Origin: Escherichia coli
GTDB lineage: Bacteria > Pseudomonadota > Gammaproteobacteria > Enterobacterales > Enterobacteriaceae
Reading direction: 5' to 3' (one strand)
Assembly: GCF_003334255.1 (NCBI RefSeq)
Contig: NZ_QOWU01000044.1
DNA length: 46,463 nucleotides
Shown here: in pieces, positions 1 to 46,463 of the stretch
How the letters are laid out: each line of letters opens with the position of its first letter
Numbering within the stretch: position 1 is the stretch's first letter
Translations under genes and position numbers: made by a program
The notes under the pieces: generated by a model
The model's input: the letters and a program-made list of their open reading frames with translations, nothing else
Databases searched by the model: none
What the model was told of the DNA's origin: nothing

Positions 1-77
1 AGCTGATAGAAACAGAAGCCACTGGAGCACCTCAAAAACACCATCATACACTAAATCAGTAAGTTGGCAGCATCACC
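1..77 (-). mobile_element. IS1 insertion sequence, terminal portion only (left inverted repeat plus start of insA region); element continues beyond window start
   Basis: Reverse complement of 1..77 reads GGTGATGCTGCCAACTTACTGATTTAGTGTATGATGGTGTTTTTGAGGTGCTCCAGTGGCTTCTGTTTCTATCAGCT, which matches the IS1 terminus as I remember it. The exact junction is ambiguous over ggtgat (71..77) because it overlaps ompF sequence. Confidence 0.85.
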
Positions 78-248
78 GTTTCCGCCGTAACTGTTTACAC
101 CATTGTCTTTAGAAAAATAATGCAGACCGACAGCTTTACCGTACAGATCTACTTTGTTGCCATCTTTGTTATAGATTTCTGCAGCGTTTGCAGTACCTGC
201 TACTAACAGAGCAGGGACGATCACTGCCAGAATATTGCGCTTCATCAT
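78..248 (-). pseudogene. ompF: ompF 5' fragment (signal peptide plus about 35 mature residues of outer membrane porin F), truncated by the IS1 insertion
   Basis: ORF 51..248 translates [47 protein letters not shown]..., the OmpF N-terminus. After GGNGD the frame runs into IS1 sequence (AANLLI then stop) instead of MTYARLGF. Confidence 0.85.
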
Positions 249-397
249 TATTTATTACCCTCATGGTTTTTTTTATGACACCTGCCACTGCCGTCAATAA
301 GTTCTGTCAATAAAAATTTACGGAACTATTGATGAGAGTTTGGTGTCTTTATGTGTCTGCAGGCATCTTTCCATTCAAACTAACGTTTCGCTACCGT

Positions 398-460
398 GAA
401 AGTGCTACAAAGATAAAGATTTGGTTTCAAAAAGAAAAAATATGTAACCAAAAGTAAAAT
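398..460 (-). promoter_or_regulatory. OmpR binding sites F1-F3 of the ompF promoter
   Basis: Reverse complement contains TTTACTTTTGGTTACATATT, TTTTCTTTTTGAAACCAAAT and CTTTATCTTTGTAGCACTTT, the tandem OmpR boxes upstream of ompF as I remember them. Confidence 0.75.
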
Positions 461-810
461 TTAAGGAACTTTGTGAACACCGTCATATTTCCATAGAAGC
501 GTGATGATATTTACAGCAATTTTTATCTATTTATATGATTTCCTTATATTTAAATTAACTAAACGGAAATTTTGTTTCTGATGGAAACTTTATCGACCTG
601 GCACTAAATCCTCGTTCAGACATCCAGAATGCCAAAAAATAGTATGAAAATTGTGCTATCAGCTAAGAAAAAACTAATCCGCAATAAGAATCCAGGTTAT
701 TTTTTGTGCGTAAATGTTGCAATGTAATATTCCATAACAGGATGATCGTTATGGCGGGGTTGCAAATAGATTGCTTGACTTAACAAACAGATAACTTGAC
801 AGAAAGGATA

Positions 811-835
811 AAAAAGAGCCAGCAGGCGCTGGCTC
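811..835 (-). terminator. Rho-independent terminator downstream of asnS
   Basis: Inverted repeat gagccagc / gctggctc with a 4-nt loop; the A-run at 811..815 is a U-run on the minus-strand transcript. Confidence 0.75.
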
Positions 836-849
836 TTTGAGGAAGAAAA

Positions 850-2250
850 TCAGAAGCTGGCGTTGCGCGGAGTACGTGGGAACGGAATCACATCACGCAC
901 GTTTTGCACGCCAGTTACGTAAGCAATCAGGCGTTCAAAACCAAGACCGAAACCTGAATGCGGAACAGTACCGTAGCGACGCAGATCGCGATACCACCAG
1001 TAATCTTCTTTATTCAGGCCCATTTCCAGCATACGCTCGTCCAGAACGTCCAGACGTTCTTCACGCTGGGAGCCACCAATGATCTCACCGATGCCCGGAG
1101 CCAGAACGTCCATAGCCGCAACGGTTTTACCGTCTTCGTTGAGGCGCATATAGAACGCTTTAATATCTTTCGGATAGTTTTTAACCACTACCGGTGCTTT
1201 AAAGTGTTCTTCCGCCAGATAACGCTCATGCTCAGAAGAGAGATCGACGCCCCAGTAAACCGGGTTTTCAAACTTCCTGCCGCAGTTTTCGAGAATGGTC
1301 ACTGCGTCGGTGTAATCCACCTGCGCGAAATCGGCCTCAATGAAGCGTTCCAGACGTGAAACGGCATCTTTATCTACGCGTTCAGCGAAGAATTTCATGT
1401 CGTCTGCGCGTTCTTCGAGAACCGCTTTGAAGACATATTTCAGCATGGCTTCAGCCAGACCCGCGATATCGTTCAGGTTAGCAAACGCCACTTCCGGCTC
1501 CAGCATCCAGAACTCCGCCAGGTGACGGCTGGTGTTGGAGTTTTCAGCACGGAAAGTCGGGCCGAAGGTATAAATTTTGGATAATGCGCAAGCGTAGGTT
1601 TCGCCGTTCAACTGGCCAGATACGGTCAGGAAAGACTCTTTACCAAAGAAGTCTTTGTCGAAATCCACTTTGCCCTGATCGTTACGCGGCAGATTTTCCA
1701 GATCCAGCGTAGAAACGCGGAACATTTCGCCAGCCCCTTCGGTATCAGACGCAGTAATCAGTGGCGTTGAAACCCAGAAGAATCCCTGCTCGTTAAAGAA
1801 GCGATGCAGCGCCTGCGCCAGCGTATGGCGAACGCGCGCGACGGCACCAATCAGGTTTGTGCGCGGACGCAGGTGAGCGACTTCACGCAGATACTCAATG
1901 CTGTGGCGTTTTGCCGCCATCGGGTAAGTGTCTGGATCTTCAACCCAACCAGCAACTTCAACCTTGCTGGCCTGAATTTCAAATTGTTGCCCCTGGCCCG
2001 GCGACGCCACGACTTTACCCGTCACAATGACCGAGCAACCGGTGGTCAGACGCAGGACGTCTTCATTGTAATTGGGCAGAGAATTATTGATGACAGCCTG
2101 TACAGGATCAAAGCAGGAACCGTCATAAACGGCGAGGAAGGAGATGCCAGCTTTTGAATCTCGGCGGGTACGTACCCATCCGCGTACGGTGACTTCGCTG
2201 TCAACGGCTACGCGGCCCTGGAGTACGTCGGCTACAGGCACAACGCTCAT
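850..2250 (-). CDS. asnS: Asparaginyl-tRNA synthetase
   Basis: Translation [25 protein letters not shown]...[11 protein letters not shown] (466 aa from the internal Met). The ORF-track start at 2295 is an upstream in-frame extension. Confidence 0.96.
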
Positions 2251-2418
2251 AATATTCTCTCTGTTAATAGTCGGAAAAAATAAACACTTGTCCACCCGTA
2301 AATGGGGGGATACCTATGTTACCTGGCATCTGCAATCAGACAAGCAGAATTCGCAAATGCAGCGAAAGATTTCGGAATTAAAGGTAAAAAAAGGGAGCCG
2401 ATTAGCTCCCTGATGATA

Positions 2419-3621
2419 TTAACTGGCTTTTTTAATATGCGGAAGGTCGAACGCTTTGCGCAGCGCCCGAACAAACGCTTTATCGTGGCAGATAGTTTTG
2501 CCAGGGCTGTCAGAAAGTTTCGCCACCGGTTTACCGTTACACTCTACCAACTTAATCACAATATTCAGGGGTTTTACCTGGGGGATATCGCAGGTCAGGC
2601 GAGTCCCAATACCAAAACTTAATTGCACGCGGGAAGAGAAGTGGCGGTATAGCTCAACCGCTTTGCGTAAATCCAGATTGTCAGAGAAAACCAGCGTTTT
2701 ACTCTGTGGATCAATTCCCAGCTTTTCATAATGTGCAATGGCTTTTTCACCCCATTCAACCGGGTCGCCAGAGTCATGACGCAGGCCCTGATACCGACTA
2801 GCGAACTCGACACCGAAATCACGCAGGAAAGCATCCATAGTGATGCAGTCGGTTAATGCAATGCCAAGTTGGTCGGGATACTCTTCCAGCCAGGCAGCAA
2901 GTGCAGCTCGCTGGCTGTTGGCTAGATCCGGGCTGATTTGCTGATGTGCCTGGAACCATTCGTGTGCCTGTGTTCCCATCGGCGTGAGGGAAAGCCGACG
3001 CGCCAGATCGTAGTTGCTGGTGCCCACAAACCAGGATTCCTGTTGCAGACGCTTAACGATGGTTTCTTGTACTTCGCGAGAAAAACGGCGACGGGTGCCA
3101 AAATCCATCAGATGGAAGCGCGACATATCAAGACCGGCGGTTAACGCCGAGAAGTCGACTAATTTGCTTTCCAGCGTGTCGAGGGCTTGCGCAACGTCGG
3201 CCTGCGGTGAGCGATAGCGATGTACCATTTCACTGATAACCGCCAGCAAAGGAACTTCCCAGAGGATGACTTCACGCCACGGGCCGCTTAAACGAATATC
3301 CAGCTTGCCATTATCGTTGGACACGGTGACTTGTTCCGGGTTAAAGCGGAACTCGCGTAACCAGTTAAGATAGTCGGCCTTAAAGAAAGGCAGGGCAGAA
3401 AGCCACTGATATTCATCATCCTGCAGGCGCAGGTGCTGCATCGCCTGAACCTGTTCACGAATAGCATCGGCATAAATACCCAGCAGATCGTCACCTCGGC
3501 AACGAAACTCCGCCGCGACATGCACATCGTAATAGTGATGAAACACGGCTTGCTGCATATGCAACTTATAAGCATCTGTATCCAGCAACGAGTGCAGAAC
3601 AGGAGAAGCGAATTGTGTCAT
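2419..3621 (-). CDS. pncB: Nicotinate phosphoribosyltransferase
   Basis: Translation [31 protein letters not shown]... (400 aa); true start is the internal Met of the 416-aa track ORF. Confidence 0.95.
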
Positions 3622-3650
3622 AGGTGCGCAGTAGCGTCCTCGTACAGGAG

Positions 3651-3668
3651 CGTTTAGTACAATAAACA
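3651..3668 (-). promoter_or_regulatory. Candidate NadR operator in the pncB promoter
   Basis: Inverted repeat cGTTTA-gtacaa-TAAACA lies 30-47 bp upstream of the pncB start. This resembles the TGTTTA-N6-TAAACA NAD box as I recall it; recognised from memory only. Confidence 0.45.
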
Positions 3669-3886
3669 TCTTCAGGAACTGCTGGAGTATACCTTGTTTC
3701 GCAATTTATTGAACCCCGATCACACCATATGCCACCTTTCTGGTCGATGGCATTACGCGGTGTATGTTATAAAAATGTAGCAATAAAGGCGTTTGTACCT
3801 GAAAAGATGAAGATTCTGCATAGCGCGATTTACGCAACAGGAATAGACTGAACACCAGACTCTATAAAAGATGCTAAAGGTTATTT

Positions 3887-6499
3887 ATGACTCAACAGCC
3901 ACAAGCCAAATACCGTCACGATTATCGTGCGCCGGATTACCAGATTACTGATATTGACTTGACCTTTGACCTCGACGCGCAAAAGACGGTCGTTACCGCG
4001 GTCAGCCAGGCTGTCCGTCATGGTGCATCAGATGCTCCCCTTCGTCTCAACGGCGAAGACCTCAAACTGGTTTCTGTTCATATTAATGATGAGCCGTGGA
4101 CCGCCTGGAAAGAAGAAGAGGGCGCACTGGTTATCAGTAATTTGCCGGAGCGTTTTACGCTTAAGATCATTAATGAAATAAGCCCGGCGGCGAATACCGC
4201 GCTGGAAGGGCTTTATCAGTCAGGCGATGCGCTTTGCACCCAGTGTGAAGCCGAAGGTTTCCGCCATATTACGTATTATCTCGACCGCCCGGACGTGCTG
4301 GCGCGTTTTACCACCAAAATTATTGCCGATAAAATCAAATATCCCTTCCTGCTTTCCAATGGTAACCGCGTTGCGCAAGGCGAACTGGAAAACGGACGCC
4401 ATTGGGTACAGTGGCAGGACCCGTTCCCGAAACCGTGCTACCTGTTTGCGCTGGTGGCAGGCGACTTTGATGTACTGCGCGATACCTTTACCACGCGTTC
4501 TGGTCGCGAAGTAGCACTGGAGCTGTACGTCGATCGCGGCAACCTTGATCGCGCGCCGTGGGCGATGACCTCGCTGAAAAACTCCATGAAATGGGATGAA
4601 GAACGCTTTGGCCTGGAGTATGACCTCGACATCTATATGATCGTCGCGGTGGATTTCTTCAATATGGGCGCAATGGAGAATAAGGGGCTGAATATCTTTA
4701 ACTCCAAATATGTGCTGGCCCGCACCGACACCGCCACCGACAAAGATTACCTCGATATTGAACGCGTTATCGGCCATGAATATTTCCATAACTGGACCGG
4801 TAACCGAGTGACCTGTCGCGACTGGTTCCAGCTCAGCCTGAAAGAAGGTTTAACCGTCTTCCGCGATCAGGAGTTCAGCTCTGACCTTGGTTCCCGCGCA
4901 GTTAACCGCATCAATAATGTACGCACCATGCGCGGATTGCAGTTTGCAGAAGACGCCAGCCCGATGGCGCACCCGATCCGCCCGGATATGGTCATTGAGA
5001 TGAACAACTTCTACACCCTGACCGTTTACGAGAAGGGCGCGGAAGTGATTCGCATGATCCACACCCTGCTTGGCGAAGAAAACTTCCAGAAAGGGATGCA
5101 GCTTTATTTCGAGCGTCATGATGGTAGTGCAGCGACCTGTGACGACTTTGTGCAGGCGATGGAAGATGCGTCGAATGTCGATCTCTCCCATTTCCGCGGT
5201 TGGTACAGCCAGTCCGGTACACCGATTGTGACCGTCAAAGACGACTACAATCCGGAAACCGAGCAGTACACCCTGACCATCAGCCAGCGCACGCCAGCCA
5301 CGCCGGATCAGGCAGAAAAACAGCCGCTGCATATTCCGTTTGCCATCGAACTGTATGATAACGAAGGCAAAGTGATCCCGTTGCAGAAAGGCGGTCATCC
5401 GGTGAATTCCGTGCTGAACGTCACTCAGGCGGAACAGACCTTTGTCTTTGATAATGTCTACTTCCAGCCGGTGCCTGCGCTGCTGTGCGAATTCTCTGCG
5501 CCAGTGAAACTGGAATATAAGTGGAGCGATCAGCAACTGACCTTCCTGATGCGTCATGCGCGTAATGATTTCTCCCGTTGGGATGCGGCGCAAAGTTTGC
5601 TGGCAACCTACATCAAGCTGAACGTCGCCCGTCATCAGCAAGGGCAGCCGCTGTCTCTGCCGGTGCATGTGGCCGACGCCTTCCGCGCGGTGCTGCTCGA
5701 TGAGAAGATTGACCCGGCACTGGCGGCAGAAATTCTGACTCTGCCATCCGTCAATGAAATGGCTGAACTGTTCGATATCATCGACCCGATTGCTATTGCC
5801 GAAGTACGCGAAGCACTCACTCGTACTCTGGCGACTGAACTGGCGGATGAGCTGCTGGCTATTTACAACGCGAATTACCAGAGCGAGTACCGCGTTGAGC
5901 ATGAAGATATTGCAAAACGCACTCTGCGTAATGCCTGTCTGCGCTTCCTTGCTTTTGGTGAAACGCATCTGGCTGATGTGCTGGTGAGCAAGCAGTTCCA
6001 TGAAGCGAACAATATGACCGATGCGCTGGCGGCGCTTTCTGCGGCGGTTGCCGCACAGCTGCCATGCCGTGACGCGCTGATGCAGGAGTACGACGACAAG
6101 TGGCATCAGGATGGTCTGGTGATGGATAAATGGTTTATCCTGCAAGCCACCAGCCCGGCGGCGAATGTGCTGGAGACGGTACGTGGTCTGTTGCAGCATC
6201 GCTCATTTACCATGAGCAACCCGAACCGTATTCGTTCGTTGATTGGCGCGTTTGCGGGCAGCAACCCGGCAGCGTTCCATGCCGACGATGGCAGTGGTTA
6301 CCAGTTCCTGGTGGAAATGCTTACCGACCTCAACAGCCGTAACCCGCAGGTGGCTTCACGTCTGATTGAACCGCTGATTCGCCTGAAACGTTACGATGCC
6401 AAACGTCAGGAGAAAATGCGCGCGGCGCTGGAGCAGTTGAAAGGGCTGGAAAATCTCTCTGGCGATCTGTACGAGAAGATAACTAAAGCACTGGCTTGA
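3887..6499 (+). CDS. pepN: Aminopeptidase N
   Basis: 870-aa ORF beginning MTQQPQAKYRHDYRAPDYQITDIDLTFDL, containing the HEYFHNWTG zinc-binding motif. Confidence 0.97.
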   Translation: MTQQPQAKYRHDYRAPDYQITDIDLTFDLDAQKTVVTAVSQAVRHGASDAPLRLNGEDLKLVSVHINDEPWTAWKEEEGALVISNLPERFTLKIINEISPAANTALEGLYQSGDALCTQCEAEGFRHITYYLDRPDVLARFTTKIIADKIKYPFLLSNGNRVAQGELENGRHWVQWQDPFPKPCYLFALVAGDFDVLRDTFTTRSGREVALELYVDRGNLDRAPWAMTSLKNSMKWDEERFGLEYDLDIYMIVAVDFFNMGAMENKGLNIFNSKYVLARTDTATDKDYLDIERVIGHEYFHNWTGNRVTCRDWFQLSLKEGLTVFRDQEFSSDLGSRAVNRINNVRTMRGLQFAEDASPMAHPIRPDMVIEMNNFYTLTVYEKGAEVIRMIHTLLGEENFQKGMQLYFERHDGSAATCDDFVQAMEDASNVDLSHFRGWYSQSGTPIVTVKDDYNPETEQYTLTISQRTPATPDQAEKQPLHIPFAIELYDNEGKVIPLQKGGHPVNSVLNVTQAEQTFVFDNVYFQPVPALLCEFSAPVKLEYKWSDQQLTFLMRHARNDFSRWDAAQSLLATYIKLNVARHQQGQPLSLPVHVADAFRAVLLDEKIDPALAAEILTLPSVNEMAELFDIIDPIAIAEVREALTRTLATELADELLAIYNANYQSEYRVEHEDIAKRTLRNACLRFLAFGETHLADVLVSKQFHEANNMTDALAALSAAVAAQLPCRDALMQEYDDKWHQDGLVMDKWFILQATSPAANVLETVRGLLQHRSFTMSNPNRIRSLIGAFAGSNPAAFHADDGSGYQFLVEMLTDLNSRNPQVASRLIEPLIRLKRYDAKRQEKMRAALEQLKGLENLSGDLYEKITKALA

Positions 6500-6506
6500 T
6501 AAATAA

Positions 6507-6536
6507 CCGAATGGCGGCAATAGCGCCGCCATTCGG
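6507..6536. terminator. Perfect 12-bp stem hairpin between convergent pepN and ssuB; likely bidirectional terminator
   Basis: ccgaatggcggc-aatagc-gccgccattcgg. The flanking T-run is weak and lies mainly on the minus-strand side. Confidence 0.5.
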
Positions 6537-6541
6537 GGAAT

Positions 6542-7309
6542 TTACCCCTGTTTTCTCAGGCGAGTTTCAGATTCACCACGTTGCATCACCCGTTGCAACA
6601 CCTCCGCTTCCAGCTCCGCTAATCGCACCGACCCTAATCGACGCGGACGGGGGATATCCACTGTCAAATCCAGACCAATTTTTCCCTCTTCAATTAACAG
6701 CACCCGGTCAGCCATCGCTACCGCTTCGCTCACATCATGCGTCACCAACAGTACGGTAAAGCCGTGCTCCTGCCAAAGTGACACAATCAAATCCTGCATC
6801 TCGAGTCGCGTTAAGGCGTCCAGCGCCCCGAGCGGTTCATCAAGCAACAATAATCCCGGTCGATGAATCAACGCTCTTGCCAGCGCCACTCGCTGTTTCT
6901 GCCCGCCAGAAAGTGCGGCAGGCCATTCCCCTGCGCGATTCTCCAGTCCTACCGCAGCCAACGCTCGACGTGCGGCATCGCGCCACTGGCCTTTAAGGCC
7001 TAACCCAACGTTATCAATCACCGATTTCCACGGTAGCAGACGCGCATCCTGAAACATCATTCGCGTGTCTTCCTGAATTTCAGCCAGCGGTGTGGTGCCC
7101 GCTAACACATCGCCTGCGGTTGGCGTTTCCAGACCTGCCAGCAGGCGCAGCAGGGTACTTTTGCCACCACCGCTGCGGCCCACCACCGCCACAAACTGAC
7201 CTGCCGGAATATGTAAATCCAGTTGGTTCAGGACGATATTTTCCGCGTAATGTTTGCTTACTGCATTGAGCAACAATGGCGTGCCCTGGTTCAGACGAGC
7301 AGTATTCAT
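6542..7309 (-). CDS. ssuB: Aliphatic sulfonate ABC transporter ATP-binding protein
   Basis: 255 aa with Walker [10 protein letters not shown] and ABC signature LSGGQKQR; sits in the ssu operon context. Confidence 0.95.
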
Positions 7310-8097
7310 ACCGTGGCCTCCTTCAAATGATAAGCCGGGTTCCAGCGCAACCAGAGGCGCTCTAACAGCTGCGCGCTGACGTCAGCCAGTTTGCCGAGCA
7401 GGGCGTAAAGAATAATAGCGACTACCACCACGTCCGTTTGCAAAAACTCCCGCGCATTCATCGCCAGATAACCAATGCCTGAATTGGCAGAAATGGTTTC
7501 GGCAACAATCAGCGTCAGCCACATCAGGCCCAACGCAAAACGCACGCCGACCATAATTGAGGGCAGGGCACCAGGCAGGATCACATGGATAAACAGCGGT
7601 ATGCCGGATAATCCATAGCTACGCGCCATCTCCACCAACCCGCGATCGATATTACGGATGCCATGCCAGGTGTTGATATAAATGGGGAATAGCGTACCGA
7701 GCGCCACCAGAAAGATTTTTGCGGATTCATCAATGCCAAACCACAAAATCACCAGCGGGATCAGCGCCAGATGCGGCACGTTGCGCAACATCTGAATTGA
7801 GGTATCCAGCAGCCGTTCTCCCCAGCGAGATAGCCCGCTAATCAGTCCCAAAATCAACCCCAGCGATCCGCCAATTGAAAAGCCAATCAGCGCCCGCCAG
7901 GAGCTGATCGCCAGATGCTGCCACAGTTCGCCGCTGGCGGAGAGCGTCCAGAACGCCGTCACCACTCCTTCCGGTGAAGGCAAAATACGCGTCGACAGCC
8001 AGCCAACCGAGGAGGCCAGTTGCCACACCGCCACGATGCCCACCGGTAAAAACCAGGGGGCAACGCGCAATAACCACTTCTTCACTGGCGTTGCCAT
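7306..8097 (-). CDS. ssuC: Aliphatic sulfonate ABC transporter permease
   Basis: Hydrophobic permease; start taken as [11 protein letters not shown] (263 aa); 4-bp overlap with ssuB. Confidence 0.92.
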
Positions 8098-8107
8098 TAT
8101 TTCTTCC

Positions 8108-9253
8108 TTAGCTTTGCGCGACTTTACGGGGGATAAAATCATTCGCCACCGCTTCGCCTTGCGGATTCAGCGGCTGCGGCTGGGGAATTTCCGGGATGGC
8201 GACATCCAGAAGCGGGAACAGCAACTCGCCAACCCGATACGCTTCTTCCAGATGCGGATAGCCCGAAAGCACAAAACTGTCGATGCCAAGCGCGGCATAT
8301 TCGTTGATTCGCGCAGCGACCGTAGGACCATCGCCCACCAGCGCCGTCCCGGCACCGCCGCGCACTAAGCCAACGCCCGCCCATAAATTGGGGCTGATCT
8401 CCAGATTGTCGCGCTTGCCGTTATGTAACGCCGCCATTCGCTGTTGCCCTACGGAATCCGTCCGGGCGAATGCGGCCTGTGCTTTGGCGATAGTTTCATC
8501 ATCAAGATGCGAGATTAACCGCTCGGCGGCCTGCCACGCTTCGTCGTTAGTTTCACGAACAATCACATGCAGACGAATACCGAAACGAATTTTGCGTCCA
8601 TGCGCGGCAGCTTTCGCCCGCACTTGTTCGATTTTCTCTTTAACCAGTTCCGGCGGTTCGCCCCAGGTGAGGTAGAGATCAACCTGTTCTGCCGCCAGCT
8701 CCTGGGCGACATCTGACGATCCGCCAAAGTAAAGTGGCGGATACGGCTGTTGAATCGCCGGGAAGAGCAGTTTTGCTCCGCGCACATGAATATGTTTACC
8801 GTTGAAATCGACGGTTTCTCTCTGCAATAAACGCCGCCAGACCTGGGTAAATTCCGCCGAGGCTTCGTAGCGCTCGCTATGATCAAGGAACACTCCGTCG
8901 CCTGCCAGCTCTTGTGGATCGCTGCCTGTGACCAGGTTAAACAACGCACGTCCATTTGAGAGACGGTCAAGCGTGGCGGCCTGGCGGGCGGCAACGGTAG
9001 GTGAGGTTACGCTGGGACGCAGGGCGACAAGAAACTTCAGCCGCTGCGTCACCGGGATCATCGATGCGGCAACCAGCCACGCATCTTCGCAGGAGCGCCC
9101 CGTTGGAATTAGCACACCGGTATAGCCAAGACGATCCGCCGCTTGCGCAATTTGTTGCAGATAACCGTGATCAACCGGGCGTGAACCTTCTTCCGTTCCC
9201 AGATAATGCCCGTCACCGTGGGTCGGTAAAAACCAGAACATATTCAGACTCAT
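8108..9253 (-). CDS. ssuD: FMNH2-dependent alkanesulfonate monooxygenase
   Basis: 381 aa, [23 protein letters not shown]...; luciferase-like monooxygenase family. Confidence 0.96.
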
Positions 9254-10209
9254 AATTGTTTTCCTTCCAGTTGAGTGGGCTGCCAGATGCGCTGGCGAAT
9301 ATCGACTTTTTTCGGCACCAGACGATTTTCATAAAACAGATCTGCCGTTTGCTGCTGTAAGGCGGCAACCTCGGCGTTAACCGGTTTGATGGTGGTAGGA
9401 GGGCGATGATCTAAGTAAGAGGCAATCACCGGTGCCGGTAAGCCCATCGTTTTTGCCAGTAAAGCGATGCTTTGCTCGCGCTGGCTGCGGGTTAACGCAT
9501 CGGCCTCACTAAAGGTTGCCAGTACGCCCTGAATAAAAGCGCCGTTTTTTTCTGCATAGGGACGAGCTGCCAGATAAAACGATCCAGTTTGATTGAGATC
9601 GGTGCCGTCTTTCAGCACCCGCACGCCGCCCTGTAATAATGCAGCAGAGTAGTAGGGATCCCAGATAGCCCAGGCGTCAACGTTACCTTGCTGGAACGCG
9701 GCGCGGGCATCAGCGGGCGTCAGGTAAGTGGGTTGGATATCGGTAAACTTAAGTCCGGCCTGACGCAGTGCACGCAGTAAAAGGTTGTGTGAACTGGAAC
9801 CTTTCTGAAAGGCAACTTTGTGACCTTTAAGATCGGCTACGGTTTTGATCGGGCTGTTTTCTGCCACCAGAATCACTTCGGCTTTGGGCTTCGGTGGCTC
9901 GACGCCCACGTACACCAAATCAGCCCCGGCAGCCTGGGCAAAGATTGGCGGAATATCCCCGGTACTGCCGAGATCAATACTGCCAACGTTTAACGCTTCC
10001 AACATTTGCGGACCCGCGGGGAACTCCACCCAGGAGATTTTTGATTCCGGATAGCGTTTTTCCAGTAACTGGTGGCTTTTTGCCAGCACCATACCAATAC
10101 TGCCTTTCTGATAGCCTATACGTAACGCTTCAGGCGAGGATTCTGCAGCAACCGCAAAAGTAGAGACGCTAAGCAATCCCGCCAGCGCCAGTTTAATGAT
10201 GTTACGCAT
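9250..10209 (-). CDS. ssuA: Aliphatic sulfonate periplasmic binding protein
   Basis: Start at [22 protein letters not shown] (signal peptide), 319 aa; its start overlaps the ssuE stop by 8 nt. Confidence 0.93.
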
Positions 10210-10777
10210 GGGCATTACCTCGCAGAGACAGAAGGTCAGGAACCTGAACATCGCGGCGGTGCAATGCCTGCCAGAAAGTTTCTAGCGCGGTATCAAGACG
10301 GGTTTGCAGATTTGGCGTGAACTGGGGTCTGTGATGGTAATCAATTACTTGTGAGTCATCGGCAAACACGCCGTGCAGGATCTCCTGAGCTTTCAGTGCG
10401 CTTAAAACTGGTTTAAGGGCATAATCGACCGCCAGCAGATGGGCCACGGTACCGCCCGTCGCCAGCGGTAGCACCACTTTGCCTTGCAAAGCGCGTTCTG
10501 GCAGCAGGTCGAGCAGGGTTTTCAACGCACCGGAATAGGCGGCTTTATACACAGGCGTGGCGACAATCAGCCCATCGGCCTGTTGCAGCTGTTCGGTGAA
10601 GGTCTTGAGTGCCGGACTATCGAAACGAGCATAAAGTAGATCTTCCGGGGCGAAGTTTTGCAGATTCCAGTGATAAACCTCTACATCCAGGCCATTTAGT
10701 TTTTCCCGCGCATATTCCAGCAAGGAGCTGGAGCGAGAAGGAAAGCGAGGACTACCCGCCAGGGTGATGACACGCAT
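10202..10777 (-). CDS. ssuE: NADPH-dependent FMN reductase
   Basis: 191 aa, MRVITLAGSPRFPSRSSSLLEYAREKL...; first gene of ssuEADCB. Confidence 0.95.
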   Translation of the reverse strand: MRVITLAGSPRFPSRSSSLLEYAREKLNGLDVEVYHWNLQNFAPEDLLYARFDSPALKTFTEQLQQADGLIVATPVYKAAYSGALKTLLDLLPERALQGKVVLPLATGGTVAHLLAVDYALKPVLSALKAQEILHGVFADDSQVIDYHHRPQFTPNLQTRLDTALETFWQALHRRDVQVPDLLSLRGNAHA

Positions 10778-35031: not shown

Positions 35032-37156
35032 TCTGGCGTTGCAGACGACCAATCTCAGGCAGTAATGCAATCAATAATCCAACTTGTTGTACGACCAGAG
35101 GTTCTTTGCTGTCTGCCCGTGGTTCAAGTTGCTGCATCCGCTGTTTCAGGCTAGCTAATGCCTCATTGACGCGTTCTTCATCAGCAGGTTGATGATGTAA
35201 CGCGTCATCAACATAGCAAACTGCGTCATCAAGAAACGCCAGAATTTCAGGATTAGTTAACTGCTCCCGGTGAGCACCGAGGGCTGAGATATAGCTGGTA
35301 AACGTATGGTTAAGGCACAGCAACCGAAACGCGGCTTCGCGAATTTGCGGGGTAACGTTCGGCTCGCTGGACATATTTGATACCACCGACGCCAGCTCAG
35401 CATCACGGTTGTGTGCATCGCGGCGGGCAATACGATACGCCAGACGGTTATCACGCCCCTGATGGTATTGCTCCAGTATGGCATCGAGATACCGACAGTT
35501 GGCCTCTGTGGCGCGTTCGAGCATGCGCGGCAGATTGCGAAACTGCCAGTCAGGCCAGATGTAGCTCACTGCCGCCCACGCAATGGCACAACCAATCAGC
35601 GTATCGATTACGCGAGGTAACGCTACTTCAAAACCTTCACCCAGTAAGTTAAAACACAGTAGCACCAAAAGTGTGATGAACATCGTTGCATGAGCGTATT
35701 GCACGTTACGGAAGGCAAAAAAGAGCACGCCGGTAATAACCAGCAGCACCAGCTGCCCTTCCAGTGATGGCACAAACCACAGCACAGGAATGCCAATGGC
35801 GATACCTACCAGCGTACCAATAATCCTTAACTTCAGGCGGTGGCGCGTGGCGTTATAGTTTGGCTGGCAGACAAACAAACTTGTCAGCAAGATCCAATAC
35901 CCGTGATGCATTCCGGTTATCTGAATGATGGCGTAGCCGAAGCACAACACCAGCGACATTCTTACCGCATGACGGAAGAGGGCGGATTCCGGCGTGAAGT
36001 GACGGCTAAGACGCAGCCAGATATCACTCAACCCGTGCGGGCTGTCATCAGCGAGCTCATTTTCGTCATTATTATGGGGTAGTGCCTGGGCCTGTTCTGA
36101 TTCAATTGTTGCCAGTTGGGCATCAATGGCGCGTAAATTGTTCAGCAAAAATCCCAGTGTTTTGAGTAAATCGGCGGGTGCGCCGTTATCGCGCATCCGC
36201 TCCAGCGCAGCATCAATATGCGTAAAAGCGCGCTCAAAATGCGGATCATGTTGATAAGGCTGACGCAACAAAATACAGCGTGACAGTTGCTGGCACGCCT
36301 GGCCCTGCATCGACATCAGCCGCTGAAAACGGAACAGCACGTCGCTGTGGCGAAAATGTTCACGCAATGTTTGATACTGAATATGAGAAGAGCTGGCACG
36401 CTCGTGAATATCCTGTGCGACAAAGTAATAATGCAGCGTGCGACGCGTTCCCCGTTGACCACGATCGCCACGTAAGCGGGTCAGCAGCGAGAGTTTCGTC
36501 TGATTCAATGTCGCCATCAGCAGACCGTTGGCGAGAGCCAAATCGTACAGCGGTGCCTGGCTTTGATCTTCAATATCAGGATCAAACATGCGCGACTTGA
36601 GCTCAAGATAACGCGCCAGTTGTTCATAGCAACGCGCCAGGTTGTCCTGCAGCGGGCGGACCGGGAACAGCAGATGACCAATAAGTGTCAGGACGTTGTA
36701 CCAGACGGCACCGGCCAGCAGATACATCGGCTGCTGATACCAGTGCTCATACAGTGATGTTCCCAACATAGTGTAAATGGCGATCAGCAATGCACCGAAG
36801 GCAATTGTTGCATAGCGTTGACCCAGACCGCCGAGCAAAATGAAGCCGCTGGTAGAGAGCGTTAAGCCAATCGCAAATAGCCAGGGCCAGGGAAACAGCA
36901 ATTCTACTGAGGCCGAGGCGATAAAAAAGCAGAACAGCGTAATGATGAGGTTACGCAAACGTCCCGCCAGTCGGTCATCGAGATCGGTCAGCGCCGCTGC
37001 CACCATCCCCAGCGTTAGCGGAATCGTCAGTTTTACATCACCCAGCCACCACGGAAACGCTGTGGTTCCACAAAGCGCAATAAAAATACGCGCGTAATAC
37101 AGCCAGGCGCTGTTCCAGGTATAGCGTTTGAGCAAAGGACTTAGCATAAAGGCCAT
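34994..37156 (-). CDS. yccS: Inner membrane protein YccS (FUSC-like family)
   Basis: 720-aa polytopic membrane ORF; the true start may be the second Met (MLSPLLKRY, 37147). Its 3' end overlaps the 3' end of sxy. Confidence 0.88.
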   Translation of the reverse strand: MAFMLSPLLKRYTWNSAWLYYARIFIALCGTTAFPWWLGDVKLTIPLTLGMVAAALTDLDDRLAGRLRNLIITLFCFFIASASVELLFPWPWLFAIGLTLSTSGFILLGGLGQRYATIAFGALLIAIYTMLGTSLYEHWYQQPMYLLAGAVWYNVLTLIGHLLFPVRPLQDNLARCYEQLARYLELKSRMFDPDIEDQSQAPLYDLALANGLLMATLNQTKLSLLTRLRGDRGQRGTRRTLHYYFVAQDIHERASSSHIQYQTLREHFRHSDVLFRFQRLMSMQGQACQQLSRCILLRQPYQHDPHFERAFTHIDAALERMRDNGAPADLLKTLGFLLNNLRAIDAQLATIESEQAQALPHNNDENELADDSPHGLSDIWLRLSRHFTPESALFRHAVRMSLVLCFGYAIIQITGMHHGYWILLTSLFVCQPNYNATRHRLKLRIIGTLVGIAIGIPVLWFVPSLEGQLVLLVITGVLFFAFRNVQYAHATMFITLLVLLCFNLLGEGFEVALPRVIDTLIGCAIAWAAVSYIWPDWQFRNLPRMLERATEANCRYLDAILEQYHQGRDNRLAYRIARRDAHNRDAELASVVSNMSSEPNVTPQIREAAFRLLCLNHTFTSYISALGAHREQLTNPEILAFLDDAVCYVDDALHHQPADEERVNEALASLKQRMQQLEPRADSKEPLVVQQVGLLIALLPEIGRLQRQITQVPQETPVSA

Positions 37157-37165
37157 ATTAGTGGA

Positions 37166-37612
37166 TTATTCAAAACGACGACGTGCATTGGCTTCACGCG
37201 CAGCTTGCGCTGTTTCTACCGATACCACGCGACGACCAACCGGCCATAGTGCAATAGCGGCAATTTTAAAGTTCGCAATGCCGACAGGAATGCCAATGAT
37301 TGAAATACATTGTGCGATGCCCGTTGCAATGTGCATCAGGCATAACCACCAGCCAAAGAAAATCAGCCAGAAAATATTCAATACCGTACCGCCAGTATTC
37401 AGCAGCACATTTTTGCCAGCCGGGTTCAGTTCATCGACATGAATAGCTTCATTGCCATAAGGCACCAGAGACAGTTTAGTGATCTCCCAGCAGGATCGTG
37501 TCAGCGGTAAGGTAAAAATCAGCACAATACTGACCAGAGTCGCCAACAGCCAGCCCAGAGTGGTGGCAAATCCGCCAAGCACAAAGTTCAGAATGTTCAA
37601 AACGGTACGCAT
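37166..37612 (-). CDS. yccF: Inner membrane protein YccF
   Basis: 148 aa, hydrophobic; lies immediately upstream of yccS on the same strand. Confidence 0.92.
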   Translation of the reverse strand: MRTVLNILNFVLGGFATTLGWLLATLVSIVLIFTLPLTRSCWEITKLSLVPYGNEAIHVDELNPAGKNVLLNTGGTVLNIFWLIFFGWWLCLMHIATGIAQCISIIGIPVGIANFKIAAIALWPVGRRVVSVETAQAAREANARRRFE

Positions 37613-37734
37613 AAAACCTCGCTTTACTGTGGTTTTCAGTAATGGGCGGCAATTGTAACGTTTTTTTGGGCTGGAGCACGTTTTCTCTGACGGTTACACT
37701 GATAAGAAATAATTTCGTGTGGATCTACAGAGTC

Positions 37735-39789
37735 ATGGAACTGAAAGCGACAACGCTTGGAAAACGTCTGGCACAGCACCCTTACGATCGGGCGGTGATC
37801 CTCAATGCCGGGATTAAAGTCTCCGGCGATCGCCACGAATACCTTATTCCTTTCAATCAATTACTGGCGATTCACTGTAAGCGCGGTCTGGTATGGGGCG
37901 AGCTGGAATTTGTACTGCCGGACGAAAAAGTGGTGCGTCTGCACGGCACCGAATGGGGCGAGACGCAGCGTTTTTACCATCATCTTGATGCTCACTGGCG
38001 GCGGTGGAGTGGCGAGATGAGCGAAATTGCGTCTGGTGTTTTACGCCAGCAACTGGATTTGATTGCCACGCGCACTGGGGAAAATAAATGGCTGACGCGT
38101 GAGCAAACCTCTGGCGTGCAGCAACAAATCCGCCAGGCTTTGTCGGCGTTGCCGTTGCCGGTTAACCGACTGGAAGAATTCGATAACTGCCGTGAGGCGT
38201 GGCGTAAATGTCAGGCCTGGTTGAAAGATATTGAAAGCGCTCGGTTGCAGCATAACCAGGCGTATACCGAAGCCATGCTTACCGAGTATGCGGATTTTTT
38301 CCGCCAGGTCGAGTCTTCACCGCTGAATCCGGCGCAGGCCCGGGCAGTCGTTAATGGCGAGCATTCTCTGTTAGTGCTGGCAGGTGCAGGAAGCGGAAAA
38401 ACGTCGGTGCTGGTGGCCCGTGCAGGCTGGTTGCTGGCGCGTGGTGAAGCGTCCCCTGAGCAAATTTTATTGCTGGCGTTTGGTCGCAAAGCCGCTGAAG
38501 AGATGGACGAGCGGATTCGCGAACGGCTACATACCGAAGACATTACCGCACGCACGTTTCATGCGCTGGCGCTGCATATTATTCAGCAGGGCAGCAAAAA
38601 AGTTCCGATAGTCAGCAAACTGGAAAATGATACCGCTGCCCGTCATGAACTCTTTATTGCTGAGTGGCGCAAGCAATGCAGCGAAAAGAAAGCGCAGGCG
38701 AAGGGCTGGCGGCAATGGCTGACGGAAGAAATGCAGTGGTCAGTGCCAGAAGGTAACTTCTGGGATGATGAAAAATTACAGCGTCGCCTTGCCTCTCGCC
38801 TCGATCGCTGGGTAAGTCTGATGCGGATGCACGGTGGTGCACAGGCAGAAATGATTGCCAGTGCACCCGAAGAGATTCGCGATCTGTTCAGTAAACGTAT
38901 CAAGTTGATGGCCCCGTTATTAAAAGCCTGGAAAGGTGCGCTGAAGGCAGAAAACGCTGTCGATTTTTCGGGCCTTATTCATCAGGCGATTGTGATTCTG
39001 GAGAAAGGTCGCTTTATCAGCCCGTGGAAGCATATTCTGGTTGATGAATTTCAGGATATCTCGCCGCAGCGGGCAGCGTTGTTAGCGGCATTACGCAAGC
39101 AAAACAGTCAGACGACGTTGTTCGCTGTTGGTGATGACTGGCAGGCGATTTACCGATTCAGCGGTGCGCAAATGTCGCTCACCACCGCTTTCCATGAAAA
39201 CTTTGGTGAAGGCGAACGCTGTGATTTAGACACGACTTACCGTTTTAACAGTCGTATCGGTGAGGTGGCAAACCGGTTTATTCAGCAGAACCCAGGCCAG
39301 CTGAAAAAGCCGCTAAACAGCTTAACCAATGGAGACAAAAAAGCCGTCACGTTATTGGATGAGAGTCAACTTGACGCTTTGCTGGATAAGCTCTCTGGTT
39401 ATGCCAAACCGGAAGAGCGCATTCTGATCCTGGCGCGTTACCATCACATGAGGCCTGCCAGCCTGGAAAAAGCGGCAACACGCTGGCCGAAGTTGCAAAT
39501 CGACTTTATGACCATTCATGCCAGCAAAGGGCAACAGGCGGATTACGTCATCATCGTTGGCTTGCAGGAGGGAAGTGATGGTTTTCCGGCTGCGGCGCGG
39601 GAGTCGATTATGGAAGAGGCGCTACTGCCACCGGTTGAGGATTTCCCGGACGCTGAAGAACGGCGGTTAATGTACGTGGCGCTGACCCGGGCACGCCATC
39701 GGGTATGGGCACTGTTTAACAAAGAGAATCCCTCTCCCTTTGTGGAAATACTGAAAAATCTGGATGTGCCGGTGGCGAGAAAACCGTAA
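37735..39789 (+). CDS. helD: DNA helicase IV
   Basis: Start at MELKATTLGKRLAQHPYDRAV (684 aa); UvrD-like motifs (AGAGSGKTS Walker A, VDEFQD). Confidence 0.95.
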   Translation: MELKATTLGKRLAQHPYDRAVILNAGIKVSGDRHEYLIPFNQLLAIHCKRGLVWGELEFVLPDEKVVRLHGTEWGETQRFYHHLDAHWRRWSGEMSEIASGVLRQQLDLIATRTGENKWLTREQTSGVQQQIRQALSALPLPVNRLEEFDNCREAWRKCQAWLKDIESARLQHNQAYTEAMLTEYADFFRQVESSPLNPAQARAVVNGEHSLLVLAGAGSGKTSVLVARAGWLLARGEASPEQILLLAFGRKAAEEMDERIRERLHTEDITARTFHALALHIIQQGSKKVPIVSKLENDTAARHELFIAEWRKQCSEKKAQAKGWRQWLTEEMQWSVPEGNFWDDEKLQRRLASRLDRWVSLMRMHGGAQAEMIASAPEEIRDLFSKRIKLMAPLLKAWKGALKAENAVDFSGLIHQAIVILEKGRFISPWKHILVDEFQDISPQRAALLAALRKQNSQTTLFAVGDDWQAIYRFSGAQMSLTTAFHENFGEGERCDLDTTYRFNSRIGEVANRFIQQNPGQLKKPLNSLTNGDKKAVTLLDESQLDALLDKLSGYAKPEERILILARYHHMRPASLEKAATRWPKLQIDFMTIHASKGQQADYVIIVGLQEGSDGFPAAARESIMEEALLPPVEDFPDAEERRLMYVALTRARHRVWALFNKENPSPFVEILKNLDVPVARKP

Positions 39790-39793
39790 GAAA

Positions 39794-39813
39794 CAGGTGG
39801 CGTTTGCCACCTG
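39794..39813. terminator. Hairpin between convergent helD and mgsA
   Basis: caggtggc-gttt-gccacctg; flanking U-runs are weak. Confidence 0.45.
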
Positions 39814-39820
39814 TGCAATA

Positions 39821-40279
39821 TTACTTCAGACGGTCCGCGAGATAACGCTGATAATCGGGGATCAGAATATCGACCGCGTCGTTGAAATGCGGCGACTGGA
39901 TTATGAAGTCTGCCGTTGCCACGTTGGTGGCGACCGGAATGTTCCATACCGTCGCCAGACGCAGCAAGGCTTTCACGTCAGGATCGTGCGGCACGGCATT
40001 TAGTGGATCCCAGAAGAAAATCAATACATCAATTTTCCCTTCTGAGATCAATGCGCCAACCTGCTGGTCACCCCCCATTGGGCCACTCAACATCGCGTTG
40101 ACGTTCATGCCGGTCGCGCGGGAAATTAAGTTACCGGTAGTGCCTGTTGCATACAGTACGTGTTGTTCCAGTAACGGTTGATGCCGTTCCACCCAGCTCA
40201 TCAGCATTTGTTTGCAGTGATCGTGTGCCACCAGCGCAATATGTTTCCGCGCAGGTAAAGTGCGAGTCGTCAGTTCCAT
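39821..40279 (-). CDS. mgsA: Methylglyoxal synthase
   Basis: Start at [24 protein letters not shown] (152 aa). Confidence 0.96.
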
Positions 40280-40374
40280 AATGTACATCCGTAGTTAACT
40301 TTCCTACAGATTACTGTAAGCACTTATCGCTGCAAGATAAAGACCGAAAAAGCCTGCGCACAGGCACAAAAATC

Positions 40375-41037
40375 TCAGGAAGATGGTTGTTTTTCCGCCC
40401 ACTGCAGGAAAGTATTTCGCGTTTGTGGGTCAGCCAGTTTAAACCAATACTTCAGCCGTTGTTCTGTGAGCACCTGAGACTGCGGTGGAATAGCATCCAG
40501 CTCGGAAACACCCGAAAGCAGCGTACTGTCATCTGCCATCATCGTGGCAAATTGCGGTAGTGAAGCGCGTTTCGCGGATTTGTTATAGCGTTCAACCTCG
40601 ACCTCATAATCAATCGTTTTTGCCGTTGAGGTAATGGCGAGAATATCCAGCTTTACCGGAATCGGCGTCGCATCGCCATCCAACAATTCAAGGCGCGGCG
40701 CGGCATCAAAATGGTTAGCTTCCCGCTCATTCTCCAGGCGAGGCAGGCGAAAATTGACCTGGTTGATGAGCTGGGTATTAAAACTGACCACCAGCGGTGG
40801 GGAGATATACAGCCGTTCTTCACTATTGGAAAGATGAATCGTCTTCTCAACGCGAAACACTAACTGATGCGGTCCATTATCCAGTTCAATGCTGTCCGCA
40901 CCGCGCAGCAGAGAGCTGGAAACCTTCTTGCCGTCGAGTACCAGAAGATCGACATCGGTTGAAAGCCGCAGCGTGGTGGCAAAAACGGATACCGGCAAAC
41001 ATAATGCAATCAAGGTGGTCACGATGCCGGTTTTCAT
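40375..41037 (-). CDS. yccT: Periplasmic UPF0319 protein YccT
   Basis: 220 aa with signal peptide [20 protein letters not shown]. Confidence 0.92.
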
Positions 41038-41209
41038 AGGTAGCTCCTGTCAAAAGACCGCCCGAATAATAATGTGTCAAAATTTTTCTTTAATCATACT
41101 TACTAACATATAGACATATTTCCCGCTTTTGCTCTCATTCATTCGTATTAGCTGCATGGTTGGCATGTCGGCTTTGTCGTACACTTTGTTAAACAGTCTG
41201 GAGGAAATA

Positions 41210-41623
41210 ATGAAAGAAACCGATATTGCAGGCATTTTAACGTCCACTCACACCATTGCGCTGGTGGGGGCAAGCGACAAACCCGATCGTCCCAGCTATC
41301 GCGTGATGAAATATCTACTCGACCAGGGGTATCACGTCATTCCGGTTTCGCCAAAAGTTGCCGGCAAAACGCTGCTGGGCCAGAAGGGGTATGGCACGCT
41401 GGCAGACGTTCCGGAAAAAGTCGATATGGTCGATGTTTTCCGTAATTCAGAAGCGGCGTGGGGCGTGGCACAGGAAGCTATTGCCATTGGCGCGAAAACC
41501 CTCTGGATGCAACTGGGGGTGATTAATGAGCAAGCGGCAGTACTGGCACGGGATGCCGGGTTAAATGTGGTGATGGATCGCTGCCCGGCTATTGAGATCC
41601 CTCGCCTGGGCCTGGCCAAATAA
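41210..41623 (+). CDS. yccU: CoA-binding domain protein YccU
   Basis: Start at [30 protein letters not shown] (137 aa) behind a GGAGGA ribosome-binding site. Confidence 0.93.
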
Positions 41624-41625
41624 AA

Positions 41626-41657
41626 AATCCCCGGAAGGCAAAAACCTTCCGGGGATT
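41626..41657. terminator. Bidirectional terminator between yccU and hspQ
   Basis: aatccccggaagg-caaaaa-ccttccggggatt, a 13-bp stem flanked by an A-run and T-rich sequence. Confidence 0.8.
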
Positions 41658-41667
41658 TGTTCAGGGA

Positions 41668-42042
<375 letters not shown>

Positions 42043-43233
42043 TTACATGACGCGACAGGCAAACCCTTTCAGATATAGCCCTTCCGGATAGGTAGCGATC
42101 ACCGGATGATCGGCTGCCTGACGGAACTGCTCTATAAATTGTACATCACGACCGGCATCAATTGCGGCATCCGCGATGATTTTCTGAAATAAATCGCTGG
42201 TCATCAGACCGGAACAGGAGAAAGTCAGGAGAATACCGCCTTCATTCAGCAGCTGAATCGCCAGCATGTTGATGTCTTTATAACCACGACACGCGCCCAT
42301 CAACTGGCTTTTATTCTCAACAAACTTCGGCGGGTCCATCACGATAACGTCAAATTTTTCACCGCGATCGCGATAAGTACGCAGCAATTTAAAGACATCA
42401 TCACGGACAAACTCAGCCTTGCTCAGATCCAGTTTGTTCAGCTCAACGTTCTGCCGTGCAATATCCAGCGCTTCCTGGGAGGTATCAACGCTGACAACCT
42501 GGCTGCAACCGCCCATCAGTGCCGATACGGCGAAACCACCGGTATAGGAGAAACAGTTCAGCACACGTTTATTTTCAACGTAGCGGCGGGTAGCCAGGCG
42601 GCTATCACGCTGGTCCAGGTAGTAGCCCGTTTTGTGTCCGTGCTGAATATCCACCAGCAGTTTCATTCCGTGTTCTTCAATCGGCAGCAGGGCAGGTGGC
42701 AACTCGCCGGTGACGGGGCCCTGGGTCAGCTCCATTCCTTCTTTTTTACGTACCGCGACGTCGCTGCGATCGTAAATCGAACATTCCGGGTACAGCGTTT
42801 GCAGGGCACTAATTAATGCCGCGCGCTGATATTCTGCCCCAGCACTCAGCAGTTGCAGCACCAGAAAATTACCGAAACGATCGATAGTAATACCCGGCAG
42901 GCCATCAGATTCTCCGGCGATTAAACGATAGCTGTCGAGGCCATCTTTTTGCGCCAGCCAGTCACGCCATTTTTGTGCTTGTTGCAAACGGCGGGAAAAA
43001 AAAGCAATGTCGATAGACTCAGACGGGTCAAACGTCCAGACGCGCGCCCGGATTTGCGAAGCTGGCGAATAAGCGCCGCGTGCTAACCATTTTCCCTGAT
43101 GATCAACAATATCGATGGTTTCACCGAGGCTGGCTTTACCTTCCATGCGGGCAACGGCCCCGGAAAAGACCCACGGATGGCGACGAAGTAATGATTTTTC
43201 GCGCCCTTTGGCTAACACTAAACGTACACTCAT
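42043..43233 (-). CDS. rlmI: 23S rRNA m5C1962 methyltransferase RlmI
   Basis: 396 aa, [27 protein letters not shown]...; PUA plus methyltransferase domains. Confidence 0.96.
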
Positions 43234-43327
43234 AATTTACTTTTCTGTCGATGCAAAGAAATGGGCGTCATTGTCCGGAGTTTTCCATGGATTTGCAACG
43301 CGTCCATTAAGGATAAGGAGAGCAGCA

Positions 43328-43606
43328 ATGTCGAAAGTCTGCATAATTGCCTGGGTTTACGGGCGAGTTCAGGGCGTAGGATTTCGCTACACCACACAGT
43401 ACGAAGCGAAAAGACTGGGTTTAACCGGGTACGCCAAAAATCTTGACGATGGCAGCGTGGAAGTGGTTGCTTGCGGTGAAGAAGGGCAGGTGGAAAAATT
43501 AATGCAGTGGTTAAAGAGTGGCGGCCCGCGTTCTGCGCGTGTAGAACGGGTGCTCAGCGAGCCGCATCATCCCTCGGGGGAATTAACCGATTTTCGTATC
43601 CGTTAA
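43328..43606 (+). CDS. yccX: Acylphosphatase
   Basis: Start at [38 protein letters not shown] (92 aa) behind AAGGAGAG; the 163-aa track ORF is an upstream extension. Confidence 0.93.
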
Positions 43607-43932
43607 ATACATTTTACCGGTTTTGGCAGGCCAGCAATTTTGGTGGCTTGCTTAGCCGGACCTTTCGGAAACAGTCGGTATAAATAGCGGCTGTTACCTT
43701 TTTCTTCGCCAAATTTATTCGCCATCGCTTTTACCAGCATACGAATCGCCGGAGAAGTATTGAATTCCAGATAGAAATCACGCACAAAACGCACCACTTC
43801 CCAGTGTTCCGGTGACAGCGAAATCCCTTCGTTCTCTGCAATCACCACAGCCAGCGGCTCACTCCACTGGCTGCTTTCTTTGAGATAGCCTTCGGTATCC
43901 GTTTCTATCTCTTTACCTTCGAAGATCAGCAT
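43603..43932 (-). CDS. tusE: Sulfurtransferase TusE
   Basis: Start at [30 protein letters not shown] (109 aa). Confidence 0.94.
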
Positions 43933-44022
43933 AATTATTACTACCTTAATCAGACTGGCGGCAGTGTAACAAAAAACAAAGCCCCGCATAAAGCGAGGCT
44001 ATGAAAGTGTTAGCGGGTGAGA

Positions 44023-44682
44023 TTAATCGCGGCTAGCGAAGCCCAGAATGCTCAGCAGGCTGACGAAGATGTTGTACAGCGAAACATACAGGCTAACCGT
44101 GGCACGAATATAGTTCGTCTCACCGCCATGAATGATGTTGCTGGTTTCAAACAAGATAGCGCCAGAGGAGATCAGAATGAAGACCGCGCTGATCGCCAGA
44201 TGCAGAGCAGGCAGCTGCAGGAAGATATTCGCAACCATACCAATCAGCACCACCACAATACCCGCCATCAGCATACCGCCGAGGAACGACATATCTTTGC
44301 GGGTGGTCAGCACATATGCAGAGCAGCAGAAGAACACTAACGCCGTTCCGCCCAGTGCCATAGCGATTACGTCACCCATTCCGGCAGACAGATAGGTGTT
44401 CAGAATAGGTCCGAGGATATAACCCAGAAAACCGGTAAAGGCGAATGCGGAGATAATCCCGGTCGGCTTATTCGCCGTTTTATAGGTCAGGAACATCAAA
44501 CCATACATACCCACCAGCGTCAGAATCAGACCCGGAGATGGCAGCATCAGCACCGTACTGGCAGTTGCGGTAATCGCCGAAAAGGCCAGCGTCAGGCTCA
44601 GCAGAAAATAGGTATTACGCAGCACCTTATGGGTGCTAAGCAGTGATGTACGGTCATGTGAAGAACTAACAATACGATCCAT
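44023..44682 (-). CDS. yccA: FtsH modulator YccA (Bax inhibitor-1 family membrane protein)
   Basis: 219 aa, [30 protein letters not shown]...; seven hydrophobic segments. Confidence 0.96.
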
Positions 44683-44844
44683 TGAGTCACTCTCTATGAC
44701 AGATGTAATTAATTAAGCAGCATAATGATAATGCGTAAGGGCACCCAGAAGTTTTACCCATCTTTACGCATTTGATCTGGAACAGGTTTAACAGCGGATT
44801 ATCAGGTCATTAAGCAAATATAACGCCCTGAGAATTTCGACAGG

Positions 44845-44880
44845 CAAAAGAAAAAGGGGTTAGCATTTAGCTAACCCCTT
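44845..44880 (-). terminator. Rho-independent terminator downstream of the serT remnant
   Basis: aaggggttagc-attta-gctaacccctt hairpin, followed on the minus strand by TTTTCTTTT. Confidence 0.75.
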
Positions 44881-44888
44881 ATCTTATT

Positions 44889-44948
44889 TGGCGGAAGCGC
44901 AGAGATTCGAACTCTGGAACCCTTTCGGGTCGCCGGTTTTCAAGACCG
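44889..44948 (-). tRNA. serT: tRNA-Ser(UGA) 3'-terminal 60-nt fragment; not a complete tRNA (5' acceptor, D-arm and half the anticodon stem are missing); prophage attachment core remnant
   Basis: Reverse complement CGGTCTTGAAAACCGGCGACCCGAAAGGGTTCCAGAGTTCGAATCTCTGCGCTTCCGCCA matches the 3' part of serT. Upstream sequence (44949 onward) has no segment able to pair with the acceptor 3' strand. Confidence 0.85.
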
Positions 44949-45089
44949 AAGAAAAACAAATGAAAATCAGTGTAATACGTGAATCTGCTGAAAATTTAAT
45001 TAAATTTAACACCAAGAAAAATCAAGGTGTTAGGAAGTTGCTCATAGCTAGTATACCAAGTATTTTTGCCAGAAAATTTTCTGTATTGC

Positions 45090-46109
45090 CTACTTGCTAA
45101 CCACGAGCGGCAGATCCAGTGTTGGTGTGATTTTTGTTTTACGATCGTAAATCAACACCTGATTTTCTGTTTTATGCCCGCTGAAAATTTGTTTGTCGCG
45201 ACTGCTGCCTTCGTAATCTGAGATCCCCTTGGCTTTTATGTCGTGAAAATTGCACCCGAACGGAACGCCAACTTTTTGCTCGGCTGAGCGTTTAGCCTGA
45301 TTCCACCAGTTGTTCAGCGTTTTAGCTATGACTTTCCCGCCTTTGGTTGTATTGATCACATATTCGCATGTACAGGAAGATACATTTCGGGCTAACTGGA
45401 TCGCTGTACGTAATCGCGGTGACCATTCCTTGATTTGTTTGGTGCCGGTTTTGTTTTGCTCAATGTAGATCCCTTTATCCATAATATCCTGCCATTTCAA
45501 CTCAAGCACATCACCGAGCCTTGCCGCACAGAGATAGGAAATCTCCATTGCAATGCGTAACTGTGGAATTGCTTCCGCATATATCGCTGCATACTGTTCA
45601 TCGGTGATGTAAACAGTGCGGGCTTTAAGAGAGAATTTTCTGACTCCTTTACATGGGTTATTCTTCACGTATCCACGCTCATATCCCCACCCGTATACTC
45701 GACTCAGGCTTGCCAGTTCATGATTTGCCTGGGTCTTGCTCTCAAGCCCTCGTTTATCCATGAAAATTCTTACCTGCTCAGTTTTGACATTATCAGCAAG
45801 CACTTTTCCGAATACCATCAGCAACGCCTTCTGATGTTGTCGATAATCTTTTTGGGTTCGGGGGGCCAGTTCTGTAAATGCAGGGGAGTCCATAAACATG
45901 TGCCATAATTTAGCTACGGTCATTATGTTGTGGAGTTTTGCTTTTTCCAGTTCATAATTTTGCCAGACTTTAGCTACGCTGGTTTTCCGCACTCTTCCTA
46001 GCCCTATAGTTCTTGTACTTCCTTCTGGTTTCCACACGTAACTGTAACCATTCGATCTAACCCGCGGTGGCAGTACATTATCTTTTTTATTTTTTCTTGG
46101 TCTTCCCAT
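45090..46109 (-). CDS. int: Phage tyrosine integrase (lambda Int family)
   Basis: 339 aa; N-terminal MGRPRKNKKDNVLPPRV resembles the lambda Int arm-binding N-terminus; C-terminal region has an R...H..R...Y catalytic pattern (LGDVLELKW, HDIKAKG, SGHKTENQVLIYDR). Confidence 0.92.
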   Translation of the reverse strand: MGRPRKNKKDNVLPPRVRSNGYSYVWKPEGSTRTIGLGRVRKTSVAKVWQNYELEKAKLHNIMTVAKLWHMFMDSPAFTELAPRTQKDYRQHQKALLMVFGKVLADNVKTEQVRIFMDKRGLESKTQANHELASLSRVYGWGYERGYVKNNPCKGVRKFSLKARTVYITDEQYAAIYAEAIPQLRIAMEISYLCAARLGDVLELKWQDIMDKGIYIEQNKTGTKQIKEWSPRLRTAIQLARNVSSCTCEYVINTTKGGKVIAKTLNNWWNQAKRSAEQKVGVPFGCNFHDIKAKGISDYEGSSRDKQIFSGHKTENQVLIYDRKTKITPTLDLPLVVSK

Positions 46110-46329
46110 TGTTCAGTGCCTCAAAATCGGGTTCAGCAGAAACCAGTTCAGATGTTTTTGGCATCGTTGTCAGTCCGTGTGGAATATCCCTGCGTAGAAC
46201 TATTGGTTCGTTTTTAGGACCGATTACAAATGGGATGCCGTGCAGTCTTAACTGGTGTTGCTGTTTTGTGTATCGCTCGTATTTCGTGATCTCTTTAATC
46301 TCTGCTGGAGATAGAGTTAATTCGTACAT
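46087..46329 (-). CDS. xis: Excisionase-like protein
   Basis: 80 aa, MYELTLSPAEIKEI...NNGKTKKK; sits upstream of int and overlaps its start by 23 nt as in lambda xis-int; loosely lambda Xis-like at both termini. Confidence 0.65.
   Translation of the reverse strand: MYELTLSPAEIKEITKYERYTKQQHQLRLHGIPFVIGPKNEPIVLRRDIPHGLTTMPKTSELVSAEPDFEALNNGKTKKK

Positions 46330-46463: not shown

Follow-up and report, generated by a model that had tools for sequence, protein, structure and literature searches.

A probable single IS1 insertion in chromosomal ompF of an Escherichia coli strain predicted to lack the OmpF porin

The beginning of the window (the whole stretch of 46,463 nt of E. coli DNA that was analysed) holds the 5' part of the porin gene ompF next to a piece of IS1, and the question is whether this arrangement is a true transposition event and what it leaves of OmpF. 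IS1 measures about 768 bp and carries insA and insB', from which a programmed -1 frameshift yields the InsAB' transposase, and its insertion duplicates 8-9 bp of the target. The best explanation, to which a probability of about 0.92 is given, is that one IS1 copy inserted into the chromosomal ompF gene with a 9-bp duplication, in a strain predicted to make no OmpF.

The ompF-IS1 junction and its chromosomal context

The following features of the window, all on the minus strand, describe the junction:

1..22 (-): start of insA, GTG GCT TCT GTT TCT ATC AGC T..., incomplete at the window edge; read directly, and equivalent in position to the 5' end of the IS1 transposase CDS annotated in strain MB51
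1..77 (-): IS1 nt 1-77, cut by the window start, insA and ompF being co-directional; 77/77 nt shared with a 768-bp IS1A-type copy in MB51
55..77 (-): left terminal inverted repeat of IS1, 23 bp, GGTGATGCTGCCAACTTACTGAT, read directly
78..86 (-): GGCGGAAAC, ompF nt 163-171, the left-hand copy of the duplicated target; the same 9 bp follow the IS1 right end on contig 60 of a public assembly (see below)
78..248 (-): ompF codons 1-57, comprising the signal peptide (22 aa) and 35 mature residues; 171/171 nt shared with JP538 and G1/2; RefSeq homologue porin OmpF, WP_000977906.1
51..248 (-): chimeric ORF of 65 aa, OmpF residues 1-57 followed by GDAANLLI from the IS1 inverted repeat, from the ORF list and its translation
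249..849 (-): asnS-ompF intergenic region, unchanged; the asnS ORF ends at 850

When the minus strand is read from position 248, the sequence opens with ATGATGAAGCGCAAT and stays in frame down to AGTTACGGCGGAAAC at position 78. By direct reading, window 248..78 corresponds to ompF nt 1-171 (codons 1-57), starting with ATGATGAAGCGC and ending with TACGGCGGAAAC, and these codons are all that remains of ompF on the window side of IS1. Each of the 171 nt is the same in the ompF genes of E. coli JP538 and G1/2, which are annotated and intact (WP_000977906.1), and identity ends at nt 171, in agreement with the preliminary description, which had placed the interruption after about codon 57. Over the junction, the intact allele reads GGA AAC GGC GAC AAA ACT versus GGA AAC GGT GAT GCT GCC in the window; the two diverge after nt 171 and thus the ompF-derived sequence ends at that nucleotide, with codon 57. 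G58 and D59 are supplied anew by the first six bases of the IS1 inverted repeat (GGTGAT in IS1 versus GGCGAC in ompF), and the apparent continuity of "GD" across the junction is a coincidence of these two hexamers. The earlier reading of an ompF frame running from 248 through GGNGD into IS1 was therefore right with regard to the junction with IS1, whereas its last two residues, GD, are encoded by the IS1 tip, ompF itself ending at codon 57.

The identity of the gene is established by both sequence and locus, since codons 1-57 are those of WP_000977906.1 and the next genes are asnS, pncB and pepN in native order, followed by ssu, elf and others, all of them in the order native to E. coli. The intergenic stretch 249..849 presumably contains the ompF promoter and regulatory region with its OmpR sites and the 5' UTR.

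From position 77 downward, the window (GGTGATGCTGCCAACTTACTGATTTAGTG / GGTGATGCTGCCAACTTACTGATTTAGTGTATGATGG) is the left end of IS1. The alignment of 1..77 with an IS1 reference, suggested in the preliminary description, gave a match of 77/77 to the left end of the complete 768-bp IS1 of MB51 (BLAST E=2.5e-35), and a 76-nt IS1 pattern was found once in the window with 0 mismatches (0 matches expected from 100 shuffles). The 23-mer GGTGATGCTGCCAACTTACTGAT also bounds seven complete IS1 copies adjoining or within ompF in complete genomes. Of the two terminal inverted repeats of about 23 bp that belong to the IS1 family, the left one is in the window and the right one is found only on contig 60 of assembly GCA_965136505.1. 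The GTG in window 1..22 is taken to be the insA start, and the first 7 codons of the gene are included in the window.

Outside the junction the locus appears unaltered. Window 78..7000 is gap-free and 100% identical to G1/2, in which ompF is intact, and the window is identical to JP538 over the 3,625 nt compared. Over window 78..22000, identity to the chromosomes of G1/2, G6/7, G8, B-1109 and JP538 is 100%, and ompF is intact in G1/2 and JP538, the two that were inspected. Because strains identical over 22 kb have an intact ompF, the insertion is recent; on this background it happened very recently, and nothing else at the ompF locus has changed.

The position of the window start inside IS1 looks like a repeat-induced contig break, since short-read assemblers break contigs at multi-copy repeats; the 77-nt IS1 overhang would have the size of a common assembler k-mer. 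Both window ends lie in sequence of repeated type, a multi-copy IS at one and lambdoid prophage genes at the other, which fits a contig built from short reads. The right end (about 45090-46463, minus strand) consists of a prophage adjoining yccA, assigned by homology to SW070917:

about 45090-46109 (-): tyrosine integrase of a lambdoid prophage
about 46087-46329 (-): DUF4224 gene, after which an exonuclease gene starts

A search for a tRNA gene between yccA and the prophage integrase found none. This prophage end of the window is probably a second repeat-induced contig break.

The right side of the insertion and competing readings

In order to reach the right side of the insertion, the products that a gene caller would report for the ompF 3' half were predicted and then looked up. 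A GTG-start candidate of 237 aa proved to be public (CAM3162098.1, CUK11517.1) and was located on contig 60 of GCA_965136505.1; two further candidates, one starting at an ATG (227 aa) and one at a TTG within IS1 (312 aa), were looked up as well and were not on record. Contig 40 of the same assembly (46,550 nt, compared with 46,463 nt for the window) shows 0 mismatches to the window over the 6,000 nt compared and includes the first 120 nt of IS1. What is described here of the IS1 right end and the ompF 3' half is read from this public assembly, which agrees perfectly with the window over 6 kb yet may represent another genome.

The first 127 nt of contig 60 are the right end of IS1, and the first ORF called on the contig matches PF03400 (DDE_Tnp_IS1). 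After IS1 it reads GGCGGAAAC GGCGACAAAACTTAT, that is ompF nt 163-171 once again and then nt 172-1089, and beyond ompF it continues with aspC, in its native position downstream of the ompF 3' half, then gloC and onward to mukB in native order. Since GGCGGAAAC stands before the IS1 left end in the window and contig 40, and after the IS1 right end on contig 60, it constitutes a 9-bp target-site duplication; this falls within the 8-9 bp expected for IS1, with the right-hand copy taken from the matching public assembly and not from the window. When IS1 and one copy of GGCGGAAAC were removed in silico, 1089/1089 nt were those of the intact ompF of JP538 and G1/2.

The preliminary description had proposed extending the sequence leftward and had expected a full 768-bp IS1, a target-site duplication and the rest of ompF. 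By way of GCA_965136505.1 the duplication and the remainder of the gene were recovered, while the full-length IS1 body is deduced: nt 1-77 are in the window, nt 1-120 on contig 40 and the last 127 nt on contig 60, the interior being in no junction-bearing record. We infer that one complete 768-bp IS1 joins both junctions. By a classical transposition, IS1 entered ompF between nt 171 and 172 (codons 57/58), duplicating GGCGGAAAC and with insA co-directional with ompF. The gene is presumably single-copy in the strain.

Three other readings of these junctions have to be weighed. It could be argued that the assembly is chimeric, with an IS1 end wrongly joined to a contig end and ompF actually intact, given that the IS1 segment is at the very end of the window and that its 77 nt would be typical of a k-mer overhang. 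The same junction is nevertheless present in independent assemblies, made with other assemblers, whose overhangs differ (120 nt for the NCBI assembly, 29 nt and 25 nt for Logan contigs of other runs), and it has a complementary right-end junction with the matching 9-bp duplication, whereas a random chimera would neither create a duplication nor restore ompF exactly on excision. The probability of such an artefact is considered next to negligible. A loss of the ompF 3' part, and maybe of aspC, through an IS1-adjacent deletion in the genome of the window, the matching assembly then being a different isolate, is judged highly improbable. IS1 does promote adjacent deletions, and the window is silent on anything to the left of IS1 nt 77; against this, the window has 0/6,000 mismatches to the very assembly that holds the right junction and a perfect duplication, contig 40 is almost as long as the window, and the deletion would destroy the duplication present in GCA_965136505.1.

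The remaining reading concerns what lies between the two junctions. Every junction-bearing assembly breaks within IS1 and its interior is unobserved, so that a composite IS1-flanked transposon (Tn9-like) might occupy the site; with direct IS1 copies, its outer junctions and its 9-bp duplication would look just like those observed. Alternatively, a later IS1-IS1 recombination (inversion or translocation) might have separated the ompF halves, the many IS1 copies of E. coli being recombination substrates (a query that includes the 77-nt IS1 end matches at a median of 10 places per genome). In either case ompF would be disrupted. Simple insertion is by far the commonest outcome of IS1 transposition, however, all seven of the IS1 events inspected at ompF in complete genomes are single elements of 767-768 bp, and gene order is native on both flanks (asnS-pncB-pepN on one and aspC-gloC...mukB on the other). 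A composite or rearranged structure is consequently judged improbable, and a single inserted IS1 is retained as the explanation. More generally, short-read contigs that end in a few dozen IS bases often mark real insertions, and a different contig can then yield the partner junction.

Predicted consequences for OmpF

The chimeric ORF at 51..248 ends, as first described, with AANLLI and a stop, the latter being a TAG at 53..51 of the minus strand. Its product is composed of the signal peptide, which we take to be 22 aa long, 35 mature OmpF residues and 8 residues encoded by IS1; the earlier statement that the signal peptide and about 35 mature residues are all that is left of OmpF here is borne out, with the IS1-encoded tail in addition. 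This 65-aa chimera is already public (CAM3068936.1 and CUK10187.1) and was also found on 7 contigs, all ending inside IS1.

The full mature OmpF chain has about 340 residues and forms a 16-stranded beta-barrel, and at this locus 35 mature residues are followed by the IS1 tail and a stop. A 57-residue N-terminal fragment of OmpF is unable to form a 16-stranded barrel, and the earlier claim that no functional OmpF barrel can be made from the locus holds. With the ompF promoter and translation start untouched, the 65-aa pre-peptide could still be made, and the barrel could not. On the other side of IS1, the 3' part of ompF would have neither a promoter-proximal start nor a signal peptide. From an N-terminal stub without a barrel and a 3' fragment without a signal peptide, it is therefore predicted that the strain is without OmpF. 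As far as can be judged from sequence, the locus is to be regarded as an ompF pseudogene with no function as a porin, and in annotation the ompF of this strain would best be called a pseudogene.

The expected phenotype would be a lower entry of small hydrophilic beta-lactams and an insensitivity to OmpF-dependent colicins and phages. Loss of OmpF can raise beta-lactam MICs, above all in strains that also have an ESBL or AmpC enzyme or have lost OmpC, and it can deprive OmpF-dependent colicins and phages of their receptor or translocator.

The nt-171 junction in another lineage and other lesions at ompF

The ompF nt-171/IS1 junction was absent from 5,426 complete E. coli genomes, in which the best full-length matches have IS1 elsewhere. 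It was found, with the same ompF nt 171/IS1 left-end boundary and in the same orientation, on contig 41 (6001-6200) of the Logan assembly of SRR36319702, which belongs to another lineage. The 6.2-kb flank of this contig has 97.7% identity to the window, with 142 differing alignment positions (2.3% divergent), the last difference being 200 nt upstream of the ATG. Many complete genomes of its own lineage match this flank at 100% identity over 6,171 nt, and the ten uninterrupted top matches to it are annotated as porin OmpF. In strain 631, which is of this lineage, the ompF allele is markedly different in its 3' part (357 aa vs 362 aa). The native 232-aa 3' fragment of that lineage is found in 164 blocks of the collection, SRR36319702 not being among the ten longest contigs listed.

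These observations raise the tentative suggestion, held at slightly less than even odds, that nt 171/172 is a recurrent target of IS1, which would have entered at this very base, and in one orientation, by separate events in at least two E. coli lineages. If true, it would represent convergent loss of OmpF at the nucleotide level under selection. The likeness of the right flank of the target, GGCGAC, to the IS1 tip, GGTGAT, may favour IS1 targeting at this point. As an alternative to independent hits, an already disrupted ompF allele could have been imported horizontally into the lineage of SRR36319702.

At other positions, IS1 was found in or upstream of ompF in at least 8 complete E. coli genomes. 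The complete-genome search joined same-strand pieces only, and IS1 insertions of opposite orientation would not rank in it; for this reason, the common orientation of the comparator copies was rejected as evidence of an orientation bias. In the seven complete genomes inspected, the IS1 copies are 767-768 bp long, have 8-9-bp duplications and are located within or just upstream of ompF. Three of them have IS1 inside the ompF CDS:

MB51 (NZ_CP073946.1): IS1 after nt 149, same orientation, duplication GGGTAACGG, 22 bp upstream of the nt-171 site
isolateA (NZ_CP135502.1): IS1 after nt 498, same orientation
PK5 (NZ_CP074024.1): IS1 after nt 840, same orientation

MB51, isolateA and PK5 resemble the window in having a 768-bp IS1 in ompF in the same orientation with a 9-bp duplication, but differ from it (nt 171) in their insertion points and ompF alleles. 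In each of them ompF is annotated as two pseudogene fragments. In ST12468, CUVET16-394, EC25 and ET734, IS1 is 35-112 bp upstream of the ATG and the ompF CDS is intact. These four are like the window in having IS1 at the ompF locus, with OmpF likely reduced; they are unlike it in that IS1 is in the promoter or 5' UTR and the CDS is whole, whereas in the window the CDS itself is broken, which makes an unambiguous null.

ST12468 appears to be isolate MB3825A of a study of carbapenem-non-susceptible bloodstream isolates, in which its ompF lesion is given as "IS1A 101 bp +1 ATG" (PMC9601100). An intragenic interpretation of this description was rejected, as the genome record shows IS1 101 bp upstream of an intact CDS. 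In the same study, ompC or ompF lesions were present in 18/19 non-carbapenemase-producing resistant E. coli (PMC9601100), and a survey of mobile-element insertions in clinical E. coli identified ompF as a replicated hotspot, hit recurrently across isolate collections and statistically linked to meropenem resistance (bioRxiv 10.1101/527788); the latter work covers the same general phenomenon as the present locus, but as a population-level description. Another paper (PMC10885879) holds no statement on IS1 and ompF, the matches to "IS1" in it being IS10R and IS102. Insertion of IS1 is a real, ordinary and well-documented route by which E. coli loses OmpF and becomes less permeable to some antibiotics, colicins and phages. 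The exact nt-171 allele is new only trivially, because no complete genome has the junction and the allele is already in public assemblies. No new biology is involved, IS-mediated porin loss being textbook knowledge and widely catalogued in clinical E. coli.

Lesions other than IS1 were also encountered near the same point of ompF. On a 5.2-Mb contig of GCA_964042055.1 (locus 3001-3300), and also in ERR4036171, ompF is interrupted after nt 177 by a Mu-type prophage, just 6 nt away from the point of IS1 entry. The prophage end has the sequence TGAAGCGGCGCACGAAAAACGCG, beyond which lie com and mom genes and tail genes, and the insertion leaves a 59-aa OmpF stub. In GCA_030474675.1 (3001-3180), a nonsense change of ompF codon 60 (AAA to TAA) leads to the same 59-aa product. 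The OmpF fragment of these Mu-type and K60 lesions, 59 aa versus 57 native plus 8 residues in the window, is of nearly equal length, but its cause is not IS1. A 59-aa product ending in GGNGD (P0018) was considered as a shortened form of the IS1 junction and rejected, since its sources are the Mu-type prophage, the K60 nonsense change and contigs that break off after the native GGCGAC.

The 65-aa chimera belongs to a cluster of 179 truncated N-terminal OmpF products. In the 164 collection blocks mentioned above, the 357-aa ompF allele is represented by its 232-aa 3' fragment, which stands behind 5' fragments of many lengths (67-119 aa in the ten assemblies and metagenome scaffolds listed). So many truncated products and 3' fragments imply that ompF pseudogenes are commonplace, and pseudogenes made by frameshift or nonsense changes appear to be very frequent in the lineages of the 357-aa allele. 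On the ENA metagenome scaffold GUYA17-1 (2041 nt), a 237-aa 3' fragment of the JP538-type allele is accompanied by the ompF upstream region, with IS1 absent, which implies a different internal lesion of this allele.

In strain 631 (NZ_CP040263.1, locus 8406-11280), and also in H61 (JCH8249), an ISEcp1-blaCTX-M-14 unit and the remnant of an IS5-family transposase are found between asnS and ompF. A resistance gene has thereby come to lie within the regulatory region of ompF in these strains, immediately ahead of an ompF CDS that is intact.

Follow-up and report, generated by a model that had tools for sequence, protein, structure and literature searches.

The window analysed here is a 46,463-nucleotide stretch of Escherichia coli DNA (contig NZ_QOWU01000044.1 of RefSeq assembly GCF_003334255.1), the left edge of which lies in the ompF locus. 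Three features, all on the minus strand, share its first 248 positions: the left end of an IS1 element (1..77), made up of the terminal inverted repeat GGTGATGCTGCCAACTTACTGAT, which starts at position 77, and the first seven codons of insA; a remnant of the porin gene ompF (78..248), holding codons 1-57 and assigned through its identity to intact ompF genes; and, spanning both, a chimeric 65-codon open reading frame (51..248) from the ORF list, in which the 57 ompF codons are followed by eight codons from the IS1 end. The remnant corresponds to the 22-residue signal peptide and 35 residues of the mature protein, and it belongs to an allele encoding aspartate at residue 48 and valine at residue 51 (D48/V51; precursor numbering is used throughout, the two positions being 26 and 29 in the mature protein).

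On the same strand, the ompF stub is preceded by the ompF-asnS intergenic region (249..849), which comprises the promoter, 5' UTR and regulatory region of ompF in unaltered form, and which we take to hold the OmpR/IHF-regulated promoter established for K-12. Next to it lies asnS (850..2250, minus strand), encoding asparagine--tRNA ligase, which was delimited from the annotation of the identical sequence in strains G1/2 and B-1109 and which fixes the locus as ompF. The genes asnS, pncB and pepN adjoin the stub in K-12 order, a neighbourhood common to the window and to its relatives with an intact ompF. Within the interval between aspC and asnS that defines the ompF locus, the asnS side matches exactly, as does the intergenic region, while the aspC side lies beyond IS1, outside both the window and its source contig. 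As a side observation, the mechanical ORF of asnS (850..2295) has 481 codons from a GTG and is 15 codons longer upstream than the annotated 466-codon gene.

Several lines of evidence identify the element. The inverted repeat GGTGATGCTGCCAACTTACTGAT is followed by an insA start, a GTG at 22..20 whose translation reads VASVSIS; in annotated IS1 copies the transposase CDS begins 55 nt from the element end, and the insA start of the window occupies the equivalent position. A 39-mer of the IS1 end matches exactly at 39..77, where no match is expected by chance (0 expected), and the whole of 1..77 occurs verbatim within annotated IS1 copies of other E. coli genomes (loci L003, L004 and L005). The element has the same orientation as ompF and runs off the left edge of the window. 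An IS1 end at 1..77 directly abutting the ompF stub means that the window starts inside the IS1 that cut ompF.

The junction itself falls after ompF nt 171. Nucleotides 1-173 of the stub are identical to the intact, full-length ompF of strains HS, G1/2, B-1109 and CUVET16-394, and IS1 starts at the first mismatch; window bases 76-77 (GG) can be assigned either to ompF codon 58 or to IS1. Positions 72..77 read GGTGAT, the first six bases of the IS1 inverted repeat, where intact alleles have GGCGAC. The native residues Gly-Asp of codons 58-59 are thereby restored by coincidence, which masks the junction at the protein level. The peptide quoted in the first-pass annotation for 78..248 shows this effect: the interval encodes codons 1-57, and the trailing Gly-Asp comes from IS1 at 72..77 and lies outside it.

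Beyond the junction, the 65-codon frame continues with GDAANLLI, the eight codons contributed by the IS1 end, and its stop lies within IS1. Because the frame runs only these eight codons into IS1 before stopping, the ompF stub was counted as a remnant. The complete 362-codon frame needed for the 16-strand barrel is absent, the ompF sequence stopping after nt 171, and 78..248 is hence, judged from its sequence, a remnant of the gene that presumably contributes no functional member to the Porin_1 family of general diffusion porins. With one junction visible, the lesion may be a simple insertion or an IS1-mediated deletion or rearrangement; a simple insertion is predicted to have generated a 9-bp target duplication, GGCGGAAAC, corresponding to ompF nt 163-171.

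The stub was compared with the OmpF of K-12 (MG1655 b0929; P02931; structures such as 2OMF and 3HW9), which is the product of the same gene at the same locus and shares 55 of the 57 retained residues. The two residue changes reported in the first-pass annotation proved real: G48D, through a GGT to GAC change, and E51V, through GAA to GTA. The K-12 sequence given there was also accurate, since MG1655 b0929 has Gly48 and Glu51. K-12 OmpF carries, besides G48 and E51, M60 and V115, whereas the stub has D48 and V51. The solved OmpF structures among the matches listed are all of the K-12 type (GNGE), with no D48/V51 variant among them. At the nucleotide level, nt 1-171 differ from K-12 at ten positions, all within nt 120-171, which affect nine codons, seven silently and two by replacement.

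Strains G1/2 and B-1109 are the nearest relatives of the window within the complete-genome collection, with 100.0% identity over window 850..20000 (about 19 kb), and both are annotated with a 362-codon porin OmpF. All 57 codons of the stub are identical to those of the annotated full-length OmpF genes of HS, G1/2 and B-1109. The identity to HS (WP_000977907.1) is base for base, D48 and V51 included, and that to G1/2 and B-1109 (WP_000977906.1) extends into the upstream promoter region, the 601 nt of 249..849 matching both strains exactly. A search for private changes against G1/2 and B-1109 in the 173 nt of coding sequence and the 601 nt upstream found none (0). The ompF genes of HS, G1/2 and B-1109 are full length (362 codons), whereas that of the window turns into IS1 after nt 171.

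These comparisons bear directly on the two readings offered by the first-pass annotation, namely natural variation of the porin or early drift in a pseudogene. Under drift, G48D and E51V would have arisen under relaxed selection after IS1 had inactivated ompF, and the stub does differ from K-12 at two residues. However, the alignment with K-12 and other E. coli places the same residues in the functional proteins of intact relatives, which by that annotation's own measure refutes drift. No difference is found over 173 nt against functional ompF, whether of the nearest relatives or of distant strains, and the promoter region is likewise unchanged. Moreover, the changes from K-12 are clustered and mostly silent (seven of the nine changed codons), the opposite of random decay after inactivation, and 766 genomes have the same block within an annotated ompF. 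No drift has taken place in the stub, and we regard it as having next to no chance of being the source of the two residues.

That block was used to measure how widespread the allele is. A 58-nt segment of the window type, spanning both codons, is present in 766 of 5,426 complete E. coli genomes, in one copy each and on chromosomes, and all of the matches listed lie under an annotated ompF; the corresponding K-12-type segment is present in 4,099 of the 5,426. With the whole 171 nt as query, identity is bimodal, 767 records reaching at least 99% and the remainder, among the rows sampled, at most 95.7%. Roughly one E. coli strain in seven thus has the D48/V51 allele in an intact gene. HS and IAI39 are among the carriers, as are many isolates from humans, animals and water, and a wider protein collection contains two full-length D48/V51 proteins, one on at least 1000 contigs and the other on 693. 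Intact copies of the allele also carry Lys60. Together with its presence in the closest intact relatives, this frequency bears out the natural-variation half of the earlier reading. A third allele class, suggested by the approximately 550 genomes that match neither 58-mer, was considered and rejected: K-12-type variants, EcPF7 (GNGED) for example, account for these genomes, since megablast misses them when additional SNPs leave no exact 28-nt word.

The distribution of the differences along the gene is informative in itself. Between K-12 and G1/2, ompF differs at 17 positions over its entire length, and 13 of the 17 fall within the 64 nt of nt 120-183; the probability of such clustering is about 2e-13 under an even spread and about 2e-10 when all window positions are allowed for. 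Clustered and mostly silent differences from K-12 are what a haplotype of old or imported origin leaves behind, and nt 120-183 accordingly reads, as far as the alignments can tell, as an old allelic patch or one imported by recombination, rather than as a set of new mutations. A scan for a possible donor with a degenerate 12-residue pattern, over a collection holding one genome per prokaryotic species and therefore uninformative on carriers within a species, returned 0 matches.

Given the topology of OmpF, residues 48 and 51 would lie in or near loop L1. Such a placement, suggested in the first-pass annotation, fits a preprint that describes mosaic evolution of ompF and locates hypervariable regions in the extracellular loops, L1 among them (bioRxiv 10.1101/2021.09.21.461324). 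Like those hypervariable regions, the nt 120-183 patch is a short, sharply bounded cluster of differences in an extracellular-loop region that is common to unrelated strains, a likeness drawn by description and without matching of the numbering of the regions (bioRxiv 10.1101/2021.09.21.461324).

The surface position of the two residues also raises the possibility that they were lately selected in this lineage, for instance through escape from a phage, a colicin or antibodies, before the gene was lost. In favour of such a strain-specific adaptation, both residues belong to a part of the surface loops for which hypervariability has been reported (bioRxiv 10.1101/2021.09.21.461324) and porin loops have been described as being under diversifying pressure (bioRxiv 10.1101/2021.09.21.461324; PMC5056734). 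Yet the allele is not confined to the lineage, identical DNA being found in HS, IAI39, CUVET16-394 and many other strains, and the linked silent changes are typical of an imported or ancient haplotype rather than of new point mutations. Recent selection in the present strain is accordingly very improbable, though selection may have acted on the D48/V51 allele long ago.

Taken together, we interpret 78..248 as nt 1-171 of a widespread natural ompF allele, cut by a recent IS1 insertion after nt 171, and we give this reading a probability of roughly 95%. In the proposed sequence of events, D48 and V51 predate the insertion and form part of a mosaic patch of limited length (nt 120-183) in what is probably the surface-exposed region of loop L1; the patch is one of two main sequence types that segregate within E. 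coli. IS1 then inserted after nt 171, probably recently, and the stub is unchanged since the break. With promoter, ribosome-binding site and signal peptide kept, the locus could yield at most a 65-residue exported peptide and should form no 16-strand barrel; ompF::IS1 is thus a predicted null allele, with probable loss of OmpF. The selective causes usually behind such a loss would be reduced beta-lactam entry or escape from OmpF-dependent phages, colicins or CDI toxins.

Since the junction was read at the end of a draft contig, an error of sequencing or assembly must be weighed for both the substitutions and the IS1 boundary. The window covers nearly all of a short-read draft contig (GCA_965136505.1 CBCRYS010000040.1, 46,550 bp), the end of which falls in a repeat. 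This contig is 100% identical to the window and begins 43 nt earlier, still in insA. However, the identical junction and 65-codon ORF recur in the independent assemblies ERR1948968 and SRR36319702, the latter from a different strain background, and the allele is found in hundreds of complete genomes, so that an artefact is scarcely credible. In ERR1948968, the flanks of the junction are 100% identical to the window.

The 65-residue product itself is on record as CAM3068936.1 and CUK10187.1, and on contigs from GCA_965136505.1, ERR1948968 and SRR36319702. The far side of IS1 was sought on the contigs carrying the 65-codon ORF, and all of them end inside IS1; because a contig ends in such a repeat, the distal IS1 end, the target duplication and the rest of ompF lie out of view. 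An ompF::IS1 junction after nt 171 is absent from the 5,426 complete RefSeq E. coli genomes, in which the best matches have IS1 elsewhere in ompF or in its promoter; its occurrences are confined to draft assemblies and read sets. In nature ompF is broken repeatedly, in clinical as well as environmental E. coli. MB51 and isolateA also carry IS1 within the ompF coding sequence and in the same orientation, but after nt 149 and nt 498, respectively, rather than after nt 171, and in CUVET16-394 and others the element lies in the promoter, whereas in the window it lies in the coding sequence.

The SRR36319702 read set combines the same junction and 65-codon ORF with flanks that are 97.7% identical to the window over 6.2 kb (window 49..6246); 142 aligned positions differ (136 mismatches plus gaps), the first of them at window 449. 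Here either IS1 inserted a second time, independently, at an identical base, or the null allele was transferred. More generally, its recurrence in a diverged background could result from a target preference of IS1, from recombinational transfer, or from chance combined with a search for exact products; looking up exact truncated products is a design that may by itself produce the coincidence of junctions. It is therefore rather unlikely, in our estimation, that the nt-171 site is a true insertion hot spot or that a ready-made ompF::IS1 null allele is spreading by recombination under antibiotic or phage pressure.

Other lesions of the D48/V51 allele were encountered in the course of these searches. 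In GCA_964042055.1 and ERR4036171, the end of a Mu-like prophage (TGAAGCGGCGCACGAAAAACGCGAAA, followed by the com and mom genes) comes after ompF nt 177, from locus position 4178; in GCA_030474675.1, codon 60 is changed from AAA to a TAA stop. Both the prophage and the codon-60 lesions lie within six bases of the IS1 junction. A 59-residue stub (P0003) was considered as the same insertion in a complete chromosome and rejected, being accounted for by the prophage after nt 177, the K60 stop and plain contig ends. Likewise, the hot-spot conclusion that this stub might suggest was rejected, for a look-up of exact products selects events at that codon. At 90% identity, N-terminal OmpF stubs form a cluster of 179 distinct members of many lengths.

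Knockouts of this kind have precedents in the literature. Insertions of IS1A and IS2, together with frameshifts, are common in ompF of carbapenem-resistant E. coli that lack a carbapenemase, and IS and frameshift knockouts of both ompF and ompC have been linked to carbapenem resistance without carbapenemase (PMC9601100). Mutants of ompF resist CDI toxins and colicin E5 (PMC5056734). The allele itself and the kind of lesion are both already known.

Other parts of the window, at a distance from ompF, showed features of their own. In the fimbrial subunit gene elfA (window 11133..11141), the run of adenines after the start codon is A6 in both the window and G1/2 and A7 in B-1109. The A6 form shifts the frame right after the ATG, leaving a possible start only at a downstream TTG (ORF 11147..11671), which would deprive the protein of its N-terminal end. 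Slippage in the homopolymer or a sequencing error seems the likely origin of the A6 run. A PyrD leader (RF02373, 97.9 bits) lies at 17964..18037, upstream of pyrD, and is the sole Rfam match at the gathering threshold in the window. Prediction of tRNA genes across the whole window returned none. Only the 3' 60 nt of serT are left (44889..44948), and K-12 homology ends there; beyond this remnant, the region 44889..46463 contains genes for a tyrosine integrase (45090..46109, minus strand), a DUF4224 protein and an exonuclease, and the region past 44948 is a prophage integrated into serT. This arrangement is shared with approximately 740 complete E. coli genomes.

For annotation, the consequence is that the stub should be labelled as ompF (D48/V51 allele) interrupted by IS1, and not as a drifting pseudogene. 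Automatic pipelines currently misname short 5' stubs of ompF as 'phosphoporin PhoE' or 'Outer membrane protein C' (locus L004, 3077..3226; CAM3068936.1 and EKT4178614.1), a naming artefact that affects truncated porin fragments. Because the surface loops of OmpF carry standing mosaic variation, the divergence of a porin fragment from K-12 is no evidence of decay. What stands out at this site is the IS1 knockout rather than the two residues, and its significance beyond annotation is small. For the isolate, the sequence points to a probable loss of OmpF, which commonly accompanies lower beta-lactam susceptibility and resistance to OmpF-dependent phages, colicins and CDI toxins.

Follow-up and report, generated by a model that had tools for sequence, protein, structure and literature searches.

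The 46,463-nucleotide stretch of Escherichia coli chromosome analysed here (the window) begins 77 nt inside an IS1 element that interrupts the porin gene ompF. We consider it very probable that this arrangement arose by a simple and recent transposition of IS1 into ompF after nucleotide 171 of the coding sequence (CDS), in the same orientation as the gene, giving a loss-of-function allele.

Layout of the ompF locus

The order of genes in the window (asnS, then pncB, pepN and the ssu genes) is the usual one for E. coli. Since the ompF start codon lies at 248 and asnS ends at 850, both on the minus strand according to the sequence and the list of open reading frames (ORFs), positions 249..849 are exactly the asnS-ompF intergenic region. 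The upstream neighbour asnS (asparagine-tRNA ligase; 850..2250, minus) is intact, as judged from the ORF list and genome comparison, and its intrinsic terminator, an 11-bp stem followed by a T run, was placed at 838..813 (minus) by the terminator search. Translation of ompF begins MMKRNILAV at 248 (minus), and the first 171 nt of the gene (57 codons; 78..248, minus), comprising the signal peptide and the beginning of the mature porin, equal those of the intact ompF of E. coli G1/2.

ompF ends at 78, and the bases 77..1 are the left end of IS1, identical at 77 of 77 positions to the 768-bp IS1 of MB51 (IS1A-type). Exact string matches on the minus strand located the IRL, GGTGATGCTGCCAACTTACTGAT, at 77..55 and the GTG start of insA at 22..20, with the first seven insA codons running to the window edge, whilst the consensus promoter scan called a promoter-like site within the IRL (70..43, minus). 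Across the junction the ORF list holds a 65-aa fusion (51..248, minus), made up of the OmpF N-terminus and a short IS1-encoded tail, ending in a TAG at 53..51 that precedes the insA start by 28 nt; insA is preceded by its own GAGG ribosome-binding site. A string search of the whole window revealed no further IS1 or ompF sequence elsewhere in it.

The two IS1 junctions

In the window the left junction passes from ...TTACGGCGGAAAC directly into GGTGATGC. Using the exact 65-aa fusion product we retrieved contig CBCRYS010000040.1 (GCA_965136505.1), hereafter the left contig, which has the identical left junction and 120 IS1 bases, all identical to the MB51 IS1. A second contig of the same assembly, CBCRYS010000060.1, was retrieved via the predicted ORF of the ompF 3' part and carries, in order, the IS1 right end, the ompF 3' part, aspC and gloC. 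Its junction reads ...GGAGTCATTACC, then GGCGGAAAC, then GGCGACAAA, and the IRR, ...AAGTTGGAGTCATTACC, at 111..127 of this contig is likewise identical to that of the 768-bp IS1 of MB51. The 9-bp sequence GGCGGAAAC (ompF sense) is thus present at both ends of IS1, at 86..78 of the window (minus) and at 128..136 of CBCRYS010000060.1, as a perfect target duplication.

The ompF 3' part runs for 927 nt to the stop codon, that is the duplicated 9 bp plus 918 nt past the insertion point, and is 100% identical to that of G1/2 and JP538. Over ~47.8 kb of the locus, an aspC SNP at position 1578 of CBCRYS010000060.1 is the only difference from G1/2. The protein look-up gave no record for an alternative 227-aa start for the 3' ORF, nor for the corresponding fusion protein with the K-12-type allele of ompF. 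The visible parts of the element, on two separate contigs, are 120 nt at its left end and 127 nt at its right end, its middle being unassembled. An active element has a complete insA-insB' with the A6C frameshift site, of which the first 33 insA codons (left contig) and the last 36 InsB residues (right contig, PF03400) are assembled here. Because the rest of ompF was found directly after the IS1 right end on another contig, the gene is interrupted and not, as the preliminary description of this DNA had it, truncated.

Both the window and the left contig end within IS1, hence linkage across the element was never directly observed, and recombination between IS1 copies (inversion, deletion or translocation), after or instead of the insertion, could have left the two halves of ompF no longer adjacent. 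Such a rearrangement is, however, very unlikely given that both junctions occur in one assembly (GCA_965136505.1) with a perfect 9-bp direct duplication, and that the flanks fit the normal gloC-aspC-ompF-asnS-pncB order, for which an unrearranged insertion is the simplest reading. By such an insertion, an element of the IS1A type, to judge from both visible ends, would have entered ompF after nt 171 and made the usual 9-bp duplication. With 9-bp repeats on either side of IS1 and no other damage, the allele is potentially reversible, since precise excision could in principle restore ompF. It would be an allele of the kind that represents porin loss repeatedly selected by beta-lactams, carbapenems, phage or colicin; that antibiotics selected this particular insertion is an assumption from the literature and not from a phenotype of the strain.

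The ompF promoter region and the age of the insertion

Between positions 130 and 497 the window has no differences from K-12 MG1655, a span that includes the 5' leader, the -10 and -35 regions and the OmpR sites F1-F3, to approximately -140. The transcription start, which we take from K-12 to lie at ~358, would give an untranslated leader of ~110 nt (249..358, minus; base-identical to K-12) that includes the region targeted by MicF and the ribosome-binding site. The core promoter (365..393, minus), also identical to K-12, has a putative -10 hexamer AAAGAT at 370..365 and a weak -35-like hexamer TAGCGA at 393..388. Directly upstream of the -35 region, as in a K-12-type OmpR-regulated promoter, sit the tandem OmpR sites F1 (458..439), F2 (438..419) and F3 (418..398), of 20 bp each (398..458 in all, minus), every one an exact match to K-12; the site model for the ompF promoter was taken from PMC3050692. 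The consensus promoter scan did not call the real ompF promoter, as is expected because this promoter is activator-dependent, and the three sites that it did find, against 2.3 expected, are at chance level.

The distal site F4, reportedly defined by Huang et al. in 1994, lies at 738..719 (minus; GTTATGGAATATTACATTGC), at the expected spacing of 260 bp upstream of F1. This placement follows the published position, ~260 bp upstream of F1 (PMC3050692). At position 734 the window has GTTATG where K-12 and nearly all E. coli have GTTACG, a C-to-T change that falls in the GTTAC core of the OmpR motif GTTACAT (PMC5438342). A 46-mer with the variant base matched 8 of 5,426 complete E. coli genomes, and the five matches listed are all among the eight genomes of the window's lineage in which ompF is intact. 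Since relatives with intact ompF have the same variant, it predates the IS1 insertion, and on this sequence comparison the change is a polymorphism of the lineage, not decay after the insertion. It might weaken the high-osmolarity repression of ompF in this lineage.

Within 249..849 there are 21 differences from K-12 MG1655, every one at or beyond position 498, where by comparison of the alleles they are ordinary allelic variation. All 601 bp of this region are 100% identical to JP538 and one base off strain HS, both of which have an intact ompF, and 76..44948 of the window shows 100% identity to G1/2, also a strain with intact ompF. When a 1,689-bp query comprising the promoter and intact ompF was used, it matched at 100% and in a single piece in eight complete genomes, those with uninterrupted ompF being G1/2, G6/7, G8, WP7-S17-ESBL-04, JP538, B-1109, MB06232 and cM8a. 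The preliminary description, which had placed intact OmpR boxes at 398..460 and had proposed a base-by-base comparison of 249..849, is borne out for the proximal promoter: F1-F3 match K-12 exactly and neither these boxes nor the -10 and -35 hexamers carry a substitution or deletion. Its wider statement that the upstream region is unaltered applies to the proximal promoter and fails at the distal F4 site, with its rare substitution older than the insertion.

These comparisons also bear on whether ompF here is an old pseudogene that is slowly decaying, its promoter having been conserved by chance or via some other function. The deviation of F4 from K-12 at a core motif position would fit such a history, but the variant is common to the eight relatives with intact ompF, the locus differs from G1/2 by one SNP over ~47.8 kb, and the promoter, the 171-nt 5' part and the 927-nt 3' part show no extra substitution, frameshift or deletion against G1/2 and JP538, so that slow decay is scarcely credible. 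The suggestion of a recent insertion over long-term decay, made earlier from the window's sequence, is therefore upheld, as the promoter and both ompF halves equal the intact alleles of the closest sequenced relatives and the 9-bp duplication is perfect. The insertion appears young on the scale of strain divergence, where 'recent' is a relative term, with ~1.7 kb being informative and any absolute dating loose.

Recurrence at nt 171 and other lesions in ompF

IS1 at the exact site, after CDS nt 171 with target GGCGGAAAC, was found in none of the 5,426 complete genomes searched. The identical nt-171 junction was present on the seven draft contigs in public assemblies on which the 65-aa fusion product was called, one of them in a ~97%-identical background. 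Although contigs from short reads typically end at IS copies, and the window begins 77 nt inside IS1, we give almost no credence to a contig end wrongly extended into this repeat from a really intact ompF, given the identical junction on the seven contigs from several samples and, in GCA_965136505.1, a matching junction with a target duplication that an artefact would not create.

A Logan contig, SRR36319702, has the same ompF::IS1 junction, in the same orientation, at 10171/10172. Over 10.2 kb its flank has 294 differences from the window (97.1% identity), of which 18 fall in the promoter region, including one in F1, whilst its promoter and 5' ompF are 100% identical to intact alleles elsewhere, for example that of strain 144. 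Judged solely from the divergence of the flanks, the insertion in SRR36319702 thus probably arose independently of that in the window while sharing its nucleotide position and orientation; if so, it would follow that nt 171 is a local hotspot for IS1. Alternatively, the allele may have been transferred by recombination with breakpoints close to IS1.

Other lesions in ompF were also encountered. In MB51, IS1 lies in the ompF CDS 21 nt upstream of the window's site, and in isolateA a 768-bp IS1 lies in the CDS after nt 498, both copies being oriented as in the window and flanked by 9-bp duplications; strain 81 has ISKox3 within ompF. CUVET16-394 carries IS1 in the ompF promoter (-10/start site; equivalent to 353..363 of the window) in the same orientation, and CAVP773 carries it upstream of the promoter, ~330 bp before the ATG, in the opposite orientation, the CDS being annotated as intact in both. 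The strain-144-type ompF is split in many assemblies into an N-terminal ORF of 67, 81, 82, 87, 109 or 119 aa and a 232-aa C-terminal ORF, a pattern that indicates, from the predicted ORFs, many independent inactivations by frameshift or nonsense mutation.

Possible transcription from the ompF promoter into insA

IS1 and ompF are co-directional: both in the window and in the left contig insA starts on the strand of ompF, and the right contig has the InsB C-terminus on that strand too. The preliminary description had envisaged antisense transcripts of the insA region; because IS1 shares the orientation of ompF, read-through RNA would instead be sense to insA. The terminator search found no intrinsic terminator-like site between the start site (~358) and IS1. 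As no terminator intervenes and ribosomes translating the fusion ORF would stay on the RNA almost as far as insA, transcription from the ompF promoter into IS1 and insA is plausible.

At low osmolarity the OmpR-dependent promoter, being unchanged, should remain active, and the RNA made from it would comprise the ompF leader and the 65-codon OmpF'-IS1 ORF, followed by sense insA. The classical polarity of IS1 is due to Rho-dependent termination within the element, and here such termination would probably occur in the poorly translated insB region. The likely result would be more InsA, and rarely InsAB', from this copy, together with transcription across the IRL.

InsA and IHF bind the ends of IS1, and the element is strongly polar. 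The promoter could on these grounds be intact and still be without effect on IS1, with transcripts stopping near the IS1 end at an InsA/IHF roadblock at the IRL or through Rho. We regard this as the less likely outcome, albeit one that retains some weight, since the fusion ORF reaches to 28 nt before insA and, with no intrinsic terminator, leaves little room for Rho loading, and since chromosomal IS1 copies are measurably affected by upstream transcription (PMC12428005). In that work (Smith et al., 2025; PMC12428005), chromosomal IS1 copies transposed less when upstream host transcription was blocked, whereas a study from 1983 cited there (Machida et al.; Cell 34:135) states in its title that read-through represses cointegration. 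The published effects of read-through on IS1 are thus opposite in sign, with cointegration repressed and transposition stimulated.

The proposals of a hotspot and of read-through can be joined, such that nt 171 would be a true IS1 hotspot, hit in at least two lineages in the same orientation, and the expression of insA and insAB' from this copy, lying co-directionally behind one of the strongest regulated promoters of the cell, would depend on osmolarity and OmpR. We consider this combination rather improbable. If it were true, osmolarity and OmpR would also govern either the activity of IS1 in cis or repression by InsA in trans.

Other features of the window

Identity to G1/2 ends at 44948, inside the tRNA-Ser gene serT, of which the 3' 60 nt remain (44889..44948, minus); no intact tRNA was found by ARAGORN. 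Beyond it lie genes for a tyrosine integrase (45090..46109, minus) and a DUF4224 protein (46087..46329, minus) and, at the window end, the beginning of an exonuclease gene. NCBIfam gave only a XerC match, below threshold, for the integrase. The segment 44889..46463 thus belongs to a lambdoid prophage inserted at serT, of which it forms the end, and this prophage end is common in E. coli, with 739 complete genomes carrying at least 80% of its 1.5 kb. An Rfam scan of the whole window gave nothing in 1..900 and only the PyrD leader (RF02373; 17964..18037, plus; 97.9 bits), an expected and ordinary feature upstream of pyrD.

Comparison with known systems

Loss of ompF through IS1 is a well-known, recurrent and ordinary route, and the kind of event described here is already known. 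The allele is a porin-loss allele in a commensal-type E. coli lineage, which would mean reduced entry of beta-lactams and carbapenems; it adds another case to an adaptive route that is already well documented, and raises no new question. The case is mildly interesting only for the identical junction recurring in a divergent background and for the putative coupling of the ompF promoter to insA.

ompF has been described as a hotspot of mobile-element insertion tied to meropenem resistance (Durrant et al., bioRxiv 10.1101/527788), and for carbapenem-resistant, non-carbapenemase E. coli IS1 has been reported in the porin genes ompC/ompF, inserted a few tens of bases from the gene start (PMC9601100). 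The IS-inactivated ompF genes of such clinical and environmental E. coli (10.1101/527788; PMC9601100) share with the window the gene, the element family, the loss of the porin and the untouched flanks, and differ from it in the exact site, here nt 171. With CUVET16-394 and CAVP773 the window shares the locus and the element, both types of insertion silencing or rewiring ompF, but theirs part the promoter or upstream sites from an intact CDS, whilst here the promoter is whole and the CDS is split. IS-disrupted ompK35 and ompK36 of Klebsiella pneumoniae (PMC5532282) are alike in being a reversible, IS-mediated porin loss under antibiotic pressure, although in another species and another gene. 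For the putative read-through, the closest likeness is to IS1E in yrhA (PMC12428005): in both cases the element is co-directional within a transcribed host gene, with no terminator between, so that transcription can enter insA. In contrast to that system, the incoming promoter here is the strong OmpR-regulated promoter of ompF.

Follow-up and report, generated by a model that had tools for sequence, protein, structure and literature searches.

An inverted repeat in the transcribed leader of the Escherichia coli gene pncB most probably serves as the NadR operator of the pncB promoter, a reading drawn from sequence comparison to which we assign a probability of about 0.9. The repeat, a NAD box with the plus-strand sequence CGTTTAGTACAATAAACA, occupies positions 3651–3668 and consists of the half-sites CGTTTA and TAAACA on either side of a GTACAA spacer, and it is defined by sequence, by a matrix score and by conservation. 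On the pncB strand the candidate operator reads TGTTTATTGTACTAAACG and extends from −47 to −30 relative to the ATG, 29 nt 5′ of the start codon (3621, minus strand) and within the spacer that separates pncB from pepN. The motif match alone is suggestive, and the location of the box together with its conservation carries the case convincingly. NadR control of pncB is already known, and the box is almost certainly the site that has been described. Since the 1990s both this control and the consensus sequence of the NAD box have counted as textbook knowledge; the pncB NadR site was reportedly discussed by Penfound and Foster in 1999 and by Gerasimova and Gelfand in 2005, and we take the pncB site curated in RegulonDB/EcoCyc and RegPrecise to be exactly these 18 bp.

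The pncB–pepN locus

The window, by which we mean the whole analysed stretch of 46,463 nucleotides, is collinear with E. coli K-12 MG1655 from 73 to 44948 at 99.8% identity and is E. coli chromosome. RefSeq annotation and NCBIfam equivalog matches identify the gene on the minus strand at 2419–3621 as pncB, encoding nicotinate phosphoribosyltransferase of 400 aa (TIGR01514, 621 bits), and the gene on the plus strand at 3887–6499 as pepN, encoding aminopeptidase N (TIGR02414, 1250 bits). The two genes diverge from a 265-bp spacer (3622–3886), and both identities given to this region by a first-pass annotation made from the sequence alone are upheld. A 901-bp stretch around the NAD box is 100% identical to many complete E. 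coli genomes and is carried by all 5,426 of them, and pncB and pepN are annotated at this site in 5,426 of 5,426 complete E. coli genomes in RefSeq.

The ends of the window depart from K-12. Positions 1–72, the 3′ end of ompF, gave no blastn alignment to K-12, a mismatch that probably reflects ompF allelic variation. At the other end, collinearity stops at 44948 inside the tRNA-Ser gene serT, and the right end (44891–46463) is not K-12-like: a prophage end takes over at 44949, with genes for a tyrosine integrase, a DUF4224 protein and an exonuclease. The window retains no more than the 3′ part of serT, and ARAGORN reports no tRNA in it; the opposite end of the prophage, beyond the window, presumably regenerates an intact serT. 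The same serT/prophage junction occurs in 745 of the 5,426 E. coli genomes. Elsewhere in the window, a PyrD leader (Rfam RF02373; 17964–18037, plus strand; 97.9 bits) directly 5′ of pyrD is the sole Rfam match above its gathering score.

A NadR-like inverted repeat upstream of pncB

NadR recognizes the consensus TGTTTA-N6-TAAACA (PMC2330245; PMC2330246), and the pncB box is identical to it at 11 of 12 core positions. The right half-site (TAAACA, 3663–3668) is a perfect match, and the left half-site (CGTTTA, 3651–3656) deviates only by a C at 3651, so that both the inverted repeat and the replacement of the consensus T by C are present as initially annotated. The adjoining GTA (3657–3659) completes the extended half-site TGTTTAGTA, which the pncB box has in common with the proximal nadB box, the Enterobacter nadA box and the niaP site of P. 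mirabilis.

We assessed how readily such a repeat arises by chance. With at most one mismatch to the NadR consensus, the pncB box is the sole match in the 46-kb window; with at most two mismatches the window shows no enrichment, three matches being seen against 1.86 expected. Shuffling the mononucleotides of the 265-bp spacer 200,000 times produced a core box with at most one mismatch in 310 cases (0.16%). We further scored the box, as the first-pass annotation had proposed, with a symmetrised position weight matrix built from four sites other than pncB: the E. coli sites at nadA (TGTTTAGCATATAAAACA), nadB distal (TGTTTAGCAACTGTAACA) and nadB proximal (TGTTTAGTAAATTAAACA), and the niaP NadR site of P. 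mirabilis (TGTTTAGTATACTAAACA; PMC2330245). The pncB box scores 16.1 bits of a possible 27.4, within the range of 12.9–24.4 bits that the known sites reach in leave-one-out scoring, on a matrix that is thin, with four independent sites, and discriminates poorly. The runner-up position in the spacer reaches only 8.3 bits. The corresponding P value of 1.4e-6 per position translates into approximately 3.5e-4 sites expected in the spacer and approximately 6.6 in a 4.6-Mb genome, a genome-wide number that makes the motif by itself not decisive.

Two further comparisons mark the reach of this kind of evidence. The sequence TCTTTAGCATTCTTAACA at 16190–16207, in the region of ycbU that encodes the signal peptide, scores 16.4 bits, slightly above the pncB box; with two core mismatches and a position within a coding sequence we take it as a chance match and not as a NadR site, and that it outscores the pncB box makes the limits of the small matrix evident. 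When 18-mers of the spacer were compared without bias with the region upstream of nadB, the pncB box came out as the best match (15/18), but 6 of 60 shuffles equal it, and in the same comparison with the nadA upstream region the pncB box is not the best match. Since 10% of shuffles reach the nadB result, we set this comparison aside as too weak to count as evidence for a NAD box.

Conservation across Enterobacteriaceae

We compared the pncB loci of 80 Enterobacteriaceae species, one locus from each, with PncB identities of 82–98%. The divergent neighbour is pepN in most of these loci, and the spacer is typically close to 265 bp. A NAD box is present at −47 or −46 in 54 of the 80 species, and in these all 12 half-site bases occur without substitution, as does the GTA of the extended half-site (54/54). 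Variation within the box is restricted to the three spacer bases that adjoin the other half-site, whereas the approximately 11 nt between the transcription start and the box are only 40–70% conserved. Within E. coli, identity over a 99-bp segment with the box, the transcription start and the −10 element reaches 99% or more in 5,387 of 5,426 genomes.

The remaining 26 species have no box at this place. They include Klebsiella, Raoultella, Trabulsiella, the Cronobacter group, Franconibacter and Siccibacter, as well as Atlantibacter, Mangrovibacter, Superficieibacter and Pseudescherichia. Klebsiella pneumoniae and Cronobacter sakazakii, representatives of two of these box-less lineages, retain the nadA box, which shows that a NadR regulon exists there and that pncB does not belong to it by way of a −47 site. 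pncB is thus a lineage-specific member of the NadR regulon. This patchy distribution agrees with a published regulon reconstruction, which predicts NadR control of pncB in 6 of the 11 Enterobacteriales genomes it covers (PMC5343134 supplement).

Position of the box relative to the pncB and pepN promoters

A genome-wide map of transcription starts by Kim et al. 2012 places the pncB start at 989,637 of NC_000913.2, where 180 reads mark it and the leader measures 58 nt (PMC3415461, supplement file 2). The upstream sequence given in that map (…GGTATACTCCAGCAG; its end also given as …AAGGTATACTCCAGCAG) is identical to the window, where the start falls at 3679 on the minus strand. An invariant −10 hexamer, TATACT (3686–3691, minus strand), lies 7 nt 5′ of the mapped start, and GGTATACTCC at this position is kept in essentially all of 81 aligned sequences. 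Farther upstream, the block GTGTGATCGGGGTTCAATAAA (approximately 3705–3725, minus strand) is nearly invariant over the 80 species and contains TTCAAT (3708–3713, minus strand), which conservation suggests as the likely −35 element, a weak one with 3 of 6 matches and a 16-bp spacer. A consensus promoter scan of 3500–4000 called no promoter, and the pncB promoter was recovered through conservation and the published start-site data. We also considered a CRP site at the TGTGATC/TGTGA of the GTGTGATCGGGGTTCAATAAA block and rejected it; judged by eye, its second half-site matches at 2 of 5 positions and its centre at about −37.5 is nonstandard.

With transcription starting at 3679, the NAD box covers +12 to +29 (centre +20.5) and lies in the transcribed leader. 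Its initial description as immediately upstream of pncB accordingly stands with respect to the ATG, 29 nt away, with the refinement that the box is downstream of the mapped start and not upstream of the promoter. A site at +12 to +29 is a normal position for a repressor.

On the opposite strand the same map records four weak pepN starts, at 3671 (5 reads), 3780 (12 reads), 3856 (7 reads) and 3887 (7 reads) (PMC3415461). The pepN promoter best supported in those data lies at 3765–3780 on the plus strand; its start at 3780 follows an extended −10 element, TGtTATAAA (3765–3773), in a conserved block and yields a 107-nt UTR. In the pepN leader, 3789–3916 on the plus strand resembles the Rfam family PepN_thermometer (RF02779), but its 21 bits (E = 0.16) fall short of the gathering score of 83; the genomic position is that of the family, yet the match is too weak to call.

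The minor start at 3671, of uncertain significance with its 5 reads, bears on what the repeat does, as a −10-like hexamer TACAAT (3658–3663) lies inside the NAD box (feature 3658–3671, plus strand). The repeat might accordingly have another function in DNA, as the −10 element of this pepN-directed start or as the site of another regulator, with its likeness to a NAD box incidental. TACAAT has 5 of the 6 bases of the −10 consensus and the start lies directly past the box, but its 5 reads compare with 180 for pncB, and a −10 hexamer leaves the invariance of the outer half-sites (TGTTTA, TAAAC) in 54 species unexplained. The hexamer itself partly varies, with the plus-strand spacers GTACAT, GTAAAA, GTAGAT and GTACAG found in some species. 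We know of no other enterobacterial regulator with the NAD-box consensus, which counts against a different DNA-binding protein, and we consider another DNA function very unlikely. If the box is a NadR operator, NadR bound there may also silence the minor start at 3671.

Overlap with a conserved 5′-UTR block

The box overlaps a second conserved element. On the pncB strand the block TAAACGCTCCTGTACGAGGACGCTACTGCGCACCT (3622–3656, minus strand), defined by alignment, shares the last 5–6 bases of the box and has the form GAAACGCTCC-TGTGA-GAGGA-TGCTACTGCGCACC-ATG in 81 of 81 sequences, with or without a box. The last five box bases on the pncB strand, AAACG, are part of this block, and the overlap accounts for that part of the box conservation without NadR. 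The non-consensus base C3651, a G on the pncB strand, is likewise invariant in all 81 sequences, box-less ones included, because it falls in the overlap with this apparently older 5′-UTR block. In species that lack the box, the corresponding sequence is …TGATGGAAACGCTCC….

A convincing conserved RNA structure was not found in the block, the consensus fold of the alignment reaching only −2.3 kcal/mol, and Rfam has no family at the pncB 5′ UTR. There is no Shine-Dalgarno sequence near the pncB AUG; the only GAGG lies 18 nt upstream, too far for a normal ribosome-binding site. We rejected an in-frame ATG at 3669 (416-aa ORF) and a coupled upstream ORF, as a 1-nt indel ahead of the pncB start codon disrupts the frame across genera and most genera have TTG at 3669.

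The transcribed position of the repeat and its proximity to this block raise the prospect that it acts in RNA, as a small hairpin in the pncB 5′ UTR (+12 to +29) that affects mRNA stability or translation. The repeat is transcribed, the start being at −58, and a 6-bp stem can form, but this weak hairpin reaches only −2.6 kcal/mol (z = −1.05), which 30 of 200 shuffles equal. It is missing from the minimum-energy fold of the whole UTR, and that fold has no more stability than those of shuffled sequences (z = −0.05). The arms show no compensatory changes; they are invariant and identical to the consensus of the non-homologous nadA and nadB promoters, and box-less species retain the rest of the UTR. 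A hairpin function is on these grounds still less likely than another role in DNA. Equally improbable is an AT-rich palindrome that arose by chance and has no function: some 6–7 sites of equal score are expected per genome and one occurs in the window inside the ycbU coding sequence, but the repeat has a low probability within the spacer (0.16% by shuffling, 3.5e-4 by matrix), stands before one of the few NAD genes and has half-sites that do not change in 54 species whereas the non-coding bases around them do, and location and conservation exclude pure chance.

For the preferred reading as a NadR operator, the overlap with the 5′-UTR block offers a possible origin of the imperfect half-site. 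In a pncB gene tree rooted on Mangrovibacter, box-less lineages are basal, and parsimony gives a box-less root with four changes; the early-branching box-less lineages with TGATGGAAACGCTCC are Mangrovibacter, Atlantibacter and the Cronobacter group. The tree has no support values, and we accordingly treat the gain of a box over an older leader element as a tentative proposal, with somewhat less than even odds that the pncB NAD box is a lineage-specific addition over an older conserved 5′-UTR element. The lineages of Escherichia, Salmonella, Citrobacter, Enterobacter, Kosakonia and Kluyvera may in that event have turned the upstream part into TGTTTATTGTACTAAACG, and if the box is a later addition, C3651 would be fixed as part of the older element and not for tuning NadR affinity.

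Candidate alternative NadR sites

Other repeats in the family resemble NadR sites at different positions. Nine Klebsiella, Raoultella and Trabulsiella loci (L036, L039, L050, L054, L055, L057, L058, L061 and L063) have an invariant near-palindrome, TGTTCAATATATTAAACT, at approximately −155 from the pncB ATG. It carries two core mismatches, scores 18.1 bits with the four-site matrix and sits at the edge of an insertion of approximately 62 bp between the −35-like element and the −10, the rest of which varies. Judged from its sequence, this repeat could be an independently evolved NadR site, that is, a case of binding-site turnover. Enterobacter sp. Ag1, which has no −47 box and has a 414-aa ORF on the same strand upstream instead of pepN, carries a perfect NAD box, TGTTTAGTACTCTAAACA, at −197 from pncB (locus L076, 2804–2821). 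This box is unrelated to the −47 box yet also stands 5′ of pncB, and we count it in favour of a NadR operator.

Predicted mechanism of repression

The sequence match at 11 of 12 core positions, the score of 16.1 bits, the invariance in 54 species and the standing of pncB as a literature target together support NadR repression of pncB, as the first-pass annotation had suggested. The box lies by the NAD salvage gene pncB at a place where binding could interfere with RNA polymerase. A 2025 report counts pncB among the genes that NadR represses in E. coli and Salmonella, and its electrophoretic mobility shift assays covered the nadB and nadA-pnuC promoters only (PMC12421817). Repression of pncB by NadR is also stated in PMC2330245, and NAD is the co-repressor of NadR (PMC2330245; PMC2330246). 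In E. coli K-12, nadR, which lies outside the window, gives a full-length match (residues 1–409) to the trifunctional NadR equivalog NF005988, and the window's own strain presumably carries the gene as well.

At high NAD levels, NadR with its NAD co-repressor would bind both half-sites through its N-terminal helix-turn-helix domains. Because the site spans +12 to +29, just downstream of the sigma-70 promoter, bound NadR would overlap the downstream footprint of RNA polymerase and could block open-complex formation, promoter escape or early elongation, lowering the output of nicotinate phosphoribosyltransferase. When NAD falls, NadR would leave the DNA and salvage would be de-repressed. We infer both this steric mechanism and the occupancy of the exact pncB box sequence by NadR.

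To a known regulatory interaction the analysis contributes small additions: the placement of the box in the leader at +12 to +29, a deviation from consensus that falls on an otherwise invariant base, the patchy membership of pncB in the regulon and signs that the Klebsiella clade may use alternative sites. The locus may offer a small case study of a new operator fitted into an already constrained leader.

Comparison with known NAD regulatory systems

The pncB box closely resembles the NAD boxes of nadA-pnuC and nadB in E. coli and Salmonella. All share the 18-bp palindrome TGTTTA-N6-TAAACA and the extended half-site TGTTTAG(T/C)A, and the regulon logic is the same, with NAD-dependent repression of genes for NAD synthesis and salvage. 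Each orthologous NAD box is very strongly conserved, its own deviation from consensus included; the nadA box, for example, reads TGTTTAGCATATAAAACA in six of the seven genera that were compared, and Enterobacter departs from it by a single spacer change. What sets the pncB box apart is a T-to-C change, read on the plus strand, in the outermost base of one half-site. The position also differs, the nadA box lying at approximately −54 to −37 of its own start (5 reads in the Kim 2012 data) in contrast to +12 to +29 for the pncB box, and nadB has two boxes where pncB has one.

Outside the NadR regulon, NiaR, NrtR and NadQ control pncB or pncA-pncB through palindromic operators in other organisms (PMC2330245; PMC2330246). 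These regulators belong to unrelated families, use other motifs and respond to other effectors such as niacin and ADP-ribose, and they are not expected in E. coli; the pncB site matches the NadR motif. With the catalogued pncB NadR site of RegPrecise-type reconstruction, the box described here has gene and regulator in common and shows no essential difference.

Follow-up and report, generated by a model that had tools for sequence, protein, structure and literature searches.

The attachment site attP of phage lambda has the layout P'3-P'2-P'1 - H' - core - H2 - P2 - H1 - P1, with P1 and the P' sites in direct and P2 in inverted orientation, and its P arm reads P1-H1-P2-X1/X1.5/X2/F-H2-core; the roles of these sites are described in PMC4880445. 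Lambda Int is heterobivalent, and the lambda int gene abuts P'. In E. coli O157:H7 EDL933, prophage CP-933M has been placed between yccK and tRNA-SerT (PMC5552260). CP-933M shares its integration site and its element type with the prophage studied here, and phage Evi (LR597642) is of the same element type, with an Int that is 97% identical and an attP arm that is ∼85-90% identical.

Phages ST64B, vB_EcoS-689R5, ZF40 and Fostie encode Ints with 42-55% identity to the Int of the present locus. Like the present prophage, they have two or three arm-type repeats in tandem on the side of the core towards the tRNA 3' end; they also carry an inverted and a direct copy, ∼45-56 bp apart, on the anticodon side. 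Their int genes stand beside the tandem repeats in the lambda manner, across the core from the int gene of the present locus, and their arm motifs differ (TTTTCTCA, TATTATGAA and ATATTAGGAA), the 689R5 motif ATTCCAAG resembling the motif TATACCAAG described below. ST64B integrates in a tRNA-Ser gene that we take to be serU, and 689R5 is by our own identification also a serU phage, from an annotated tRNA-Ser-CGA beside mtfA and a tRNA-Asn gene.

The segment analysed here occupies positions 44949-45089 of a window of 46,463 nucleotides, the window being the whole stretch of E. coli DNA under study (contig NZ_QOWU01000044.1). Sequence comparison makes it likely that this segment is the int-proximal arm of attL, the counterpart of the lambda P arm, of a CP-933M/Evi-type lambdoid prophage seated in the serT anticodon loop, with two IHF-consensus sites and TATACCAAG as its candidate working parts. 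The order core - IHF - (inverted site) - IHF - direct site matches the lambda P arm, the Int aligns with lambda Int along its full length, and the other arm of the prophage is also lambda-like in having three tandem direct sites that an IHF consensus separates from the core. The locus differs from lambda in its arm motif (TATACCAAG as against AGGTCACTAT), in its core, which is a tRNA anticodon stem-loop within a 65-bp identity block instead of 15 bp, and in its tighter spacing, the two IHF sites being 55 bp apart without the ∼45-bp Xis/Fis segment that lambda has between H2 and P2. Moreover, int abuts a P-type arm here and P' in lambda, and the inverted P2 of lambda has no counterpart in the window lineage.

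The arm is a further example of the well-known lambda-style kind, one without earlier dissection. The database records and literature searched contained no annotation or paper on the att arm sites of serT, CP-933M or Evi, and nothing relevant came from searching the literature on serT att arms, on DUF4224 excisionases and on the motif strings. The finding matters little beyond annotation. E. coli prophages commonly use serT as an integration site, and a map of att-arm sites would be of use in delimiting them, in recognising tandem insertions and in designing excision and integration assays.

Limits of the arm and its core

The flank of the junction is E. coli chromosome with yccA (44023-44682, minus strand), followed by a displaced copy of host serT (tRNA-Ser UGA; 44889-44948, minus strand), which retains the 3' 60 nt from the anticodon stem to CCA and lacks the 5' 28 nt. 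Directly 3' of this fragment on the minus strand, beyond the phage arm, the terminator scan located the host serT terminator hairpin (44854-44880, minus strand), a bidirectional stem-loop with an 11-pair stem on both strands. The truncation of serT explains why ARAGORN returned no complete tRNA in the window. The opposite end of the prophage was read from JE86-ST05 (NZ_AP022815), in which the serT-side junction is 100% identical to window positions 44600-46463 (1,864 bp) and the far junction was reached ∼50 kb along the prophage (L004). Positions 44889-44948 are identical (100% match) to L004:1655-1714, which is part of an annotated 88-nt tRNA-Ser at that end.

When positions 44690-45300 were compared by megablast with 5,426 complete E. 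coli genomes, the unoccupied serT loci matched query positions 1-259, ending at 44948, and the whole junction was carried by 748 of the genomes. The int stop codon occupies 45090-45092 in the ORF list, which is +142 when the first phage base (44949) is counted as +1. Since the empty-site homology stops at 44948 and the int stop begins at 45090, 44949-45089 is exactly the phage arm from core to int; the 141-bp AT-rich arm between tRNA core and int of the preliminary description is thereby borne out. Its composition is 71% A+T (A58 T42 G23 C18), with 41% A on the plus strand. The promoter and terminator scan gave nothing within 44949-45089, its sole hit being the host serT terminator, and an Rfam scan of 44600-45300 with E up to 1 gave two sub-threshold chance matches, both outside the arm.

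Comparison of the window with the JE86-ST05 (L004) and Evi (L001) records defines the common core region as a 65-bp block (44884-44948, unstranded) that is identical in attL (the window), attR and attP. The anticodon stem-loop (ccggt-tttcaag-accg; 44933-44949, unstranded), read directly from the sequence, presumably holds the core-type Int sites, and the attB identity stops one base short of the end of its stem. At the far end of the JE86-ST05 prophage, the intact 88-nt tRNA-Ser consists of host 5' sequence joined to the phage-borne 3' 60 nt and is followed by a phage-borne terminator; the phage supplies the part of the tRNA that runs from the crossover to the 3' end, and the tRNA gene is therefore restored. 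An intact tRNA at the far junction, together with an identity that ends at the anticodon stem, assigns the site to the anticodon-loop class of tRNA integration sites. As this class is a known one, the crossover is placed in the anticodon loop, where by analogy we infer a 7-nt overlap at 44938-44944 flanked by core-type Int sites. On the phage side, ACCGAAGAAAAA (44945-44956, plus strand) is the presumed C' core-type half-site, as it mirrors ACCGGCGA on the tRNA side, and the sequence A[A/G]GAAA at +1..+6 is seen again in ∼8 of ∼20 lineages.

Predicted integrase sites, IHF-consensus sites and the family template

The predicted arm-type Int site of the arm is TATACCAAG (45052-45060, plus strand; +104), the putative equivalent of lambda P1, as suggested by its motif and by an orientation shared with tandem copies in the far arm. 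The far arm bears three tandem copies of the TATACCAAG family in the orientation of the window copy. They read ATATACCAAT, GTATACCAAG and GTATACTAAG in attR of JE86-ST05, beside the phage-borne terminator and tRNA 3' half, and the same three copies are found in Evi attP, in which both arms are contiguous; at the far junction of JE86-ST05, aaATATACCAATtaGTATACCAAGtGTATACTAAGag lies immediately outside the tRNA-Ser and its terminator. A repeated arm-type motif that is distinct from the core is hence common to both arms. An unbiased search of the reconstructed 339-bp attP ranked the ATACCAAG family, with 5 copies, first among the repeats whatever the word length or setting tried, and three occurrences of an exact 8-mer of this family have P=0.003, while the mismatch-tolerant TATACCAAG family reaches only P=0.05-0.13 in shuffles of the single attP. 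In the window alone TATACCAAG is not enriched (2 matches with ≤1 mismatch vs 6.6 expected), so that the repeat becomes visible only when the other arm is added. The TATACCA of the arm site is invariant in 12 variants of the window arm. A second, weak direct arm-type-like site, AACACCAAG (45008-45016, plus strand), has two mismatches to TATACCAAG and is uncertain; it reads AACACCTAG and AACCTCTAG in sister variants.

Among four phages whose DNA beyond the att site is unrelated cargo, the shared sequence starts exactly at the first TATACCAA copy, which argues that this copy is the functional edge of the far arm. The DNA just beyond the far arm is annotated as an EspV effector fragment in Evi (L001:2748-2930) and in many E. 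coli prophages, and other carriers of the att module have unrelated cargo in its place, for example a YkgJ-family gene in JE86-ST05. Since differing cargo adjoins the same att module, the far arm also appears to be the boundary of cargo exchange.

Scanning for the IHF consensus WATCAR-N4-TTR gave two exact matches in the 339-bp attP against 0.06 expected per attP, and the same scan of lambda attP, the positive control, gave H1, H2 and H' and nothing more. Within the arm, the candidate equivalent of lambda H1 is the exact match AATCAAGGTGTTA (45020-45032, plus strand; +72), and that of H2 is AATCAGTGTAATA (44965-44977, plus strand; +17), which has one mismatch, ATA standing in place of TTR. In the other arm, the minus strand has the exact consensus AATCAAGGGGTTA where the phage-borne tRNA 3' end meets the phage-borne terminator, so IHF-consensus sites are present between the core and the arm-type sites. 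AAAATCA (44963-44969), AGAAAAATCA (45015-45024), TTAGG and TATACCA are invariant in the 12 arm variants, and substitutions in the 45020 site are confined to the degenerate R and N positions; as these variants are closely related, their invariance is weak evidence. The same scan found no exact IHF consensus in the closest phage relatives, ST64B, 689R5, ZF40 and Fostie. The Fis consensus is GNNNAWWWWWTNNNC, and inspection of the arm by eye gave no match to this form of it.

In the phage-borne terminator/tRNA region (L004:1579-1655 in JE86-ST05 and L001:2960-3040 in Evi), the few bases by which phage CCCCTTGATTATTTGG differs from host CCCCTTATCTTATTTGG create the exact minus-strand consensus AATCAAGGGGTTA. 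Most related elements have a one-mismatch version of it at the same place.

Conservation beyond the closely related variants was followed in IMG/VR, which was scanned for copies of the anticodon core whose next base is not that of the host. The scan gave 62 loci and, after removal of near-duplicates, 24 template arms, defined by IHF consensus at +17 and +71/+72 (+1 = 44949). With ≤1 mismatch allowed, the consensus is present at +17 in 23/24 and at +71/+72 in 23/24 of the template arms; 15 unrelated arms on the same core, used as negative controls, have ≥2 mismatches (≥3 at +17) at scattered positions. Mean pairwise identity is 46% in a 19-arm subset in which the window lineage is counted once. 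Information content is 1.12-1.15 bits at the IHF consensus columns (ATCA, TTA) vs 0.42 elsewhere, with further peaks at ∼+41..48 and ∼+104..111. The family template accordingly reads IHF at +17, an inverted arm site at ∼+41, IHF at +72 and a direct arm site at ∼+104, which is the layout of lambda in both order and orientation.

An inverted 8-9/9 copy of the element's own +104 site is found at +37..+55 in 14/20 other lineages, and within +39..+51 in 11 of those 14, the chance of an inverted match of ≥8/9 being 0.14 per lineage. The arm motif itself varies by element, as in TATACCAA (inverted TGGTATAT), ATATTCTT (inverted AAGAATAA) and TATATTACA, and wherever both arms are available the other arm of that element repeats the +104 motif three times in tandem. 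The majority of IMG/VR prophage contigs have been cut off at the int stop. Two IMG/VR elements with Ints 76-77% identical (L083, L084) offer no comparable arm, as int is followed there by a terminator and cargo genes. The same rigid template is shared by other IMG/VR elements on the tRNA-Ser(UGA) core (e.g. L090, L101, L136, L144), several of which use TATACCAA, and this template in many dissimilar elements provides a natural series for the co-variation of arm motif and Int N-terminal domain.

Most of these elements retain the inverted site at +39..+49, unlike the window lineage. In the window, the slot of the inverted site (44987-45000, plus strand) reads GCTGAAAATTTAAT, and in the window lineage (the window, Evi, L126, L138 and L145) an inverted copy at +41 (cf. 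TTGGTATAT) is missing, the match of 6-7/9 being at chance level. Judged from these alignments, the inverted site at ∼+41 is lost in the window lineage, and its excision assembly can therefore not be copied from lambda.

Two further observations were made on the IMG/VR loci. In L100, L116 and L143, three TATACCAA left-arm copies face ATTCTT-type right-arm sites; as the arms come from different elements, these loci are probably tandem-prophage junctions at one tRNA-Ser site. Tandem serT insertions have been reported (PMC10132054). The right arms of L090, L091, L103 and L127 have, at ∼+150..+170, a conserved CTGTATAAAA beside TGACTGAT..CTGCTA, which looks like a LexA-box-like or promoter element and has no counterpart in the window lineage.

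The GAAAA(T) words

The preliminary description had drawn attention to clustered GAAAA(T)-containing motifs in the arm. All four strings that it quoted are present, and the clustering holds, GAAAA starting on the plus strand at 44951, 44962, 44990, 45016 and 45072, with a single reverse copy at 45077. Five copies compare with 0.98 expected from dinucleotide-preserving shuffles. The corresponding P is ∼2e-4 if the word is taken as chosen beforehand, 0.018 for any non-self-overlapping 5-mer reaching five copies (best-word correction) and 0.35 when all 5-mers, homopolymer-like words included, are counted; GAAAAT occurring three times has P=0.15 after best-word correction. GAAAATTT is repeated exactly at 44990 and 45072, and the element common to the repeats is only 5-6 bases long. 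The enrichment of GAAAA in the arm is thus real though modest.

The five copies sit in differing elements, which argues that the words are heterogeneous and not the site of one protein. Copy 1 (44951), abutting the anticodon stem, is probably part of the C' core-type half-site. Copies 2 (44962) and 4 (45016) each supply the A-rich flank 5' of one of the two IHF-consensus sites, and the ATCA that follows them is nearly invariant; the quoted motifs aaatGAAAATCAG and ccaaGAAAAATCAAGG are these same flanks of the WATCAR-N4-TTR matches at +17 and +72. Copy 3 (44990) lies within the slot in which relatives carry the inverted arm site, and copy 5 (45072) makes up one half of the palindrome CAGAAAATTTTCTG that closely precedes the int stop. 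The G of copies 2, 4 and 5 is kept in only 6-11% of other lineages, the ATCA and TTA being strongly conserved.

That the words themselves are the integrase arm-type motif, as had been proposed, could be argued from five copies in one orientation within 141 bp, which is above chance, and from the exact GAAAATTT repeat. Comparison of the two arms decides against it. GAAAA(T) has zero copies on either strand at the opposite junction of JE86-ST05, and likewise zero in the other arm of Evi attP. The preliminary description had itself named absence from the other junction as grounds for refutation. The motif that both arms have in common is TATACCAAG, which it had not listed. Besides the poor retention of the G in copies 2, 4 and 5, sister variants change copy 2 to TAAAAAT, copy 3 to TTAAAAG and copy 5 to GAAATTT. 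An arm-type role of GAAAA(T) is on these grounds highly improbable. Its likening of the arm to integrase arm-type and IHF binding sites survives in another form, since IHF-consensus sites and a predicted arm-type site do occur there.

The GAAAA(T) motif appears to be mostly a by-product. An enrichment without function of its own, arising from the A-rich strand of the att arm and from a preference for A-tracts 5' of IHF sites, has not far from an even chance of being the explanation. The 41% A of the plus strand, the P of 0.35 over all 5-mers and of 0.15 for GAAAAT, and a family consensus that is generally A-rich at +4..+8 and +13..+17 all agree with it; five copies are still unusual when self-overlapping words are excluded (P=0.018), and the strand bias of 5:1 also speaks against it. 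In the reading preferred here, the words are a mixture made up of a core-proximal half-site, two IHF A-tract flanks, one half of a palindrome and, in the vacated slot, a word that is still unexplained.

The slot word has a further candidate role. The words at ∼+32 and ∼+43, and maybe that at +124, could be sites of the DUF4224 excisionase or phased A-tracts that pre-bend the arm and replace the lost inverted site. GCTGAAAATTTAAT indeed fills the slot in which 14/20 other lineages have an inverted arm site; sister variants show word pairs at 10-11 bp spacing (CAAAATAG-N-CGAAAAGTT, CGAAAAGTAG-CTGAAAAATT and GGAAAAGTG-TTAAAAGAT); both copies of L145, at +42 and +124, read AAAAGAT; and lambda, too, has its Xis sites as direct repeats in the P arm (PMC4880445). 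Yet the +32 copy of the window itself is degenerate (GTGAATCTG), conservation along the arm is lowest in this region, the single co-variation in L145 may be due to chance, and the literature search gave no paper with the sequence specificity of any DUF4224 protein. We regard such a role as unlikely. Somewhat less probable again is the wider proposal that in the CP-933M/Evi lineage (G)AAAA(G/T) words at a spacing of about one helical turn have taken the place of the P2-type site, serving as DUF4224 sites or as a built-in bend, and that excision proceeds without a P2-type Int bridge. If true, the replaced P2-type site together with an int on the opposite side of the core would make a rewired variant of the lambda intasome.

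The perfect palindrome CAGAAAATTTTCTG (45070-45083, unstranded), which contains copy 5 and the reverse copy, separates the arm-type site from the int stop. Its counterpart in Evi is CCAGAAAATTTTCTGG, other variants have it in imperfect form, and it gave no terminator-like call. Two other symmetrical sequences were considered as functional elements and rejected, as neither is conserved in Evi: the AT-rich perfect 16-bp palindrome AAATTTAATTAAATTT at 44992-45007, and a 6-bp inverted repeat AACACC...GGTGTT at ∼45008-45033.

Integrase, neighbouring gene and proposed working

The int gene (45090-46109, minus strand; ORF with Pfam PF00589) encodes a 339-aa lambda-type heterobivalent tyrosine integrase. 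By BLASTP and phmmer it aligns along its full length to lambda Int (E=1.4e-19, PDB 1z1b), including residues 1-55 with the arm-binding N-terminus, where the pattern aligned with lambda is MGRxR..LPP..NGY.Y...GLGR.R. A Pfam search of Int gave PF00589 only and did not detect the lambda arm-binding domain family; the case for an arm-binding N-terminus accordingly comes from the pairwise and PDB alignments, by which Int has an N-terminal arm-binding domain in addition to the catalytic domain. The N-terminal strands of Int co-vary with the arm motif, YSYVWKP going with ...CCAAG motifs and TRYYYKP with ATATTCTT; the 689R5 Int also has the YSYVWKP strand.

Upstream of int, an 80-aa DUF4224 protein (46087-46329, minus strand; ORF with Pfam PF13986) is presumed from this position to be the excisionase. 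Its ORF overlaps the int start by 23 bases (46087-46109), like xis and int of lambda.

The int gene is on the anticodon-side arm in the window lineage and in L110, and, as in lambda, adjoins the three tandem sites in L090, L091, L103, L096, L144, ST64B, 689R5, ZF40 and Fostie. Because int stands on the opposite side of the core relative to its relatives (including L005-L008) and to lambda, the att module is flipped relative to int. An anticodon-side int in L095, L100 and L135, first guessed from 'TTACATCACAGG' ends, was dropped, as tblastn found no Int homologue there. The missing inverted site and the flipped int position are small and testable oddities of the window lineage.

Outward from the core, the proposed arrangement is the half-site ACCG|AAGAAA, IHF at +17, the vacated slot at ∼+41, IHF at +72, the direct TATACCAAG at +104 and the int stop at +142. 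For this scheme we infer both the protein binding and the point of crossover from sequence. The N-terminal domain of Int would bind TATACCAAG at +104 and the three tandem copies of the far arm, and its C-terminal domain the anticodon-stem core. Bends made by IHF would fold the arms back such that arm-bound Int reaches the core, and strand exchange would take place in the anticodon loop. The DUF4224 protein would presumably act as excisionase at some point from +30 to +70.

The same int gene is split by two IS600 copies in strains 90-3040 (NZ_CP027459, L002:20401-23908) and 2013C-3492, and for this reason the prophage copy of these strains is probably locked in place.

Follow-up and report, generated by a model that had tools for sequence, protein, structure and literature searches.

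A DUF4224-family protein as the probable excisionase of a serT-integrated lambdoid prophage of Escherichia coli

We analyzed a 46,463-nucleotide stretch of Escherichia coli DNA (hereafter the window), in which the genes rlmI, yccX, tusE and yccA precede the end of an integrated prophage. A bidirectional terminator (44854-44880) lies between yccA and a tRNA-derived attachment (att) block, and the prophage genes run toward this block in the order exonuclease, DUF4224 gene, int and attL (Table 1), an arrangement repeated in phage Evi and in Citrobacter phage Chris1. The exonuclease gene is interrupted by the window edge, and the annotation of a 100%-identical locus places the full gene at 21698-24169 (locus L001). 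The wider setting is given by the genome NZ_AP022815.1, which is 100% identical here and carries a lambdoid prophage of ~50 kb in tRNA-Ser (serT), between yccA and hyaA, with the DUF4224 gene and int at its attL end. From that end, int and DUF4224 are followed by a 2.47-kb gene for a RecE-like exonuclease, then by dicB and genes for repressor/Cro-like regulators, and next by the replication genes, Q, the lysis genes and a complete lambda-like head and tail gene set. Of 5426 complete E. coli genomes, 745 contain at least 80% of the region 44700-46463, and the carriers of the int/DUF4224 region include Shiga-toxin-producing (STEC) strains and an O55:H7 strain.

Table 1. Features at the attL end of the prophage and regions of the DUF4224 protein; positions are those of the window unless residues are given.
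Feature	Position	Strand	Description and basis
attL identity block, 65 bp	44884-44948	.	3' 60 nt of tRNA-Ser (serT) + 5 nt
Candidate Int arm-type site GTATACCAAGT	45051-45061	+	P' arm (44949-45090); int stop codon 29 bp away
Tyrosine integrase gene (int), lambda-type, 339 aa	45090-46109	-	BLASTP, PHROG, AF2; presumed partner of the DUF4224 protein
Overlap of the DUF4224 gene 3' end with the int 5' end, 23 nt	46087-46109	-	ORF coordinates
DUF4224 gene, 80 aa	46087-46329	-	ATG start; = WP_000273151.1; predicted excisionase / recombination directionality factor
Exonuclease (RecE-like) gene, 3' end	46397-46463	-	Full gene 2.47 kb, cut by the window edge; 67 nt in the window
N-terminal region of the DUF4224 protein	residues 1-50		Predicted winged-helix DNA-binding domain; AF2 model
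C-terminal region of the DUF4224 protein	residues 51-80		Low-confidence tail with the conserved motif EPDFxAL (residues 66-72)

Alignment with NZ_AP022815.1 showed that the 65-bp att block is repeated at the far end of the prophage (28750-28814 of locus L004), where an intact tRNA-Ser is annotated; at the block in the window ARAGORN found no complete tRNA. Because the identical far-end copy overlaps the annotated tRNA-Ser, the block in the window is identified as attL, with the crossover point lying somewhere within it. The phage-side copy at attR carries its own diverged version of the serT terminator hairpin, and attP thus mimics the tRNA 3' end plus terminator. In attP as rebuilt from the two ends of the prophage, the 11-mer GTATACCAAGT recurs identically (L004 28690-28700) in the P arm, which lies at attR outside the window (about 1239350-1239650 of NZ_AP022815.1), and that copy is accompanied by two degenerate tandem copies at a spacing of 11-12 bp (L004 28678-28711). 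Since it is present on both arms, we read GTATACCAAGT as a site of the Int arm-type rather than of a recombination directionality factor (RDF). It stays a sequence-based candidate with weak statistical support, since the single exact match in the window does not, taken alone, exceed the chance expectation (0.37).

The product of int aligns over its full length with lambda Int in BLASTP (25% identity, E 2e-26), an alignment that takes in the N-terminal signature MGRxR...LPP...NGY, and it matches integrase PHROG families. We also modeled with AF2 a fusion of the DUF4224 protein to residues 1-75 of Int through a (GGGGS)6 linker, using 19 paired sequences. Both domains were folded in this model, with the Int portion forming a three-stranded sheet with helices (pLDDT ~85-89). 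The Int N-terminus is a lambda-like arm-binding domain. An integrase of the lambda type requires accessory proteins that bend DNA, together with an RDF. The preliminary description of the locus had allowed that the true directionality factor might be encoded elsewhere in the element. We found none: the annotation of the ~50-kb prophage in NZ_AP022815.1 names no other excisionase, and a scan covering part of the prophage, namely ten small early-region ORFs (six labelled 'hypothetical protein' and four DUF-family or regulator genes), gave no match to an excisionase PHROG.

The ORF adjoining int codes for the protein MYELTLSPAEIKEITKYERYTKQQHQLRLHGIPFVIGPKNEPIVLRRDIPHGLTTMPKTSELVSAEPDFEALNNGKTKKK, which is small and basic, with a computed mass of 9.2 kDa and pI of 9.3. 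Its coordinates, 80-residue length and overlap with int, as first described, are borne out by the ORF positions. A short ORF inside a prophage that lacks an NCBIfam model might be spurious or decaying and functionless in itself, such as a leader region for int. The pattern of conservation effectively refutes this reading, which we regard as extremely improbable. First, a comparison of codons 1-50, which lie outside the int overlap, with four close alleles gives a dN/dS of 0.11-0.22. Second, against relatives at 60-65% protein identity the synonymous sites are saturated (pS 0.85-1.15), whereas pN is only 0.16-0.26, i.e., the protein has been kept nonetheless. Third, the ORF belongs to Pfam and PHROG families spread across the Proteobacteria, and the fold of its N-terminal part is predicted confidently. 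Thus, the ORF at 46087-46329 is a true gene under purifying selection. Neither a pI-like promoter within the ORF nor a terminator after it was found above shuffled expectation.

A single Pfam family, DUF4224 (PF13986), was recovered with this protein (i-Evalue 1.2e-8, 35.2 bits, query residues 5-48 against positions 1-44 of the 45-position model). Among the PHROGs, the protein matches phrog_1266, labelled 'excisionase', over nearly the whole profile (E 1.9e-23, residues 1-74 against positions 3-77 of 77), as well as PHROGs 8896 and 4764, which bear the same label, and ten divergent relatives match these same three PHROGs. This label is an annotation and not an experimental assignment. Both the HTH_17 (PF12728) and the TIGR01764 'excise' models gave no match to the protein of the window, nor did any NCBIfam model. 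A word-indexed search, an exhaustive phmmer search of 1.84 billion representatives and profile iteration together gathered 69 relatives, from Escherichia, Citrobacter, Salmonella, Klebsiella, Erwinia, Lelliottia, Pseudomonas, Pandoraea and metagenomes. All 51 of the collected relatives that were compared with the profiles match Pfam DUF4224; the HTH_17 model matches one of the 51 at E<=0.001 and four at E<=0.1, and one relative, P0070, reaches TIGR01764 at E 0.039, with 14.3 bits against a cutoff of 28.8 bits. The alignment of the family displays an N-terminal block of the form L-[TS]-x-x-E-[ILV]-x-E-[IL]-T-G-Y...Q...L...G-I-P-F...G..G-x-P-x-V-x-R, followed by a variable linker and the C-terminal motif E-P-[DN]-[FWY]-x-A-[LIV].

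The gene is a common E. coli prophage gene from an already catalogued family: the exact protein WP_000273151.1 occurs on at least 1000 contigs of the protein collection, and PGAP names it 'DUF4224 domain-containing protein' in NZ_AP022815.1. Our literature search found 'DUF4224' named only incidentally and no experimental study of a DUF4224 protein. Even at E<=1, tblastn against named phages returned just four records, none of them annotated as an excisionase. Some NCBI records of DUF4224 proteins or fragments (P0018, P0035 and P0151) carry the name 'histone-lysine N-methyltransferase', which is evidently a misannotation passed on among E. coli and Salmonella entries.

We then compared the gene and its overlap with int to the xis/int pair of phage lambda. 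In the lambda genome (J02459), xis (28860-29078) and int (27812-28882) likewise overlap by 23 nt and in the same register, and the stop codons of lambda xis and of the DUF4224 gene fall in the same register relative to the int junction. The sequence AATGGGAAGA is common to both junctions (46087-46112 in the window and 28857-28885 in lambda): in the int frame it reads M-G-R, the conserved Int N-terminus, and in the xis frame N-G-K. The int ATG, whose context at the overlap is A-ATG-GGA-AGA, sits inside the Asn-Gly codons of the DUF4224 protein tail ...NNGKTKKK. The N-G-K tripeptide is therefore present in both Xis tails because the conserved Int start is read in the other frame, and it is missing from DUF4224 members whose int does not overlap. 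The preliminary description had treated the position and the 23-nt overlap as diagnostic of a Xis. We found the overlap not to be diagnostic, since its length is no constant of the family: among the examined loci the DUF4224/int spacing ranges from an overlap of 62-65 nt to a gap of 26 nt, with 32 nt being the commonest overlap in E. coli. The upper value of 65 nt, in Chris1, reflects an upstream start picked by the ORF caller and becomes ~26 nt from the MGRPRK start. The allele of the window is 80 residues long, as against 83 for most E. coli DUF4224 alleles (tail ...KKKQKR), and this difference in length accounts for the 23-nt instead of the 32-nt overlap.

The same description had seen in the ORF a divergent relative of lambda Xis on the strength of its termini. 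The likeness is literally there, as MYELTL in lambda against MYLTL here and as a C-terminal NGK in both; it is, however, statistically undetectable, and such terminal likenesses are either generic or, as with the NGK, imposed by the int frame. That the protein truly belongs to the lambda Xis family (Pfam Exc), having diverged far from its other members, is a reading that we consider quite improbable, for all that its position, 23-nt overlap and junction register are as in lambda, its partner Int is a homolog of lambda Int, and the MY(E)LTL termini are alike. BLASTP against lambda Xis, with the sequence verified from J02459, yielded no alignment at E<=100; Pfam returns DUF4224 only, and Exc (PF07825) matches neither the protein of the window nor any of the 51 relatives. 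In a profile-profile comparison (hhalign) of 51 DUF4224 with 19 lambda-Xis-family sequences, the sole alignment sets helix 2, loop and wing of the ORF product (QQHQLRLHGIPFVIGPKNEPIVLR) opposite the equivalent lambda segment (VRRWVRECRIFPPPVKDGREYLFH). This pairing hints at a shared architecture but counts for nothing statistically, its probability being 0.24% and its E-value 0.25. Furthermore, lambda Xis ends in a basic tail in which nothing corresponds to the conserved acidic EPDFxAL. The protein matches excisionase profiles, namely PHROGs 1266, 8896 and 4764, but its placement in the lambda Xis family finds no support from PF07825, BLASTP or hhalign; DUF4224 is a separate family.

Set side by side, the two proteins remain comparable in their general design. 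Both are small and basic and are encoded directly upstream of a lambda-type Int with a 23-nt overlap; both have, by prediction in the case of the DUF4224 protein, a winged helix at the N-terminus and a flexible tail after it, and the same role in an excisive intasome would be expected of them. They differ in sequence (LTxxE..LTGY...Q..L..GIPF...G.P.VLR and EPDFxAL in DUF4224, against W..R..IFPPP.KDGREYLF and a basic LLKRIRNGKK tail in lambda Xis) and in charge, with a pI of 11.2 for lambda Xis. Lambda Xis structures are PDB 1LX8, 1RH6 and 2IEF. The codes 2IEF and 1RH6 are given in PMC11963761.

Among PDB sequences, neither the protein nor the profile of its family found matches above chance level. 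An AF2 model from a 51-sequence alignment has pLDDT values of 81-92 over residues 1-50 and 55-60 in the tail. Residue 5 lies in a strand, residues 8-15 and 20-30 form helices, and a hairpin (35-36/42-45) is followed by a short helical turn. In the fusion with Int, residues 52-66 and 75 onward fall below a pLDDT of 50, with block means of 41-45 over residues 51-80; the tail was left unstructured and did not dock on Int, and the fusion model is uninformative about a contact between the two. The order of strand, helix, helix, hairpin and short helix is shared with RdfS (8DGL), Pukovnik Xis (4J2N) and BldC (6AMA/6AMK), which are its best structural matches. RdfS, an RDF of the HTH_17 type, is arranged as beta1, alpha2, alpha3, beta2, beta3, alpha4 and superimposes on BldC and the mycobacteriophage Pukovnik Xis at <2 Å (PMC11963761). 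Foldseek against the PDB placed BldC (6ama/6amk) at the top and also listed GlnR and CarH (MerR-family) and Pukovnik Xis (4j2n), with a best E-value of only 0.76. Against BFVD, the top matches are unnamed viral proteins (probability 1.0, E ~1e-3), plausibly DUF4224 family members themselves; these are followed, at E 0.2-1.3, by 'Excise, DNA binding domain, excisionase family', MerR-type HTH, HTH-domain and TorI-like proteins. In terms of family models the protein differs from the HTH_17/TIGR01764 RDFs, which it does not match, and its structural scores lie below significance. Taken together, the modeled residues 1-50 probably adopt a winged helix of the MerR/HTH_17/excisionase class, with results that are consistent and none individually significant. 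The preliminary description would have been refuted by the lack of any excisionase fold or family hit. This outcome did not arise: the PHROGs supply family hits, and the order of elements in the model is compatible with a winged helix, with fold matches that are statistically weak.

Of the 39 loci that we examined, 31 are IMG/VR viral contigs, two are named phages, five are contigs with divergent relatives and the remaining one is the window; many of these are close E. coli relatives, and about ten distinct lineages are represented. In 37 of them, the next downstream ORF on the same strand is a homolog of the Int of the window (phmmer E 1e-5 to 1e-237). Of the two exceptions, one contig ends after an Int-like N-terminus (VGRQRKTNKHLPRGM...) and the other has a different ORF downstream. 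Precomputed Pfam calls likewise show DUF4224 followed by Phage_integrase in Pandoraea, in Pseudomonas (beside mutS) and on metagenome contigs. In Pandoraea sputorum (LT906435.1, ~4.106-4.114 Mb; L007/L008), the DUF4224 gene abuts a tyrosine integrase gene in an inovirus-like prophage with Zot, a secretin and Rep. The family would, on account of this element, serve filamentous as well as tailed prophages. In our view, nothing speaks more strongly for a part in site-specific recombination than this tie to the integrase across unrelated phage types.

In Chris1 (ON041214.1, L006), the 'integrase' CDS at 3966-5261, of 431 aa, is extended upstream over the whole DUF4224 ORF in another frame, and the small gene is unannotated there because of this. 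The 177-aa record P0023 looks like a frameshift fusion of a DUF4224 N-terminal domain to the Chris1 int frame.

The experimentally studied excisionases that we compared as possible relatives, Gifsy-1 Xis, Pf4 XisF4 and Rac XisR, are of other sequence families than DUF4224. Rac XisR (YdaQ) of E. coli K-12 has a similar neighborhood, with int, a small xis-like gene and a recE-type exonuclease gene in a lambdoid prophage. The exonuclease-small gene-int order at our locus parallels the Rac order recE ... xisR-intR; the small proteins are unrelated in sequence, and XisR was set aside as a relative for this reason despite the like neighborhood. The Rac prophage also differs in having another integrase and ttcA as its attachment site. 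Gifsy-1 Xis was likewise discarded as a characterized relative, being of the AlpA/FPPP-loop type (PMC2603039). Pf4 XisF4 was compared because of the DUF4224 gene beside int in the inovirus-like prophage of Pandoraea; it is encoded elsewhere in Pf4 and resembles Pukovnik Xis (PMC7379572), and it was not taken as evidence on DUF4224.

The predicted fold class, MerR/BldC/HTH_17-like, is common to transcription factors, and the DUF4224 protein could accordingly be a winged-helix regulator that acts mainly on transcription, for example by repressing or timing int or the early genes, or that combines both roles. Several RDFs are dual-function regulators (PMC7498355; PMC7379572; PMC11963761), and a double role here would parallel P2 Cox, 186 Apl, TorI and Pf4 XisF4. 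A pure regulator would nevertheless not need the tie to int seen in 37 of 39 loci and in an inovirus-like element; no operator-like target was identified, and the prophage already has separate repressor/Cro-like regulators. We therefore judge a mainly regulatory function unlikely, though it is the better placed of the alternatives to excisionase. The best-supported reading, with a probability of roughly 0.7, is that the ORF codes for the recombination directionality factor (excisionase) of the serT lambdoid prophage, belonging to the DUF4224 family and not being a sequence-detectable relative of lambda Xis. The part of the initial guess that spoke of a directionality factor is thereby upheld, on the PHROG labels, the pairing with int, the winged-helix-like predicted fold and the lack of any rival candidate in the genes covered.

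By analogy with the winged-helix RDFs lambda Xis, Pukovnik Xis and RdfS, a mechanism can be proposed for this excisionase, in which DNA binding, target sites, Int contact and the stimulation of excision are inferred. The N-terminal ~50 residues would fold as a strand-helix-helix-hairpin winged helix, and this domain would bind the P-arm repeats of attR, probably cooperatively, and bend the DNA. Such bending would favor an excisive intasome with Int on attL x attR and inhibit integration. The flexible C-terminal tail may contact Int through EPDFxAL, which is a candidate Int-contact element; this acidic-hydrophobic motif contrasts with the basic tail of lambda Xis. Expression of the DUF4224 gene and int would be coupled by their overlap and by joint transcription in the early leftward operon.

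A bolder proposal, which we put forward only tentatively, is that DUF4224 constitutes a distinct clade of winged-helix RDFs that recruit or modulate the integrase via the acidic-hydrophobic EPDFxAL motif and serve elements ranging from lambdoid siphophages to inovirus-like prophages; such proteins might also regulate int or early transcription. What the analysis offers is a reasoned function, that of an excisionase, for a protein that RefSeq labels only as 'DUF4224 domain-containing protein', and its practical value is modest. If true, a DUF would be retired and one more sequence family would be added to the winged-helix RDFs, with the view of excision itself unchanged. For E. coli, the assignment points to a gene relevant for the mobility of serT-integrated lambdoid prophages.
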